Below are positions 1 through 64,000 of a stretch of DNA of 64,000 nt, in pieces. The notes under the pieces were generated by a model. It searched no databases. It saw only the letters and a program-made list of their open reading frames with translations, and had not been told where the DNA came from. Every line of letters begins with the position of its first letter. The first letter of the stretch is position 1. The translations under genes and the position numbers were made by a program. Source of the DNA: a virus; the IMG/VR virus record IMGVR_UViG_3300035703_000033, positions 45,616 to 109,615 of that record, one strand, 5' to 3'.

Positions 1-29
1 ATAGAATAGAAATTTATCCAAGAGTAGTT

Positions 30-854
30 GTGTATAAAAATACGCTACCTAGATGGAAAGAGTATGTAGATCTTTTAAAAAAGTCTGAATCAGAGCCACC
101 AAGATACTACTTCAAGGATTGGGAAGATTGGTATGGTTTTGGAAAAATGATGAATCTATCAATGAATAATCCAAATGTTTCATACAATATTGATTCTGAT
201 GATGAATATGCAAAACTACAGCAAGATTTTTTACAAGATGTAACAGATGCCTATTATAATGTTACAGCAGATTATGTAAAAACATACGGCATCTCTTTAC
301 CAAATTGGGTCAATAATGGTATATCGATTTGCAAATATTGGGAAAGCCCTAAGCAAAATGAAATGGCAATGCACTATCATACAGATTATGTTGGCGCAAA
401 TGCAGATGCCCCAGGTAAAAAATTTGCTATTACTTGTACAATTTATATTAATGACGATTATGATGGCGGAGGACTATCATTTCTAAGGGAGGATACTGGT
501 GATGTTATTGACTATAAGCCAGAGGCTGGAGATATAGTTGTATTCCCATCAGGAGATCCTATTACTGGAGCTTCTCATTATTTCCACGGCGTAGATAGAG
601 TCGATAATGGAGAAAAGTATTTTATAAGATGTTTTTGGTCATATGAGTTTGAAGGTACAAAAGAGTGGCATGAAGGTGTTGAAAAGTATGGAAAAGATAT
701 ATGGGAAGATATGCAGCTTGAAAAAATGAAAGAGGATATAAAGTCTGGTAAATGGCATAGATATCTTGTCATGCCTGGTGAGGAAGACCCAAAGAAAGAA
801 AGGTCTACCCCATTCTTTTTAAGGGATAAAGATGCTTATAAAAAAATTAGATGA
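30..854 (+). CDS. 2OG-Fe(II) oxygenase (prolyl 4-hydroxylase-like)
   Basis: HxD motif (HYHTD), TCTIYINDDYDGGGLSF, KPEAGDIVVFPS, distal His (YFHGV), KYFIR. Confidence 0.85.
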   Translation: MYKNTLPRWKEYVDLLKKSESEPPRYYFKDWEDWYGFGKMMNLSMNNPNVSYNIDSDDEYAKLQQDFLQDVTDAYYNVTADYVKTYGISLPNWVNNGISICKYWESPKQNEMAMHYHTDYVGANADAPGKKFAITCTIYINDDYDGGGLSFLREDTGDVIDYKPEAGDIVVFPSGDPITGASHYFHGVDRVDNGEKYFIRCFWSYEFEGTKEWHEGVEKYGKDIWEDMQLEKMKEDIKSGKWHRYLVMPGEEDPKKERSTPFFLRDKDAYKKIR

Positions 855-1446
855 GAATATTATCTATTATGAAAATGTATTAGATAACCCATATGAATTT
901 ATTGAAAAAATAGAAAGTTTAGATATATCTAATAATAATTCAAGCCATATTAGCAAGTGGGAAAAGTGGAGTGCAAGTAATGCTGATCAGCAGTACGGCA
1001 TTTCTAAAAATGGTAGATTTTCTAATATGCATTACAGCACTGCGGAAGATATAGAAACCTCATTAATTTCGTATAAAATTAAAGCAATATCTGATTTATG
1101 TTTTGCTAACTATAAAGCTAACACTGGAGTGGATATGCTTAAGTTACCAGATTACTTTAGTATTAGGAAGTATGATACTGGAGCAGACATGGGAAAGCAC
1201 GTGGATTCAGAGGATCCAACAGATAAGTCTCACCCAGTAGTTTCTGGAGTTCTTTATTTAAATGATAATTACGAGGGTGGAGAAATTTACTTTCCAGAAC
1301 AAGAAATTAAAATAAAGCCAAAAGCTGGAAGTATGATCATGTTTCCATCCTATAGACCATACTTTCATCACCCATTAGCAATTACTAAAGGAAATAAATA
1401 CATGATTCCATTTTTCTGGTATCCATTAGAAACGGTTTGGGAATAA
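832..1446 (+). CDS. 2OG-Fe(II) oxygenase (prolyl 4-hydroxylase-like)
   Basis: MGKHVD, SGVLYLNDNYEGGEIYF, KPKAGSMIMFPS, YFHHP, GNKY. Confidence 0.88.
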   Translation: MLIKKLDENIIYYENVLDNPYEFIEKIESLDISNNNSSHISKWEKWSASNADQQYGISKNGRFSNMHYSTAEDIETSLISYKIKAISDLCFANYKANTGVDMLKLPDYFSIRKYDTGADMGKHVDSEDPTDKSHPVVSGVLYLNDNYEGGEIYFPEQEIKIKPKAGSMIMFPSYRPYFHHPLAITKGNKYMIPFFWYPLETVWE

Positions 1447-1453
1447 ATGTATA

Positions 1454-2113
1454 ATGAAAGCAAAACAAAATTTTTGGTCAACTCTATATGAAAGGTCACA
1501 AACAAAAATGATGTACTTACCCAATGTTCTTGGAGATAGCTGTGTTTATTTTAGAAATACTATCTCTGAACCACAAAAATTAATAGAATTTATTGAAGAG
1601 TGCGAAAAAGATCAATCAACACATAAGTACCTAACCAGCTGGTCAGAGATGACTGACTCTATTATGTTTAAAAAGTTTTTGCTTGAAGAAAGCGATATAT
1701 CAAAAAGGAATAAACAAAAGCTTCTTTATATATATAATAGCTTTAAGGCTGGGATAGACTATTGTAAAGAACATTATTCTAATTTTGCTAAACAAGAAAC
1801 ATCAGATATAAAGCCTTTATATCTATTTAAGTCTAAGCCACTATCAGAAGGAGAAAGAGATCAGGAGTACTCTTTGCCAGATAGCTCACAATCTATTTCT
1901 GTTTATTTGATGATGAATACAGAAGCTGAAGGTAAGGCATTCTGTTTAAATAAAGAAAAGTCTATATATATCTACCCAGAGCCATGGAGTATTGTTATGG
2001 TTCCAGATAATCTTTCACACTCAGAAGGCATCAATGCTAATAGTGAGTTGTATTATTTAAAGACAAAGTTTGAGCTAGGGGCAGAAAAGCTGCAATGCAG
2101 TAATCTGCTATAA
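1454..2113 (+). CDS. degenerate 2OG-Fe(II) oxygenase-like protein
   Basis: N-terminus parallels neighbours (VYFRNTISEPQKLIEFIE), ISVYLMMN and YPEPWSIVMVP..LSHSEG, but no HxD motif. Confidence 0.5.
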   Translation: MKAKQNFWSTLYERSQTKMMYLPNVLGDSCVYFRNTISEPQKLIEFIEECEKDQSTHKYLTSWSEMTDSIMFKKFLLEESDISKRNKQKLLYIYNSFKAGIDYCKEHYSNFAKQETSDIKPLYLFKSKPLSEGERDQEYSLPDSSQSISVYLMMNTEAEGKAFCLNKEKSIYIYPEPWSIVMVPDNLSHSEGINANSELYYLKTKFELGAEKLQCSNLL

Positions 2114-2120
2114 TTAAATA

Positions 2121-3806
2121 ATGTCATATTTAGCATCAGTACTCAAAGACTACCCAGTGGGATTCTGGCCACTTTCTTCAAGTGCAGAGGATAAGTCTGG
2201 ATGCGGAAATGACGGGGTTGTAAGTGGCACACATCAGTTCGGCAAAAATTCTTTAATACCGTACTCTGGTGAATCAACAAGAATAGCTGGATCATCGTAT
2301 ATATCAATACCGCTAGATAAAGATTATTATTCTTCTTCTGTTTTGCCAGCAATTGCAAATAGCTCAAGTTCAACAAAAGAGTTTACTATAGAGCTATGGT
2401 TTAAGCCAGAGTCTGATTTCTTACAAGAGTCTCCTTTGTTTGCTGACGTACTAAACGGCACTGGAATTTTTTATCAAAACGGTAATATAATATTTAAAAT
2501 AGAAGACGTTTCGTTAGAGTATACATTAAGCAATATAAATAAATCTTTATATATCGCATGTATTTATGGTGTTAATAGTATGTCAATATATGTTGACGGA
2601 GAAATTGTTGCTACAAAAAATACAGACGGTTTTAAATTTGAGGCAGAGGGTGTAGATTTTCAGGTTGGCCCAGTCGTTGGACCGTCGGATTCATTTTTAA
2701 TTAATGGAATTTCTGTTTACAGGTATGCATTAAGCTCAGATCAAATATATGGAAGATTTTCTAACTTATATAATATACCTCCAATACAAATAGCAGATCC
2801 AAATAATGGTTCATTATTTGAGATTAAAAATAAGGCATATGGTAGAAAATTTACATTTAGTTATCCAATCGATAAAGACTGGTCAGAAATAGCAGAAAGC
2901 CCTGTAAGGCGCAATGAAGGTTACGGGTACATAGAACTAAGCCAAACTGATGGCGAGGTCTCTAAAGAGCTTATAGACGTTCTATCAATACCATCTATGG
3001 AAGAGTACAACCACTCAGTAATAGAATGGGAGGGAGACAATGGAGTATCAATCTATATATCTCAAGATAACTCTACTTTCAATGAATGCAAAAATGGTCT
3101 TCCTCTTCCAATATCTGATTTTACAAAAAGTGTTATTTATTTAAAGATAAAATTTACTTCAAGTAATGCTCAGCGCTTTAATCCAAGATTACATAAATTA
3201 AATATATCTTTCTTTAAAGATGTAAGAATTTATTCAGAAAATAGCGCCAGCTATATTGCAAAGTCAACGGGCGGAAGCCATGATTTTGGTTTCACGTGGA
3301 ACAATAAGCCAATACTCTCACAGTCTAAATATAACGGTCTACGGGCAGAGGCTAAATTCAGTTTATACACAGACAGAGATGTCCATACCCTAGAAACCTT
3401 TTATACACCAGATTCTCTTGAGGCAGGATCATTATTTGATCAGCTTTCATGGAATGGGGCGGGAACACTAAGTAATCCCAATATCCTAGCCCTATATATC
3501 AACGGAGAAGACAAGACATCAGAAACATCAGTCTCTGGCTTATTTGAGGTAGGACAATTACACCATGTTGTAGTAGTCCTATCAGACTCAATTACTGAAG
3601 AAATAGTATTTAATGATGGATCAAATGAGGCCCTATATCAGTATATAACCATATATGAGAGCCAAATGGATGCAGTTACTGCACAGGCTCATTATGAGAT
3701 GTATGTGGATAGTGTCTCTACTATTGCCGTCGGCGGGTCACTGTCAATGACAGAAAATTCAATAAACTACTATGATAATGATTGGGTAGTGATACAAAAT
3801 ATTTAA
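2121..3806 (+). CDS. LamG/concanavalin A-like domain protein, probably virion-associated
   Basis: PVGFWPL..DKSGCGNDG, FTIELWFKP, SIYVDGE, ISVYRYALSSDQI; second LamG-like half (LYINGE..HHVVVV). Confidence 0.7.
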   Translation: MSYLASVLKDYPVGFWPLSSSAEDKSGCGNDGVVSGTHQFGKNSLIPYSGESTRIAGSSYISIPLDKDYYSSSVLPAIANSSSSTKEFTIELWFKPESDFLQESPLFADVLNGTGIFYQNGNIIFKIEDVSLEYTLSNINKSLYIACIYGVNSMSIYVDGEIVATKNTDGFKFEAEGVDFQVGPVVGPSDSFLINGISVYRYALSSDQIYGRFSNLYNIPPIQIADPNNGSLFEIKNKAYGRKFTFSYPIDKDWSEIAESPVRRNEGYGYIELSQTDGEVSKELIDVLSIPSMEEYNHSVIEWEGDNGVSIYISQDNSTFNECKNGLPLPISDFTKSVIYLKIKFTSSNAQRFNPRLHKLNISFFKDVRIYSENSASYIAKSTGGSHDFGFTWNNKPILSQSKYNGLRAEAKFSLYTDRDVHTLETFYTPDSLEAGSLFDQLSWNGAGTLSNPNILALYINGEDKTSETSVSGLFEVGQLHHVVVVLSDSITEEIVFNDGSNEALYQYITIYESQMDAVTAQAHYEMYVDSVSTIAVGGSLSMTENSINYYDNDWVVIQNI

Positions 3807-3850
3807 TTTTGTCATATAGCATGACAAGATATGGACTTTGGCACTATAAA

Positions 3851-3860
3851 GTGGTAGAAT
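3851..3860 (+). promoter_or_regulatory. putative extended -10 promoter (TGGTAGAAT) of head operon
   Basis: TGnTAnAAT 9 nt before ATG 3870; inverted repeat TTGTCAT-N5-ATGACAA at 3809-3827 upstream. Confidence 0.45.
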
Positions 3861-3869
3861 AGTCAACAT

Positions 3870-4211
3870 ATGGATATCAAAAGAACTGGATTTAAAGTTA
3901 ATGACCACGAGTCAACGCTTGGCATATACGTTTGGAAAATGCCAGATGGAAGATGGATTGGCGACGACGATGGAAATTTTCTTTCTATAACCTCAAAAGA
4001 AGGTAATAGAGAAAGAATGAACTTGCTTGCTGACGCAGTTAGATCATACGGTATTTATGAAGGACAACCTCACTTTTTATCTGGTCGTAGAAAGATTGAT
4101 GACGAAGAATTTGAGTATCAACAGCAGAGATTGAAATGGGGTCTAACTCCAGATCCTCTTGATATTGGTGTATACAAGGATAGTCTTAAGGAGTTAAACG
4201 GTGGCAAATAA
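3870..4211 (+). CDS. hypothetical protein upstream of portal
   Basis: 113-aa ORF overlapping portal start. Confidence 0.75.
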   Translation: MDIKRTGFKVNDHESTLGIYVWKMPDGRWIGDDDGNFLSITSKEGNRERMNLLADAVRSYGIYEGQPHFLSGRRKIDDEEFEYQQQRLKWGLTPDPLDIGVYKDSLKELNGGK

Positions 4212-5796
4212 TATGATGGAATTTGAAGATGAAAACAACTCTGTCGAAGAGATTGAGATTTCAAATACAGCAGACTGGATGAAGTTCTCTTCTCCAGTTG
4301 TGCAAACAAGCAATGATCCATTTAAGATTGAAAATGAAGAAATTTTAAAGGTATCAGGAATGTCTCCTACTTTCAGAAGAAAAGTAAGTAGAGATTTGCA
4401 AAAACGTTTTACTGGAATTGATGGAGCACAGACACAGCAAAATCTTTTACAGCAGGCAGTCACTGGCTATGCAATGTTTGATTTGGTTGAGCCACCATAT
4501 AACCTTGAATACCTATCTTCTATTTATGAAATATCTCCATATAACTACGCAGCTATTAATGCGAAGGTGGCAAATATTGTAGGATTAGGTTTTGATTTTA
4601 TTGAAACAAGAAAAACAAATGATGCTCTTGATGAAATTGCAGATGAGAAGCAATTAGAAAGAGCACGACGAAAGCTAAGCAGAATTAGACAAGATCTACA
4701 TGAGTGGCTTGAAGATTGCAATGATGAAGAAACATTTAAAGAAACATTAATTAAGTTTTATACCGACGTTGAGTCTACAGGAAATGGATATCTTGAAATC
4801 GGAAGAACTACATCTGGAAAGATTGGATATATTGGACATATCCCATCCAAGACAATGCGTGTAAGAAGATTACGTGATGGTTTTATTCAGTTGCTTTATG
4901 GCAAGGCTGTGTACTTTAGAAACTTTGGCGATCAGGAAACACCAAATCCTATAGCTGGTGGACTTGATAGACCAAATGAAATTATTCATTTGAAGAAGTA
5001 TACCCCTAAGAATAACTACTATGGAATTCCAGATATTATTGCTGCTCAAAATGCAATGGCTGGAAATGAGTTTGCAGGAAAGTACAACCTAGATTATTTT
5101 GAAAATAAGGCAGTTCCAAGATATATTATTACTGTTAAGGGTGCAAAGCTTTCATCAGAGTCAGAGCGTAAGTTGCTTGAATTTTTCCAAGTAGGATTGA
5201 AGGGTAAAAACCACAGATCTCTGTACATACCTCTTCCAGCAGATTCTCCAGACTCAAAGGTTGAATTTAAAATGGACCCAATTGAGGCGGGGTCTCAAGA
5301 GTCATCATTTAATATTTATCGTACATCAAATAGAGATGAAATATTAATGGCTCATAGAACTCCTATTAATAAGATAGGAACACCAGCTGGTGTTAATTTG
5401 GCAGCAGCTAGAGATGCCGATAAAACATTTAAAGAGCAGGTTTGCAGACCAGCTCAAGAAAATTTAGAAAAGAAATTAAATAAAATTATTGAAGAAATGA
5501 CTGATGCCTTGAAATTAAAATTCAATGAATTAACCTTGACAGATGAGGATACTCAGTCAAAAATTGATGAAAGATATTTAAGATTCCAGGTAATGACACC
5601 TAATGAAATTAGATTAAGAATGGGTCTTGTGCCAAGAGAAGGCGGAGATAAACCAGTAGATTTAGCAGCCCAGGCTGCTGAGGTTAAAGCTCAGGCACTT
5701 CAGACCAGAACTAGAGACCAGGAAAGATCCTCTAACTCCCCAGATATTTCGGGGGATGGTAGAAATGCAAAGGGAGATGGAAGACAAGTTGAGTAG
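4201..5796 (+). CDS. portal protein
   Basis: 531 aa; GNGYLEIGR, NEIIHLKKYTPKNNYYGIP, YFENKAVP, VMTPNEIRLRMGL portal motifs; position before protease and capsid. Confidence 0.92.
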   Translation: MANNMMEFEDENNSVEEIEISNTADWMKFSSPVVQTSNDPFKIENEEILKVSGMSPTFRRKVSRDLQKRFTGIDGAQTQQNLLQQAVTGYAMFDLVEPPYNLEYLSSIYEISPYNYAAINAKVANIVGLGFDFIETRKTNDALDEIADEKQLERARRKLSRIRQDLHEWLEDCNDEETFKETLIKFYTDVESTGNGYLEIGRTTSGKIGYIGHIPSKTMRVRRLRDGFIQLLYGKAVYFRNFGDQETPNPIAGGLDRPNEIIHLKKYTPKNNYYGIPDIIAAQNAMAGNEFAGKYNLDYFENKAVPRYIITVKGAKLSSESERKLLEFFQVGLKGKNHRSLYIPLPADSPDSKVEFKMDPIEAGSQESSFNIYRTSNRDEILMAHRTPINKIGTPAGVNLAAARDADKTFKEQVCRPAQENLEKKLNKIIEEMTDALKLKFNELTLTDEDTQSKIDERYLRFQVMTPNEIRLRMGLVPREGGDKPVDLAAQAAEVKAQALQTRTRDQERSSNSPDISGDGRNAKGDGRQVE

Positions 5797-5849
5797 TCCT
5801 GCTCAACCATTATTTGCCTTTTTATATATAGCATATTAAAATTAACTAT

Positions 5850-7208
5850 ATGAATATCGAAAAATCCTATTGGTCTTCTAATGGCGATGCCATTAATTTA
5901 TCAGTTCCTTTCACTAAAGTCAACCGTGAAAGACGAACTGTATCTGGCTTTGCAACGCTAGATAACATAGATCAAACTGGTGATTTGGTTACAGCAGAAG
6001 CAAGCCTAGAAGCATTTGAAAAGTTCCGTGGAAACATTCGTGAGATGCATGGATCAAATGCAGTTGGCAAAATGTTATCCTTTAGACCAGAAACATTTTA
6101 TAATCCAGAAACACAAGAGATGCACACTGGTGTATATGTAGATGCATATGTTTCAAAGGGCGCACAAGATACCTGGGAGAAAGTTCTAGATGGAACTCTT
6201 TCAGGTTTTTCTATTGGCGGAAAGATTATTGAATCAGATAATGAAGTAAATAAGTCTACAGGAAAGTCTGTGCGATTTATTAAGAAGTATGCTTTACTTG
6301 AGTTGTCCCTTGTCGACTCACCAGCAAATGAATTATGTAATGTTCTTTCTATCTCAAAGTCAAACGGACAAATGGTATATAAAGGAATTGCAGTAGAAAC
6401 AGAAACAGAAAATATTTTTTATTGTGAAGAAAGCGATTCAGTTTTTCTATCGCCAGAAGAAACATATGTCTCACCAGTAAGTGGAAAGAATGCAACACTA
6501 ATTGGATGGGTAGAAAAGAATGATAGCAATAAGGCTAAAGAAATAAATAAGATTCTTGATTCGTTTAAGAATTCAAGATTACCGTTGCCTGATACACATA
6601 TCGCAAAACAGGCAATTGGAGAAGGAGGTAATGAAGTGGAAAACGTAGAGAATACAGAAATTGTAGAAAAGCTACGGGCACCAGAAGCTCCAGCAGTGGA
6701 GCCAGCAGCAGAAGTTGTTGCTGAGCCAGTTGTTGAAGCGACTCCAGATTCTCCTGCATCTGATGAAGATGCCGCAGAAGAAGAAGTAGCTACAGAAGAC
6801 ACTTCTGCCGAAACTCTCGAAAAGGCAGCCGACGTATCAGAAGTTGAGGTTGATGAACCTGATTTTGCAAAGATGCTCGGTGATCTTAAGGGATTCTTTG
6901 CGGAAACCCTTAATAAGGCGTCGGAAAACAATGCTGCACAGGTTACAGAGATTAAGTCTACTGTTGAATCTTTCAGCAAGAGTGTCGACACAAGAATTTC
7001 GGAGTTAGCAGAACAACATACTGCTTTATCAAAAGCAGTTGAAGAAATAAAGAACACAATCTCTACAGTAGAGAAGCGTGTTGACGCAGTAGAATCAGAT
7101 ACTGCAATTAAGAAGTCCTCAGACCTCGGCGGGTCTCAGGAGATTACAATCAAAAAGTCAAGATGGAACGGTTCTTTCCTCGGTTCTGTCAATGAACTAT
7201 TTAACTAA
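5850..7208 (+). CDS. prohead maturation protease fused to scaffold domain
   Basis: RTVSGFATLDNIDQTGD, IREMH, GTLSGFSIGG, ELSLVDSPAN; acidic and coiled-coil C-terminus. Confidence 0.88.
   Translation: MNIEKSYWSSNGDAINLSVPFTKVNRERRTVSGFATLDNIDQTGDLVTAEASLEAFEKFRGNIREMHGSNAVGKMLSFRPETFYNPETQEMHTGVYVDAYVSKGAQDTWEKVLDGTLSGFSIGGKIIESDNEVNKSTGKSVRFIKKYALLELSLVDSPANELCNVLSISKSNGQMVYKGIAVETETENIFYCEESDSVFLSPEETYVSPVSGKNATLIGWVEKNDSNKAKEINKILDSFKNSRLPLPDTHIAKQAIGEGGNEVENVENTEIVEKLRAPEAPAVEPAAEVVAEPVVEATPDSPASDEDAAEEEVATEDTSAETLEKAADVSEVEVDEPDFAKMLGDLKGFFAETLNKASENNAAQVTEIKSTVESFSKSVDTRISELAEQHTALSKAVEEIKNTISTVEKRVDAVESDTAIKKSSDLGGSQEITIKKSRWNGSFLGSVNELFN
6636..7208 (+). CDS. putative nested scaffold protein (internal in-frame start)
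   Basis: AAGGAGGT at 6622-6629, 6 nt before in-frame GTG 6636, at the protease/acidic-domain boundary. Confidence 0.6.
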   Translation: MENVENTEIVEKLRAPEAPAVEPAAEVVAEPVVEATPDSPASDEDAAEEEVATEDTSAETLEKAADVSEVEVDEPDFAKMLGDLKGFFAETLNKASENNAAQVTEIKSTVESFSKSVDTRISELAEQHTALSKAVEEIKNTISTVEKRVDAVESDTAIKKSSDLGGSQEITIKKSRWNGSFLGSVNELFN

Positions 7209-7226
7209 AGGTAGGTGAAAAAAATA

Positions 7227-8282
7227 ATGAGCAATGAACTATTAGAAAAAGCAGTTGCAGCTGATACTACCGTAACAGGTACTATGGAAGGCGCTCTCTC
7301 AGGTTCTGGCATCCACGTTGGTGCTACATCTAAGGGTGGTCTTTTGAATCCAGAGCAGTCTGCTCGTTTTCTCGATTACATGTTCGATGCAACAGTAATC
7401 GGTAAGGTGGCTCGTACAGTTCGAATGAGAGCTGACACCACCGAGATAGATCGTATTGGTGTTGGTGAAAAGCTAATGAAGCTTGCTACTGAAGCAGATA
7501 ATACTGCATCAAATTCAGCAGTTACTTTCTCCAAGATCTCTCTCACAACAAAGAAGCTTCGCCTAGATTGGGAACTTTCGACTGAATCTCTTGAAGACAA
7601 TATCGAAGGTGCTGATCTCGAAGATCATATTGCCAGAATGATGGCAACACAGGCAGGTAACGACATTGAGGATGTTCTCCTTAATGGTGATACCTCTCTA
7701 ACAGGAGATGCACTTTATAAGTCTTTCGATGGTGCTGTTAAGCTTTCAAAGGCTAACGGTCACGTCGTTGACGCAGAGGGTGCTGCAATTTCACGTGCTG
7801 TATTCAACAGCGCATTGAAGGCACTTCCACGTAAGTACAAGCAGCGTCGTGCAGACCTTAGATTCCTTTCAGGTTCAAACTTGATCCAGGATTATCTATA
7901 CTCTGCATCACTACTTGGAGATTACGGCTCAAACAACCCACAGGATATCGCTTCAAGCGTAATCCGTGGAGCTGGCGTACAGCCACTAGGTGGCCCAGCA
8001 GGATATGTCGCACCATTTGCGTTCGGCATTCCAGTAGTTGAAGTTCCACTTCTTCCAGAAGCACAGGACGGAGACTACTCTGGCGCAACAGGAAACCACG
8101 GTGATATTCACTTGACATTCCCAAATAACGTTGTTATTGGTATCAAGCGTGATGTTACTGTATATCGTTTCTTCTGGCCACGTAAGGACTCTATCGAGTA
8201 CACAATGTATACTCGTGTAGGTGTTCAAATCGAGCAGGCAGACGCTTGGGTCGTTGTTAAGAACGTAAAGGTTGCTTCCTAA
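7227..8282 (+). CDS. major capsid protein (HK97 fold)
   Basis: GGLLNPEQSARFLDYM, ELSTESLEDNIEG, HLTFPNN; follows scaffold; terminator downstream; start chosen from AGGTAGGTG RBS. Confidence 0.92.
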   Translation: MSNELLEKAVAADTTVTGTMEGALSGSGIHVGATSKGGLLNPEQSARFLDYMFDATVIGKVARTVRMRADTTEIDRIGVGEKLMKLATEADNTASNSAVTFSKISLTTKKLRLDWELSTESLEDNIEGADLEDHIARMMATQAGNDIEDVLLNGDTSLTGDALYKSFDGAVKLSKANGHVVDAEGAAISRAVFNSALKALPRKYKQRRADLRFLSGSNLIQDYLYSASLLGDYGSNNPQDIASSVIRGAGVQPLGGPAGYVAPFAFGIPVVEVPLLPEAQDGDYSGATGNHGDIHLTFPNNVVIGIKRDVTVYRFFWPRKDSIEYTMYTRVGVQIEQADAWVVVKNVKVAS

Positions 8283-8302
8283 TTTTTAGGAATTAAACTG
8301 CC

Positions 8303-8339
8303 GAAAAGCCCCTAATTAAATTTAGGGGCTTTTCCTTTT
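8303..8339 (+). terminator. intrinsic terminator after major capsid gene
   Basis: GAAAAGCCCCTAA-N6-TTAGGGGCTTTTC followed by CTTTT. Confidence 0.85.
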
Positions 8340-8383
8340 AATTGACTAATGCTATAATTTATTTAAGTAGAATAGGAGATTTT

Positions 8384-8785
8384 ATGTCATTTGAGACATT
8401 AAAAGTATCTGAGTTAAAGAAGGTAGCCGAAGAATTCGGTGTAGATACAGAAGGACTAAAAAATAAGTCTGATATTGTGGCCGCATTGGCTGAAGAGGGA
8501 ATTACCTGGAATCTATATCAGGATACAATAAAGAAAATTGAGGAAGAATCAGTGCCAGTAGAACAAGAAGTTTTACCAAAGTTTGATGCAACTAAAGAGA
8601 TTGCTGAAGATCAAGTATTGGTTAGAATGACACGAGCTAATTTTAGATACGATATAATGGGTAAGACATTTACAAAAGAGCACCCATTTGTTGCTATGAC
8701 AAAAGATGATGCTCAGAAAATTTTTGATAAGGAGGAGGGCTTTAGACTAGCAACTCCAGCGGAAGTTAGAGAGTTCTATAACTAA
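8384..8785 (+). CDS. hypothetical head-associated protein (N-terminal HeH/Rho-N-like motif)
   Basis: LKVSELKKVAEEFGVDTEGLKNKSDIVAAL; AGGAG RBS supports ATG 8384. Confidence 0.65.
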   Translation: MSFETLKVSELKKVAEEFGVDTEGLKNKSDIVAALAEEGITWNLYQDTIKKIEEESVPVEQEVLPKFDATKEIAEDQVLVRMTRANFRYDIMGKTFTKEHPFVAMTKDDAQKIFDKEEGFRLATPAEVREFYN

Positions 8786-8794
8786 GCCTATAAA

Positions 8795-9778
8795 ATGGCA
8801 GAGGTATTAAAAAATACAAACGCTCCAGTTTACCATCAGGTATTCTGGAAAGGCGGTGTACAGGATGCAGATGATCTACCAGTAGTTAAGGTATATGATA
8901 TTTCTGAAGATCCATTTACCGACTCTCCTTCTGAATCATACTATCTTTTAGATATAACTGCTGAAAAGGATGAAACAAACATAGGGCTGTATGCAGTTTA
9001 TATACCAGTGCTATACACATCAAGTAATGCTACTCTTAGATTAATGTGGCAGTATGAAGTTGAGTCACAAGAAATGGAATACAGCCATGATTTATTTGTG
9101 GTTACTCCGTATGCAGATTTATATCAAGCATCCAATATGCTTGGCATAAATACAGATCCATCAGACCCAAACTATAGGTCATATAAAGAACTAGCAGCGG
9201 CTGAAAGATATGCAAGAAAAAGAATTGAAAACGCTACTGGGCAAAAATTTTATCTATATAATGATGTTGCCAGAGTAATTGGCTATGGTTCAGATATTTT
9301 ACCATTACCAGAAAAAATATTTAGGTTAAGAAAATTATATATGAACGATATTCTAATGGTTGATAATGTTACATATCCAAATGTAAATAATTTTGGGTTC
9401 GATGTAGAAATTTCAGAGACTGGTTTTGGCTTAAGGATAAATAAATCCAGCTTACTTGATAACACGGTATATGTAGCAAATGGTATGGTTCCACCAACAA
9501 TACATGACTCAAGTGGTGTGTTTAAGAATAATGTTGAGTACGAGATACAGGCTACATTTGGATGGAAGAAGGTTCCAGACGAAATAGAATTAGCTGCTAT
9601 AGAGTTAATGAAAGACTTTTTCTCTAAAGACACTGTTTGGAAAAATCAATATATTAAAAATATACAGACATTTGACTGGCAGTTTGAGTATAACTCTGAT
9701 GTATTGAGTGGAACTGGAAATGCATATGCAGATAAGTTAATTTCTGGATATGTAATGGACAAGGTTGAAATAATATAA
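8795..9778 (+). CDS. head-to-tail adaptor
   Basis: AERYARKRIENATGQKF, FGWKKVPDEIELAAIELM; position after capsid. Confidence 0.7.
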   Translation: MAEVLKNTNAPVYHQVFWKGGVQDADDLPVVKVYDISEDPFTDSPSESYYLLDITAEKDETNIGLYAVYIPVLYTSSNATLRLMWQYEVESQEMEYSHDLFVVTPYADLYQASNMLGINTDPSDPNYRSYKELAAAERYARKRIENATGQKFYLYNDVARVIGYGSDILPLPEKIFRLRKLYMNDILMVDNVTYPNVNNFGFDVEISETGFGLRINKSSLLDNTVYVANGMVPPTIHDSSGVFKNNVEYEIQATFGWKKVPDEIELAAIELMKDFFSKDTVWKNQYIKNIQTFDWQFEYNSDVLSGTGNAYADKLISGYVMDKVEII

Positions 9779-10206
9779 TGTCATCCGTAATAGATGCCGT
9801 TTTATCCATGAGAATGGATGTATATAAACAAGTTGATTTGCAAGATCCAAATACTGGAGCATTAAAAAAAGAGTGGATGTTTGACAGAACAGTAGATTGT
9901 CACGCAAAAGGGGTTATAAGTAATTCCGCTACCTCAAGATCTAGCGATAAGCAAACCTTTGATAATAGATATTCTAATGATCAGGTTATACAGGTCAGAA
10001 CATCTGGTAGGATTACAGCAAGAGAAAAGATAACAAATATACAAAATAGAGAAGGTGTTTGTATATGGACAGAAATAAATTTTCCTAGCGACACTCCAAC
10101 AGTTTTTGAAGTAGTAGGAACAACTCCTATTACAGACCCCTTTGGCAGAGTTGTAGGATATAACTCTACAATGAAGAGGTCGGAGAATCAGCAAATTGGC
10201 ATCTAA
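9778..10206 (+). CDS. head-to-tail stopper/closure protein
   Basis: 142 aa, beta-rich, position in neck module. Confidence 0.6.
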   Translation: MSSVIDAVLSMRMDVYKQVDLQDPNTGALKKEWMFDRTVDCHAKGVISNSATSRSSDKQTFDNRYSNDQVIQVRTSGRITAREKITNIQNREGVCIWTEINFPSDTPTVFEVVGTTPITDPFGRVVGYNSTMKRSENQQIGI

Positions 10207-10978
10207 TTTTTTATTTGTAAATGTTGCTAGCGGTTTAGAGCCATTAATGCAGTCACCGCAGCATAGCCATATTAAGCAATCAATGGTTGCTCAAATTTCT
10301 GCTGCAGTCTATTATCAAGCTAAAGTATTAGAAAAATTAGAAGACAGCGAAAGCTTTAAAAGACAATTTAGAACTGTTATATTTAATCAGATTGAAAAAG
10401 AGTTTGGTCAGTATATAGATGCAAAAGCTAGAACAAGTCCAAAATCACTACATCACGTATATGAATGGAAGAAAATTGGACAGCCAGAGGCTAGGTTATT
10501 TAAATTAAATCAGCTAGAAGGGCAAGGCATATCATTTAAAATATCTACAGAACTTCTACCATCAACATCTTTTGTACCAACTGGGAAGGGAAGACATAGA
10601 CATGTTTTCTCAAATAAGGCAGAGGTTATGGAAGCTGGAAAACCAGTTATAATTTCACCTAAGTATTCAGAAAGATTAGTTTTTGAAATAGATGGAAATA
10701 CTGTTTATATGCCTAAAGGTGCATCTGTAACTGTTAATAGACCTGGAGGACCAGGAGCTACAAATCAATTCTACCTAGCAACTAATCAATATTTCAAAAG
10801 TAATATGGTAAACTTAGCTATAAAGAACTCTGGTTTTCAAAGATTATTTACTGCATCTTTAAAGAAAGCAATGTCTGTTCCATCAGATATTAGAACTGTG
10901 AAATATAAGTTTAGTCCAAATATGATTAAAAGCCAGGCTGACTTTGCAGTAAATGCAGCATTCGGAGGTGTAATGTGA
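10196..10978 (+). CDS. neck/tail completion protein (hypothetical)
   Basis: position between stopper and tail terminator. Confidence 0.5.
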   Translation: MASNFLFVNVASGLEPLMQSPQHSHIKQSMVAQISAAVYYQAKVLEKLEDSESFKRQFRTVIFNQIEKEFGQYIDAKARTSPKSLHHVYEWKKIGQPEARLFKLNQLEGQGISFKISTELLPSTSFVPTGKGRHRHVFSNKAEVMEAGKPVIISPKYSERLVFEIDGNTVYMPKGASVTVNRPGGPGATNQFYLATNQYFKSNMVNLAIKNSGFQRLFTASLKKAMSVPSDIRTVKYKFSPNMIKSQADFAVNAAFGGVM

Positions 10979-11487
10979 GTCCAAATTATAATATAGACTC
11001 AATGTATGAGATTAGAAAGTTCTTGTGGCAAGGGCTGCAAGATGCTAATTTAATAGATGCCGATGACTACTATAGCGATAACCTTGGCGAGGCTATAAAC
11101 CCAATTATTCCAGTACAACAGCTTGCAGAAATGAATCAGTTTTTGAGCGGGAAAACTCATATTGTTTATGACAAAATAGGAATGTCTTATGAGCAAAATT
11201 GGTTGATATGCTGCGAGCAATTATTATTTACGATATATTCTACAGATTTTGCAGAGATAAATAGAATTAGAAATTACATGCTGGACCAGTTCAGACGCAT
11301 GGATGAGTCGGCAAGAGATCTTAATTATTGGGAAGATGTTTCAGATATGGTTAAATTCCATAGCATATTTGTTGCAGACATATCTCCTACAGCCCCTTCA
11401 GAGGAGCTACAAGGCTTTCTGGCAGCCGATGTCATACTTGAGGTCAAATACTCTAGGATAACAGACCTAAACGGCAGATTTGCTTAA
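10975..11487 (+). CDS. tail terminator-like protein
   Basis: 170 aa immediately before major tail gene. Confidence 0.55.
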   Translation: MSPNYNIDSMYEIRKFLWQGLQDANLIDADDYYSDNLGEAINPIIPVQQLAEMNQFLSGKTHIVYDKIGMSYEQNWLICCEQLLFTIYSTDFAEINRIRNYMLDQFRRMDESARDLNYWEDVSDMVKFHSIFVADISPTAPSEELQGFLAADVILEVKYSRITDLNGRFA

Positions 11488-11590
11488 ATTGCTTTAGGCA
11501 ACTGAATATTGTAAAATTATCTATAGAGGAAAGGGCCTAGCCAGCCACTTTATATATATATAAATAATTTCATGAAATAGGAGGAAACTC

Positions 11591-12316
11591 ATGGCACAAG
11601 CAGTAGGTAATGCAAGAAATATTCTTGTTGGTGCTTCACCATTGTTCCTATCAACACTAGATTCCACAGCAGCAGGTTATGATGCAGACATGGAAGCTGG
11701 AGTTGCTAAAGCAGGCACAGTTGGTGGAAATAATAAGGTCCCAGCATTTGCTTCAGGTGTATCTTATACAGATACACTAAACGCACAGGATGCTAGATTT
11801 GGCGATGACGGAGCATACCGTAACGTTGGTTACACAAATAACGGTCTTCAGATCACCTATAACCCAACATATGATTCTGTAACTGTTGACCAGCTTCTTG
11901 ATACAGCTAAGCTGTTCAAGTCTGCGATGGAAGTTATGATTGCAACAGAAATGTCCGAAGGTACTCTAGAGAACGTTCTAGTCGTTTTCGGTCAAGGAAG
12001 AAGCACTCTAGACGAGTCAGATGGAACAAAGGATGTTTTAGGTTTGGAAGCAGGTGCACTAGGTGCAGCTCCAACAGAGCGTCAATTAATTGCAGTTGGA
12101 CAAGCTCCAGGAACTGACGTTGAAGGTAATACAATTACAAGAACAGAGCGTGTATATTATGCACGTCGTGTTCTTTCAGTACAGCAGTCACAGTTCTCTT
12201 TGGCTCGTACAGCTCCAACTACATTCCCAGTAACATTCCGTCTTCTACCATCTGGTGACGCAGCTCACGCAGGTAAGGAATACGGTTTAATTATTGACCG
12301 TGTAGTTACAGCTTAA
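11591..12316 (+). CDS. major tail (tube) protein
   Basis: NILVGASPLF, VGYTNNGLQITYNP, VDQLLD, FPVTFRLLP; strong RBS AGGAGG; terminator follows. Confidence 0.85.
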   Translation: MAQAVGNARNILVGASPLFLSTLDSTAAGYDADMEAGVAKAGTVGGNNKVPAFASGVSYTDTLNAQDARFGDDGAYRNVGYTNNGLQITYNPTYDSVTVDQLLDTAKLFKSAMEVMIATEMSEGTLENVLVVFGQGRSTLDESDGTKDVLGLEAGALGAAPTERQLIAVGQAPGTDVEGNTITRTERVYYARRVLSVQQSQFSLARTAPTTFPVTFRLLPSGDAAHAGKEYGLIIDRVVTA

Positions 12317-12336
12317 TAATTAATTTTAATTATTAA

Positions 12337-12364
12337 ATAAAGCCCCCAGAAATGGGGGCTTTAT
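12337..12364 (+). terminator. intrinsic terminator after major tail gene
   Basis: ATAAAGCCCCCA-GAAA-TGGGGGCTTTAT. Confidence 0.8.
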
Positions 12365-12421
12365 ACTTGTAACCGTATAATCCTTATGTTATAATAATTG
12401 AGACAGCCAAAGGAGGATAAA

Positions 12422-12748
12422 TTGGCAACTACGGTATATAATACAGAAGAAATTGTATTACAAAATGGAAATAAGGTAACACTTAAGCCATTAACTATTA
12501 AGCAGTTAAGAAAGTTTATGGTGGTAGTAAATAAGCTATCAGAAACAACTACAGAAGATGAAAGCCTCAGTACATTATTAGAGGCATGTTCAATTGCATT
12601 AGAAAAGCAATTAGATGATGTTTCGACTGAAACATTAGAAGACATTTTGGACGTTCCAACTATTAACCGCATCCTAGAAGTATGTGGAGGAATTAAGATG
12701 GACGACCCAAACCTTCTAGCGGCGGCGGTTCTGGCTGGTCAGAACTAG
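12422..12748 (+). CDS. tail assembly chaperone (gpG-like)
   Basis: between major tail and tape measure; AGGAGG before TTG 12422; slippery site near 3' end. Confidence 0.8.
   Translation: MATTVYNTEEIVLQNGNKVTLKPLTIKQLRKFMVVVNKLSETTTEDESLSTLLEACSIALEKQLDDVSTETLEDILDVPTINRILEVCGGIKMDDPNLLAAAVLAGQN
12706..12712 (+). other. -1 programmed ribosomal frameshift site C CCA AAC
   Basis: X XXY YYZ heptamer in frame; -1 frame stays open (PKPSSGGGSGWSELDLAALEGEIFLL..) into ORF 12760-13077. Confidence 0.85.
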
Positions 12749-12759
12749 ACCTTGCCGCA

Positions 12760-13077
12760 TTGGAAGGAGAGATCTTTCTTCTCGGACATTGGAAAAATTA
12801 CGAGGAGCTAGAAGAAAATCTCTCAATGCCAGAGTTAATACAAACAATTAAGTCTATGCAAAAAACTGAAGAAGAAAAAAGAAAATTCTTAGCTTCGCTT
12901 CAAGGTATAAACTTAAATGAAGAAGAAAATAAAGATGCTTTAACTTTTGAAGATGTCAAAAGAAGAGCTCTTGGAATAAATGCTTCAGGAGATGACGTAG
13001 TTTCACTTCAAGGAAGTTTTGCACAAGAGTCTGGTTTTGGAATTGGTATGGGGTTAGGGTATAGTAGGAGTAATTAG
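12760..13077 (+). CDS. tail assembly chaperone, frameshift extension (gpGT C-terminal part)
   Basis: -1 frame relative to upstream chaperone, no own RBS. Confidence 0.8.
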   Translation: MEGEIFLLGHWKNYEELEENLSMPELIQTIKSMQKTEEEKRKFLASLQGINLNEEENKDALTFEDVKRRALGINASGDDVVSLQGSFAQESGFGIGMGLGYSRSN

Positions 13078-16000
13078 TGGCTGAAGAAAATATTATCACT
13101 AATATTACGGCAAGGGCTGACTTCTCAAGTCTTATAAAAGATTTGAATAGGGTAACGGCCTCATTGTCGTCCCTACAGCAAACAGTTGGCGCAACTAATA
13201 AAGCAATCTCTAGTCAAATAGATGCAATCAATAGAGGATTTGCAAATACAGTTAGAAGTACAGGACAGTTTTCTTCACACTATGTTTCTTTATCTTCAGA
13301 TGTTGAAAAGTTTGGTAGAAGCCTAGACTCTGGAAGATTAAAACTAAAGGATTATTTTAGAACCTGGCAGGATCATACCAGAACCTCTGGCGGATTAATT
13401 AGAGATCTTGCAAAACAGCAAGTACAATTACAAAATGCAATCCTCCAGCCATTGGGACGAAATGCCCAAGGCTTAATGCAATTTAATGTCCATGTTCCAA
13501 GAGGGCTTGATGTAATTAAAAATAAAACAGCTCTAACAACACAAGAGCTGAAGATTATGAATAAAGTTGTACAGGATGGAGCAGTACAACTTATCAACTG
13601 GGGTAAGAATACTCAGTGGGCAGGACGTCAGCTTACAGTAGGTTTAACTCTTCCATTAGCAGCATTTGGTAAAGCTGCAGCAGATGCATTTAGAAGTGCA
13701 GATCAAGAGTTAACAAGACTAACAAAGGTTTATGGCGATATAGCTGGTGCAACTTCAGCAGAGCTTGGGCAGATTAGAAATGATGTATCTAAGACTGCAA
13801 AAGAACTCGCTTCTAGCATGGGAGTTAATTTTCAAGAAACTATAGCGTTAGCAGCAGACATTGCGGCAACTGGAAAAACTGGAAATGAATTATTATCTTC
13901 AGTTTCTGAAACAACTAGATTGGCAGTTCTTGGTGAAGTAGATAGACAAGAAGCTATGAAAGCAACTCTTGCAATACAGTCAGCTTTCAAGTCAAATACA
14001 GAAGAGCTTAGCCAGTCAATTAACTTTTTAAACGCAGTAGAAAACCAAACATCAACTACTCTTAATGACCTTGTAGAGGCTATTCCAAAGGCTGGCCCAG
14101 TTATTAAGGGTCTTGGTGGAAGTGTTCAAGATTTAGCTTTATATCTTACAGCAATGCGTGAGGGTGGAGTTTCTGCATCTGAAGGTGCAAATGCCCTTAA
14201 GTCAGCATTAGCTTCTTTAATTAACCCAACTGATGTTGCTGTTGCAAAATTTGAAGGGTTCGGTATAGATCTACTTGGTATTGTAAATAATAATGCAGGT
14301 AATGTAACACAAACTTTGATGTCATTACAAGGTGCATTAGATAAACTTGATCCATTGCAAAAGCAACAGGCAATTGAGCAGTTATTTGGTAAGTTCCAAT
14401 TCTCAAGACTTAATGCATTATTTGAAAACCTAGGAAGACAAGGAAGTCAGACGCTGCAGGTTCTTGATCTTATGAAGGCAAGCGCAGGAGATTTGGAAAA
14501 TGTTGCAAGTCGAGAATTAGCAATGGTTACTGAATCAGCAGCAGGTAAATATAAGAGAGCAATAGAATCTCTAAAGGCTGACCTGGCTGGTGTTGGAGAG
14601 CAGTTCCTAAATATAGGAACAACAATAGTAACTGTATTAGATAATATTATTGATTTTGGTAAAAAGCTTCCAGAGCCACTTAAAAAGATATTAGCTTTTG
14701 GAACAGCATTCACTGCTATGGTAGGGCCAGTAATTATGTTAACTGGTTTGCTTGCAAACTTCTTTGGATACATAGTTAAGGGTGTTTTCCACTTTAAGTC
14801 GCTATTTAAGGGTGGAGAGGGATGGAGACTTCTAACTCCAGAAATTTTAGCTGCAGAAAAAGCAGGCTCTTTAGCAGAGCAAACATTTTATAGTGATGCA
14901 CAAGCCGCTACAATATTAAAGAAAGCATTAGCTGATTTATCAATGGAGTATGATGCTCTAGCAGCACGTCTTGCTTCTGGAAAAATTTCAGTATCTCCAG
15001 CACTAACAACGATGGCTGGCTCAATAATTCAACCAGGATCTCCTGGGTATAGACCAGTAAATCCAAACCATCCTCTTGTTGGCGGAATGTCAAGCTCTCA
15101 CTTAAATCCAAGAGACCCAAATAATCCAGCAACCCTATTTGGCCTAGTTCCAGGAGCCACTGGCGTAAATCAGAAAATCGGTAGAAATCCACAAATTATG
15201 ATGGAGGAGAGGCTTCCAAATATTGAAGGCTTAACTTCTGTAGGTGGAGTTTCAACTGGAGTTGTAGCATCAGAGGCTGCTAGATATCAGGCACTTATGG
15301 CAACACTTGGAATGCAGTCTCAAAAAGAAATTGAAGATTTAAAGAAAACTATTAGAATGGGTGGAGCAGTAAGCTCTCAATTTATTCAAACATTTGATGA
15401 TATTTTGCCTTTAACAACTCAAATAACTCAAAATGTTGCAGCACAGTCAGCAGCAGTAATTGCAGAGCTAAGAGCTGGTAAGTTAACTGTTGATCAAGCT
15501 AAGGCTCAAATTATTGCATTGAATGCACAACTTGAAGCAGATCTAGGTAGAACAGTAAGCGCATATGCTAGTTCAACTGGAAGAAGCATAGATTTAACTA
15601 GAGTGCCACTAATAGATCAGCCAGTAGTTGATGCAACTGGAAAGTCAAATATGAGAGCATTATTTAGAAAGGGCAGAATGCGTGATATCATGCAAGCCCT
15701 TGGAAGAGCTACCAGAACAAGAACTATGGGTGCTCCATACAGCATAGAGACTACTAATCTGCCTAAGTTTAATACTGGTGGTCAAGTTTATGTGTCACCA
15801 GGAAGCGTTGTTCCTGGCCCTAACGTTAATGCGGATGTCGTACCAGCAATGCTTACTGCTGGAGAGTTTGTTGTTAATAGAGAAGCTACAGCAGCTAATT
15901 TACCATTACTACAAGCAATTAATGGTCAAGGTTCAAGGGGCCCAGGGTTTAATTTAGGATCTTCAAGAGAAATTAGAAACAGATATTCTGGAAGACAACT

Positions 16001-19000
16001 GGCACATTTAACAGATGCAATTACTGGAGACACTCTTTCTGTAGATGCAAAAGCTAGACTTATGAGGCAGTTTGGTTTAACTTATGATCAAGTTTCTGCA
16101 CCAAGTACTAGAGTTAATAGCTCTTTATTTGCAGCATATGATAAGTTCTTTAATCAGGGTACAAATGATGGGAATTTAAGTATAAGTAAAGCAATAGATT
16201 ATTTAAGTGGTAAGCCAGTATTTGATCCAAAATTTGCAAAAGGTCCAGTGGTTCATAACCCGCTAATAGCATATGAAGGAATGATGGCAGACCTTGGAAT
16301 ACCAGTCAAAGACAGACCAGCATTTGCAAGATCGCTAGATGCAGCAATTGTTTCAAGGTTAAAAACTTTAGCAACATCTGGAGCAGATACTCTTTCAGAT
16401 TCACCAACAAGACCTGGACAAGTTAAAGCATCCATAATTGGAGATGCCATAACAGATCAGATAGTTAGTTCAAAAGATCCAAGAATTATTAAAGCATTAG
16501 AAAGATTAAAAACCCCTGGAGAAGTTAGAGTTTATAATCCAAGACGTGGAACAAGTGATAGGTTTTTCCCTAAAGCTACAAGTAGAATTAGTACGCTTCT
16601 TGCATCAATAGTTGCAAAAAGAAGAATGCCTTCAGTATCTGCAGCAGTTGCTGCGGCATTTCCATCAATAAGAACTAAGATTGCAGATCAGCCAGCAGCG
16701 CCAACAAGAAGCACACTACCTAGAGGAACGTTTACCCCTGGAGCATACAGAGGATATTTCCCAAGAAGAAATCGTGGCGGAGTTATTGGATATAATTCTG
16801 GAGGTTATGTACAAGCATTGAATAATGGCGGAATAAAAACTGATCTTGGAATGCCAACAATGGGTCCTACTGCTCAATGGAGGGGAGACCATGTTTCTCC
16901 TATGCAAAGATTTAAGGGTCAAGGCGGACCAATGATGGCTGGATTCGGATTGCAGATGGCAGGACAAATGATAGGTGGTCAAGCTGGAAATGCAATGATG
17001 TTTGGCGGACTTGCAATGCAACTTTCTCCTTTGTTAGGAATGATGAAGGGTCTCAGCGCTTCAATGATTTCATTTAAGTCTATAGGAACAGTAGCAATGA
17101 GTGCGGTTACTAAGACTGTTGGTGTTCTAAGAGCTGCTCTTGTATTCTTAACGGGACCAGTTGGAGCAACAATTGCAGCATTGACAGCAGTATCTATAGT
17201 TTTATTAAATATGAAGAAGAATGCAGAAGCAGCTGGAAAAGCAAATAGATTAGCTTTAGGCGGAACTTCTGAATCATTCTCTTCTGTTGGAATTAAAAAT
17301 TATAAAACTGTTTCTGACAGACTTAAAGAAATTAATGACCAGATGGAGCTTAATAGGGCAAAGGCAAAATCTATTGCAGATTCATATAATCAAGCAGGCC
17401 CTACAGGTGTTACTTTATCAATCAAGCAATTAAATGAAGCAATTAAAAATGCTAAAGCAAATCAAAAAGATTACGTGGACGCATTTAACTCAATTGATCC
17501 TTCTAAGGTAGTATCTTATGCTGCACAGATTAAAGCACAGTTTGTAGCTATGGGAATGAGTGCTGAGCAGGCATCTAATCAAATATTTGCAATAATTAAA
17601 GCTTCTGAAAAAGCATCTCAAGCATTTTCTGCTGTATCATCTTCAGAATTTAGAAATATTACAAGTCAGGTTACAGCACTTAAATCATTATTTACCACAA
17701 TGGCAAAAGCATCTAGCTCATCTCTATTTAACGCAGAAGAGTTCACACAAGGCTTAGATACGCTAGTATCTTCAGTTCTTGCATATAGAGATTCATTAAT
17801 TGGAACTAAGGATGCTGCACAAAATATATTAGATGAGTCTGATGCAACCAAGAAGGTAATGGATGAGATCAGCAAGGTAAAGAATGCCGATGCCCAGCTA
17901 GACCAAAAGGTAATTCAAGGACTCAAGGAGCAAAGCTTAACTTATGCAACAATTTTAAATTCAGCAGAAAGCTTAGAGAGTATAACTGCAAAAATATTAC
18001 TATACCAGTCAGGATTATCAAATATAGTTGATTTAGCTGCAATGGGAGCACAGGCTGCAGTTACAATGGCAAAGAATTTATCAGTAATACAAGGTGGAAT
18101 TAATAATATTACTGAAAGCACAGATCCAAAACTTAACCCATTATCAGGCTTAGCTGTTTCCATTAATGCAGCTGATAAAGCTCAAAATGCATTTAATAAT
18201 AAAATTAAAGCTGCAAAAAAGATGGATGAAGATTATTATAAGAACAAAATCAAGGCAATAGATAAGGTTATAGATAAGCTTCAAGAAGAAGCAGACGAAA
18301 GAATTAAGGCAATTCGTGCAGAACAAGATGCAAGAAATGTAGCCACCGATATACAGCAAGAGCAGCTTAAGTATCAGCAAGCCCTCATGGCTGGAGATAT
18401 GGAATCTGCAGCACAGGCACAGCTAGAAATTCAAAGACTTGTAAAACAAAAGCAAGAAGAAGATGCTATTGCAGCAATTGAAAAGAAGTTAGCTGAGGAA
18501 CTAAAGAAGCAAAAAGCTGAGCAAGAAAGATTAGCAGATCTTGATGAAAAGAGAAGAAAGGGTCTTGAAAATATGACCACTTCTTCTCAAGCAAACCAAG
18601 CTTCATCTTCTGAAATGAAGTCTGCAAGAGACAGGCTAGAGGCCATAATAGCGCCTTTCTCTGGGAAAGACATAAAAGATGTTCCAAAGGATGTCAGAGA
18701 CCAAGTTGTTACTATATTAGAAGAAATGAAGAATAGCACAAACAAGGCTTTGAGAGATGAATACTCAAGATTGTTTAATGAATTTAGAGGAAAGGCTGGC
18801 AAGGGGCCACAGGATATAGCAACGCCTTTAATTAAAGAATTTTTAAAGTCTATTAATAACTACGGTTCACAGGCTGGTAATTCAGAATTTTTGGCTGCAG
18901 TTAAGCAATTCTCTGCAGCAGTTGATGCCTTCTCTGGCAAGACAGGCTTACCTTTCTTTAAGCCAGGAGCTGGAGATTTTAAGAATAATAAGTTTGCTCC

Positions 19001-19571
19001 AGATACTACATTTATGCAATTTACGGATTCAAAGGGTAAGAATCCAATTCAGTTCATGGTGGCTTCCTATGATTATGAAAATGCTTATAATAAGTACACA
19101 GCAGCTGGCTGGAAGTTTACAGGATATTCTGCAAATAAAGTTCAGGGTATTAATGAAATCAAATACATAAAAGGACTGCCAGCAAAGAAGTCAGCGATGG
19201 GCGGATTAATATCTGGCCCAGGAACTGGTACCTCAGATTCAATTCCAGCATTACTTTCTAACGGAGAATTTGTTATAAATGCTGCATCTGCCTCTAAGAT
19301 AGGATATCCAACTCTTGAAAAAATTAATAAGTATGCTGGCGGAGGAATGGTATCTTATGATGTGCCTAAGATGGCAAGTGGCGGATTAGTAAATGGATCC
19401 ACACTAGGACAAGTATTCCATGTTGTAAATAACCCAGAGATTAAGGTATATGCTGCAGAAGGACAAAATGCAGAAGAGATAGCAAGAACTGTATATAAGC
19501 TTGTTGCAAAAACACAAAAGGATGCTATGATTAAACTTGGAGAACCAATAGGTTACGGAGGAAGAAATTAA
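13077..19571 (+). CDS. tape measure protein
   Basis: 2164 aa, Ala-rich helical; TP901-like core (LAADIAATG..TTRLAVLGE); GTGTSDSIPALLSNGEFVINA motif; follows chaperones. Confidence 0.93.
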   Translation: MAEENIITNITARADFSSLIKDLNRVTASLSSLQQTVGATNKAISSQIDAINRGFANTVRSTGQFSSHYVSLSSDVEKFGRSLDSGRLKLKDYFRTWQDHTRTSGGLIRDLAKQQVQLQNAILQPLGRNAQGLMQFNVHVPRGLDVIKNKTALTTQELKIMNKVVQDGAVQLINWGKNTQWAGRQLTVGLTLPLAAFGKAAADAFRSADQELTRLTKVYGDIAGATSAELGQIRNDVSKTAKELASSMGVNFQETIALAADIAATGKTGNELLSSVSETTRLAVLGEVDRQEAMKATLAIQSAFKSNTEELSQSINFLNAVENQTSTTLNDLVEAIPKAGPVIKGLGGSVQDLALYLTAMREGGVSASEGANALKSALASLINPTDVAVAKFEGFGIDLLGIVNNNAGNVTQTLMSLQGALDKLDPLQKQQAIEQLFGKFQFSRLNALFENLGRQGSQTLQVLDLMKASAGDLENVASRELAMVTESAAGKYKRAIESLKADLAGVGEQFLNIGTTIVTVLDNIIDFGKKLPEPLKKILAFGTAFTAMVGPVIMLTGLLANFFGYIVKGVFHFKSLFKGGEGWRLLTPEILAAEKAGSLAEQTFYSDAQAATILKKALADLSMEYDALAARLASGKISVSPALTTMAGSIIQPGSPGYRPVNPNHPLVGGMSSSHLNPRDPNNPATLFGLVPGATGVNQKIGRNPQIMMEERLPNIEGLTSVGGVSTGVVASEAARYQALMATLGMQSQKEIEDLKKTIRMGGAVSSQFIQTFDDILPLTTQITQNVAAQSAAVIAELRAGKLTVDQAKAQIIALNAQLEADLGRTVSAYASSTGRSIDLTRVPLIDQPVVDATGKSNMRALFRKGRMRDIMQALGRATRTRTMGAPYSIETTNLPKFNTGGQVYVSPGSVVPGPNVNADVVPAMLTAGEFVVNREATAANLPLLQAINGQGSRGPGFNLGSSREIRNRYSGRQLAHLTDAITGDTLSVDAKARLMRQFGLTYDQVSAPSTRVNSSLFAAYDKFFNQGTNDGNLSISKAIDYLSGKPVFDPKFAKGPVVHNPLIAYEGMMADLGIPVKDRPAFARSLDAAIVSRLKTLATSGADTLSDSPTRPGQVKASIIGDAITDQIVSSKDPRIIKALERLKTPGEVRVYNPRRGTSDRFFPKATSRISTLLASIVAKRRMPSVSAAVAAAFPSIRTKIADQPAAPTRSTLPRGTFTPGAYRGYFPRRNRGGVIGYNSGGYVQALNNGGIKTDLGMPTMGPTAQWRGDHVSPMQRFKGQGGPMMAGFGLQMAGQMIGGQAGNAMMFGGLAMQLSPLLGMMKGLSASMISFKSIGTVAMSAVTKTVGVLRAALVFLTGPVGATIAALTAVSIVLLNMKKNAEAAGKANRLALGGTSESFSSVGIKNYKTVSDRLKEINDQMELNRAKAKSIADSYNQAGPTGVTLSIKQLNEAIKNAKANQKDYVDAFNSIDPSKVVSYAAQIKAQFVAMGMSAEQASNQIFAIIKASEKASQAFSAVSSSEFRNITSQVTALKSLFTTMAKASSSSLFNAEEFTQGLDTLVSSVLAYRDSLIGTKDAAQNILDESDATKKVMDEISKVKNADAQLDQKVIQGLKEQSLTYATILNSAESLESITAKILLYQSGLSNIVDLAAMGAQAAVTMAKNLSVIQGGINNITESTDPKLNPLSGLAVSINAADKAQNAFNNKIKAAKKMDEDYYKNKIKAIDKVIDKLQEEADERIKAIRAEQDARNVATDIQQEQLKYQQALMAGDMESAAQAQLEIQRLVKQKQEEDAIAAIEKKLAEELKKQKAEQERLADLDEKRRKGLENMTTSSQANQASSSEMKSARDRLEAIIAPFSGKDIKDVPKDVRDQVVTILEEMKNSTNKALRDEYSRLFNEFRGKAGKGPQDIATPLIKEFLKSINNYGSQAGNSEFLAAVKQFSAAVDAFSGKTGLPFFKPGAGDFKNNKFAPDTTFMQFTDSKGKNPIQFMVASYDYENAYNKYTAAGWKFTGYSANKVQGINEIKYIKGLPAKKSAMGGLISGPGTGTSDSIPALLSNGEFVINAASASKIGYPTLEKINKYAGGGMVSYDVPKMASGGLVNGSTLGQVFHVVNNPEIKVYAAEGQNAEEIARTVYKLVAKTQKDAMIKLGEPIGYGGRN

Positions 19572-19573
19572 AA

Positions 19574-20173
19574 ATGGCATTTGAAAATTTACCAAAAGGT
19601 TCAATTCTATATATAGAAGCTAAAGACCCGCTAGCTATAGATACTGGAACTACAACCAATAATTTTTCTTTTGGTGGAGCAACTCTTTCTGCACCAGGGC
19701 AAAGATATACTTCTTCCGTTGCCTCTAGAAATAAGTTAGCTTATTCAGATATTAATAATATGAAATTTAGAAGAGTTTCAGAGCATAATAGATCAGAATT
19801 TTCTATAAGCCCAATAAGAATAGAGCAACAGACAAGAATGGCAAATGGATATATGCGTAAATATTTTACAGCAGAAAAAAAGCAATTTTCCTTATCTTGG
19901 GATATGCTACCATCATATAGAAATGAAACTGTAGATGGTGCATGGGCTGCGGAAGATCTAAAGTATTTTTATGAAAGCTCAGCAGGAAGAGGCTCATTTC
20001 GAATAAGAATTAACCCAACAGTCCTTACTCCAGCAATGTACCTTGAAGACTCTTCTAGCCAGCTTTTAGATGACTATACTTATACAGTAGTTTTTACATC
20101 ATGTAATTTTACTGTTGCTAAGAGAGGTATTCAGCCTTACTGGAATGTAAGCATGACTTTGGAGGAGGTATAA
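19574..20173 (+). CDS. minor tail protein (distal tail-like)
   Basis: directly after tape measure; RMANGYMRKY..FSLSWDMLP..WNVSMTLEEV. Confidence 0.65.
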   Translation: MAFENLPKGSILYIEAKDPLAIDTGTTTNNFSFGGATLSAPGQRYTSSVASRNKLAYSDINNMKFRRVSEHNRSEFSISPIRIEQQTRMANGYMRKYFTAEKKQFSLSWDMLPSYRNETVDGAWAAEDLKYFYESSAGRGSFRIRINPTVLTPAMYLEDSSSQLLDDYTYTVVFTSCNFTVAKRGIQPYWNVSMTLEEV

Positions 20174-20176
20174 TAA

Positions 20177-22390
20177 ATGGAAATTTCTCCATCTCTAAAA
20201 ACACTGCTAAATACCTCACAGTCTTTGCAAATAAACTCAGGATGCTTCATTGAGTATAATATGAATAATATGCTGGATAGCATATCTGTATCTTATCCAG
20301 ATGATTTAGAAGTATTTTATAAGACACATAATAACTCAGATGGAACAGTGGTTGATTCATTTAATAAATATAGAAAGCTTTTCCCTGTAGACTCCGTAAC
20401 AAGACCAATCCGCCCACTCAATTCTGGAATTAAATACTTTATATGGACAGAAGGTAAGACAGAGGTTAGTGAAAGTTCTTTTGAGTCTCCAAGAGTTTCT
20501 TTATACCCAGTAGATAAAGCTAGGGTCTACTATCCAGGAGTGGAAAATCAATATAAGTATTGGGTTACTCCTATTAATAAAAATGCTGATATTACTGTAA
20601 ACTATTCCGTATCAACAGCAAAAATAACTCAAGCTTATTTTAATGGAACATCTGTAGTATATAAAACATTTTTTCCTCATGGGTTCCTGTCTGGAATGAG
20701 AGTAAATATAACTGGGCTATCTATATCTGCATATAATCTTTCAAATGTTTTAATTTCTAATATAATAGATCAGTATACATTTGAGGTTAGCAGCTCTGCA
20801 GTCGGAGCCTGGGCAGAAAATCAAAATGGAACAGCCACCCTAGTAACTGCTACTAAAGCAGCAACTGCTAATAAAATAGTTATAAGATTTGAAAAGTTTC
20901 ACGATAAGCCAACCGCTATAAATGTTACGATAAATGCTGAAACTCCAATAGCTTTGACAATACCAGCAAGTGACTGGAGCGGAGAGCATATTTTATATTA
21001 CAATGGTTCATCTTGGTCTACATCTAAACCATCTTCTCCGTCTAGTCCTATAAACGTATCAACCGTTAGGGTACAGGCTACAAATAGCGCATCTGGAAAA
21101 GCATTAGGCGTTATAGAGGTTTCAGCTAGATGGTACAAAGATATATCTTCAGATATAGTGTCTATGAAAATATCTAAAGAGTCTTCTTCAGATAACACAA
21201 GAATATTACCTGTTGGATATGTTACGGCAAACGATATGAGCTTAGAGTTAGTAAAATATGATCAAGACCAGGTTAAGATATTAGAGTATAATAAGTCTGA
21301 CAGCATAGATGCCTCAAAAATATATTTATATAAAAATGCTGAGCTAACACCGTACATAGAAGTTGAAGGAAATAAAATTAATCAAGGATATTTTTATATT
21401 AAAAACTTTGATATAGATCAATATGGCTCAGCAAGCGTAATGGCATTAGACTCAGCTAAATTTTTAATGGAAACAATTGCTCCAGAAATTTTATGCGAGT
21501 CATATCCAGCTACAGCAGTCCTAAGAAGATTGCTGGATTCAGTTGGATTTTCCAGCTATAATTTTAATGTAGAAGAAAATGATGACTCAGTTCCAGTGAT
21601 AAATTATTGGTACTCCACTAATACAGAAACAGTCTGGGGGCTAATACAAGACTTATGTCGAGACATTCAAATGAATGCTTTTGTTGATGAAAATAATGTT
21701 TTACAGTTCTATAGTAGAAATAAGATATATAATAACTTAAGTGTAGACTGGCAATTTTTTTATGACACTGAAATGTCTGGGGCATCAGTAGTTGGTCTAC
21801 CAAATATTCAGTCTTTAAATAAACAAGAAATTGCATCTGCTAATGAGGTTCAAATATTATGGAGTTCTCCAGTAACTTCAAACTACCTAGGTAACTCTAC
21901 ATTTATTTGGCAGACTCCCACTAGATTTTTGGGAGCTGGAGGACTCAAAACTTCGATAGAGAGAGATACAACTCCTGTTGATACAATACTTGATATTGAT
22001 TTAAATACATACGCAGACGCATATAGCGAAGCTCAATCACTATACAGTTTTAGCGGGTACGTGTTAATAAATTCTGAAGTTATAGAATATGATGCTATAC
22101 AATATCAGTATGTTCCAAAAGAAGCATCGGATGATGCGGTGCCAGAAAAAATTTGGGTAACTTCCGCTTTAGATTTAAATAAATATAGATGGTTATCAAA
22201 GCCAGGCTATAAAGACCCTAAAAAACCAGAAACAGCTTTCTTTAGGCCAACTGGAAAGTACAGGGTAAAAACAAGAGGAGCTCTTGGAACTAATAGGGGA
22301 GAACATCCAGCTTCTGCAATTGATTTTGTTAATCCGAGCCATTCAGAAGATTTAACTAAATGGAATCAGGGGGTGCTAGAGTTTAAATGA
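20177..22390 (+). CDS. minor tail protein
   Basis: 737 aa in tail module; hub-like region (TVWGLIQDLCRDIQMNAFVDENNVLQF). Confidence 0.7.
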   Translation: MEISPSLKTLLNTSQSLQINSGCFIEYNMNNMLDSISVSYPDDLEVFYKTHNNSDGTVVDSFNKYRKLFPVDSVTRPIRPLNSGIKYFIWTEGKTEVSESSFESPRVSLYPVDKARVYYPGVENQYKYWVTPINKNADITVNYSVSTAKITQAYFNGTSVVYKTFFPHGFLSGMRVNITGLSISAYNLSNVLISNIIDQYTFEVSSSAVGAWAENQNGTATLVTATKAATANKIVIRFEKFHDKPTAINVTINAETPIALTIPASDWSGEHILYYNGSSWSTSKPSSPSSPINVSTVRVQATNSASGKALGVIEVSARWYKDISSDIVSMKISKESSSDNTRILPVGYVTANDMSLELVKYDQDQVKILEYNKSDSIDASKIYLYKNAELTPYIEVEGNKINQGYFYIKNFDIDQYGSASVMALDSAKFLMETIAPEILCESYPATAVLRRLLDSVGFSSYNFNVEENDDSVPVINYWYSTNTETVWGLIQDLCRDIQMNAFVDENNVLQFYSRNKIYNNLSVDWQFFYDTEMSGASVVGLPNIQSLNKQEIASANEVQILWSSPVTSNYLGNSTFIWQTPTRFLGAGGLKTSIERDTTPVDTILDIDLNTYADAYSEAQSLYSFSGYVLINSEVIEYDAIQYQYVPKEASDDAVPEKIWVTSALDLNKYRWLSKPGYKDPKKPETAFFRPTGKYRVKTRGALGTNRGEHPASAIDFVNPSHSEDLTKWNQGVLEFK

Positions 22391-24069
22391 CATATCCAGA
22401 TAGAAATGAATACAGTGGTATATCTAGTTCTTTAAATTTAAGATTTACACCAACAATAACCGACAATATGGATGGTTCTGTTGAAATATCAATAGATAGC
22501 TCATTTGTTACAACACTTCCATCTCTATATAGGGTAGAATATAGAAAAGCTTCAGATACATCATTACCATTCACAACTGTCACAAGCCCCATAGGCGTGT
22601 TAACAATTTCTGGCTTATCCAGAGGTACGACATACACTTTTAAAATAAGGGCAGAAGACGGTTCGTTGTATGGTAACTATTCAATTGTTGAAAAATATAT
22701 TTCAAAAGACTCAAAGGTAGCAGGCGATGGTTCTAAGCAGGTTAATGGATCAAGCCAAACAAAATCTTTGTTAGAGTTAACTAATACAAAAGATAATTTT
22801 AAAAATAAAAAGTGGGCTATTGTATATAAGAGATTTGATAATATACCAGTAGAGCCAGAGGGTGATACTGAGACATACTATTCTTATGGAACTGCTCTCT
22901 ACATGGATTCTAATTTTGACAACCCAAATCAAAGCGCAGCTATAGGATTCTTTATTTCCAATCAGGGCCAGAAAGGGTACTATCTATCGCTAGAGACAAC
23001 CAGCCTAGCAGCATCTGCAAATAAAAAAGAATTAAGAATTATGAAAGCAACAGGTGGAGGCAATCTAGTTGCAATAAAAGACAGTCAGACTACAATAGCG
23101 GAGAGCTTAAACGGTGTTTATGGCGGAAGAGAATACTTGGTAAACATAAAGGTTAAGTTTAAAAGAGTTGCTGGAGTAAAGACAGTTAATATATATGGAT
23201 CAGTAAATGGGTATAAGTTTTCTGCGACAGATACAGACTATGAAAATACAGAAGAAAAAACTAAAAATGTTGCGCTTACTCCAACAAAACAAGTAGCACT
23301 AGTTTGTAAATCTGGTAAGGTAGCTTTTGATTATGTCTACGCAACAGATATCAAGGATAAGAAGTCTTTTGATAGATTACAACTTGTCGGATCTATACAG
23401 AATGGTATATTTAACAATGATTTCCTTGAGTCTGGATTTGGAAATTTAATATATAATCAAAATACCGATGAGGATGCAAAAATAATTCCAGCTGACGCAA
23501 TTGAAGAATTTGGTACAACTGTTAGAGAGATACATACAGCTAAATTAAAATTTGATGCAAGACCAGTCTTTCCAATAAACATATCGACTGGTTTAAATAC
23601 TGGAGCAAGTCTAATAGGATCTAAAATGGGAAGCTTTGATGCTGAACTATACCTATTAAATAATAGCTCTACAACAATACCCATAGATGGTTCAAGTCTT
23701 TATATATATGGAAATACTCTATCAGACTCTGGACAGTTAGAATATAAGACAAATGAAACGTCAGAGTATGTCTATAAAGAGCCAGTAATTTTTGAAACTA
23801 AATGGATTCAAAATTTAGACGACGTAGAAAAACTAGCAAACTGGATTAAGGGTAACGTAATAAATAAAGGTAAAATTGTAGATATGGAAATATTTGGAAA
23901 TCCAGCAATTTCAATTGGTGAAATTATTACCATTAAATACCCATATGTTGAGATGAGCGGGGATTCTGAAAAAGAAAGATTTATAGTTACTAACGTAAAG
24001 CATGAGTACAAGGATGGAGGTCTAACTACTATACTGTCTGCTAGAAAGATTCACTTCTCTAGCTTATAA
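22387..24069 (+). CDS. minor tail protein with N-terminal fibronectin type III domain
   Basis: YRVEYRK..LTISGLSRGTTYTFKIRAED (FN3); C-terminal MEIFGNPAISIGEIITI tail-hub motif. Confidence 0.7.
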   Translation: MTYPDRNEYSGISSSLNLRFTPTITDNMDGSVEISIDSSFVTTLPSLYRVEYRKASDTSLPFTTVTSPIGVLTISGLSRGTTYTFKIRAEDGSLYGNYSIVEKYISKDSKVAGDGSKQVNGSSQTKSLLELTNTKDNFKNKKWAIVYKRFDNIPVEPEGDTETYYSYGTALYMDSNFDNPNQSAAIGFFISNQGQKGYYLSLETTSLAASANKKELRIMKATGGGNLVAIKDSQTTIAESLNGVYGGREYLVNIKVKFKRVAGVKTVNIYGSVNGYKFSATDTDYENTEEKTKNVALTPTKQVALVCKSGKVAFDYVYATDIKDKKSFDRLQLVGSIQNGIFNNDFLESGFGNLIYNQNTDEDAKIIPADAIEEFGTTVREIHTAKLKFDARPVFPINISTGLNTGASLIGSKMGSFDAELYLLNNSSTTIPIDGSSLYIYGNTLSDSGQLEYKTNETSEYVYKEPVIFETKWIQNLDDVEKLANWIKGNVINKGKIVDMEIFGNPAISIGEIITIKYPYVEMSGDSEKERFIVTNVKHEYKDGGLTTILSARKIHFSSL

Positions 24070-24086
24070 TGGTATAATAAATTATT

Positions 24087-24542
24087 ATGGTAAAAGCAGT
24101 GGACCAAAAAATTAATGCTCAAGACATCACAAGAGGTGCTCCAGTAGTATTAGTTCCTGGACATCCAGATACTCAATTTTTGAGACCTGGCGAGTACATA
24201 GAAAAAAATATTCAAAATCTAACAATAAAGGGAACAGCCGCAGGAATATCTGGCTACTCTTCGGGTGCTGGATCAAAAGAAGTAAATACTGAAAATCCAG
24301 AAGAAAAGAAGCCGTTATTTCCAAGAGAAGTAGTTCATAAGTGGGGTCCAAAAAGTTTAGCATATCCAATAGTTTTGCCAGACACACCAGATTTAAGTGA
24401 TATTGTAAGTGTTCAGTTTACTAAATATTATGATATAGCTAATAAATTAAGAGTAAAGGCAGAAATAAAAATCAAAAACTCTAGTGTTCGAAAAGACAGC
24501 GTAATAGGTGTAGACGCTAGAATATTTAATGTGGGGTCGTAA
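24087..24542 (+). CDS. hypothetical protein (tail module)
   Basis: 151-aa ORF preceded by TGGTATAAT. Confidence 0.6.
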   Translation: MVKAVDQKINAQDITRGAPVVLVPGHPDTQFLRPGEYIEKNIQNLTIKGTAAGISGYSSGAGSKEVNTENPEEKKPLFPREVVHKWGPKSLAYPIVLPDTPDLSDIVSVQFTKYYDIANKLRVKAEIKIKNSSVRKDSVIGVDARIFNVGS

Positions 24543-25474
24543 TGATTAAGGGTACATATATATATTATCAAGATGGTGTAGAGATATACAGATCTTCAAA
24601 TATTATAACAAAGTTTGGGAAAAGATTCCTAACAAATTTTATAGCTGGAAGATCATCGTTCAACGAAAAGTCTTTAGCAATAGGAATTGATAGCACTGTA
24701 GCTACAGAGAATGATACACGCTTAGGTCTTGAGTTCTATAGAACACCAGTGGAGTTTGGTAGCACGGACATTAGTACGGTTGACGGTGTTTCTTCATATT
24801 CAGTAGTATATAAGGCTACGCTTCCACAGGCGCTAGCTGGCGTTATACATGAAATTGGTTTATACCCACAAAATACAATATCTTTAAATAATTATGACAG
24901 CAAGTTTTTAGCTGGTTTTGATAGCCAGCTAGATTGGTATGATTCTTCTCAAGCAAGCCCAGATTTTGTGGCTGAAAACTCTAGGGTCGGAGAGAACATC
25001 CTAGAATTTATATCTGGAAATGATGAACCAAAAGAATATTTTTCTAATATCAATTCATTAGATTTATCTGGTTATAGTATTAATGACACAGTTAGATTTG
25101 CATATTATCAAAATGACACAAATTTATCTACAATAAAAATTAAGCTGTATAGCTCAAATACAGATTACTATACTGCCTCAGTAACACCTGGGGCGGAGGC
25201 TGGATATCAAATATCATCAGACATTTCAATGAGTGAGTTTTTGAATAATCCAGTTGGTAATCCTAATGTTTCCGATATTACTAAAATTGGCATTGAAGTA
25301 TTTCCAGTTTCTGGAGAACAAACATCAATAGGTGCAGATGCTTTAAGAATAAACGATGAAGATACATTTAATCCAATCTACGGCATAATTAGTAGATCTG
25401 TTTTAAGTACACCACTAACTAAATTGGCTGGAAGACAAGTAGATGTAGAATATAGATTGGATTTAAGCTTCTAA
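24542..25474 (+). CDS. minor tail/baseplate-like protein
   Basis: NIITKFGKRF, AIGID..LGLEFYR, IHEIGLY, VDVEYRL motifs typical of fibre-attachment proteins. Confidence 0.55.
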   Translation: MIKGTYIYYQDGVEIYRSSNIITKFGKRFLTNFIAGRSSFNEKSLAIGIDSTVATENDTRLGLEFYRTPVEFGSTDISTVDGVSSYSVVYKATLPQALAGVIHEIGLYPQNTISLNNYDSKFLAGFDSQLDWYDSSQASPDFVAENSRVGENILEFISGNDEPKEYFSNINSLDLSGYSINDTVRFAYYQNDTNLSTIKIKLYSSNTDYYTASVTPGAEAGYQISSDISMSEFLNNPVGNPNVSDITKIGIEVFPVSGEQTSIGADALRINDEDTFNPIYGIISRSVLSTPLTKLAGRQVDVEYRLDLSF

Positions 25475-25475
25475 A

Positions 25476-27668
25476 ATGGCATACGAAGATTTACTTAAGG
25501 ATACATCAGTTCAAAGCTCAGATCCTGGGTATTTCATTGTTACAATTACAGATCTTGATCCATTAAAGCTATACCCGCTTCAGTTAAGATGGAAGTATAA
25601 CGATAATACTTTTGGCCCATGGTCTGCTGTTAAATCAATAACAACTCCATCTGAAACAGTTCCATCAACTCCAAATTTAGGAGTCAGCGATGTTGTTGGC
25701 GGAAATGGTTATATAAAAATTACTTGGGATGGAAAAGATTCAAGCGGCAACCCAATACAAAATATTGACAGAGTTAATATACACATCTCTGGCGGTACAT
25801 TTGGTATAGGCACACAGGTCGTAGATTTTTTTAAAACAGCAGGAACAAAAACAATTGTTGCAGCTCCAGGAACATATATTGTTCAATTAAAATCTATAAC
25901 AGTAGCAAATACAACGTCATTCTTCAGCTTGTCTAGAACTGTAGAAGTTACAGGCACAGAAGACATAATATCTGATCCAGAAGATCCGTCAGCGCCAACA
26001 TTATCAGCTGGAAAGGCATCTATAATTGTAAGCTGGGACGGAAAGAATTCAAGCAATACAAATTTTACTGCAGGTAGCTTTTTTGGTGCAAAGGTATATA
26101 TTGGAAAAACTTCTAACTTTACTCCATCAGAAAATAATTGGGTTCATACACTAAACTTTGCAAATGGTTCCAACCAAGTCTCTATTGGTGTTGGAACAAT
26201 TATAGATAAGTCTACCTCAGAGTCTTTAGATTTTGATACAAATTACTATATTAAAATAGGTACACTAAACGCAAACGGTGAAACAACAGGAAACTTTATA
26301 TCAGCAACTGGGAACCCTATTCAAGTTGAAAAAACTGCGTTTAGCGAGATAGAGGCTGGTATCTTATCAGCAGATGCTTATATACAAGCAGGTCCATCAG
26401 GCGGGCAGAAGGTCATCCTTTCTGGAGGAGCTGAGCCTTTTGTTATATACGGCTCAGATGGTGTCACAAAACTTTTATCATTTCAATCTCAGTTGGGCGG
26501 TGTAGGAAAGTTAAGCATTATTGGATCTGGTACATTCACTGGAGATATTTCTGCTGCTACTGGAACGCTAACTAATGCTTTAAATATAGGAACGCCAAGC
26601 GGTGGACTTTACCCGTTTAGCGTTAGCTCTACTGGAGTTGTAAGAGCCATATCTGGAACTATTGGCGGAATGACACTAGCAGCTGATGGTATACAAAATA
26701 GTACAGGAAGCTTTAAGCTAGACACAGACGGTAAAGCAAAATTCGGTTCTATAGACATTTCTCCAACAATAGGTATTTATCATAATAGTGGATCATTTAG
26801 TCTTGGAGCAAATGGAAGTCTATCACTTACTGGAAGCGTTACAGCAACAGAAGGAAGTATAGCTAATTGGACAATAATTGGATCCACCTTAACTGCAAAT
26901 AACATAACGCTAGACGCATCTACTGGAACTATTTATTCAGGAAATTCTGCAGGATCTCATATTCAATTAAGTAATGCTTATGGCTTGCGACACATGAACA
27001 ATGCATCAACTACTGGAAACTTTGTTCTTACACCACTTGGTGATTTAACAATACGTGGAACAGTAACAGCAGTATCTGGTTATATTGGAACTCCAGAAAG
27101 TGGTTGGTATATAGATAGTGTGGGTATTAGAAACTCTCAATATGGAGTAACCCCAAACACGTTTTTATATAACCCAAATAGCTTTACCGATAATAATGTT
27201 ATATTTCAAATTGCTGATGCGGATAAGTTTAGTGTAACAAAGGCTGGAAATTTGACAGCTTCTAACGCAGACATATCTGGAACAATACGTGGTTCTGAAG
27301 TTATTGGTTCTACATTTTGGATTGGAGCAAATGCTAATTCTACTGATTATATAAATTGGGATGGTACGTTTAGCCTTGCAGGAGGAAGATTAGTTGGATC
27401 TCCATCTGTATTAACATTGAATCCAAATAAACTTGGTCCATCTCAATTTAAATTTTATTTAAACGCAGTAAGTAATGGCGACGGAACAGCTGGAGATAAA
27501 ACACTTGTTCAAGATGCAGATACAGGAGAAATAACATTAGGACGTGCATTCTTCTATGCTGGAAATCAATACCCAGATGGAAGAACAGATAGAAGTCAAT
27601 TTGCAGGTGGAGACCAAGGCTCTGGAGCATTTGATACTGGAGACATAATATTAAGTAGGAAAGCATAA
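25476..27668 (+). CDS. tail fibre/minor tail protein with FN3-like domains
   Basis: FN3-like N-terminal repeats; Gly/Ser/Thr-rich beta repeats (GTIGGMTL, GSIANWTI, ADISGTI). Confidence 0.7.
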   Translation: MAYEDLLKDTSVQSSDPGYFIVTITDLDPLKLYPLQLRWKYNDNTFGPWSAVKSITTPSETVPSTPNLGVSDVVGGNGYIKITWDGKDSSGNPIQNIDRVNIHISGGTFGIGTQVVDFFKTAGTKTIVAAPGTYIVQLKSITVANTTSFFSLSRTVEVTGTEDIISDPEDPSAPTLSAGKASIIVSWDGKNSSNTNFTAGSFFGAKVYIGKTSNFTPSENNWVHTLNFANGSNQVSIGVGTIIDKSTSESLDFDTNYYIKIGTLNANGETTGNFISATGNPIQVEKTAFSEIEAGILSADAYIQAGPSGGQKVILSGGAEPFVIYGSDGVTKLLSFQSQLGGVGKLSIIGSGTFTGDISAATGTLTNALNIGTPSGGLYPFSVSSTGVVRAISGTIGGMTLAADGIQNSTGSFKLDTDGKAKFGSIDISPTIGIYHNSGSFSLGANGSLSLTGSVTATEGSIANWTIIGSTLTANNITLDASTGTIYSGNSAGSHIQLSNAYGLRHMNNASTTGNFVLTPLGDLTIRGTVTAVSGYIGTPESGWYIDSVGIRNSQYGVTPNTFLYNPNSFTDNNVIFQIADADKFSVTKAGNLTASNADISGTIRGSEVIGSTFWIGANANSTDYINWDGTFSLAGGRLVGSPSVLTLNPNKLGPSQFKFYLNAVSNGDGTAGDKTLVQDADTGEITLGRAFFYAGNQYPDGRTDRSQFAGGDQGSGAFDTGDIILSRKA

Positions 27669-30600
27669 TGAGTTGGTGGAGAAAAGCAAGTTCTACCGAC
27701 ACGGGTAGTCATAATATAGATGGATGGATCAAAATACAGAGTATCTGGAGAAAAGCCAGCGCTTCTGATTCATACAACTCTTCACTAAGTACAAATCCTT
27801 GGGTAATAGATGGATGGCTTAGAATTAAAAGTGCTTGGAGGCACGAGGGTGGTGGAATTTGGTCAAGAATATTTAGTGCCTTAAGTGTTCCAATTCCAAA
27901 AGACCCATTACCTACATTATATTTTAAATGGCCAGATACATTTGAAACTACTGATTCTCCAATAAATGGCTCAAAGATGTTTGTAACAAGAGGAGCTTGG
28001 ACAGAAGAGCCAAATGAATTTAGAATAAGAATTCAGGAATTAGAGCCATACGGCACTTGGACTACAATATATGATACTACTAAAACATATACAGAATATT
28101 TAGAGTCAGATGATTTGGATAGATTCCCGTCAAATGCAAATGATTCATCTAGACCAACAATATCAAAGGCAAAGACCTTAGCTGGATATAAATTTAGAGC
28201 AAGGGTTGATGCTACTAATGTGAATAATGACACAAATTTTCATATTACAGATCCAATGATGCCAAGATTAGATTTTATAATATCTTCTTTAGTTGTAAAT
28301 TCAGAGACCTCATCTGGTGCAACATTTTCTTGGGACTATGCCCCGTATGTAAACTCTGGATCAATTAATTCATCAACAGACATATACTCTCAGGTTATAA
28401 CAATTTATGATGAGCTTGGAGATGAAGTTTATTCAGAATCAATTCCAGCAGGGACTACATATGTTATTCTTTCAAATGCAGCTTTGCTACCAGGCACTAC
28501 ATATACTGCAGAGTTATGGTCTATTGCGTACGACGGCTATGTTTTTGAAACAGATCAAACTTTTGATTTTACAAGTGTAGATTTTACTACAACTGATGCT
28601 ATACCAGAAATAGAAGTTAATCCAACCCTCACATTAATTTCTGGAGAATCTGCTTGCGTGGGTTCTGTTTATAGACTATCCAGTGGATCTTGGACAAATA
28701 ATCCAACAGGATTTAGATATTATTTTGATAGACAAAATTTTGCTGGTTCAAATATATTAACATATCCAAGTACTTCTACATATACTACTGATACATATTA
28801 TGACTATACTCTTGCAAGTGAAAATGCACAAGGAATAGATGCATATACAATTGCAGCAAATAATAATGGTGAAGCACAACTATATGCATATGCAACAAGC
28901 AGCATAACTGGGCCAATTAAATTACCAAGACCTACTGGTGTCTCTGCAACAGCATCTGGCTCTTCAATTAGTATAAGTTGGACCCCACACCCATCAGCTA
29001 CAAAATATAGAATTTATTGGGCTTCATCTTCAGCATACGAGCCTGGCCCAGCAAGTTCTTCTTTTGATGAAGAAAAAACCACCACTTCGTGGACATGGAG
29101 TTCAAGCGATCCAGATAAAAATGGAGTATCTCCATCTCAAGGTTCTTCATATGTTTTTTATGTTTCTCAATCTGTTGGAGGAACAATCTGGAGTAACTGG
29201 TCTACAGCTTCAGCTAGTGTAACAATGCCTTCAACTCCAGTAAATACATCAAGACCAGTATTTAGTTTACAGTCTGGTACAGCAAATAAAGTTGGATCCA
29301 CTTATAGATTATCTAGTGGATCTTGGGCAAATAATCCTACACCAACACAGTTTAGATATATACTAGAATTAAACAATGTTTCTGGCACACGTTTTGTGCA
29401 GTATCCGTCATCTACAGGATGGACAACAGACAGTTATTATGATCATACATTTTCTTCAAGCACATCCTCATCTATTTCTGGAGTAGTTGTTGCTTATAAT
29501 GGCTTGTCTGCAGAAGCTTATAGTACGACTAGTATTGGTCCAATTACATATCCAACATATACAATAACATATAATGGAAATGGCGGAACTCCAACAAGGT
29601 CTTCTGATATTGTAAATGCTGGTTCTTCAATTACTTTACCAAGTGCTTCAAGAAATTATAATACATTTTATGCATGGTATGATTCAGCAGTTGGTGGCTC
29701 ATATGTAGGGACTGCTGGAGCTACCTATACACCTACATCAGATATCACCCTATATGCTAGATGGACTCCAATAGAATGGACTGTAACCTGGAATGGAAAT
29801 GGAGGTACTGTAAATAATAATAATAGCAGCACTTATGCAGTTACATTTAATGCAGGTTCTACTCTTACAGCTCCATATGCAACTAGGGCGAACTATACAC
29901 ATACTGGTTGGCGTTACCCGTCGTCTGGAGATATTTGGTATAGCGCCTCACCAGGAGGCTCATTCACACCAGATAGTAGCATAATAATGTATGCAACATG
30001 GTCAAGGAATAGTTATTTCCTATATTATTCAGAAGAAGGTGGAACGGCAGTTTCAGATGCTACAGTATTGGCTGGAGATTCAACAACACTACCAGCAACT
30101 ACAAGAACTGGATATACGTTTAATGGTTGGTATAGCGATGGTATAAGGTTGGGAGGAGCTGGTTCTACTTATACGCCAACATCTAATATGACAATATATG
30201 CATCCTGGACACCAATACAATATACTGTAACTTGGAATGCAAATGGTGGCTCTGTAAGCCCAAGCAGCACTACAGGAAACTTTGATTCAGTTATATATGC
30301 CCCAACACCAACCAGGGCTGGGTATACCTTTTTATATTGGAGAGATGATACAAGAGCTCAAAATTATCTTTATCAGGTAAATGCAGGAGGTCAATGGACA
30401 ATTGCTGGAAATATTACATTCTATGCTATTTGGCAAGTTGCAATTCCGCCAACACCATCATGGGTAAGTGCTTCTACAGACAGAACTGATGGAATTAGAT
30501 TAGAGTGGGGTTTGATTGATGGAGCAACTTCTTATGAAATTTGGTGGGGATCTAGCGCACCTTCAGATAGTTTATCTACACCTGATTTTTATCCAGGCAA

Positions 30601-31306
30601 TACTTACTACTATTTAGATACATCAGTTAGTTCTGGTAGCTCTAGAACATACTATATTCGTGCAAGAAATTCAGCAGGAGCTTCATCTTGGTCTAGTGGA
30701 ATAACTGGAACTAGGGCGAACACACAATATACTGTAACTTGGAATGCCAACGGAGGTACTGGCGGAGGATCTACTACCCAAAATGCTGGAGTAGCACATA
30801 TAGCACCATCACCTGGAACCAGAACTGGCTATACTTTTAATGGATATTATGACAGAACATCTGGAGACTATTTATATGGACCAATTGCATCTGGTGGCTC
30901 ATTTAACCCGCCATCTTCAATTACAATGAGCGCAAGATGGTCATCAGCTACCACCACAACTACTACCACTACTACAACAACAACCACTACAACGTCATGC
31001 GTATGTAATTACTCAGATTATGGAACTTATTATTTCTCACCACAATGCTGTTCTGCTAATGCTCCGTACACGGGCCTCCCAGCTGGGCTTTCCCCAGGAT
31101 CTGGGTCATGTTGTCCAAATGTCAACAAGCCAGCTGCCACCACAACTACCACCACAACCACAACAACCACGGCAGCTCCATGTAATACCGTATATTGGAA
31201 ATGCAATTTAACAGATGTGCAAAATTATAGTAATCCATGTCAATTTGTTGGTCAATGTAGGTATGAGGGGAATGACTATTATTCTGCAGGATGTTGCTCA
31301 GTATGA
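27668..31306 (+). CDS. large tail fibre/receptor-binding protein: Ig/FN3 domains, InlB B-repeat (Listeria-Bacteroides) domains, poly-Thr tracts, Cys-rich C-terminus
   Basis: five YTxTx(N/S)xxGG...TRxGYTFxGW...TxYAxW repeats, two VGSxYRLSSGSW Ig-like repeats, FN3 (YYIRARNSAG), Thr15 and Thr11. Confidence 0.75.
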   Translation: MSWWRKASSTDTGSHNIDGWIKIQSIWRKASASDSYNSSLSTNPWVIDGWLRIKSAWRHEGGGIWSRIFSALSVPIPKDPLPTLYFKWPDTFETTDSPINGSKMFVTRGAWTEEPNEFRIRIQELEPYGTWTTIYDTTKTYTEYLESDDLDRFPSNANDSSRPTISKAKTLAGYKFRARVDATNVNNDTNFHITDPMMPRLDFIISSLVVNSETSSGATFSWDYAPYVNSGSINSSTDIYSQVITIYDELGDEVYSESIPAGTTYVILSNAALLPGTTYTAELWSIAYDGYVFETDQTFDFTSVDFTTTDAIPEIEVNPTLTLISGESACVGSVYRLSSGSWTNNPTGFRYYFDRQNFAGSNILTYPSTSTYTTDTYYDYTLASENAQGIDAYTIAANNNGEAQLYAYATSSITGPIKLPRPTGVSATASGSSISISWTPHPSATKYRIYWASSSAYEPGPASSSFDEEKTTTSWTWSSSDPDKNGVSPSQGSSYVFYVSQSVGGTIWSNWSTASASVTMPSTPVNTSRPVFSLQSGTANKVGSTYRLSSGSWANNPTPTQFRYILELNNVSGTRFVQYPSSTGWTTDSYYDHTFSSSTSSSISGVVVAYNGLSAEAYSTTSIGPITYPTYTITYNGNGGTPTRSSDIVNAGSSITLPSASRNYNTFYAWYDSAVGGSYVGTAGATYTPTSDITLYARWTPIEWTVTWNGNGGTVNNNNSSTYAVTFNAGSTLTAPYATRANYTHTGWRYPSSGDIWYSASPGGSFTPDSSIIMYATWSRNSYFLYYSEEGGTAVSDATVLAGDSTTLPATTRTGYTFNGWYSDGIRLGGAGSTYTPTSNMTIYASWTPIQYTVTWNANGGSVSPSSTTGNFDSVIYAPTPTRAGYTFLYWRDDTRAQNYLYQVNAGGQWTIAGNITFYAIWQVAIPPTPSWVSASTDRTDGIRLEWGLIDGATSYEIWWGSSAPSDSLSTPDFYPGNTYYYLDTSVSSGSSRTYYIRARNSAGASSWSSGITGTRANTQYTVTWNANGGTGGGSTTQNAGVAHIAPSPGTRTGYTFNGYYDRTSGDYLYGPIASGGSFNPPSSITMSARWSSATTTTTTTTTTTTTTTSCVCNYSDYGTYYFSPQCCSANAPYTGLPAGLSPGSGSCCPNVNKPAATTTTTTTTTTTAAPCNTVYWKCNLTDVQNYSNPCQFVGQCRYEGNDYYSAGCCSV
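30950..30994 (+). repeat. ACN codon tract encoding Thr15
   Basis: 15 consecutive Thr codons of mixed type (ACC/ACA/ACT/ACG). Confidence 0.9.
31139..31171 (+). repeat. ACN codon tract encoding Thr11
   Basis: 11 consecutive mixed Thr codons. Confidence 0.9.
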
Positions 31307-31318
31307 TGATAAATACTA

Positions 31319-31348
31319 TTGACAAAAATAATCTAAATTGGTAAAATG
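31319..31348 (+). promoter_or_regulatory. sigma70/HrdB-like promoter
   Basis: TTGACA then TGGTAAAAT, upstream of the 31354-32857 gene trio. Confidence 0.65.
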
Positions 31349-31353
31349 GCATA

Positions 31354-31713
31354 ATGTTATTAAGTAAAGATATTATTCACATAATAAATCCTGGGAATGA
31401 GCAATATTTTAATGAAGAGGTACATGTTGCCGCATGTTTTATTATTGATGATATAGTTGTTGAAAATGGTATGTATTCTAGAGAGTTTTTTGATTTGTTC
31501 AATAGATCTCATATTGAAGAAAAAGAACAATATGAAAACGGAGATATACGCATTGCATTAACAGAAAGCGGTAGTGTGGAAAAACAACACATGATATTAG
31601 ATGAAAGGCTTGCTTCTATAATGTTAAGTAATCCACAGTTAATTGAAGTCCCAGAAAATATGCGATGGGTTACAATTGGGTCTCAATATATAGATGGAGT
31701 GTTCTATCCATGA
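31354..31713 (+). CDS. hypothetical protein (fibre-associated)
   Basis: ACFIIDDIVV..DERLASIMLSNP..IGSQYIDGVF, a type often seen after fibre genes. Confidence 0.6.
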   Translation: MLLSKDIIHIINPGNEQYFNEEVHVAACFIIDDIVVENGMYSREFFDLFNRSHIEEKEQYENGDIRIALTESGSVEKQHMILDERLASIMLSNPQLIEVPENMRWVTIGSQYIDGVFYP

Positions 31714-31964
31714 CAGAAAAAACTAAATGGGAACAGTATTTAGAAAAGCAAAAAGATAAAAGTCCAAATAAATCTGTAAAGCCGTGGGATTTAATAAATC
31801 CAAATACAGAATATGTGGATAAAGAAATTTCAGCACAAAGATATGAAATTTGTAAGCAGTGTCCTGAGCTTTTTGATTTAACAAAACAGTGTAAAAAATG
31901 CGGATGCTTTATGGCATTAAAAACTAAGCTGACAGAGGCTACATGCCCTATAGGTAAATGGTAA
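31710..31964 (+). CDS. small Cys-rich protein (DUF6171-like)
   Basis: RYEICKQCPEL..QCKKCGCFM..KTKL..ATCPIGKW; ATGA overlap start at 31710. Confidence 0.7.
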   Translation: MTEKTKWEQYLEKQKDKSPNKSVKPWDLINPNTEYVDKEISAQRYEICKQCPELFDLTKQCKKCGCFMALKTKLTEATCPIGKW

Positions 31965-32857
31965 TGTCTAGTATATTTGTTCAAATACCATCTTATCATG
32001 ATTATGAATTAAAAAGAACTATTGTTGATGCCATAAAACAAAGCTCTGGATCACATATAATTAATTTTGGAGTTCATGTTACATATTTTGACAATATTGA
32101 TTTTGATATTCCAGACCTTCCAAATGTAAGGCTAGAGATATCCAAAGCTCCTAAAAATATTGGAGTCGGAGCTAGCAGGTATATAGCAAATTCACTATAT
32201 TCTGGGGAAGACTATTACTTGCAAATAGATTCTCATATGAGGTTTGAAAAAAATTGGGATCATAATTTAATTACAGATTATCTTGATAAAAAAGCACATG
32301 GAGCAAATCCAGTAATATCCGCCTACCCAGGGGCATATGAGTACAATAATGGTAGCCTCAATATACTAAATAGCAAAGCACATGTTGCATATACAGATTT
32401 TATTCAGGAGTTAAGTTTTCAGGGAGATGTTGTTCCGCATCAAAGAGCCGTAGGTAATTTCTCCAATAATATTTTTACTAGATCTGTTTCTGCTGCATCT
32501 ATTTTTTCAGATGGATCAATTGCGTCCATAAAGCCAAACAAAAAGATATTTTTCTGGGGAGAAGAGATATTAACTGCCGTAAGGCTTTTTACACATGGGT
32601 ATGACCTCATGCTTCCAGTTTCTCAAAACCTATATCATCTTTATTACAAGCCAGAAGATGGGTTTAAAAATTTAAGAAGGCAGGTTGGGGTAGATTTTGA
32701 ACAAGAATCTATCTTAATGGATATAGAGTCAAAAAAGGAAATAGAATCGATTATTTTGAACAATATTGTTGGGGAGTATGCGCTGGGCAGCTCTAGGACC
32801 TTGGCTGATTACCAAGAGTATGCTAGAATAGATTTTACCAATAAGGTAATTCTTTAA
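31958..32857 (+). CDS. GT60-like glycosyltransferase (Skp1-hydroxyproline/polypeptide GlcNAc-transferase family)
   Basis: SIFVQIPSY..EL..TI, GVGASR, YYLQIDSHMRF..WD, VISAYP, FWGEEI..AVRLFTHGYD, YHLY. Confidence 0.85.
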   Translation: MVMSSIFVQIPSYHDYELKRTIVDAIKQSSGSHIINFGVHVTYFDNIDFDIPDLPNVRLEISKAPKNIGVGASRYIANSLYSGEDYYLQIDSHMRFEKNWDHNLITDYLDKKAHGANPVISAYPGAYEYNNGSLNILNSKAHVAYTDFIQELSFQGDVVPHQRAVGNFSNNIFTRSVSAASIFSDGSIASIKPNKKIFFWGEEILTAVRLFTHGYDLMLPVSQNLYHLYYKPEDGFKNLRRQVGVDFEQESILMDIESKKEIESIILNNIVGEYALGSSRTLADYQEYARIDFTNKVIL

Positions 32858-32868
32858 GGAGGAATATA

Positions 32869-33078
32869 ATGCTATCAAATAGTGATAAGCTAGTAATTGT
32901 TGAGCAAAAGATCAAAAATCTTGAGTACCAAAAGTATGGTATAGAGCTAGACTTGCAGCTAGAAAATGCAACGTCTGTACCAGATCAGGAAAACTTAGAT
33001 TCAATTAATACAAGACTTGCAGACGCAAACGCTAAGCTTGATGTTTTAAATGCAGAAAAAGCATCTCTAGGAGAATAG
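32869..33078 (+). CDS. small coiled-coil hypothetical protein
   Basis: AAGGAGG RBS, 69 aa. Confidence 0.7.
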   Translation: MLSNSDKLVIVEQKIKNLEYQKYGIELDLQLENATSVPDQENLDSINTRLADANAKLDVLNAEKASLGE

Positions 33079-33086
33079 GAATATAA

Positions 33087-33260
33087 GTGTCAGATAAAGC
33101 AGAACTTATGATTATTGCCTTGCAACAAAGAATAGGCGAATTGGTTTCTGGGTATGAATCACAAATTGCTATGCTTAGAGCAGAACTTACTGAATTAATT
33201 AGGGAAAAGGAAGAGCATGAGAAAGCTATTCAAGACTACTCAGACTCCCTCCCTGGTTAA
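33087..33260 (+). CDS. small coiled-coil hypothetical protein (57 aa, absent from ORF track)
   Basis: GTG start after AGGA; MSDKAELMIIALQQRIGELVSGYESQIAMLRAELT..; fills the gap. Confidence 0.65.
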   Translation: MSDKAELMIIALQQRIGELVSGYESQIAMLRAELTELIREKEEHEKAIQDYSDSLPG

Positions 33261-33627
33261 TCAACCAACCACATTCCCATCAGGATTAGCGGTTAAAACA
33301 GAATCTGCCACCTACTGGATCAAAGATAATAAAAGATACAAGCTTATTTCTGAAAGAGCTGCAAGATCTTGGTCTTTTGTTACAGTTAACGCAACAGAGA
33401 ATGCCATATCTCATATCAAGATAGTTGGAAAATTGGGATTTAGAGATGGGACTATCATTAAAAATATATCAGATAGCAAGATATATCTAATATCTCAAAA
33501 TAAAAGAAGGCATGTGGTAAGTCCAGATGTCTTCGTTAGATATGGGCTAAGCCGAGATGCTATAATTGAGGTATCAGATGCAGAATCCAATATGCATAAT
33601 TTAGGAGAAGATTTAAATGCCATATGA
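33217..33627 (+). CDS. hypothetical protein
   Basis: internal two-fold repeat (YWIKDNKRY / YLISQNKRR). Confidence 0.65.
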   Translation: MRKLFKTTQTPSLVNQPTTFPSGLAVKTESATYWIKDNKRYKLISERAARSWSFVTVNATENAISHIKIVGKLGFRDGTIIKNISDSKIYLISQNKRRHVVSPDVFVRYGLSRDAIIEVSDAESNMHNLGEDLNAI

Positions 33628-34048
33628 GTTTAAGAGGTTCGATGACGGAGAGCCGCTTGATGTAAATAAGTTAAATTTAATTGTAGATAATATTACACAA
33701 TTAATTACAGATACAGCACCGCTTAGAGATTCAACAGACTCTGGCCAGGGTTACGCTTTAGTGGAGTCTGGGCTTATACAGTTTGAAGATGTAACTGGAA
33801 ACGGCACTCCAGTTCAGCAGGCAATTACATTCAAAAAGATCAGCGCAGAGGCAGCACAAGCTGGGAAGGTGCATGTAGTTGCGTCATTAAACAATGGATT
33901 ACGTGCAGACGAAGATGTATTTGTTTCCGTAGGAGCAATATCGACTGGCACACCTCAAGTTATGTTGAAGGTAAATATTACTGGTAAGTCTATCAAGCCA
34001 AGAGCAACATACAATGTGCGTTGGATAGCTGTAGAGAACAAAATCTAG
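33617..34048 (+). CDS. hypothetical protein, possibly virion-associated
   Basis: FDDGEPLDVNKLN N-terminus, VRWIAV C-terminus. Confidence 0.6.
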   Translation: MPYEFKRFDDGEPLDVNKLNLIVDNITQLITDTAPLRDSTDSGQGYALVESGLIQFEDVTGNGTPVQQAITFKKISAEAAQAGKVHVVASLNNGLRADEDVFVSVGAISTGTPQVMLKVNITGKSIKPRATYNVRWIAVENKI

Positions 34049-34050
34049 TA

Positions 34051-34078
34051 TTGACAAGTTTGTATTTAATGCTACACT
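34051..34078 (+). promoter_or_regulatory. sigma70/HrdB-like promoter at start of replication module
   Basis: TTGACA-N16-TACACT with TG extension. Confidence 0.6.
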
Positions 34079-34092
34079 ATCGGTGTAGTATC

Positions 34093-34117
34093 AAAGTCAC
34101 GCACCCGTGACTTTTTT
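34093..34117 (+). terminator. intrinsic terminator
   Basis: AAAGTCACG-CACC-CGTGACTTTTTT. Confidence 0.75.
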
Positions 34118-34132
34118 AATATAGGGAATTTA

Positions 34133-34936
34133 ATGAGTAATGATTTAAAGTGGATGCTGTCTTCTGATCAGCAATTTCCATATCAAGATGATAAGATGAT
34201 CGAGCTTTGGTTTAAGGTAATGAAGTGGTTTAAGCCAGACGTAGTAGATTATCTTGGAGATACAGATGATCAAGCATGTTACAGTAAGTACAATGAGGGA
34301 TTGTCTTCAGAATTTTTAGCTCTGCATAAGACAGATAGCAAAGATTTAATTGTTCCAATGATGCGACATGAGGCTAAAGGTGCAAGAGATTTTTATACAA
34401 AAACAAGAGAGATGCTTCCAGATGCTCAGCTATTTTCAGCATTAGGAAATCATGATATTAGAATTTTTAATTATATGGATGCAAAGCTTCCAGAATATCT
34501 AAATGATGTAACTCCAGAAACTTTATGGAATTTAGATTCTTTGGGGTATGAGTATATTTATTATGATTCATTGCCAAAACGTCGTTTTGGAGATATACAT
34601 GTTCATCACGGAATTTCAATTTCTGCCACTGGATCAGTTAGAAAAGACATGGAAGACATGCAGGTATCTTTAATTCGTGGGCACTCTCATAGAATTGCTT
34701 CACATATGGTAACTTATGAACTAAGAAATAATGGAAATGGCGAGACGCTAAGAGGTTATGAGATTGGACATATGTGTGATGAAAAGGGTCCAGGGATGAA
34801 GTATACTCAGCACCACGATTGGCAAAAAGGTTTTGCTATTGCTCATATTGAAAATGGAGAATATCCACACATTCAAATGATCCACGTATCACCAGATTAC
34901 TCGTGTGTGGTAGATGGAAAGTTATTTAAGCTATGA
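34133..34936 (+). CDS. calcineurin-like metallophosphoesterase
   Basis: SDQQ, LGDTDD, GNHD, HHG, GHSHR motifs. Confidence 0.85.
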   Translation: MSNDLKWMLSSDQQFPYQDDKMIELWFKVMKWFKPDVVDYLGDTDDQACYSKYNEGLSSEFLALHKTDSKDLIVPMMRHEAKGARDFYTKTREMLPDAQLFSALGNHDIRIFNYMDAKLPEYLNDVTPETLWNLDSLGYEYIYYDSLPKRRFGDIHVHHGISISATGSVRKDMEDMQVSLIRGHSHRIASHMVTYELRNNGNGETLRGYEIGHMCDEKGPGMKYTQHHDWQKGFAIAHIENGEYPHIQMIHVSPDYSCVVDGKLFKL

Positions 34937-35121
34937 TGAGTTGTGGTAAGTGTAATGGTAGAGTTTTTGTTGATAGGGTATTTTCACAAAAACTACATGT
35001 AGAGCTTTTCTGCATAATGTGCGGTAAAAGATGGATGCTGAATAAGGATAGAAGTGCGCTTGGAAGATGGCTAGAGGAGACAGAATTAAACCAGCAAAAA
35101 AACTTAGCTATTTTTTCTTAA
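34933..35121 (+). CDS. small zinc-ribbon protein
   Basis: CGKC..CIMCG. Confidence 0.7.
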   Translation: MMSCGKCNGRVFVDRVFSQKLHVELFCIMCGKRWMLNKDRSALGRWLEETELNQQKNLAIFS

Positions 35122-35552
35122 ATAACAAAATACATAAAGTATTAAAGTTATCTAGAGCTAAAGATGAGTTAATTGCTTGGTGCTATCCTGATAAAAAAAG
35201 AGTTCTATATTCTTATTCACAGGTAAAGAAGAATATGGAAAATGCATACAGCACACAAAACGTTTCTGATATTCTAGGTAAGCACAAGGTTACAATAGAG
35301 GATTATATTTTAGATGGTAAAATAAAAAGACCACACGTGGTTTATCCTATTGGAAATCCAGACAGCTCCTGGTATAAGTTTATGTTTTCTATAAATGATA
35401 TTTTAGATCTGCATGACTTTATATTAGAATCAGGATACTCTAAAAATATGCCATCAAAAAACGAGCTACTTGCCAGATTGAGGCACAATATGATATTGTA
35501 TACCAAAACGACTAACGGCGATTTTGTTCCAGTATGGAAGGCGGAAGAGTGA
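35067..35552 (+). CDS. helix-turn-helix DNA-binding protein (MerR/Xis-like)
   Basis: YSTQNVSDILGKHKVTIEDYILDGKI. Confidence 0.6.
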   Translation: MARGDRIKPAKKLSYFFLNNKIHKVLKLSRAKDELIAWCYPDKKRVLYSYSQVKKNMENAYSTQNVSDILGKHKVTIEDYILDGKIKRPHVVYPIGNPDSSWYKFMFSINDILDLHDFILESGYSKNMPSKNELLARLRHNMILYTKTTNGDFVPVWKAEE

Positions 35553-35659
35553 GTGGTAGATTTGTTATATGCAGTATTTGCAAAAAAGAAATTGAATTAC
35601 GATGGGGTATTTTTGGACATCAAACCCTTTCTCGTCACAATGCTAAGGAGCACAAATAA
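35549..35659 (+). CDS. 36-aa C2H2-like zinc-finger micro-protein
   Basis: GTGA and TAATG overlaps with both neighbours; CSIC..RHNAKEH. Confidence 0.55.
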   Translation: MSGRFVICSICKKEIELRWGIFGHQTLSRHNAKEHK

Positions 35660-35868
35660 TGTCTGAAACAAAGGTTAAGGTTGATCTATCTTTTACAAGA
35701 AATCTAGGAAACTATGAGAGTATTAAAATTGGTATTGGCGTTGAGGACAATGTTCGTGAAGGAGAAAACGTCGACACTGCTACAGAAAGAGTTTATAGGT
35801 TTGTTGAAAGTAAATTAATTGAAAAGACAAATGAGGTAGAAGAGGAATTAAAGGGTGGCGGAAAGTAA
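35659..35868 (+). CDS. hypothetical protein
   Basis: TRNLGNYESIKIGIG; AAGGAG RBS. Confidence 0.7.
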   Translation: MSETKVKVDLSFTRNLGNYESIKIGIGVEDNVREGENVDTATERVYRFVESKLIEKTNEVEEELKGGGK

Positions 35869-36169
35869 ACAACCTTATATTTTATTAAGCTTATATCAAA
35901 ATTTATATAAGGATAGATATAATAAACAGGCAAAGCTTAATAAATATCGTGATAAGTGGGCTATGCAAGATGTCATAGATACTGTAGGATATGATAGGGC
36001 TAAAGAGCTTCTAGAATATTATTTTAAAACAGGTAAGGTTGGGCACCCGCTACAATTTTTCTTTTATAACTTTGATTCAATGGATAGGATTAAGGAAGAG
36101 TCTGATAAAGATAAAGTAAATAGAATTAAGTTGCGTGAACAAACAAAAAGAATGGTGGAGGAAGAGTGA
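35855..36169 (+). CDS. hypothetical protein upstream of helicase
   Basis: 104-aa ORF coupled to dnaB. Confidence 0.65.
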   Translation: MAESKQPYILLSLYQNLYKDRYNKQAKLNKYRDKWAMQDVIDTVGYDRAKELLEYYFKTGKVGHPLQFFFYNFDSMDRIKEESDKDKVNRIKLREQTKRMVEEE

Positions 36170-37416
36170 ATACAGAGGCGGAACTAATATCTGCAGTATG
36201 CAAAAACAAAGACATTAGCGTACTTCTTGCAGATAACGTAGATGAAATTTTTACTTCTCACAAAGATATATGGGAGGGATTAAAAAGCTATTACTATAAA
36301 TTTAGAGCCGTACCAGAAGCTGGTATCTTGCAAGAAAAATTTAGTGATTTTGAGCCAGTAGCTACCAAAGCAGAGACTGGGTATTATCTTGAAAAGCTAA
36401 AAAATGAATATTTAACTTCAAGGTTAAAGTCAATTATACTCCATGCTGGAGCAGCCCTAAAGGAAGATGCAGCAGCCAGGGTATTGGCTGATGTTCAGGG
36501 TAGACTGTCTAACCTAAGTAGATATACAAATAACGTTAGAGACATTGATGTTACTGATATTGAGGCTGCAGAAAAACACTTTTTATCAGTAAAGGAAAGA
36601 TCAGCTGTAATGGGTGGAAGCCCAGGAATCCTAACTGGTTTTGATGCCATAGATAAAGCTTACCCTACAGGAATGGCCCCAGGACACCTTATAGTCGCCA
36701 TTGGCTGGCCAGGTAGGGGTAAGACATGGTTTACCTCGTATCTAGCCTGTAAGGCCTGGGAACAGGGTTTTAGACCTATGATTATTTCTCTTGAGATGTC
36801 TCCAGAAAATATGCGTGACCGTATTTATACACTCCTAGGTTCTGGTATTTTTAAAGCTAGCGACTTATCTAAGGGAGATATTAATATTGATGACTTTAAG
36901 TCTTGGGGAAAGAAAAAGTTTGATAATAAGGGAAGTTTTGTTCTTGTTTCAAACGAAGGGTTTGGAGAGGTTACTCCTGCCACGGTTCAAGGTAAGATTG
37001 ACCAACATAAGCCAGATTTAGTTATTCTTGACTACCATCAACTATTTAATGACAATAAACGTAGTAATTCTGAAGTAGAAAGAAATAGAAATATTTCACG
37101 TGAGTTTAAATTGCTTGCAGTTACAAATAATATTCCTATTATTGATATTACTGCTGCAACTGCTGATGACATATCTGATCAAGACGATCCTCCAATGATG
37201 AGTCAAGTAGCTTGGTCGAAGGCTATCGAATATGATGCTGATATGGCTATGGCTATTCATAGGTATCCGAATACAAACATGATTGAGGTTGTTAGCAGAA
37301 AAAATAGGCATGGTCATGAATTTGATTTCTATCTGGACTGGGATATCAATCGTGGAATAATTAAGCCTATTTATGAGAGTTTGCCAGATATGAAGAATGC
37401 TGCACAGGCAAATTAA
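36166..37416 (+). CDS. dnaB: DnaB-like replicative helicase
   Basis: Walker A GWPGRGKT, SLEMS, LVILDYHQL, IEYDAD, KNRHG. Confidence 0.92.
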   Translation: MNTEAELISAVCKNKDISVLLADNVDEIFTSHKDIWEGLKSYYYKFRAVPEAGILQEKFSDFEPVATKAETGYYLEKLKNEYLTSRLKSIILHAGAALKEDAAARVLADVQGRLSNLSRYTNNVRDIDVTDIEAAEKHFLSVKERSAVMGGSPGILTGFDAIDKAYPTGMAPGHLIVAIGWPGRGKTWFTSYLACKAWEQGFRPMIISLEMSPENMRDRIYTLLGSGIFKASDLSKGDINIDDFKSWGKKKFDNKGSFVLVSNEGFGEVTPATVQGKIDQHKPDLVILDYHQLFNDNKRSNSEVERNRNISREFKLLAVTNNIPIIDITAATADDISDQDDPPMMSQVAWSKAIEYDADMAMAIHRYPNTNMIEVVSRKNRHGHEFDFYLDWDINRGIIKPIYESLPDMKNAAQAN

Positions 37417-37693
37417 AAGATTTCAGATTGATGTAGAGTTTAAAGATGACTCTGATATTATCCGAATTAGAAATCAGTATGAAAATATGATTACTATGGA
37501 TATGAGGCAAAAGGGTTATCTTAGACTACTTGACATAGACCCAGTATTTTCTGTAGAATTTACTGGAGAGACATGGAAGTTCTTAATGACTATCTATGGT
37601 ATATACGTTGGAAAGAAGAAGGCATGGGTTTCAGAGGGGGTATCTCAGTGGAAAATAATTCCACGTACACGCCATCGCATATCAAGTCTGTAA
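37397..37693 (+). CDS. hypothetical protein
   Basis: 98-aa ORF overlapping helicase end and primase start. Confidence 0.6.
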   Translation: MLHRQIKRFQIDVEFKDDSDIIRIRNQYENMITMDMRQKGYLRLLDIDPVFSVEFTGETWKFLMTIYGIYVGKKKAWVSEGVSQWKIIPRTRHRISSL

Positions 37694-38619
37694 TTAAAAA
37701 CTTAGGGCTTAATGTACTGTCTGAATCAAATGATAATTTAAGTTTATACTGCCCTTTTCATAACAATACAAATACATACAGCTTTAGCATAAGTGCAATA
37801 AATGGTGCATGGCTTTGTTTTAATCCATCTTGTGGAGAGTCTGGTTCATTAACTGATCTTGTTAAAAAGATTTTAAATAAAAATGATTTTCAGGCATTAA
37901 GATTTATAATGTCTTATGCTAATTCAGAAGACGATATGTTTGATGAAGAGCTCAGGTCGCTGCTTGAGGATAAGCCAGACTTTGAAGAGTTTTCTCAAGA
38001 AACACTAAATAACTTATATCAAGAGCTGGGCAAGTCTGAAAATGCACGAGAATATTTTAAGTCAAGAAAAATTAATGAAGACTCTATGCATTATTTTAAA
38101 TTAGGATATTCATCTAATATGAATATGGTTATAGTTCCAGTACATAGTCCAGATGGAATTCCAGTTGGTTTGGTTGGTAGATCAATTTCTGATAAGCGGT
38201 TTAAAAATAGCACCAACTTGCCAAAAAATAAAACTATGTTTAATATACATAGAGCAAAAAAAGTAGGAAGCAATGTAATTATTGTTGAGTCTGCATTTGA
38301 TGCGATATTAGTCCATCAAGCAGGATTTCCTAATGTGGTTGCAACTTTAGGTGGTCATATTTCAAAAGATAATATATCATCTTTAAATAGGTACTTTAAT
38401 AAGATAATAATCATGACAGACTCAGACGAAGCAGGTAGAAAACTTGGTTTGAATATCTCAGATAGATTAAAAAACAAAGAGGTCTTGTGGGCTTCTTACG
38501 AATATGGTAAGATATACCCACATGGTGCAAAAGATGCAGGCGACATGTCAGATACTGAAATTAAGCAATGCATCAATAATGCAGTTTCCGATATCGAATA
38601 TCGATCTTGGAACCCATAG
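37624..38619 (+). CDS. dnaG: DNA primase (Zn finger plus TOPRIM)
   Basis: CPFH..CFNPSC, IIVESAFDA, MTDSDEAG, KDAGD; start uncertain (track gives 37573). Confidence 0.88.
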   Translation: MGFRGGISVENNSTYTPSHIKSVIKNLGLNVLSESNDNLSLYCPFHNNTNTYSFSISAINGAWLCFNPSCGESGSLTDLVKKILNKNDFQALRFIMSYANSEDDMFDEELRSLLEDKPDFEEFSQETLNNLYQELGKSENAREYFKSRKINEDSMHYFKLGYSSNMNMVIVPVHSPDGIPVGLVGRSISDKRFKNSTNLPKNKTMFNIHRAKKVGSNVIIVESAFDAILVHQAGFPNVVATLGGHISKDNISSLNRYFNKIIIMTDSDEAGRKLGLNISDRLKNKEVLWASYEYGKIYPHGAKDAGDMSDTEIKQCINNAVSDIEYRSWNP

Positions 38620-38665
38620 TATAAAATAACAGATGGATATATACCATCAAATATAAGGAGAAAAA

Positions 38666-39337
38666 ATGGGTATCGTAAAAGGTCTTAAGGATCTAAATAA
38701 AGCACTCGATAAGCCACAGTCTAGCAGTGGTGAGGGTTCAAAGGCACGTTGGTTGAAGCTAGAAGATGGTGAAAGTATCAAGATTCGTTTCTTGCAGGAA
38801 TTGGATCCAGATTCACCAGAATACAATGACAAGCTTGGATTAGGCTTTATTGCAGTAGAACATACAAATCCAGGTGACTATCGACGTAAAGCTCTATGCT
38901 CTATGGACGATCAGGGTAAGTGTTGGGGTTGCGAACAGCACCGCAAGGATTACAAGAAGGGCTGGAAGGGTCGCTCACGACTTTACATCAACGTGCTAGT
39001 TGATGACGGTAAGGAAGAGCCTTATGTAGCAGTTCTTTCTCAAGGAAGCAGCGGAAAGACTATCACTCCAACCGTAATTGAATATGCTGGAGAAATGGGA
39101 TCAATCACTAATTTGATGTGGCGAATTAAGCGTTCAGGCACAAAGACAGACACAAGCTACACAATTATTCCTCTTGCAAAAGATGAAGAAAAGTTTGATT
39201 CTTCTTCATTAGAGCTTTATAAGCTTGAAGAGGTTGCAGTACGTGATTTGCCATATACAGAACAAGAAGCTTTCTTTAACGGAGAAGGCGGACACGAAGA
39301 AACAGCAGACTCTACCTCAAGCACGGTAGACTGGTAA
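38666..39337 (+). CDS. single-stranded DNA-binding protein (gp32-like)
   Basis: WLKLEDGESIKIRFL, H..C..CWGC Zn site, acidic tail; between primase and polymerase. Confidence 0.7.
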   Translation: MGIVKGLKDLNKALDKPQSSSGEGSKARWLKLEDGESIKIRFLQELDPDSPEYNDKLGLGFIAVEHTNPGDYRRKALCSMDDQGKCWGCEQHRKDYKKGWKGRSRLYINVLVDDGKEEPYVAVLSQGSSGKTITPTVIEYAGEMGSITNLMWRIKRSGTKTDTSYTIIPLAKDEEKFDSSSLELYKLEEVAVRDLPYTEQEAFFNGEGGHEETADSTSSTVDW

Positions 39338-39360
39338 TATAGAGTTAGGCGGAGAGTTAA

Positions 39361-42300
39361 GTGGATTTTGTACACCTTCATGTGCATTCTTATTATTCAT
39401 TAATGGATGGGCTTAACTCTCCTGCCGAACTTGTCCTAGCAGCAAAAGATGCTGGGCAAACAGCAATTGCAATAACTGATCACGGCACACTAGCATCACA
39501 TAGAGATTTTCAAATTGCATGTAAGGAAAACAATATAAAGCCAATTCTTGGTGTTGAGGCATATATTTCTCCAACAGATAGATTTGACAGGTCATCTAAA
39601 ACAGATAAATCAATTCAGGCCTACAACCACATTATCCTACTAGCAAAAAATAAAAAAGGTTTAGAGAATATTAATTCCCTACAGGAACTTGCTTGGAACG
39701 AAGGCTTTTACCATAAGCCACGTATTGATAGAGAGATTTTAAAAGAATATGCGGAAGGTATTATTGTACTTAGCGGATGCCTTAATGGTCTTATTAGTAA
39801 AGCTATTGAACGCCAGGAATTCTCTGAAGCAAAGCTTATACTCAAAGACTTTAAGCAAACTTTTGGTGATGACTTTTACATTGAGGTCCAATCTCACAAT
39901 CCAAAAGAAGTAAATGAAAAACTATTAGAGCTTGCAGATGAGCTAAATATTAAGCCAGTAGCTACTGGAGATGCACATTTTGCCAGAGGCGAGGATAAAA
40001 TTCTTGAAGAAGCAATGCTTATTCTTTCTACAAATCCAAAGGTAGATAAGGAAGCAGACTTCGACATGTCTAGAAATATGAAAGATTATTTAGATAGATT
40101 TAATTATCTTTATCCAGATCGTCGTATTTCATTTCAAGATTATAATTTATTTATTCAAAGTCGCAAAGAGATAGAAGAAGATTTTGTTGCTTCTGGTTTA
40201 ATCAGAACTGATATTTATCAAAATACGTTAGAGATTGCAAGTAAAGTCGAAGAGTATGATTTTTATCAGAACCTAGACCTACTGCCAGTTCCTAAAACAA
40301 ATGCTGATAAAAAATTAAAAGACATGGCATTGGAAGGACTAAAAAGACTAGGGCTTAGTGGTAATGAGGTATATGATAATAGGCTTGAGGAAGAACTTGC
40401 AATAATTAAGGATAAGAAGTTTGCTTCGTACTTTTTGGTTGTTGCAGATATGATTAACTGGGCAAAGGGTGAAGGCATATTAGTTGGGCCAGGACGTGGT
40501 TCAGCAGCAGGATCTTTAGTTTGTTATTCATTAGGAATCACTGACGTTGATCCAATCAAATATGATCTTTTGTTCTTCCGTTTTATTAACCCAGAGCGAA
40601 ATGACTTTCCAGATATTGACACTGACTTTGAAGATCGTCGTAGAAAAGAAGTAAAGGATTACCTTAAGAAGAAGTTTAAGCACGTAGCCTCTATCTCAAC
40701 ATTTACTTATTTTAAAGATAAGGGTGTTGTTCGTGATGCATCACGTGTATTTATGGTTCCGCTAGGTGATGTTAATAAAGCCTTGAAATCAGTAGACACT
40801 TTTGAAGACTATCTTGATTCTCCTAATACAAAAGAGTTTAGGACAAAGTATCCAGAGGTAACTTGGTTAGCTGAAAAGCTTAGAGGCAAAATTAGATCTG
40901 TAGGAGTCCACGCTGCTGGAGTTGTTGTGGCTAAAGATGATATTAGAAAATATGCACCAGTAGAGTCTCGTGAGGACGCACAGGATAAGGTATCAGGCAG
41001 AATACCAGTAGTTGCGTATGACATGGATACTGTTGCAGATATTGGTTTGATTAAGTTAGATGCACTTGGTTTAAAAACACTTTCTGTTATTTCAGATACA
41101 CTAAAATCCATTAAAGATAGACACAATAAGGATATTATTCTATCTGATTTGCCTTTAGATAATCAGGATGTTTATCGTACATTAAGCGAAGGATATACAA
41201 AAGGTGTATTCCAGGCTGAAGCAACCCCATATACAAACCTATTAATTAAAATGGGTGTCAACACATTTGAAGATCTTGCTGCATCAAACGCACTCGTAAG
41301 ACCTGGAGCAATGGACACCGTAGGTGCTGAGTATATTGAAAGAAAGCATGGACAAAAAGCTGTGCAATATATTCATCCATTAATGAAGCCTTTTACAGAA
41401 AACACTTATGGTGTTATTATTTATCAGGAACAGGTTATGCAAGCATGTGTGCATTTAGGCGGCATGTCTTGGTCAGAGGCTGATAAGGTTAGAAAGATTA
41501 TTGGAAAGAAGAAAGATGCAAAAGAATTTGATCAGTTCAAGGATAAGTTTATTGATGGCGCTTCAAAGCACATTTCTAAAAAAGAAGCGGAGGACCTTTG
41601 GAAGACTTTTGAGGCACATGCTAACTATTCTTTCAATCGCTCTCATGCCGTTGCTTATTCTATGCTTTCTTATTATACTGCTTGGCTTAAATATCATTAT
41701 CCTACTGAATTCATGTTTGCAATTCTTAAAAATGAAAATGATAAAAATGCTAAAACTGAATATTTAATCGAGGCAAAAAGACTTGGTATTAAAATTATGC
41801 TACCACATATTAATGAGTCTGATGTGTATTTTTCATTAAAGAAAGATGGAGTCATATTTGGTTTAGCAGAAGTAAAGTTTATTTCTGATGGAATTGCCAA
41901 TAAAATTATAGAGAATAGGCCATTTAAAAATTATGCAGACTTTATTGAAAAGGCGTCTAAAAAGGGTAGCGGCATTAACAGCAGGGCTGTTGCTGCTCTC
42001 AACGCCATTGGTGGCGCTGCTTTTGATGATAATCCACGCACTGGATCTGAAAAAGAAAACTACTACGAATACCTAGGTATACCATCATTTAACTTAGACT
42101 CTATACCACCAAGAATTAAAGCGCAGGCAAGACCTATTGATCAGTTTGATGAGCTTGGATCATTTGTAATGTTTGGCATGGTCAAGAATATTAAACGTGG
42201 TAATGGTTGGGCTAGAGTAGAATTGGTAGATGAAAGCGGTTCAATAGGACTATTTCATCATGAGCAGACTCAAATTGAAACTAACCAGATGTATTTTATA

Positions 42301-42630
42301 TTAGTTGGAGATAATAGAATATCTAGGTATGTTAAGGTTTCTGATATTAAGCCAGATTCTGAAGATTTGTTTGTTCAATACCTATATAGAAAAGAATATG
42401 ACTTACAGGAAGATGAGATGTATGTTGTTAATTTTAATCCATATAAAACTAAACAAGGCAAAACAATGTCACATATAGTGATGTGTGATAAAAATAAAAA
42501 TTTGACCAGAGCTATTGCGTTCCCATCTATGTATAAAATAACTCTGGCAAAAATGCGAGAGGGCATGGTATGTAAGCCTGTACTCTCTACGCTAGACGAC
42601 GGAACGCTAATGATAAAGGAGATAAAATGA
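39361..42630 (+). CDS. dnaE: DNA polymerase III alpha subunit
   Basis: PHP domain HLHVHSYYSLMDG/ITDHG, GRGSAAGS, PDIDTDF, FNRSHA. Confidence 0.96.
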   Translation: MDFVHLHVHSYYSLMDGLNSPAELVLAAKDAGQTAIAITDHGTLASHRDFQIACKENNIKPILGVEAYISPTDRFDRSSKTDKSIQAYNHIILLAKNKKGLENINSLQELAWNEGFYHKPRIDREILKEYAEGIIVLSGCLNGLISKAIERQEFSEAKLILKDFKQTFGDDFYIEVQSHNPKEVNEKLLELADELNIKPVATGDAHFARGEDKILEEAMLILSTNPKVDKEADFDMSRNMKDYLDRFNYLYPDRRISFQDYNLFIQSRKEIEEDFVASGLIRTDIYQNTLEIASKVEEYDFYQNLDLLPVPKTNADKKLKDMALEGLKRLGLSGNEVYDNRLEEELAIIKDKKFASYFLVVADMINWAKGEGILVGPGRGSAAGSLVCYSLGITDVDPIKYDLLFFRFINPERNDFPDIDTDFEDRRRKEVKDYLKKKFKHVASISTFTYFKDKGVVRDASRVFMVPLGDVNKALKSVDTFEDYLDSPNTKEFRTKYPEVTWLAEKLRGKIRSVGVHAAGVVVAKDDIRKYAPVESREDAQDKVSGRIPVVAYDMDTVADIGLIKLDALGLKTLSVISDTLKSIKDRHNKDIILSDLPLDNQDVYRTLSEGYTKGVFQAEATPYTNLLIKMGVNTFEDLAASNALVRPGAMDTVGAEYIERKHGQKAVQYIHPLMKPFTENTYGVIIYQEQVMQACVHLGGMSWSEADKVRKIIGKKKDAKEFDQFKDKFIDGASKHISKKEAEDLWKTFEAHANYSFNRSHAVAYSMLSYYTAWLKYHYPTEFMFAILKNENDKNAKTEYLIEAKRLGIKIMLPHINESDVYFSLKKDGVIFGLAEVKFISDGIANKIIENRPFKNYADFIEKASKKGSGINSRAVAALNAIGGAAFDDNPRTGSEKENYYEYLGIPSFNLDSIPPRIKAQARPIDQFDELGSFVMFGMVKNIKRGNGWARVELVDESGSIGLFHHEQTQIETNQMYFILVGDNRISRYVKVSDIKPDSEDLFVQYLYRKEYDLQEDEMYVVNFNPYKTKQGKTMSHIVMCDKNKNLTRAIAFPSMYKITLAKMREGMVCKPVLSTLDDGTLMIKEIK

Positions 42631-42821
42631 ACGAAGAAAAGTTAAATGAGGTTATGCAAACAATGAGCGCCTCAAGAATTTTAGTTGCAATATTAGAGCA
42701 TTTAGGGTCTGTTATTATTCCTACAGAAAAATTTATGTCTGCCAATGAGGTTGATCGTAATTTATCAGTATCTTATAATGATGATACTTTGTCTTTTGAA
42801 TTTAGCTTGAAAGAGGATTAA
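42627..42821 (+). CDS. hypothetical protein
   Basis: AAGGAG RBS, ATGA overlap. Confidence 0.65.
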   Translation: MNEEKLNEVMQTMSASRILVAILEHLGSVIIPTEKFMSANEVDRNLSVSYNDDTLSFEFSLKED

Positions 42822-42822
42822 T

Positions 42823-43164
42823 TTGAATAATATATTGAATGACTATGGGGTAGATGCCCTAGCTGCAGTTCTTCATGAGACTGCAGTAGAAAAAGGGTTT
42901 TGGGATGGAGAAATAACACATGATAAAGTGGGCAATAAACTTGCTCTTGTACATTCAGAAGTTACTGAAGTTCTTGAAGCTATCCGCAAAAATAAAGGGT
43001 CTAAAGAAATTGTAGAGGAAATGTCAGATATTATTATTCGCTTATTAGATCTTTATGCTGCAATGCGTAATTCAGATATGATTACGGATAGCCTTGAGGA
43101 AGCACTAGAAAATAAAATTAATAAAAATAAAGAGCGTCCAAGACTTCACGGCAACCTGTTTTAA
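42823..43164 (+). CDS. MazG-like NTP pyrophosphohydrolase
   Basis: LVHSEVTEVLEAIRK..EEMSDIIIR. Confidence 0.8.
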   Translation: MNNILNDYGVDALAAVLHETAVEKGFWDGEITHDKVGNKLALVHSEVTEVLEAIRKNKGSKEIVEEMSDIIIRLLDLYAAMRNSDMITDSLEEALENKINKNKERPRLHGNLF

Positions 43165-43193
43165 TGCTATACTATAGATAAAGAAAGAAGAAC

Positions 43194-44198
43194 ATGACAA
43201 TTGTATTAGACGAAATACTAGCAAAGCTAGATCCAAAAACTAGAGCAAGAGTTCAATCAGCACAAGATGTAAAGGTTGAAAAACAATTAACTCCAAGCAT
43301 AGGTCTTAATATGGCTTTGCGTGGCGGGCTTGGCTATGGAAGGCAGGTGCTGGTTTGGGGCAATAAGTCTGCTGGAAAATCATCATTTTGTTTACAGATG
43401 ATTGCAAAAGCACAAAAGGAAGGAAAAACCTGTGCTTGGATAGATGCAGAAGCCTCATATGATCAAGCTTGGGCAGAGTCGCTTGGAGTAGACTCGTCTA
43501 AATTAATTTATTCACCAGCAAAAACTGTTAATGATATGGTTGATGTTGCAACTAAGCTAATGGAAGCAGATGTAGATATGATTGTTGTTGACTCTATTTC
43601 TGCTCTGCTTCCAGCAATTTATTTTGAAAAAGATGGAAACGAATTAAAGGATTTGCAAGATACTAAGCAAATCGGCGCTGAAGCAAAGGATATGACCCAC
43701 GCAGTCAAAATGTTAAATTATGCAAACAAAAACACACTACTTGTTCTCATCTCACAACAACGAAATCAATTTGGATCTATGCATGCTAGTCACATCCCCA
43801 CAGGTGGCATGGCAGTCAAGTTCTTTTCTTCCACAGTCATCAAGCTCTGGTCTTCTGAAGCTGAGGCTAATGCTATTAAGGCTGGGGTTAAAGTTGGCGA
43901 CAAAATCATTGAACAGAGAGTCGGAAGGCCAGTTAACTGGATTATTGATTACAACAAGCTTGGCCCCCCAAATTTATCAGGACAATATGACTTTTACTAC
44001 CAAGGGGAAACTCTTGGTGTAGATCAAGTTGGAGAGACACTAGATGTTGCAGAAATGTGCGGACTTATAGAAAAAGGCGGAGCATGGTACACCGTAAACG
44101 AAGAGCGTTTTCAGGGTAGAGCAAAAGCTGTTCAATATCTAAGAGACAACCCAGACGTTGTAGAAAAATTACAATCGGAGATTTATGCCAAATATTAA
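43194..44198 (+). CDS. recA: RecA-like recombinase
   Basis: GNKSAGKS, WIDAE, IVVDSISAL, TGGMAVKF, KGGAWY. Confidence 0.92.
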   Translation: MTIVLDEILAKLDPKTRARVQSAQDVKVEKQLTPSIGLNMALRGGLGYGRQVLVWGNKSAGKSSFCLQMIAKAQKEGKTCAWIDAEASYDQAWAESLGVDSSKLIYSPAKTVNDMVDVATKLMEADVDMIVVDSISALLPAIYFEKDGNELKDLQDTKQIGAEAKDMTHAVKMLNYANKNTLLVLISQQRNQFGSMHASHIPTGGMAVKFFSSTVIKLWSSEAEANAIKAGVKVGDKIIEQRVGRPVNWIIDYNKLGPPNLSGQYDFYYQGETLGVDQVGETLDVAEMCGLIEKGGAWYTVNEERFQGRAKAVQYLRDNPDVVEKLQSEIYAKY

Positions 44199-44379
44199 TG
44201 AGTTTATTGGCCCAAAGCCAACAGTAGATTCTATGTCTAATTTAGAAAAATTAATTGGTCAAAAACCTTGTTCTAAATGTGATCTTGATGTCACAGAATA
44301 CTATTGGGATCCAGCCAACTTTATAATGACATGGACATGCAACGCTGGACATTTAAATACAGTAAAGGTCAATGTATGA
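44185..44379 (+). CDS. small Zn-binding hypothetical protein
   Basis: CSKC..CNAGH. Confidence 0.65.
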   Translation: MPNINEFIGPKPTVDSMSNLEKLIGQKPCSKCDLDVTEYYWDPANFIMTWTCNAGHLNTVKVNV

Positions 44380-45164
44380 TATTTGATTACGAAAAAGTTG
44401 TTGTTGCTCCACAAATAGTAATATATAAAAATATATTTAAGCACAGCGCTGAGCTAATCAATTTATTAAATTCTGATAGGGATTCTATAATTTCCCCATG
44501 GTCTTCTTGGTATGAAAACGGATATAGATGTGGCACTTTATTTAAAGATATGGATATTTTAGAGTCAGATCCAGAATCAATAAAAGAAGAAAAAAGATAC
44601 CTAAAAGAATTCTATGATATCTTAGAGTTTATTAAAAAAGATTATTTATTAGAATTTAATAAAGATAATGGCATATGGCCAGACTTTATTTCTGATTGGG
44701 ATCAACTTCTAAATAATAACATAGATTATTATATTGATTTTTTTAGATATGATATTAACAAAATTGATTTATCTGAAAATAAATTATTGATGGAGTATCA
44801 TGTTGATGAAGATGAGTACCTGGCAGAAGGTGAGATTAAGTCTCTTAAAAATGTTGCAACAATAAATATTTATTTAAATAATGAGTATCATGGTGGTGAA
44901 ATTTGCGCCTATGATTCGTTTACAAATAAAAGCTATAGTTACAAAGCTAACCCAGGTGATGCCGTAATTATGCCATCCTGTTCACCATTTTACCATGCTG
45001 TCAAAAAATTTAGTGGAAGCGATAGATATTTTATGAGATCATTTTTTAAATATATTTCAACGTCAACAAGCACAAAATCTGAAATAGAAAAGCAAAAAGA
45101 TGAATATTTAAAAAATAATTTACAAATGCGTAAAGTGGATATAGATGAGATTGAGGTATTTTGA
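44376..45164 (+). CDS. 2OG-Fe(II) oxygenase
   Basis: MEYHVD, TINIYLNNEYHGGEI, PGDAVIMPS..FYHAV, DRYFMR; ATGA-overlap start. Confidence 0.85.
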   Translation: MIFDYEKVVVAPQIVIYKNIFKHSAELINLLNSDRDSIISPWSSWYENGYRCGTLFKDMDILESDPESIKEEKRYLKEFYDILEFIKKDYLLEFNKDNGIWPDFISDWDQLLNNNIDYYIDFFRYDINKIDLSENKLLMEYHVDEDEYLAEGEIKSLKNVATINIYLNNEYHGGEICAYDSFTNKSYSYKANPGDAVIMPSCSPFYHAVKKFSGSDRYFMRSFFKYISTSTSTKSEIEKQKDEYLKNNLQMRKVDIDEIEVF

Positions 45165-45166
45165 TA

Positions 45167-45463
45167 ATGTCTGAAAAGAGTGAAGCAATAAGAGATGGCG
45201 CAAGGCAACAAAAAAATTCTGGACGTGGCAAGTACCAAAAGGGTGATGCTATATGGCATAACTTTGTTGTTGACTACAAAGAATCAAATTCATCATTCAC
45301 ATTAAATAAAGATGTTTGGTCTAAAATATGCACAGACACATTTAAGGTTAGTAGAGATATGCATCCAGCGTTAAAACTAATCATTGGGGAAAATTCAAAA
45401 ATAAGGCTTGCTGTTATAGAGTGGTCAATTTTAGAAGATTTATTAGGAGAAAAAAATGTATAA
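45167..45463 (+). CDS. PD-(D/E)XK Holliday-junction resolvase-like protein
   Basis: NSGRGKYQKGD..VVDYKE. Confidence 0.6.
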   Translation: MSEKSEAIRDGARQQKNSGRGKYQKGDAIWHNFVVDYKESNSSFTLNKDVWSKICTDTFKVSRDMHPALKLIIGENSKIRLAVIEWSILEDLLGEKNV

Positions 45464-46148
45464 TATTACAGCATATATTGATGATCCAGTACGTGGGCAT
45501 GCAAAGATTAGACAGCTTAGCCCAAAGCGAGAGTGGATGAATTCTGGTCATTATAATTGCTATCCACTAAATGTAGCAAATAGTGTAGGCTACGGTGTAT
45601 ATTTTGATGAAGATATATCTTTTATATGGGATGGTGTTGCAGAAAATCCACCTAAAGGAATACTTGGATCTAAGTATATATGGGAGGGAAGAAGTAATGG
45701 AGCAGCAAGTTTAGCTACAGGGCTTGTTTTTAAAAGTGATCCAGACGTAAGTCTTATGACTATGCCAATTCCTAATTATTTTAGAAAAGAATTTAATGTC
45801 GTAAGCACTGTTTTATCTACTTCATTTTTTACTGGAGAACTGTCAATAGCATTGCAGATACAGGAAGACTACATAAATAAAGAAATTGTTTTGCCAGCAA
45901 ATACTGACATAGCTTGTATAATTCCAATATCTATTTCTCAATTTAATGAGTCTACTATAAATATTGCAAATCAAAGATACCCATTTGATAGAATTCATGA
46001 TAGAAAAGAATATGTTGATGCGTTACATAAGCACTTCAGAGAAACTGGCAAAAGATTAAGACTTTATAAAAATGGTAAAGATGAAAAGAATAATAAAATA
46101 GGAGATCATGAATTGTCTTCCTTAAAAATGAATGTAAAAGAGGTATAA
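45456..46148 (+). CDS. DUF6065-like protein
   Basis: KREWM..YNCYPLNVANSVGY..DISFIWDG. Confidence 0.55.
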   Translation: MYNITAYIDDPVRGHAKIRQLSPKREWMNSGHYNCYPLNVANSVGYGVYFDEDISFIWDGVAENPPKGILGSKYIWEGRSNGAASLATGLVFKSDPDVSLMTMPIPNYFRKEFNVVSTVLSTSFFTGELSIALQIQEDYINKEIVLPANTDIACIIPISISQFNESTINIANQRYPFDRIHDRKEYVDALHKHFRETGKRLRLYKNGKDEKNNKIGDHELSSLKMNVKEV

Positions 46149-46151
46149 ATA

Positions 46152-46307
46152 ATGCGTGAAGTTTTTCTTACAACATTAACTGGTGCAGGTGTCGGTGCAA
46201 TTTTTGCACTGTTTAAGCTTCCAGTTCCAGCTCCTCCAGTATTTGCAGGAGTTATGGGTATTGTTGGTTTATGGATCGGATATGGATTGATTGGAAAACT
46301 AGTATAA
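46152..46307 (+). CDS. XapX-domain (DUF1427) small membrane protein (absent from ORF track)
   Basis: MREVFLTTLTGAGVGAIFALFKLPVPAPPVFAGVMGIVGLWIGY; GAGGT RBS. Confidence 0.75.
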   Translation: MREVFLTTLTGAGVGAIFALFKLPVPAPPVFAGVMGIVGLWIGYGLIGKLV

Positions 46308-46405
46308 TGCTACAATTCCTATCAGGCGTTTTACTTGGCTTTATTATTGGATACCCGCTAGGCCTTTGGGCTATTGATTACACTAGGAAGCATAATGAGC
46401 GATAA
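46307..46405 (+). CDS. 32-aa single-TM micro-protein
   Basis: TAATG overlap; MLQFLSGVLLGFIIGYPLGLWAIDYTRKHNER. Confidence 0.5.
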   Translation: MLQFLSGVLLGFIIGYPLGLWAIDYTRKHNER

Positions 46406-46730
46406 GAGCAGTTTAGAATTAATTAGTGACATTACAGAGTTTAATGATCTTCATGAATTCATGAAAGACGATCAGCTAGACAGAGCATTGGCTATTGTTG
46501 TAAAGTTGATGATGAATCCAGATGTGCCAGCAGCAAAGGCACCACAGCTTATTATTGAGCTTCAAGCAATGTCTACAAAGTTTTCTATGCTTGCAGCAGT
46601 CTACTCTACAATAGCAAAAGATAAAGCAGGAACGGTAAATAATAATAAAAAGAATGTATATTATTCAGCAAAGGAGTCAATAGATAAACTTGTAGACGCA
46701 CTCAAGTATATCGTTCGTTATAATGGGTAG
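46395..46730 (+). CDS. hypothetical protein
   Basis: helical ORF coupled to Cas4-like gene. Confidence 0.65.
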   Translation: MSDKSSLELISDITEFNDLHEFMKDDQLDRALAIVVKLMMNPDVPAAKAPQLIIELQAMSTKFSMLAAVYSTIAKDKAGTVNNNKKNVYYSAKESIDKLVDALKYIVRYNG

Positions 46731-47490
46731 AGATATTGTAAATAATTTAAAGTTTAAAAAAACTGTTGGAAACTTCGACACGGCAGTTTTTTCTAAGATG
46801 TTGGACGATGCCTATCTGTCTACAAAAAGAGCTGATGACGTAAGAACAAAAAATAGTTTTAGCCCAAGTAGTTTTGGTTACGGATATGGTAATTGTCCAA
46901 GATATTGGTACATGGCTTTTTCTGGCGCTATGTTTATAGATAATAATGACTCAATTGCAATTGCTAATATGTCTCAGGGCACACAGGCTCATGAAAGACT
47001 ACAGGACATTATTAAAAAAACTGGAACTCTTAAGTATGAAGAGTTAGAGATAACTAATGAGTATCCGCCAATTAGAGGTTTTATAGATCTAGTTTTAGAA
47101 TGGAATAACCAAGAGGTAATTGGAGAAATAAAGACTGCTAAGCAGGAAGTTTGGGATACAAAGCAGGCCGAAATGGAGCCTTCAGCAAACCATTTGCTTC
47201 AACTTTTAACTTATATGAAATTAAGAAAAGCTTCTGAAGGGTTTTTGATGTATGAAAATAAAAATACCCAAGAACTTTTACTTATACCTGTTAATATGAA
47301 TGAAAAAAACAAAGCAAAGATAGACGGTTTATTTATATGGCTACAAGAGGTATATGACAACTATAGGGATGGTGGTCTTCCATTAAGACCATTTAAAAAA
47401 ACATCATCAGCCTGTAAGTATTGTCCAATAAAAAAAGACTGCTGGAGTGCTGAAATTGGAGAGGTTCAAATTGAACCTTATGAGGTTTAA
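46723..47490 (+). CDS. Cas4-like PD-(D/E)XK exonuclease
   Basis: CPRYWY, GTQAHE, RGFIDL..GEIKT, QLLTY, CKYCPIKKDC. Confidence 0.85.
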   Translation: MGRDIVNNLKFKKTVGNFDTAVFSKMLDDAYLSTKRADDVRTKNSFSPSSFGYGYGNCPRYWYMAFSGAMFIDNNDSIAIANMSQGTQAHERLQDIIKKTGTLKYEELEITNEYPPIRGFIDLVLEWNNQEVIGEIKTAKQEVWDTKQAEMEPSANHLLQLLTYMKLRKASEGFLMYENKNTQELLLIPVNMNEKNKAKIDGLFIWLQEVYDNYRDGGLPLRPFKKTSSACKYCPIKKDCWSAEIGEVQIEPYEV

Positions 47491-47492
47491 TA

Positions 47493-47777
47493 GTGATTTG
47501 TTTTAACTCTGATTGTGCAAAAGAATTTAATGCAAAAACACATAATCAAAAGTATTGCTCAGACGACTGTTGCAGAATTGCAACTAATAAAAAGATTATG
47601 GAAAAATATTATGAAAAAAAGGCTATTAAAAATGGTGCAAAAAGATTATGCAAACAATGTAAGGCTAGTCTAAGTAGATATAATACAGAGATGATTTGTT
47701 CTTTATGCCTAAAGAGCAGTAATGCAAAACATAATAAAAAAATTATGGAGGCCCTAAATGACCCTAGCATCTCTTAA
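47493..47777 (+). CDS. Cys-rich zinc-finger protein
   Basis: C..C..KYCSDDC, CKQC, CSLC. Confidence 0.65.
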   Translation: MICFNSDCAKEFNAKTHNQKYCSDDCCRIATNKKIMEKYYEKKAIKNGAKRLCKQCKASLSRYNTEMICSLCLKSSNAKHNKKIMEALNDPSIS

Positions 47778-48324
47778 AAAGGTTAATGCGTCTAAAGTCT
47801 TAGGAATAGATGCATCTACAAATTCTTTTGCATTTTCTTTAATTGAAAATAATAAACCAACAAAGTGGGGCAAGGTTGAATTTTCTGGCGCTGATATTTA
47901 TGAGAAAATATATGATGCAAAAATTAAAACAAAGGCTATGCTAAAAGAATTATCTTGCGATTATATTGCAATTGAGGGTGCAGTGCTTGTCAGATCACCA
48001 GATGCTGTGATAAAATTGTCATATGTTTATGGAGTTGTTATTTCAGAGCTTATGTCTACTGGCGCCAGTGTTATCGCTATTTCTCCTACTGCTTGGCAGG
48101 CATTTATTGGCAATAAAAATCCGACAAAAGATGAAAAATCTGCTTTAAAAGCTGCATACCCAGGTTACGCAGAATCTTGGTATAAAAATAAAATGAGAAA
48201 TATAAGAAAGCAAAGAACAGCTGATTATTTTAACAATAAGTACGGCTTAAAGATAGAAGATTTCGATGTGGCTGACTCGATGGGTATAGCCTATTATGCT
48301 AATGAGGTATTAACAAAAAGATGA
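47758..48324 (+). CDS. RuvC-like Holliday junction resolvase
   Basis: VLGIDASTNS, IAIEG, DVADSMGIA. Confidence 0.8.
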   Translation: MTLASLKKVNASKVLGIDASTNSFAFSLIENNKPTKWGKVEFSGADIYEKIYDAKIKTKAMLKELSCDYIAIEGAVLVRSPDAVIKLSYVYGVVISELMSTGASVIAISPTAWQAFIGNKNPTKDEKSALKAAYPGYAESWYKNKMRNIRKQRTADYFNNKYGLKIEDFDVADSMGIAYYANEVLTKR

Positions 48325-49079
48325 TTATTCAAATTATAGGACTTCCTGGGTCTGGCAAAACAGAGCTAGCAAAGGCTTTAAAGGAACGCATAAATGCAAT
48401 TCATCTTAATGCAGATGAGGTACGCTCTACAGTTAATTCAGATCTTGGTTTTACAAAGGAAGACAGAATAGAGCAGGCCAGACGTATGGGAGAAATGGCT
48501 AGGCTTATATCAAAGCAAGGTGTTGCCCCAGTAATTGTAGATTTTGTGTGCCCAACAAAAGAAACAAGAGAGGCTTTTGGATTCGCTAACTTAGTTATTT
48601 GGGTGGATAGAATTAAAGAAGGTAGATTTGAAGATACTAATAAGATGTGGGAAGATCCAGATCATTTTGATATTAGAATTCTAGATGGCTACACAGTAAA
48701 GCAAGAGGTAGACACAGTAATACAGGCTGGAGGTCTATTCGACTGGTCCTCTCCAACAACATTGCAGTTGGGAAGATATCAGCCATGGCATGAAGGTCAT
48801 CAGGCATTAAAGGACGAGGCTCATAAAAGAACTGATCAGGTTTTAGTTGGAGTTAGAAATACATACGGTACTTCAGAAAAAGATCCAATGACTTATTCAG
48901 AAGTAAGACACTATATTGAAAAGGATAATTTTTATAAAAATACCATTATATTAAGATTGCCTAATATTACAAACATTGTTTACGGTAGAGATGTTGGCTA
49001 TAAGATTGAGCAAGTAGATTTGGGGGCTGAAATTCATGCTATTAGTGCTACTCAAAAGCGTAAAGAAATGGGTATATAG
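48321..49079 (+). CDS. cysC: adenylylsulfate kinase-like domain fused to HxGH nucleotidyltransferase domain
   Basis: GLPGSGKT, LNADEVR..DLGFTKEDRIEQARR, DFVCP; C-terminal GRYQPWHEGH. Confidence 0.75.
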   Translation: MIIQIIGLPGSGKTELAKALKERINAIHLNADEVRSTVNSDLGFTKEDRIEQARRMGEMARLISKQGVAPVIVDFVCPTKETREAFGFANLVIWVDRIKEGRFEDTNKMWEDPDHFDIRILDGYTVKQEVDTVIQAGGLFDWSSPTTLQLGRYQPWHEGHQALKDEAHKRTDQVLVGVRNTYGTSEKDPMTYSEVRHYIEKDNFYKNTIILRLPNITNIVYGRDVGYKIEQVDLGAEIHAISATQKRKEMGI

Positions 49080-49150
49080 TTTTATTTTTGACAACAAGAT
49101 TGCAGATGCAGAAGCAAGACTATATTCTGAATGGTTTAAGGAAGATAAAA

Positions 49151-49357
49151 GTGACAAAGGTATCTAAGAAAAGATCATTTGCTAAGTCTTTAACATGGAG
49201 AGTTATTGCATTAATAACAACTTTTATTACATTGTATGCTTTAAGTAAAGATATTAATATGGCTACAATGGCAACAGTTATAACTAATTTAGTTAATTTT
49301 GTTTGCTACTACTACCATGAAAGAGTATGGAATTCGGTATCTTGGGGTAAAGAATGA
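49151..49357 (+). CDS. DUF2061 membrane protein
   Basis: RSFAKSLTWR..YYYHERVW. Confidence 0.8.
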   Translation: MTKVSKKRSFAKSLTWRVIALITTFITLYALSKDINMATMATVITNLVNFVCYYYHERVWNSVSWGKE

Positions 49358-49575
49358 AAGTAACAAAAGCAAGATCATTTGCTAAGGCATTAAGTTATCG
49401 AATATGGGGAACACTGTCTTCTTTCATTGTTGCATATATATTAACAGGTAATGCAACATTATCAGGGGCTATTGCATTTTGGGAAACTGTAGTTAAAGTA
49501 TTTATATATTATGCACATGAACGTGGATGGAACTATATAAAGTGGGGTAGAATAAATGAAACTATATCAAAGTAA
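49354..49575 (+). CDS. DUF2061 membrane protein (tandem paralog)
   Basis: RSFAKALSYR..YYAHERGW. Confidence 0.8.
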   Translation: MKVTKARSFAKALSYRIWGTLSSFIVAYILTGNATLSGAIAFWETVVKVFIYYAHERGWNYIKWGRINETISK

Positions 49576-49699
49576 AGATTGGCTTCGCAGAAGATATGTA
49601 TTGCAAAGAAAAACTGTAACAGAAATTGCTGCTGAATGCCAGGTTTCAGCAATGACAATACAAAGGTACCTGGAGAAATTTGGATTACTTAGAAAATGA
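49556..49699 (+). CDS. 47-aa helix-turn-helix protein (absent from ORF track)
   Basis: MKLYQSKDWLRRRYVLQRKTVTEIAAECQVSAMTIQRYLEKFGL. Confidence 0.7.
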   Translation: MKLYQSKDWLRRRYVLQRKTVTEIAAECQVSAMTIQRYLEKFGLLRK

Positions 49700-50298
49700 T
49701 TAAAACAATTTTTATCATAGGAGAGTCTCAGATAGCCTACATGTCTGGCGGAGTTATACACTCTGGTCCACCAAAAGCATTAGAGTATGGTTCTTATTCA
49801 AGAGAGAAGAATGGATACAACATAGTATTTCTATGGCAGCACAGTAGAACAGCATTTAAGGTAGATTTTAATTACCTAGAAGATTTATTTAAAGATCATT
49901 TAGATAAATTAAATGAGGATGCCGTTATAGTCTCTGAATTTGGTGGAATGGATGCAGCTCTAGGACAATATCAAAAGCATAATAATATGTCTCAAATTAT
50001 GACAAAATATACTTCAGAGTGTATTAAATTTGCAAATAAATATAATACTAATTTAGTATTTATGGCACCTTGGTGGCAGGTAGATGATGATAATGCTTAT
50101 AAGCTGTGGTTTGATATTACAGATTTATTAAAAGATATATCTAAGAGCAACCTATTGCCAGAACCCATAGAAATTATGTATAATGTGGTTCAAAGGCAAT
50201 ATCCAGTATTAGACGAGTGGAAGCATCATACTCCAGAGGACTCTGAGAGAATAGTAGAATATACTATATCACAAATAGAAAAGATATATAATGCTTAA
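49696..50298 (+). CDS. SGNH/GDSL-like hypothetical protein
   Basis: IFIIGESQ, FGGMD, C-terminal DEWKHHTPE. Confidence 0.45.
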   Translation: MIKTIFIIGESQIAYMSGGVIHSGPPKALEYGSYSREKNGYNIVFLWQHSRTAFKVDFNYLEDLFKDHLDKLNEDAVIVSEFGGMDAALGQYQKHNNMSQIMTKYTSECIKFANKYNTNLVFMAPWWQVDDDNAYKLWFDITDLLKDISKSNLLPEPIEIMYNVVQRQYPVLDEWKHHTPEDSERIVEYTISQIEKIYNA

Positions 50299-50620
50299 TC
50301 CAGTATTTCCAGATTCAAAAGACTTTAATTGTCAAGATTTATATTTGCTTACAGTCGGTACAGAGGCAGGAAAAGAAATTCTAGAAACCTGCCATGAAAT
50401 TGCACATATGCTTGTAAAGAAAAATATTGCCTATGGAAACTCAGCCTTAGATCCTGTACGTATATTTTCAAAGGCTGGACCAAGGGAGCAATTACATGTC
50501 CGCATTGATGATAAATTAAATAGATTAATGAAGGGTACAGATTATCCAGGGGACAACGATATTGACGATTTAATTGGCTATTTAGTTTTATTAAAGATTG
50601 CCAAGTCTAAATCCATTTGA
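50291..50620 (+). CDS. DUF1599-like (nucleotide modification associated) protein
   Basis: KKNIAYGNS..VRIDDKLNR..DDLIGYLVL. Confidence 0.65.
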   Translation: MLNPVFPDSKDFNCQDLYLLTVGTEAGKEILETCHEIAHMLVKKNIAYGNSALDPVRIFSKAGPREQLHVRIDDKLNRLMKGTDYPGDNDIDDLIGYLVLLKIAKSKSI

Positions 50621-50653
50621 TTTTTTAGTCAACTAGGAATATAATACATATAT

Positions 50654-51193
50654 ATGGAAATTGAATTAGCTGATCATTATGATCGAATGAATAAAGTTGT
50701 AGAAGAGCTTTTGAAGGGTAATAGTCCAACCCAGATTGCCTCTATAACGGGTTTTAAGCGGGCAGATGTTGTCGGATATATAGACGAGTGGAAACAGGTC
50801 GTTAGAAGCGATTCTGGGGCTCGTGAGAGGGCAAAAGAAGCCGTATCTGGGGCAGACCAACACTATGCAATGCTCATTAAAGAAGCCTGGAAGACAGTAG
50901 AGGACGCAGATACTCAGGGGCAATTAAACGTTAAGGCTACTGCATTGAAGCTAATTGCAGATATTGAAGGTAAAAGAATTGGAATGCTGCAAGAGGTTGG
51001 TCTTTTAGATAATGCAGAATTGGCTACACAGTTAGCAGAAACAGAACATAAGCAGGATATACTTGTAAAAATCTTAAAAGAGGTTACTGCTACATGTCCT
51101 AAGTGCAAGCTTGAAGTTGCCAAAAGACTTTCTCAAATTACTGGAGTAGTAGAGCCAGTTGTATTAGAGGCAGAGCAGGTCAGTGGATCTTAA
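50654..51193 (+). CDS. probable terminase small subunit (HTH)
   Basis: N-terminal HTH (GNSPTQIASITG); overlaps large terminase start. Confidence 0.6.
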   Translation: MEIELADHYDRMNKVVEELLKGNSPTQIASITGFKRADVVGYIDEWKQVVRSDSGARERAKEAVSGADQHYAMLIKEAWKTVEDADTQGQLNVKATALKLIADIEGKRIGMLQEVGLLDNAELATQLAETEHKQDILVKILKEVTATCPKCKLEVAKRLSQITGVVEPVVLEAEQVSGS

Positions 51194-52967
51194 TTTTAAT
51201 GATTTAATTGACATACTGGACGGAGAAGAATTTGAAGAGCGTCCAGTTGATTTACGTACATTTGTTACAAGCCCAGAATATTTAGGTCTGCCTCCTCTTT
51301 CTGAATATCAGTACACATTAATAGAAAAATCTTCTCAGATTTATAAAGAGTCTACTTTGATAAAGTTATTTGGAGAAGAAGAAGGCAAAAGAATATTTAA
51401 GCAAACTTGCAATGAAATTATTGCACAACTAGGAAAAGGTTCTGGAAAAGATTATTGTTCAACTATATCAGTTGCATATCAAGTATATTTGCTTTTATGC
51501 TTAAAAGATCCTGCTTCGTATTACGGAAAGCCGCCAGGGGACACAATAGATATTCTTAATATTGCTATAAATGCACAGCAAGCGAACAACGTTTTCTTTA
51601 AAGGTTTTAAAACAAGAATAGAAAGATGCCCTTGGTTTGCTGGAAAGTATGATCCAAAAGCATCTGAGATTAAGTTTGATAAAAATGTCAGCGTCTACTC
51701 TGGACACTCAGAAAGAGAAGCCTGGGAAGGATATAACGTTCTTACAGTAATTCTTGATGAGATATCTGGATTTGCTACAGAAAATACAACAGGTCATGAC
51801 CAAGCTAAAACTGCTGATGCAATATATGATATGTATCGTGGATCAGTTATTTCTCGTTTTCCAGAATATGGAAAAATTATTCTTTTATCTTTTCCACGTT
51901 TTAAAAATGATCCAATACAAAAGTTCTACGAGTCCGTTATAGCAGAAAAAGAAACTGTTATCAGAAGTAAAACTTTGAAGATGGATGAAGAACTTCCAGA
52001 CGGAACGGAAGGCAATGAGATTCTTGTAGAGTGGGAAGAAGACCATATTATTTCTTATAAGATTCCACGCACATATGCAATTAAAAGACCATCTTGGGAA
52101 GTAAATCCAACAAAAAGTATAGAAAATTATAAGGTAGAATTCTATAAAAATATGCCAGATGCACTTGGCAGATTTGCATGTATGCCATCAGAAGCAGTTG
52201 ATGCATTTTTTAAGTCCAGGGAAAAAATAGAAAAAGCATTTAACAATACAGCTTTAGCTGTAGATAAATTTGGACGATTAGAGCCATGGTTTGCACCAGA
52301 TCCAGATAAAGAGTATTTTATTCACGTAGATTTAGCACAGAAGCATGACCATTGTGCAGTAGCAATGTCTCATGTAAATAAATGGGTTAATGTAAAGGTT
52401 ACTGATTCTTATTCTCAGCCTGCTCCTATAGTAGAGGTAGATGCAGTAATGTACTGGACTCCTACAGCTGATAAGTCTGTAGATTTTACTGAAGTTAAAG
52501 ACTACATACTTTCTCTACGCACAGCTGGATTTAAAATTAGATTATGTACTTTTGATAGATGGAATTCTCATGATATGATGCAGCAGCTTAAGCAGTACGG
52601 TATTAATACAGAAACATTGTCTGTTGCAAAAAAGCATTACGATGATATGGCTATGATAGTTTTAGAAGAACGTTTAAGTGGTCCTAGTATTCCTCTGCTG
52701 ATAGATGAACTATTACAATTAAGAATTATGAGAGATAAGGTAGACCACCCCAGAAAAGGATCTAAAGACTTATCTGATGCCGTATGTGGATCTATTTATA
52801 ATGCTATTAGCATGACTAGATTTAATATCAATCAAGAGATAGATATACATACTTATGACTCTATTAAATATGATAATAATGATGAAGAGGTTAGGTTAAA
52901 TATGATTCGGGCTCCTAGAATGCCAAAAAATTTGTCTAGTGTTTTAGACGGAATGGAAATATTATGA
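51183..52967 (+). CDS. terminase large subunit
   Basis: Walker A LGKGSGKD, Walker B VILDEISGF, nuclease HVDLAQKHD, DHPRKGSKDLSDA. Confidence 0.92.
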   Translation: MDLNFNDLIDILDGEEFEERPVDLRTFVTSPEYLGLPPLSEYQYTLIEKSSQIYKESTLIKLFGEEEGKRIFKQTCNEIIAQLGKGSGKDYCSTISVAYQVYLLLCLKDPASYYGKPPGDTIDILNIAINAQQANNVFFKGFKTRIERCPWFAGKYDPKASEIKFDKNVSVYSGHSEREAWEGYNVLTVILDEISGFATENTTGHDQAKTADAIYDMYRGSVISRFPEYGKIILLSFPRFKNDPIQKFYESVIAEKETVIRSKTLKMDEELPDGTEGNEILVEWEEDHIISYKIPRTYAIKRPSWEVNPTKSIENYKVEFYKNMPDALGRFACMPSEAVDAFFKSREKIEKAFNNTALAVDKFGRLEPWFAPDPDKEYFIHVDLAQKHDHCAVAMSHVNKWVNVKVTDSYSQPAPIVEVDAVMYWTPTADKSVDFTEVKDYILSLRTAGFKIRLCTFDRWNSHDMMQQLKQYGINTETLSVAKKHYDDMAMIVLEERLSGPSIPLLIDELLQLRIMRDKVDHPRKGSKDLSDAVCGSIYNAISMTRFNINQEIDIHTYDSIKYDNNDEEVRLNMIRAPRMPKNLSSVLDGMEIL

Positions 52968-53203
52968 GTATATATCAAGAACAGGCAAAAGAATGTAAAT
53001 GTTGTGGAAAACATGTACCTCTGCCAACAGTATTAAAAGATTATAATGGAATAAAAGTATGTCCAACTACATTTGATAATATAATAGAGTATAAAAGATT
53101 ATGGCTTTCTATAGGTTCAAGGCCACAGGGAAGTATCAGAAAACATTTTTCTGAATATGTTCAAAATATAGTAGAAAAAACGTTGACAGATAGCTCTGTA
53201 TAG
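52964..53203 (+). CDS. small Cys-containing hypothetical protein
   Basis: CKCCGK..VCPT. Confidence 0.65.
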   Translation: MSIYQEQAKECKCCGKHVPLPTVLKDYNGIKVCPTTFDNIIEYKRLWLSIGSRPQGSIRKHFSEYVQNIVEKTLTDSSV

Positions 53204-53213
53204 TTATATAATA
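53183..53213 (+). promoter_or_regulatory. promoter upstream of tRNA(CAT)
   Basis: TTGACA followed by TATATAAT shortly before tRNA start. Confidence 0.5.
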
Positions 53214-53221
53214 TCAGCTAG

Positions 53222-53295
53222 GCACCAGTAGCTTAGTTGGTTAGAGCCCCGAACTCATAATTCGGTAGTCGTAGGTTCAAGTCCTACCTGGTGCA
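53222..53295 (+). tRNA. tRNA with CAT anticodon (Ile2 or elongator Met)
   Basis: GCACCAG/CTGGTGC acceptor, CCGAA-CTCATAA-TTCGG anticodon arm, GTAGG-TTCAAGT-CCTAC T arm. Confidence 0.92.
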
Positions 53296-53308
53296 CAAAA
53301 GGAGAATA

Positions 53309-53626
53309 ATGGAAGACGAAGAATATCTTGAAAGATTAAAACACTATATTGAAATAGGTGCTATACGTGAGGCTGGCATAGATCAAAATGGTGAAGTTAT
53401 TTTTGAGATAGATGAAGAGCATACAAAAGAATTAGCTCCAGAGCTATGGGAAGCCCACATGGAATATATAGATAACTCTTTTTTAGAATTATACAAAGAT
53501 GGTTTAGTAGAAGTGGAATATGATGAAGAGCTTAATGCAATAATGCATTTAACAAAAGAAGGATATAGCATAGCTTTAGAAAAGGGGTTGATTCCAGTAG
53601 ATATGGACGAGATTCCAGACAATTAA
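53309..53626 (+). CDS. acidic hypothetical protein
   Basis: AAGGAG RBS supports ATG 53309 (track start lies inside the tRNA). Confidence 0.7.
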   Translation: MEDEEYLERLKHYIEIGAIREAGIDQNGEVIFEIDEEHTKELAPELWEAHMEYIDNSFLELYKDGLVEVEYDEELNAIMHLTKEGYSIALEKGLIPVDMDEIPDN

Positions 53627-53627
53627 C

Positions 53628-54026
53628 ATGAATTTTGAATCAGAAGTTTTTGACAATAGAAGATTTTTATTTCAAAATATAGCAAAGTCGTTCCCAAATA
53701 ATCCGTGGGTAATTAAAGCTACAGAAAAAATGAAAAGTTATTCTAAGGATGAATATGCTAGAATGTTAGAGGAGGCATATGATTTTCAGGATAAATTTGA
53801 TAAAGCGGTAGAGCTTGGTACATCTGCAAAAACAGCAGATGGACACGAGCTGTTTATTTTATTTATTAAGCATATAAATTGGTTTTTTGAGATAGATAAA
53901 TATGCGTACGACGAGCTAATACAGCTATGTAGTCCGAATACTAATCAATTTCTTTTAGTTAATAAATCATATTCAGATTTATTATTTGATATTCTCACAG
54001 AATATAGATTGGAGTTAAATATATAA
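53628..54026 (+). CDS. TipAS-like helical protein
   Basis: YSKDEY..E..F..AVELGTSA..GHEL..HINWFF..Y..L pattern resembles the TipAS antibiotic-recognition domain. Confidence 0.4.
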   Translation: MNFESEVFDNRRFLFQNIAKSFPNNPWVIKATEKMKSYSKDEYARMLEEAYDFQDKFDKAVELGTSAKTADGHELFILFIKHINWFFEIDKYAYDELIQLCSPNTNQFLLVNKSYSDLLFDILTEYRLELNI

Positions 54027-54985
54027 TGAAGGCTATTGTAGTTAAGTCGTTTGGCGGACCAGAAGTAATGGAGTATACTGAGTATCGTGACCCTACTCCC
54101 AGAGGTGATCAGATTTTAGCAGAGACCAGGATGATAGGCGTTAATTATGCAGACACGTATCAAACAGAAAATACATATTTAGTTCAATCTCTACCCCCAG
54201 TTATACCTGGAATTGAAGCTTCTTTTTATATAGATGGAAAGCTTTTTGTTGGTAATACAGCAAGCGGTTCTTATGCAGAAAAGGTTATTGTTAATAAAGA
54301 TAGAATATTTGAGGTGCCAGATGGTATCTCTGAAGAAGAAGCGCTAGCTTCAGTGGTTCAAGGGACTACGGCTTATGCTATAGTGAACGATTTGTGCGAT
54401 ATCAAGCCAGATGATTTAGTTTTGATAAATGGAGCGTCTAGCGGAACTGGAGTTTTTTTAATACAGCTATGTAAGCTGCTCGGAGCTAAAGTTATAGCAG
54501 TGACTGCCGATGGTGAAAAGCTAGAATTTGTAAAAACACTAGATGTAGATTTTGCTTGTAAAAATGATTTATCTGAAATAAAAAAACTAATAAAATCTAT
54601 TGGAAAGAAACCAAAATTTATTTTAGAGTCATACGGAGGGACACAGTTTATGGACTACTACAACATGCTTGATGTCGGTGGCCATATTTGTTCATATGGG
54701 GCATCCTCAAGAGAGGGTTTGCCAAATATTAATGTTCGTGATCTTATTAAGGATACAAGATTAGTATCTGGATTTTGGGGCACAAAGGTATTTCAAGATA
54801 CAGATAAGCTAAAATCAGTAATAAATAGCTTATTTGATTTAATTAAAAACAAAAAAATAAAAGTTGTTTTAGGCGATACAATGAGTTTAAAAGATGCGAA
54901 GTTAATGCATGAAAAAATAAGAAGTAGAAATACTGTTGGAAAGCTTATATTAATTAATAATTTAGGAAATAAAAGTGATTCCTAA
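54026..54985 (+). CDS. NADPH:quinone oxidoreductase (zeta-crystallin/Qor, MDR family)
   Basis: MKAIVVKSFGGPEV, IGVNYAD, PGIE, VLINGASSGTG, TVGKLIL. Confidence 0.88.
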   Translation: MKAIVVKSFGGPEVMEYTEYRDPTPRGDQILAETRMIGVNYADTYQTENTYLVQSLPPVIPGIEASFYIDGKLFVGNTASGSYAEKVIVNKDRIFEVPDGISEEEALASVVQGTTAYAIVNDLCDIKPDDLVLINGASSGTGVFLIQLCKLLGAKVIAVTADGEKLEFVKTLDVDFACKNDLSEIKKLIKSIGKKPKFILESYGGTQFMDYYNMLDVGGHICSYGASSREGLPNINVRDLIKDTRLVSGFWGTKVFQDTDKLKSVINSLFDLIKNKKIKVVLGDTMSLKDAKLMHEKIRSRNTVGKLILINNLGNKSDS

Positions 54986-55799
54986 AGATCAACATAATGT
55001 ATTTCATAAAAGATATTACGGAAATTTAAATCCAAATATTGAAGAGGAAAACTTATTTTATGAAAATGATTTAGAGCTAAAACAAAAAGATAAAATATTA
55101 TATAAATATAATAATGAAGGTTTTAGATGTGATGATTTTACTAAAGAAAAAAATGGATTACATATTTTATTTGCAGGATGTTCAGAAACTGAAGGTGCTG
55201 CAAATAAACTTGAAGATGTATGGGCTTATGTTCTTTATAATAAAATTAAAGAAACTCACAGCGTAGCAGGATATTATAATGTTGGAAAATCTGGGCTTAC
55301 TGTATCTGCAATCATAATGAATGTATTCCAGTATATCTACGATTACGGTTATCCAAATTATATATTTTTACAGTTACCAGATCAAACGAGGTATGTTACC
55401 TGGGATGAAGAAAACTATTACCACCCAAAATATCCAATTCGAGGTGAAGAAATAGATAAATATGGTAAAGATGTTTATTTTAAAAATCATGATAATTTAC
55501 CAGTAATGAAAATAAATTTATTATATAACTATTTTTTATTAAAAAATTTAATTCAAGTTTGTGAGCTAAATAATACTAAAATAATATGGTCTACTTGGCA
55601 TCCAGATACAGTTAAATGGATAATTCCAGAACTAAAAAAACTAAACGGGTACATAGAAACAGGCAATAATACAAAGGATGCCTGGGATATTAAATTAAAT
55701 GAGTTAAAGGCAAGAGATGGATGGCATTTTGGTAAGGGTTTTCATAAATTGTGGGCAAAAAAATTTTATGAGGAGTTTTTAAATGTTCAAAATAATTAG
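54975..55799 (+). CDS. SGNH-like hypothetical protein
   Basis: YKYNNEGFRCDDF, ILFAGCSETEG, NVGKSG, C-terminal ARDGWHFG. Confidence 0.55.
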   Translation: MIPKDQHNVFHKRYYGNLNPNIEEENLFYENDLELKQKDKILYKYNNEGFRCDDFTKEKNGLHILFAGCSETEGAANKLEDVWAYVLYNKIKETHSVAGYYNVGKSGLTVSAIIMNVFQYIYDYGYPNYIFLQLPDQTRYVTWDEENYYHPKYPIRGEEIDKYGKDVYFKNHDNLPVMKINLLYNYFLLKNLIQVCELNNTKIIWSTWHPDTVKWIIPELKKLNGYIETGNNTKDAWDIKLNELKARDGWHFGKGFHKLWAKKFYEEFLNVQNN

Positions 55800-55859
55800 A
55801 AGAATGATAGTTAAAAGAAAAGTAAAAAAAATGCTTAAAAAAAATAGGTATACATACTA

Positions 55860-57296
55860 ATGATAATTTTAGGAATTAACGAAACATCTCATGATGCATC
55901 TGTTTCTTTAATAAAAGATGGACAAATACTGTTTTCTGCTCATGCAGAAAGATATAGTAAAATTAAAAATGATTGGTATAACAATCAAGATATCTATCAA
56001 GATATGCTTAATTACGGAACACCAACACACATAGCTTATTATGAAAGACCTCAATTAAAAAGATCAAGATTGCTACTTCGTGGTGGAGCTGGAGAATGGA
56101 AGCCAAATATTCCTATGAATTTACCAGTCAAATACTTTTCTCATCATCATTCTCATGCAGCAGCTGGCTACTATACAAGTAGGTTTGATGACGCAGTTAT
56201 TGTCGTTTTAGATTCAATTGGAGAATATAATACTTCTACCGTGTGGGTTGGAGAAGGTGAAAGTATTAAATTAAAATTTAAACAAAATTATCCAGTTAGC
56301 TTTGGATTATTCTATTCAGCATTTACTCAATTAGTTGGTCTTATGCCAAATCAAGAAGAGTATATTCTCATGGGTATGGCTGGATATGGTGATCCTAATA
56401 AATATTTAAAAAAAGTCTTAGAATACTTTCCTTCGCCGTACCAACAAAAATATAATTTTCATAAGGGTATACATGATTGGGGCGTAATATCAGGAGATCA
56501 AGATAGATTTGATATAGCTGCAGCTGTTCAAGTTGTTTATGAAAGTAATTTAATGCAATTTATGAATATGGCAAAATCTATAACTGGCAAAGATAATTTG
56601 GTTTTTATGGGAGGTTGTGCATTAAATTGTTCTGCTAATACAAAGCTATGGAAAATATTTAAGGATATTTGGATTATGCCAAACCCAGGGGATGCTGGTA
56701 GTTCATTAGGTGCAGCAGCTGCTTTATATGGTAAGCATATAAAATGGAATGGACCGTACCTTGGTACAGATATTAGTGGTGCTTGGCCAAGACATGAAAT
56801 ATTAAAAGAGTTAAAAGAAAATAAAATAGTAGCTGTAGCCTCTGGACGAGCAGAATATGGTCCAAGAGCTTTAGGAAATAGAAGCATACTAGCAGATCCA
56901 AGGGATCCAAATATTAAAGATAAAGTTAATCAAATTAAACAAAGAGAAAAATTTAGACCGTTTGCTCCAGTTGTTTTAGAGCATTTTGCACACGAGTGGT
57001 TTGATATGCCTACTAGATCTACTCCTTATATGCAGTATGCTATTAGATGTAAACAGCCTGATAAAATACCATCAGTTGTGCATATTGATGGCACATCAAG
57101 AGTTCAAACTGTTAATGAGTATAATCATCCTGAGCTACACATGCTACTAAGACAATGGTACTGGGAAACTGGTGTTCCAGTTTTATTAAATACTAGTTTA
57201 AACATAAAAGGACAACCACTCCTTAATGATCAAAATGATATAATTGAGTGGCAAAATAAGTACGACGCTAAGATATATGGAGGAAATAATGTTTAA
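55860..57296 (+). CDS. O-carbamoyltransferase (NodU/CmcH/TobZ family)
   Basis: HDAS, ERYSKIK, HHHSHAA, LDSIGE, MGMAGYG, GGCALNC, GDAG, EYGPRALGNRS, RPFAP, LLNTSLN. Confidence 0.92.
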   Translation: MIILGINETSHDASVSLIKDGQILFSAHAERYSKIKNDWYNNQDIYQDMLNYGTPTHIAYYERPQLKRSRLLLRGGAGEWKPNIPMNLPVKYFSHHHSHAAAGYYTSRFDDAVIVVLDSIGEYNTSTVWVGEGESIKLKFKQNYPVSFGLFYSAFTQLVGLMPNQEEYILMGMAGYGDPNKYLKKVLEYFPSPYQQKYNFHKGIHDWGVISGDQDRFDIAAAVQVVYESNLMQFMNMAKSITGKDNLVFMGGCALNCSANTKLWKIFKDIWIMPNPGDAGSSLGAAAALYGKHIKWNGPYLGTDISGAWPRHEILKELKENKIVAVASGRAEYGPRALGNRSILADPRDPNIKDKVNQIKQREKFRPFAPVVLEHFAHEWFDMPTRSTPYMQYAIRCKQPDKIPSVVHIDGTSRVQTVNEYNHPELHMLLRQWYWETGVPVLLNTSLNIKGQPLLNDQNDIIEWQNKYDAKIYGGNNV

Positions 57297-58125
57297 TGAA
57301 CAATTTAGGAAAAATCCAAACATCATACAGTTGGCTCCTAAATTATTTATTTATAAAAATTTTATAAATGGAGATTTATTAGAAAAAATAAATAATATTT
57401 GCAAGGGTCACATCAAGGATGTACCGATAAGTCATAATATTGATTGGTATCAGAATAGAACAACATCCTTGGTATTTGATTTGCTTGAGGTATGGGAGCA
57501 AGCTAGCGAGCTAATTTACCCAGATTTGGTAATGCATCCGCAAGCTTCAATGCTTATTAGCAGGCCAGGAGATGGCGGTATGTTTACACATGCTGATGCA
57601 CCAGGTCAGCCTCACGAAGACTGTGGCCCCGTTTGTGGCACATGTGAAATAGCTTCTGCAAAATTGATTTCAGAAGATAGATGGAATACATGCTGTAGAT
57701 TACACTACGGTTTAGTTATATATTTTGGTGACTGGTCAGGCGGAGAAATATTCTATGACCATATAAATAAAGATGGAGAATATGTTTCAGAGGAGATAGT
57801 GTTATCTGAAGATGAAAAGTTAACTATAAAGCCAGAAAATGGTGACTTAGTTATACACGGCGCACATGGAGATTATGCACATGGCACAAAAGAAGTTACA
57901 GATGGAGTTAGATTTGCATTTTCTAATTTTGTTCTTCCAGCTCACACTAACCCAGGCACTTTTTATAACTACAAAACCAAAGAGTATCTAGATCAAATCG
58001 AAGAGGTAAAAAAGAAAAAAGATATAAAGCTTTGGCTAAAGATTATGAATGAGTTCTCTTGGCAAGATCCACCAGAGGTATTAGAAGAAAAAGAAAAGGG
58101 CATAAGTGGTATCAGGTACAGGTAG
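57289..58125 (+). CDS. 2OG-Fe(II) oxygenase with Cys-rich insertion
   Basis: MFTHAD, YGLVIYF..GGEIFY, KPENGDLVIH, YAHGT, GVRF; insert CGPVCGTC..WNTCC. Confidence 0.8.
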   Translation: MFNEQFRKNPNIIQLAPKLFIYKNFINGDLLEKINNICKGHIKDVPISHNIDWYQNRTTSLVFDLLEVWEQASELIYPDLVMHPQASMLISRPGDGGMFTHADAPGQPHEDCGPVCGTCEIASAKLISEDRWNTCCRLHYGLVIYFGDWSGGEIFYDHINKDGEYVSEEIVLSEDEKLTIKPENGDLVIHGAHGDYAHGTKEVTDGVRFAFSNFVLPAHTNPGTFYNYKTKEYLDQIEEVKKKKDIKLWLKIMNEFSWQDPPEVLEEKEKGISGIRYR

Positions 58126-58169
58126 TATCTATAGACAAAATCTGTCTTAATTGCTACAATATACTCGTT

Positions 58170-58242
58170 GCCTCTGTAGCTCAGCGGATAGAGCGAGACT
58201 CTTCTAAGGTCTGCGTCGGAGGTTCGATTCCTTCCAGGGGCG
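58170..58242 (+). tRNA. tRNA-Arg(TCT)
   Basis: GCCTCTG/CAGGGGC acceptor, AGACT-CTTCTAA-GGTCT, GGAGG-TTCGATT-CCTTC; promoter-like TAGACA..TGCTACAAT upstream. Confidence 0.92.
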
Positions 58243-58277
58243 CAACTTTTTACTGTTAATTTTGATAAGGTGGTTTT

Positions 58278-59033
58278 ATGAAGAATTTATATATTATAGG
58301 AGACTCTCATTCTGTAAGAATGGGGCAAGGCCTCTTTGATAATATAATAAAAAAAATGAGTATATCAGAACCTTATTCAATATATACTACGGAAGGCATA
58401 GATAAGTTATTAAAAAAAGATGATGAGGGAAATCCGATTAGACAAAAGCATGAAGTTAGAACTATTAATTTTAAAAATAGATCTATAACATGCGCCTCAT
58501 ATTTAGGCAGATCAGCTTTAAGATTTGACTATAAACTTAATAGGTATATGAATTTTTGGGATGACGAGGACAGCACCGTAATGCCGTGGCTGGGGTATAT
58601 AGATGTAAAAAATTATTTGCCTAATAAAAAATTAAAAAAATATGTACCAGTACATGATGTAGTAGATACATACGTAGAAAATACTCTTAAAAGTTTTAAA
58701 AAATCAAAATTAATTTTTATTAATCCCATGCCACAGTTTGAGGTTATAGTAACAGCAAGATGGAAAAATTTTTCTGTAGATCCAGATATTCCATTTGAAG
58801 ATAGGCATGAAGAACATTTATTATTTTCTAAAGCTTTAAAAGAAAAGTGTTTATCTGTCGGTCTAGAAGAGCCGATAATGATAGAAAAAATTTTAAATGT
58901 TCCTTGGATAGGAACTACTATGCAGTATAAAACTCCATTAGAATATATATATAATGATCATTGTACCCCAGAGTATTATGATAGAATATTAGAACATATA
59001 TTAGATCATACTGGATTTAATATTGGTCCATAG
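58278..59033 (+). CDS. SGNH/GDSL-like hypothetical protein
   Basis: LYIIGDSHS, WLGYID, C-terminal YNDHCTPE. Confidence 0.5.
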   Translation: MKNLYIIGDSHSVRMGQGLFDNIIKKMSISEPYSIYTTEGIDKLLKKDDEGNPIRQKHEVRTINFKNRSITCASYLGRSALRFDYKLNRYMNFWDDEDSTVMPWLGYIDVKNYLPNKKLKKYVPVHDVVDTYVENTLKSFKKSKLIFINPMPQFEVIVTARWKNFSVDPDIPFEDRHEEHLLFSKALKEKCLSVGLEEPIMIEKILNVPWIGTTMQYKTPLEYIYNDHCTPEYYDRILEHILDHTGFNIGP

Positions 59034-59096
59034 CTCAGTTGGTAGAGCGTCGAACTGTTAATTCGAATGTCGCAGGATCGAGACCTGCTGGACCAG
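59024..59096 (+). tRNA. tRNA-Asn(GTT)
   Basis: TGGTCCA/TGGACCA acceptor, TCGAA-CTGTTAA-TTCGA, GCAGG-ATCGAGA-CCTGC. Confidence 0.88.
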
Positions 59097-59100
59097 CAAG

Positions 59101-59173
59101 GCCCTTATAGCCCAGCGGTAGAGGCGGTAGACTTAAAATCTATATAGCGTTGGTTCGAATCCAACTAGGGGCA
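59101..59173 (+). tRNA. tRNA-Leu(TAA), short variable arm
   Basis: GCCCTTA/TAGGGGC acceptor, GTAGA-CTTAAAA-TCTAT, GTTGG-TTCGAAT-CCAAC. Confidence 0.88.
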
Positions 59174-59209
59174 CAAATGATATAATTAACAAATAGAGAA
59201 GGAGCATAT

Positions 59210-59362
59210 ATGCCTTGGAATATTAAGCAGGGTGCAGCTGGTTGCAATGGGTATGCAGTTGTAAAAGATGATGGAAAACTAGTTGGCTGTCATGACTCTG
59301 AAACAAAAGCTAAAGCTCACTTAAGAGCATTATACGCTAGCGAAAACAAGAAAGAAAATTAA
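59210..59362 (+). CDS. 50-aa hypothetical protein (absent from ORF track)
   Basis: AAGGAG RBS; MPWNIKQGAAGCNGYAVVKDDGKLVGCHDSETKAKAHLRALYASE. Confidence 0.7.
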   Translation: MPWNIKQGAAGCNGYAVVKDDGKLVGCHDSETKAKAHLRALYASENKKEN

Positions 59363-60356
59363 AATTTCAAAAATATTTATTGCCATAACAAGCGCTAATG
59401 AAAAAGACTTAAAGCAAACTGTTTTGAGTGCTATAAAAAACTCAGATGATCCAGACAGTTTAGTTTTTGGTATTTTTGATTTATGTATGAATGGGTTCCC
59501 GCAAACAGATTTTACAGAATTTAAAAACGTTATATATATGCCAATGATTTTTAGCGGTACCCAAGGAATAGGATTAGCCCGACTTATAACATCTTCTATA
59601 ATAACTCCAGATTGTGATTATGTTTTACAGCTTGATTCTCATATGTTGTTTACTAAATCTTGGGATACAAAAATAAAAAATAGATATAAGGATTTAGAAT
59701 CTAAATATAACAAACCAATAATAAGTTCAAGATGTAATTATTGGGAATACGATAATGAAATGAATATAGTTGTAGATGGTAAAGTTGTTGAAGATATATA
59801 TAATTTTGAGTATAATAGTAATTCTCCTGTTTCAAAGTTAGTCTTTAAAGACTACCAGACTTCTTTATTTCAAGACGGATACCCAACTATAACTGGGATC
59901 GATACTGAAGAAATGGTATATGCTGAGCATAGCTTGATATCCGCACAGTTTACATTTAGTAGGCCAGATCTGTACTCAGAAATAGTTCATGACCCCAGAC
60001 TTCCTTGGGGAGGAGATGAGCCAATATATTCTCTAAGGGCATGGACAAGAGGCTATCAAATGTTTTCAATTCAAGATACAATATGTTTTCACTATAATAA
60101 GAACACCATGACTGCTGGTTATAATAAAGATAATCAAGAGGATTGGAGAAATTTAAAAAATAATGATAATAGGCTTTTTAAGCTATATCAAAAAAGATAT
60201 AATGATGGGCTGACTATAATGAAAGACATATTGCTTGGAAACTATTTGGGGTATTGGGGAGCTGAGTCTCTATCAGAATTAAAAGATTTTGAAAGTGCTT
60301 GCGGTATTAGTTTTAACGATTTTTATTCTACCAAAAAATCTGCTTTTATGATATAA
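59358..60356 (+). CDS. second GT60-like glycosyltransferase; start probably non-canonical, upstream of TTG 59424
   Basis: IFIAITS..DLKQTV, GIGLAR, YVLQLDSHMLF..WD, WGGDEP..SLRAWTRGY, CFHY; paralog of 31958-32857. Confidence 0.8.
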   Translation: MKISKIFIAITSANEKDLKQTVLSAIKNSDDPDSLVFGIFDLCMNGFPQTDFTEFKNVIYMPMIFSGTQGIGLARLITSSIITPDCDYVLQLDSHMLFTKSWDTKIKNRYKDLESKYNKPIISSRCNYWEYDNEMNIVVDGKVVEDIYNFEYNSNSPVSKLVFKDYQTSLFQDGYPTITGIDTEEMVYAEHSLISAQFTFSRPDLYSEIVHDPRLPWGGDEPIYSLRAWTRGYQMFSIQDTICFHYNKNTMTAGYNKDNQEDWRNLKNNDNRLFKLYQKRYNDGLTIMKDILLGNYLGYWGAESLSELKDFESACGISFNDFYSTKKSAFMI

Positions 60357-60361
60357 TAACT

Positions 60362-60417
60362 TTAGGTTGCCGAATGGGACCTAATTTAATTTATTCGCTT
60401 AAAGGAGGAATAAAATG
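60362..60417 (+). promoter_or_regulatory. ROSE-like RNA thermometer candidate in hsp20 5' UTR
   Basis: upstream hairpin TTAGGT..ACCTAA, then TTTATTC-G(bulge)-CTT/AAAG/GAG-GAATAAA sequestering SD; contains UCGCU. Confidence 0.55.
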
Positions 60418-60831
60418 GTAACACAGTTTGCCATGGATCTTTTTAATGATCCATTTTTTATAGGCTTTAACAGAGAGTTAAATCGCCTAAATCATGCACA
60501 TAAAATCAATTCACAATCATACCCACCATATGATCTTCTAAAATTAGATGAAGATACATATAGAATTTCTATTGCTGTTGCAGGTTTTTCAAAAGATGAT
60601 ATTGATGTTTCTGTTGATAATGGAACATTAGTTATCAAGGGTGAAATTGTTGAGGTAACAGATGCTGAAGTTGTTCATAAGGGAATTGCAGGTCGTAAAT
60701 TCACACGATCATTTGCCCTTGGTGAATATATGGAAGTAACTGGTGCAGAAATGAAGGATGGTATGCTACATATAAATGTAGATCGTATTATTCCAGAAGA
60801 AAAAAAGCCAAAGACAATTAAAATTAAGTAA
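60415..60831 (+). CDS. hsp20: small heat shock protein (Hsp20/IbpA family)
   Basis: SYPPYDL, IAVAGFSKDDI, HKGIAGRKFTRSF, MKDGMLHI, IPEEKKPKTIKI. Confidence 0.95.
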   Translation: MVTQFAMDLFNDPFFIGFNRELNRLNHAHKINSQSYPPYDLLKLDEDTYRISIAVAGFSKDDIDVSVDNGTLVIKGEIVEVTDAEVVHKGIAGRKFTRSFALGEYMEVTGAEMKDGMLHINVDRIIPEEKKPKTIKIK

Positions 60832-60842
60832 GGTATAATGGT

Positions 60843-60871
60843 AAGCACCTGAGTAAGTGTTTAAACTGCTC
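60843..60871 (+). ncRNA. candidate H-type pseudoknot in leader of 2OG-Fe(II) oxygenase gene
   Basis: S1 AAGCAC/GTGTTT, S2 GAGTA/TGCTC, AAAC linker, directly after GGTATAAT. Confidence 0.4.
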
Positions 60872-60888
60872 CATAAAGAGAGGACAGT

Positions 60889-61452
60889 ATGAATATAATT
60901 AATCATTCCGAAAGCATCTGGGAGTATCAAGACGTACACGATTCTATAGATGGTTTACTCGGCAATTTGATGTCTGGGTATTGGATGGATTATACTAATG
61001 TTGGCGGAGGCAATACTATTATTGGAGCCTCTACTGGACTTCATCCAGACTCTAAATACTATCATGAAGTTTTAAAAATTTTTACTAATTGCTTTACTGA
61101 TTATTTAAATAAAAAAGATATAGATATACCAATGGAAAATCTAGATGTGATGCCTATTCCAGATAGGGATTGGTTAGAGCAAAAATATTTTACAGTTAGA
61201 AGATATGACCCAGGCTCAGTAATGTTTCCACACGAAGATTATGGAGTTCCGTTGAGGCCAAAATATACAGCACTTCTTTATTTTAATGATAACTATGAAG
61301 GTGGAGAGATAGCTTTTCCAGACAAAAACATTTCCATAAAGCCTAAAAGAGGATCAGTAATAATTTTTCCAAGCATAACAATGCACGAAGTTAAGTTAAT
61401 GATAAGTGGTCAAAGATATTTGACATCATGCTACCTTTACGAAAAGAATTAA
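60889..61452 (+). CDS. 2OG-Fe(II) oxygenase (prolyl 4-hydroxylase-like)
   Basis: VRRYDPG..PHED, TALLYFNDNYEGGEIAF, KPKRGSVIIFPS, MHEV, GQRY. Confidence 0.88.
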   Translation: MNIINHSESIWEYQDVHDSIDGLLGNLMSGYWMDYTNVGGGNTIIGASTGLHPDSKYYHEVLKIFTNCFTDYLNKKDIDIPMENLDVMPIPDRDWLEQKYFTVRRYDPGSVMFPHEDYGVPLRPKYTALLYFNDNYEGGEIAFPDKNISIKPKRGSVIIFPSITMHEVKLMISGQRYLTSCYLYEKN

Positions 61453-61453
61453 T

Positions 61454-61630
61454 ATGCCAAGATATGAGTATGCATGTATTGAATGTGATTTTGGTATGGA
61501 AGTAACAAAGTCTTTTTCAGAAGCTGATTCTATTGAAATGTGTGAAAAATGTGGAAGCGTAATGAATAAAGTTTATAGCACATTTGGAATACAGTTCAAG
61601 GGCGGCGGCTTCTACTCAACTGGTGGTTAA
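61454..61630 (+). CDS. FmdB-family zinc-ribbon protein (absent from ORF track)
   Basis: MPRYEYACIEC..CEKCG..IQFKGGGFYSTG. Confidence 0.85.
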   Translation: MPRYEYACIECDFGMEVTKSFSEADSIEMCEKCGSVMNKVYSTFGIQFKGGGFYSTGG

Positions 61631-61688
61631 CTAAATCCTTCAATGATATAATTAACTTGTTATAAAAGTTATAACAAGGAGTTATCAG

Positions 61689-63725
61689 TTGACTAGGACT
61701 AAAGCATGGAGACTATCATTAGCCACAATTTTGGGATTTGGTTGGCTATTTCTAACTCCTGCCTATAGTGATGATCCACTAAGCTTAGCAGCTCAAGAGA
61801 TACAAAAATTAAACAATAGTGTAAATGATTTAAGCTATAAAGATGAGTTTAATTCTTTAATAAATATAGCAGAATCTAAATATAATGATGCAGTTAATGC
61901 AAAAACTGCTAAAAATAACGCATTTGCTGCATATGATACAGCAGTTGAAAATGAAGCAGCAGCGCTATCCACAAGAGATGCTGCACAGGTAGCAGTAGAT
62001 GGCCAGACCGTAGTGGTTGCAACAGCTTTAACTAATAAAAATAATGCTCAAGATTCTTTAGATATAGCAAACATAAATCTTCAAACAATTCAATCTGCAA
62101 TTCAAAATGCTGGCAGTTCAGGACTTCAATATACAGTATATCATCTTGTCAGGGGATTTAATGGAGTGGCAATTCCTGACGCATATATATGCAGCGGAAC
62201 GTGGAACTCTAACTCTATGAATCTACCAATTTGTGGGTATTATGAAGATATCGTTGTAAAGTTTACTGGACAAATAACTGTACCGTCTCATTGGACAGAA
62301 ACAAAGTTTGCAGGCTACACAGATGATGGCTTTAGAATGTACATTAACGGGCAAATTGCAATCAATAATTGGGTGGAGCAAGGGGCAACCTGGAGTCCCT
62401 ATTCCCCAATATATAATGTAACTAATGACAAGACTTTTGACGTAGAAATTTGGTGGTATAACGGTGGAGGCCCAGGATCCTATCATTTGGGCTGGGCAAT
62501 CCCTGGAGGATGGACTGGTGCAGGATGTGACTATACTGGAGGATGGGGAGTAGGTTTTAGTTGTAACTTAAACACATTTTCACATGGGTCTGGGCCAACA
62601 CAAGCACAAATTAATGAATATAACTCTGCATTAGAAGCACAGCAGGATGCACAAACAAATTATAATAATAAGCTTGCTATATACAATCAAGAAGTTCAAA
62701 ACCTCACAAGCCTTACACAAAACCTAACAACGGCTAATCAAAACCTAACAACGGCACAAACAAACCTAACAACTTCCCTAGCAAATAAAAATAATGCAAT
62801 AGCAACATATGATCAATCTATTATTGATTTAAATAATTCTATTGCTGATGCTTGGGATTATTATGAAGAACAAAAAGCAAGAGAAATTGCTACTGCATTA
62901 GCTCAAGCCGCCGCTGCTGCTGCAAATCAACCAGCTCCAGAGCCAAGTCCTGAAGTCACTATTGAGCCTTCTCCTCAACCATCTCCTGAGCAAACAGAAC
63001 AAGTTGATCCCACTCCAGAGCCAACGCCTGAAACCACAAATGAGGCGACTCCAGAGCCAAGCCCTGAGCCTGAGACTTCTCCAGAGCCTGAACCAGAGCC
63101 TTCACCTCAGCCAACGGATACAGATCCAGCCCCAACTCCTGAACCAGAGCCAGCTCCTGAACCAACTTTGGAAGAAACACAAGACAATGTTATCATAAAA
63201 GATGAAGACTTGAAAGAACTCATCCCAGAAAAAGGGGAGGGAACTGCAGAGGATCTTTCTGGAGTTATAGCTAATTTAACAAGTAAGGATAATAAATTAG
63301 TTAAATTAAGTACAGAGCAAATTGCTGCTGTTAGTAAAACTCTAATTGCCTTAACAAATGAAGCAAAGGCTGAGGTTGCACAAGATCTTGGAATTAAAGC
63401 AACTGAAGTTGCTGTAATTGCAGAGGCAATGAAATCTAATCCAGAATTGGCTACAGCGTTTGTTGAGTTTAAAGATAGAGAGGCAGAAGCAGGAGACTCC
63501 GCAATGCCCTACACACTAGCTGATGCAACTACAGAGGTACAAACGGAAGCATTTTTGGCGGATCCAATAGGAGCAATTTTAAATATAGATTTGAGTAAAG
63601 TTTTAAACCCATCTGAATGGGGTAAAGATATGACTGATGACCAACGAGAAAAAGCACAGGAAGTTGTAGTCCCAGTAATTATCGCATCAAATATTGTGGC
63701 AGCAGCCATGACTAGGAGGATATAA
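61689..63725 (+). CDS. exported surface protein: signal peptide, coiled coil, PA14 domain, Pro-rich stalk, C-terminal hydrophobic anchor
   Basis: N-terminal h-region plus AYS; FTGQITVP..TDDGFRMYING..WWYNGGG (PA14); PEP(S/T)P repeats; VVVPVIIASNIVAAAMTRR. Confidence 0.75.
   Translation: MTRTKAWRLSLATILGFGWLFLTPAYSDDPLSLAAQEIQKLNNSVNDLSYKDEFNSLINIAESKYNDAVNAKTAKNNAFAAYDTAVENEAAALSTRDAAQVAVDGQTVVVATALTNKNNAQDSLDIANINLQTIQSAIQNAGSSGLQYTVYHLVRGFNGVAIPDAYICSGTWNSNSMNLPICGYYEDIVVKFTGQITVPSHWTETKFAGYTDDGFRMYINGQIAINNWVEQGATWSPYSPIYNVTNDKTFDVEIWWYNGGGPGSYHLGWAIPGGWTGAGCDYTGGWGVGFSCNLNTFSHGSGPTQAQINEYNSALEAQQDAQTNYNNKLAIYNQEVQNLTSLTQNLTTANQNLTTAQTNLTTSLANKNNAIATYDQSIIDLNNSIADAWDYYEEQKAREIATALAQAAAAAANQPAPEPSPEVTIEPSPQPSPEQTEQVDPTPEPTPETTNEATPEPSPEPETSPEPEPEPSPQPTDTDPAPTPEPEPAPEPTLEETQDNVIIKDEDLKELIPEKGEGTAEDLSGVIANLTSKDNKLVKLSTEQIAAVSKTLIALTNEAKAEVAQDLGIKATEVAVIAEAMKSNPELATAFVEFKDREAEAGDSAMPYTLADATTEVQTEAFLADPIGAILNIDLSKVLNPSEWGKDMTDDQREKAQEVVVPVIIASNIVAAAMTRRI
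62930..63170 (+). repeat. imperfect PEP(S/T)P-coding repeats
   Basis: recurrent CCAGAGCC/CCTGAGCC units. Confidence 0.75.
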
Positions 63726-63922
63726 TGAAAATAATAAAGGGCTTTATAAATTGGCTCTGGGAAGCAATTAAGGAGAGTATTGCTCAGGTTTGGACCCTCC
63801 TTGGATTCTTTATTGCCTGGCTTACCCTGACTGGAACAGCTCAAGACGTGGTTGGAGTAGCAACCATAGCAGCCACTGTTATATGGCTACTAACAATACC
63901 TCTTCGAAAAGAAGAGGAATAA
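63725..63922 (+). CDS. small two-TM membrane protein
   Basis: WTLLGFFIAWLTLTG..VVGVATIAATVIWLLTIPL; AGGAGG RBS. Confidence 0.75.
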   Translation: MKIIKGFINWLWEAIKESIAQVWTLLGFFIAWLTLTGTAQDVVGVATIAATVIWLLTIPLRKEEE

Positions 63923-63938
63923 ATGCTATAATCTAACT

Positions 63939-64000
63939 ATGAAAAAATTAATTAGTATTGCCACGGCAGGCGTAGTAATGCTATCATTGACTAGTTGCGG
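63939..64000 (+). CDS. lipoprotein, truncated by window end
   Basis: MKKLISIATAGVVMLSLTSC with lipobox; TGCTATAAT upstream. Confidence 0.6.
   Translation, partial: MKKLISIATAGVVMLSLTSC

Follow-up and report, generated by a model that had tools for sequence, protein, structure and literature searches.

The tail fiber gene of an uncultured freshwater phage ends in two homopolymeric threonine tracts and is followed by a gene cassette encoding a glycosyltransferase (GT) of family GT60. In related phages, the enzyme subfamily (GT60-A) and Thr runs nearly always co-occurred, which makes a sugar-coated fiber stalk probable in this phage. Our preferred reading, held at slightly better than even confidence, is that the cassette is a phage protein O-glycosylation module in which GT60-A puts HexNAc on the Thr linkers of the fiber.

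The source genome is 109.6 kb long and 92% complete, and its host is probably an actinobacterium. The window is the 64,000-nt stretch of this genome that was analyzed, and coordinates refer to it. A blastn comparison of the region with 50,697 phage records gave a sole match of 82 nt. The tblastn search with the GT found only GTs of Xanthomonas and Stenotrophomonas jumbo phages, at 25–28% identity.

The tail fiber and its downstream cassette

The features of the locus are as follows.

27668..31306, + strand: tail fiber, 1212 aa, final gene of the tail module (open reading frame, Flg_new repeats, gene order)
30950..30994, + strand: Thr15 tract, aa 1095–1109, first candidate acceptor linker (mixed ACC/ACA/ACT/ACG codons)
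30995..31138, + strand: knob 1, about 48 aa, six Cys arranged C-x-C ... CC ... CC (Cys positions, kept across homologues)
31139..31171, + strand: Thr11 tract, aa 1158–1168, KPAA-T11-AAP, second candidate acceptor linker (mixed ACC/ACA/ACT/ACG codons)
31172..31303, + strand: knob 2, terminal 44 aa, six Cys (Cys positions, homologue comparison)
31319..31347, + strand: promoter-like site, TTGACA-17-TAAAAT with extended TG (consensus match only)
31354..31713, + strand: orf119, first cassette gene (conserved open reading frame)
31710..31964, + strand: DUF6171, small CxxC protein, 84 aa if translated from ATG 31710 (PF19668, E 2.9e-7; phrog_13558, E 1.3e-16)
31958..32857, + strand: GT60-A glycosyltransferase, 299 aa; 297 aa if translated from ATG 31964 (PF11397, fold)

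The 1212-aa protein had no direct match in PHROG. It contained five Listeria-Bacteroides (Flg_new) repeats in five stretches (Pfam, E 1e-33), and tape-measure, minor-tail and tail-protein genes lie upstream of it. Its positional equivalents in two GT-less loci (L094 and L109) carry a C-terminal Peptidase_S74 fiber chaperone domain. It was assigned as a tail fiber on its place as the last large tail gene, its modular repeats and the fiber hallmarks of its positional equivalents.

The preliminary description had reported that the fiber ends in Thr15 and KPAA-T11-AAP tracts built from mixed ACN codons, and both were found. From Thr15, the C-terminus continues with a six-Cys knob, Thr11 and a second six-Cys knob. 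TRF reported the Thr tracts just as imperfect period-3 arrays with 77–80% matches. No other Thr run of at least six residues was found in the whole 109.6-kb genome. At 14% Thr in the fiber, chance falls far short of explaining 15 in a row. The first tract (SSA-T15-SCVC) has no neighboring Pro. Across 11 homologous fibers its position was kept and its length ranged from T9 to T16. Thr11 was present at variable length in most homologues and was missing from L011–L013.

Knob 1 was the most divergent 150-nt stretch relative to the nearest relative (57% identity), with flanks mostly at least 97% identical, and this knob between the two tracts is swapped among near-identical phages. In L097 and L098, which lack the GT, a knob homologous to knob 2 is preceded by a (TPAV)8 linker. 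For the fiber C-terminus (150 aa), AlphaFold 2 with a 12-row alignment gave a poor model (mean pLDDT 57.8), in which the Thr tracts had no predicted regular structure. The two Cys-rich knobs are likely the receptor-binding tip.

The fiber gene is followed by the promoter-like site and then by orf119, DUF6171 and the GT gene, three genes that are translationally coupled. The stop codon of orf119 overlaps the start of DUF6171 (ATGA, 31710–31713), and DUF6171 overlaps the GT gene (TAATG, 31962–31966). As the three genes overlap, the earlier claim of a three-gene unit is a fair description. The TTGACA/TAAAAT promoter ascribed to this unit was also located. It matched the consensus at 11/12 positions and was the best site of the region, where the number of such sites was not above that in shuffles. 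Its −10 element ends 6 nt upstream of the orf119 ATG (31354), which is an arrangement of the leaderless type.

No match to orf119 was found in Pfam or PHROG. The gene was kept at 53–66% identity in L004–L014 and L046, and its nearest named Atlas clusters were tail-fiber assembly proteins (score 0.80, a weak lead). A role of orf119 as a fiber assembly factor is conceivable. DUF6171 most likely starts at 31710, not at 31665. It lies immediately 5′ of GT60-A in most loci and tracks Cys-rich fiber modules (21/24 loci versus 0/71). Its role probably concerns the Cys-rich knobs and not the sugar step. In relatives, the same slot is also occupied by radical-SAM/SPASM, prolyl 4-hydroxylase (P4H)-like and DUF7164 enzymes.

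The GT60-A enzyme

The GT open reading frame begins 652 bp past the fiber stop, close to the 650 bp given before, and the motifs named then as IFVQIxSY, QIDSHMRF and GEE are present as IFVQIPSY, QIDSHMRF and WGEE. Its proposed GT60 identity was borne out by the profile search. The match to PF11397 (CAZy GT60) scored 126.4 bits (cut-off 21; E 2.4e-36), covered profile positions 99–351 of 352 and was the sole Pfam match. A six-frame search of the genome with PF11397 again placed the enzyme above the cut-off. The best match was thus GT60 and not a family acting on DNA or lipids. The motif set was intact, comprising D91-S-H93, W200-G-E-E203 and H227; residues D91, H93, G201, E203 and H227 were invariant in 29 homologues.

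The AlphaFold 2 model of the enzyme (pLDDT 94.6) had a GT-A fold. Its closest folds were catalytic domains of mucin-type polypeptide GalNAc-transferases (Foldseek E 1e-10), and the best structural matches were GT27 enzymes such as mouse GalNAc-T1 (8v9q), human GalNAc-T2 and T. gondii GalNAc-T3. The VIA fold comparison gave Z scores of 21.1 (265 residues) and 19.3 for GalNAc-transferases, and 17.0 for the next family. Presumably all of the fold matches listed (Z at least 9.8) are GT-A-type glycosyltransferases. The GT-A fold is also that of SunS-type S-glycosyltransferases (Z 11.1). Sequence identity to the fold-matched GT27 enzymes was 11–15%, with no HMMER-level similarity. No characterized enzyme is closely related. 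PDB sequence and profile searches with the GT found nothing, so the comparison with solved enzymes was made through folds only. We take the D-S-H metal motif and a WGGE-type motif to be common to GT27 enzymes and the phage GT.

The model was one globular soluble domain. Its first β-strand starts at residue 5, and no N-terminal hydrophobic or membrane segment was found. As it has no type II membrane anchor, the site of action of the enzyme must be the cytoplasm of the bacterium. Its 299 aa leave no room for the ricin-type lectin domain, which the matched GT27 enzymes have. GT60 is related to GT27 and lacks this domain (PMC8724618). The model agreed with that family in its GT-A fold, DxH motif, distal His, relation to GT27 and absence of a lectin domain. 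The GT60 family is further marked by a UDP-GlcNAc donor, retaining α transfer and polypeptide acceptors (Thr/Ser of mucin-like domains, or Hyp).

GT60 holds protist polypeptide α-GlcNAc-transferases that initiate mucin-type chains, plus Skp1 Gnt1 (PMC8724618, PMC6939170). The phage GT shares with the protist enzymes (Dictyostelium, Trypanosoma cruzi) the Pfam family, the GT-A fold with DxH and the lack of a lectin domain. The protist enzymes act on Thr/Ser-rich mucin domains, and the phage GT adjoins Thr tracts. Unlike the protist enzymes, which are type II membrane proteins of the Golgi, the phage GT is a soluble 299-aa protein of the bacterial cytoplasm in a clade of its own, GT60-A. Skp1 Gnt1 is cytoplasmic, soluble and Hyp-specific (PMC6939170). 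The Skp1 pathway (the prolyl hydroxylase PhyA with Gnt1) thus resembles the cassette in enzyme family and in a soluble, cytoplasmic-type enzyme; it differs in that the cassette has no P4H gene or fusion, its GT belongs to a separate clade and its candidate acceptor is Thr, not Hyp.

The GT60-A clade had 100% SH-aLRT support and was separate from the clade with every P4H-fused (Skp1-type) form. Fusions to PF13640 were all in that other clade (99% SH-aLRT), and none was in GT60-A. P4H-GT60 fusions were retrieved, one of them from an oomycete, and a PqqD-GT60 fusion was present in a clade other than GT60-A. In at least 13 clusters, GT60-A itself was fused to DUF7164, which is probably a second glycosyltransferase.

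Co-occurrence of GT60-A genes and threonine tracts

About 160 related phage fragments were compared. The main set was 116 viral loci with 1458 distinct proteins, comprising 54 GT60-A loci, 32 loci with distant GT60s and 30 syntenic GT-less loci. An anchored sample was picked by the phosphoesterase gene downstream. The anchor gene was matched by more than 550 stretches, and the group consists of very abundant uncultured freshwater phages.

In the main set, Thr runs of at least eight residues were present in 24 of the 1458 proteins, and each of these 24 was followed by a GT60-A gene no more than 6.5 kb downstream. Such runs were found at 38/54 GT60-A loci versus 0/32 distant GT60 loci and 0/30 GT-less loci (0/62 controls), in line with the association anticipated in the preliminary description. 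When at least 10 Thr per 15 aa were counted instead, the figures were 39/51 versus 1/88 and 0/23. In the anchored sample, 23 loci had both GT and poly-Thr, four had GT only, none had poly-Thr only and 84 had neither.

The Thr tract was the feature common to fiber-like proteins of 196–1245 aa with at least six tip modules. These proteins were of varied architectures, and independent families are not claimed. Treating them as unrelated families was rejected, as single-linkage clustering merged 20/22 of them, perhaps through repeat modules that they have in common, for instance the fn3 domains that several contain. Not every GT60-A locus had a tract: L019 had no nearby Thr-rich protein, and several others had just short or patterned T/A/P linkers.

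The reverse search used (ACN)12 patterns and collected viral records with a Thr run of at least 12 in an open reading frame of at least 150 aa (n = 40). PF11397 was found anywhere on the record in 1/40 (L184), and the idea that poly-Thr generally implies GT60 was dropped. Bacterial GT60 homologues (25–31% identity, 58 loci) had no Thr runs nearby. The exception was contig L119 (42% identity), assigned to a Cyclobacteriaceae MAG bin, with the full Thr14-DUF6171-GT60-A layout. Independent contrasts on the phosphoesterase tree gave 4–5 of 6 supported pairs in agreement and none opposite (p ~0.125, too few pairs); on the tail-protein tree, four pairs were not significant. The mucin-type module first proposed was partly supported: family, fold and tract association favored it, whereas the association ran one way and the contrasts stayed at p ~0.125.

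These results bear on whether enzyme and tract are linked at all. The Thr tracts could be flexible linkers or recombination handles for knob swapping, and the GT cassette a linked accessory set with another target. The reverse search, the contrasts and the swapping of the inter-tract knob between near-identical phages fit this explanation, and as the cassette and fiber genes are adjacent, joint gain and loss are expected from linkage alone. We nevertheless consider it unlikely, because none of the 84 GT-less relatives had a Thr tract, the linkage held over 38–100% GT identity and across differing fiber architectures, and L184 and L119 are independent instances.

Proposed role and alternative targets

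In the O-glycosylation reading, soluble GT60-A would be made late from its own promoter, directly after the fiber gene, and would transfer HexNAc to Thr residues of both homopolymeric linkers of the new fiber in the host cytoplasm. The bacterial cytoplasm normally provides UDP-GlcNAc, not UDP-GalNAc, and the donated sugar would most likely be GlcNAc from the abundant UDP-GlcNAc pool. Glycosylation would make the linkers extended, mucin-like stalks that resist proteases and on which the two small Cys-rich knobs are held out. As first suggested, such a coat might stiffen or shield the tip.

The enzyme might instead alter a host envelope glycan or receptor against re-adsorption or superinfection, and travel with the fiber tip through shared receptor specificity. 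Host-surface-altering phage glycosyltransferases are well known (PMC12619734, citing Markine-Goriaynoff 2004). The cassette is swapped jointly with the fiber C-terminus, and knob 1 is hypervariable. This explanation is quite unlikely, as the neighbors of GT60-A share the Thr tract rather than one tip domain, the nearest folds and the characterized family members are polypeptide transferases, and the enzyme is soluble with no membrane segment.

Another candidate acceptor is hydroxyproline, modified as by Skp1 Gnt1, or another residue near the tract, after hydroxylation by a 2OG oxygenase of the phage; Thr would then be a spacer. The Hyp specificity of Gnt1 (PMC6939170) is consistent with this, and the tracts of relatives are very often Pro-flanked, as in P-Tn-AAP. 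P4H-like genes lie at most 10 kb from GT60-A in about 20 loci, and one is present in the window (60889–61452). However, GT60-A is phylogenetically apart from the P4H-fused enzymes and never fused to PF13640, no P4H gene is in the cassette of the window's clade, and tract 1 has no adjacent Pro. In addition, GT-less loci with a (TPAV)8 linker have P4H-like and JmjC-like genes yet no GT. We regard hydroxyproline as an improbable target.

Most Thr tracts are accompanied by Cys-rich knobs. The GT could attach sugar to these knobs through S or O, in a glycocin-like way, or act on a different virion protein; the fold shared with SunS-type enzymes and the PqqD-GT60 fusion might be cited in favor. Nine GT-less loci, however, have Cys-rich fibers with DUF6171 and no Thr tract, and the clade L017/L020/L089–L093 combines the GT with Thr tracts in the absence of a Cys knob, which makes this target very improbable. 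Glycosylation of phage DNA (hypermodified bases), an activity of many phage glycosyltransferases (PMC12619734), was rejected as extremely improbable: the thymidylate-synthase-like pyrimidine hydroxymethylase (PF00303) was absent from the 92%-complete genome while control genomes matched, the GT gene lies in the late structural block, and family and fold point to polypeptide acceptors.

A broader idea, offered tentatively and rather doubtful, is that the post-fiber slot in this large group of freshwater actinophages is an exchangeable tool-kit of post-translational modification matched to tip chemistry, in which linker and enzyme are swapped together and eukaryote-style extracellular-matrix chemistry takes place in the bacterial cytoplasm. 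Poly-Thr linkers would be served by GT60-A, with or without DUF7164 as second transferase, Pro-rich (TPAV)n linkers by oxygenases of the P4H-like and JmjC-like kinds, and Cys-rich knobs by DUF6171, with or without a radical-SAM/SPASM enzyme. The products would be mucin- or extensin-like glycoprotein stalks bearing cross-linked mini-knobs.

Streptococcal and staphylococcal serine-rich-repeat adhesins are coated in the cytoplasm by GtfA/GtfB, which put O-GlcNAc on Ser/Thr repeat stalks and are encoded beside the substrate gene. GtfA/GtfB are GT-B enzymes (GT4-type) with a bacterial surface adhesin as substrate, whereas the phage GT is a GT-A enzyme of GT60 and its candidate substrate is a virion fiber. 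To our knowledge, a few mycobacteriophages are the only phages for which glycosylation of particle proteins has been demonstrated. As summarized in PMC12619734, mycobacteriophage-encoded glycosyltransferases glycosylate the phages' own virion proteins (Freeman et al. 2023). The glycans described in that summary are at the C-termini of capsid and tail-tube subunits; here, the candidate site is a tail-fiber linker, with GT60 and homopolymeric Thr.

A literature search found no description of GT60/PF11397 or a poly-threonine pairing in phages, nor of DUF6171 or DUF7164. The cassette pairs a defined enzyme subfamily with a candidate substrate that is both obvious and simple, namely the homopolymeric Thr linker encoded by the neighboring fiber gene. 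Mucin-type O-glycosylation is regarded as a trait of the eukaryotic secretory pathway; if the O-glycosylation reading is true, it extends to a soluble setting in the bacterial cytoplasm. Glyco-engineering would then gain a compact polypeptide HexNAc-transferase of 299 aa whose acceptor tag (Tn) is trivial. Environmental phages would carry sugar-coated fiber stalks, which would matter in lakes for adsorption, for resistance to proteases and for how sticky virions are.

The genome also contains a second GT60 paralog, 27 kb downstream; the P4H-like gene of the window, 28 kb from the cassette, adjoins it.

Fibre, downstream cassette and host

The window covers the rightmost 64 kb of an IMG/VR virus record that is 109.6 kb long and an estimated 92% complete. 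The genome is of the siphovirus type; portal, protease, major capsid, minor tail proteins and a 2164-aa tape-measure ORF were recognised. The major capsid protein shares 58% identity with that of Streptomyces phages. The genome also carries a WhiB gene (G000:C1:361-534, numbered on this virus's genome), and among 14 control genomes the WhiB family was matched in Corynebacterium only. Because of the capsid identity and the WhiB gene, the host is probably an actinobacterium. The features around the end of the fibre gene are as follows (window positions).

27668-31306: fibre, 1212 aa, last protein of the tail module, with five Listeria-Bacteroides repeats
30992-31141: knob 1, the 6-Cys module after the first Thr tract
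31342-31356: -10 element to the ATG of orf119
31354-31713: orf119
31710-31964: DUF6171 gene
31958-32857: glycosyltransferase (GT)

The genes that occupy the fibre position in relatives encode a C-terminal Peptidase_S74 domain, an intramolecular chaperone characteristic of tail fibres. The final 118 residues of the fibre consist, in order, of Thr15, a 48-aa 6-Cys module (knob 1), Thr11 (KPAA-T11-AAP) and a 44-aa 6-Cys module (knob 2). This layout was maintained in 11 homologous fibres, with Thr tracts of 9-16 residues, and the whole genome contains no Thr run of six or more besides these two tracts. As the preliminary description claimed, the codons are mixed: all four ACN codons are used in both tracts, and the tract DNA forms merely imperfect period-3 arrays.

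The 10-kb region was mostly 97-100% identical to the nearest relative, and the fibre repeat region was 76-90% identical. Knob 1 was the most divergent stretch of the 10-kb region (57% identity), which fits a fibre tip under diversifying exchange. The blastn alignment was interrupted exactly between 31050 and 31138, and the Thr-tract DNA may serve as a boundary for knob swapping.

The three-gene unit of the same description was also recovered. Orf119, the DUF6171 gene and the GT gene have overlapping stops and starts and lie behind a promoter-like site, TTGACA-17-TAAAAT with an extended TG, which starts 13 bases past the fibre stop and is the best-scoring one in the region. Six nucleotides separate the end of its -10 element from the ATG at 31354, which is a layout of the leaderless type. 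Both this layout and the WhiB gene fit an actinobacterial host. Orf119 had no family match, and the DUF6171 protein has 84 aa with a CxxC motif. The gene after the GT has its own strong Shine-Dalgarno sequence. In GT-less relatives the fibre directly adjoins this gene, indicating that the three genes are an inserted cassette.

Family and fold of the glycosyltransferase

The sole Pfam match of the GT was PF11397 (126.4 bits against a cut-off of 21), a family treated as equivalent to CAZy GT60; the proposed GT60 membership was thus borne out. Residues D91 and H93 (DxH motif), G201, E203 (WGEE) and H227 were invariant in 29 GT homologues. The AF2 model, a confident one (pLDDT 94.6, pTM 0.93), is a single globular domain beginning at residue 5. 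No solved structure resembled the GT at the sequence level. With the model, Foldseek ranked polypeptide GalNAc-transferases at the top (E 1e-10). VIA, an independent fold search over 48,161 chains, returned mouse GalNAc-T1 (Z 21.1, 265 residues) and T. gondii GalNAc-T3 (Z 19.3), followed by the next GT-A families at Z 17.0 and below. GT60 enzymes are described as GT27 relatives without a lectin domain, which in protists attach GlcNAc to start mucin-type chains (PMC8724618), and the GT27-like best folds of the modelled enzyme agree with this description. GT60 also includes Gnt1, the cytoplasmic Skp1 Hyp-GlcNAc transferase (PMC6939170).

Co-occurrence of GT60-A and Thr tracts

A GT-based search fetched 79 viral loci. 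When the GT was at least 38% identical to that of the window (subfamily GT60-A, named here), a protein with a Thr run nearly always lay just upstream; loci with GTs at or below 36% identity had no such protein. Among 1458 distinct proteins of at least 80 aa from 116 viral loci, 24 had a Thr run of eight or more, and each of the 24 was encoded upstream of a GT60-A gene at a distance of at most 6.5 kb. Further loci were collected with question-neutral anchors, the tail protein and a conserved metallophosphoesterase downstream of the slot directly after the fibre gene (>550 matching stretches), giving 111 loci with the slot covered.

Table. Viral loci with a Thr run of at least eight residues.
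Loci; with run; without run or total
GT60-A loci; 38; 54 in total
Distant-GT60 loci; 0; 32 in total
Syntenic GT-less loci; 0; 30 in total
Anchored loci, GT present; 23; 4 without
Anchored loci, GT absent; 0; 84 without

The co-occurrence across related phages that had been predicted was therefore observed, with a tract at 23 of the 27 anchored loci with the GT and at 0 of 84 without it. Under a looser criterion (at least 10 Thr per 15-aa window), the counts were 39/51 for GT60-A, 1/88 for GT-less and 0/23 for distant-GT60 loci. Most apparent exceptions had short or patterned T/A/P linkers (TTTAAP, ATT or TTAA repeats) ahead of a Cys-rich end; L019 was the single clear exception among GT60-A loci. 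A 6-kb contig in a Cyclobacteriaceae MAG bin, probably a mis-binned phage fragment, showed the complete arrangement (L119:412-2580), with a Thr14 protein, DUF6171 and GT60-A (42% identity).

The minimum numbers of changes for the GT and the Thr tract were 6 and 5 on the tail-protein tree, and 11 and 10 on the phosphoesterase tree. Six well-supported independent pairs differed in the GT; the tract was concordant in 4-5 and opposite in none (sign test, p ~0.125). Neighbouring genes are expected to be gained or lost jointly anyway. The linkage persists down to 38% GT identity and with neighbouring Thr-tract proteins of 196-1245 aa carrying at least six different tip modules. This persistence is a stronger argument than the pair contrasts. 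Taken at the level of genomics, the pairing of GT60-A with Thr tracts is well supported.

For the reverse relation, IMG/VR was scanned for (ACN)12. Among the matches listed, 40 searchable records had it inside an ORF of at least 150 aa and only one of these carried PF11397, indicating that poly-Thr is common in viral proteins and that their records, which are often fragmentary, usually carry no GT60. The positive record had the full layout: Thr14, DUF6171, a radical-SAM-sized gap, GT60-A and a P4H-like gene. GT60-A implies an adjoining Thr tract, not the converse.

The GT may instead modify the host surface, but this leaves unexplained why its neighbours share a Thr tract and not a given tip domain. 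Phage DNA is an unlikely target, since the genome lacks a thymidylate-synthase-like hydroxymethylase, the GT gene lies among the late structural genes and the GT60 family acts on polypeptides. Virion proteins glycosylated by phage-encoded enzymes are known in mycobacteriophages, where the capsid and tail-tube C-termini are modified (summarised in PMC12619734).

Candidate acceptor residue and putative partner enzymes

Either half of the fibre tip occurs alone. One clade (L017/L020/L089-L093) has the GT and Thr tracts without a Cys knob, and nine GT-less loci have a Cys-rich fibre and DUF6171 without a Thr tract. DUF6171 was present in 21/24 loci with at least 5 Cys per 50-aa window versus 0/71 without (observed at window 31710-31964 and at L095-L104, L312 and L318). 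Thus, the GT tracks the Thr tract and DUF6171 tracks the Cys-rich modules. DUF6171 may aid folding or cross-linking of the knobs rather than the sugar step.

In several phages, a radical-SAM/SPASM gene, of a class of peptide-modifying maturases, lies between an upstream Thr/Pro-linker protein with a Cys-rich end and a GT60-A gene directly downstream (L027:5297-6310; L029:8881-9996; L034:8926-9996; L038:2120-3151; L040:9033-10001). At GT-less L098:13025-17060 (also L097 and L107), (TPAV)8 and a Cys knob with homology to knob 2 form the end of the fibre. Downstream come genes for DUF6171, for a P4H-like oxygenase (PF13640, E 6e-15) and for a JmjC/cupin protein. In this arrangement, linker chemistry and enzyme type seem matched to each other. 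Separately, a PPFFPFFPP- or APPFFPP-type motif directly follows the Thr tract in proteins upstream of the GT at L016, L023, L028, L029 and L032.

A search for longer GT60 forms yielded two kinds of fusion, GT60-A with DUF7164 and GT60 with P4H. DUF7164 (PF23741) fusions occurred in at least 13 protein clusters (P0122, P0124-P0127, P0130-P0133 and P0136-P0138 among them); at L020:9121-10005 the two are separate adjoining genes. DUF7164 has weak Galactosyl_T similarity and is probably a second, chain-extending transferase. A literature search returned no paper on DUF6171 or DUF7164, and none connecting GT60/PF11397 with phages or poly-Thr fibres. The GT60 domains of the P4H (PF13640) fusions, an oomycete protein included, were all of 26-32% identity. 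In the GT60 tree, GT60-A formed a clade with 100% SH-aLRT and a long stem, and every P4H fusion fell in a separate clade with 99% support. The Thr15 tract has no Pro beside it. This separation and the lack of neighbouring Pro favour Thr over Hyp as the acceptor. P0161 combines a GT60 domain with a PqqD-like one (PF05402) in a single fusion. PqqD-like domains are the element that recognises peptides in RiPP pathways, and the fusion hints at leader-tagged peptides as substrates of some prokaryotic GT60s.

A second PF11397 paralog, of very divergent sequence, is located in the right arm.

59424-60356: second PF11397 paralog (E 1.4e-21)
60415-60831: HSP20 gene
60889-61452: P4H-like 2OG-Fe(II) oxygenase (PF13640)

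In the GT60 tree, this paralog has a long branch and belongs to neither the GT60-A nor the P4H-fused clade. Four tRNA genes (Met, Arg, Asn and Leu) lie near it, at 53222-59174.
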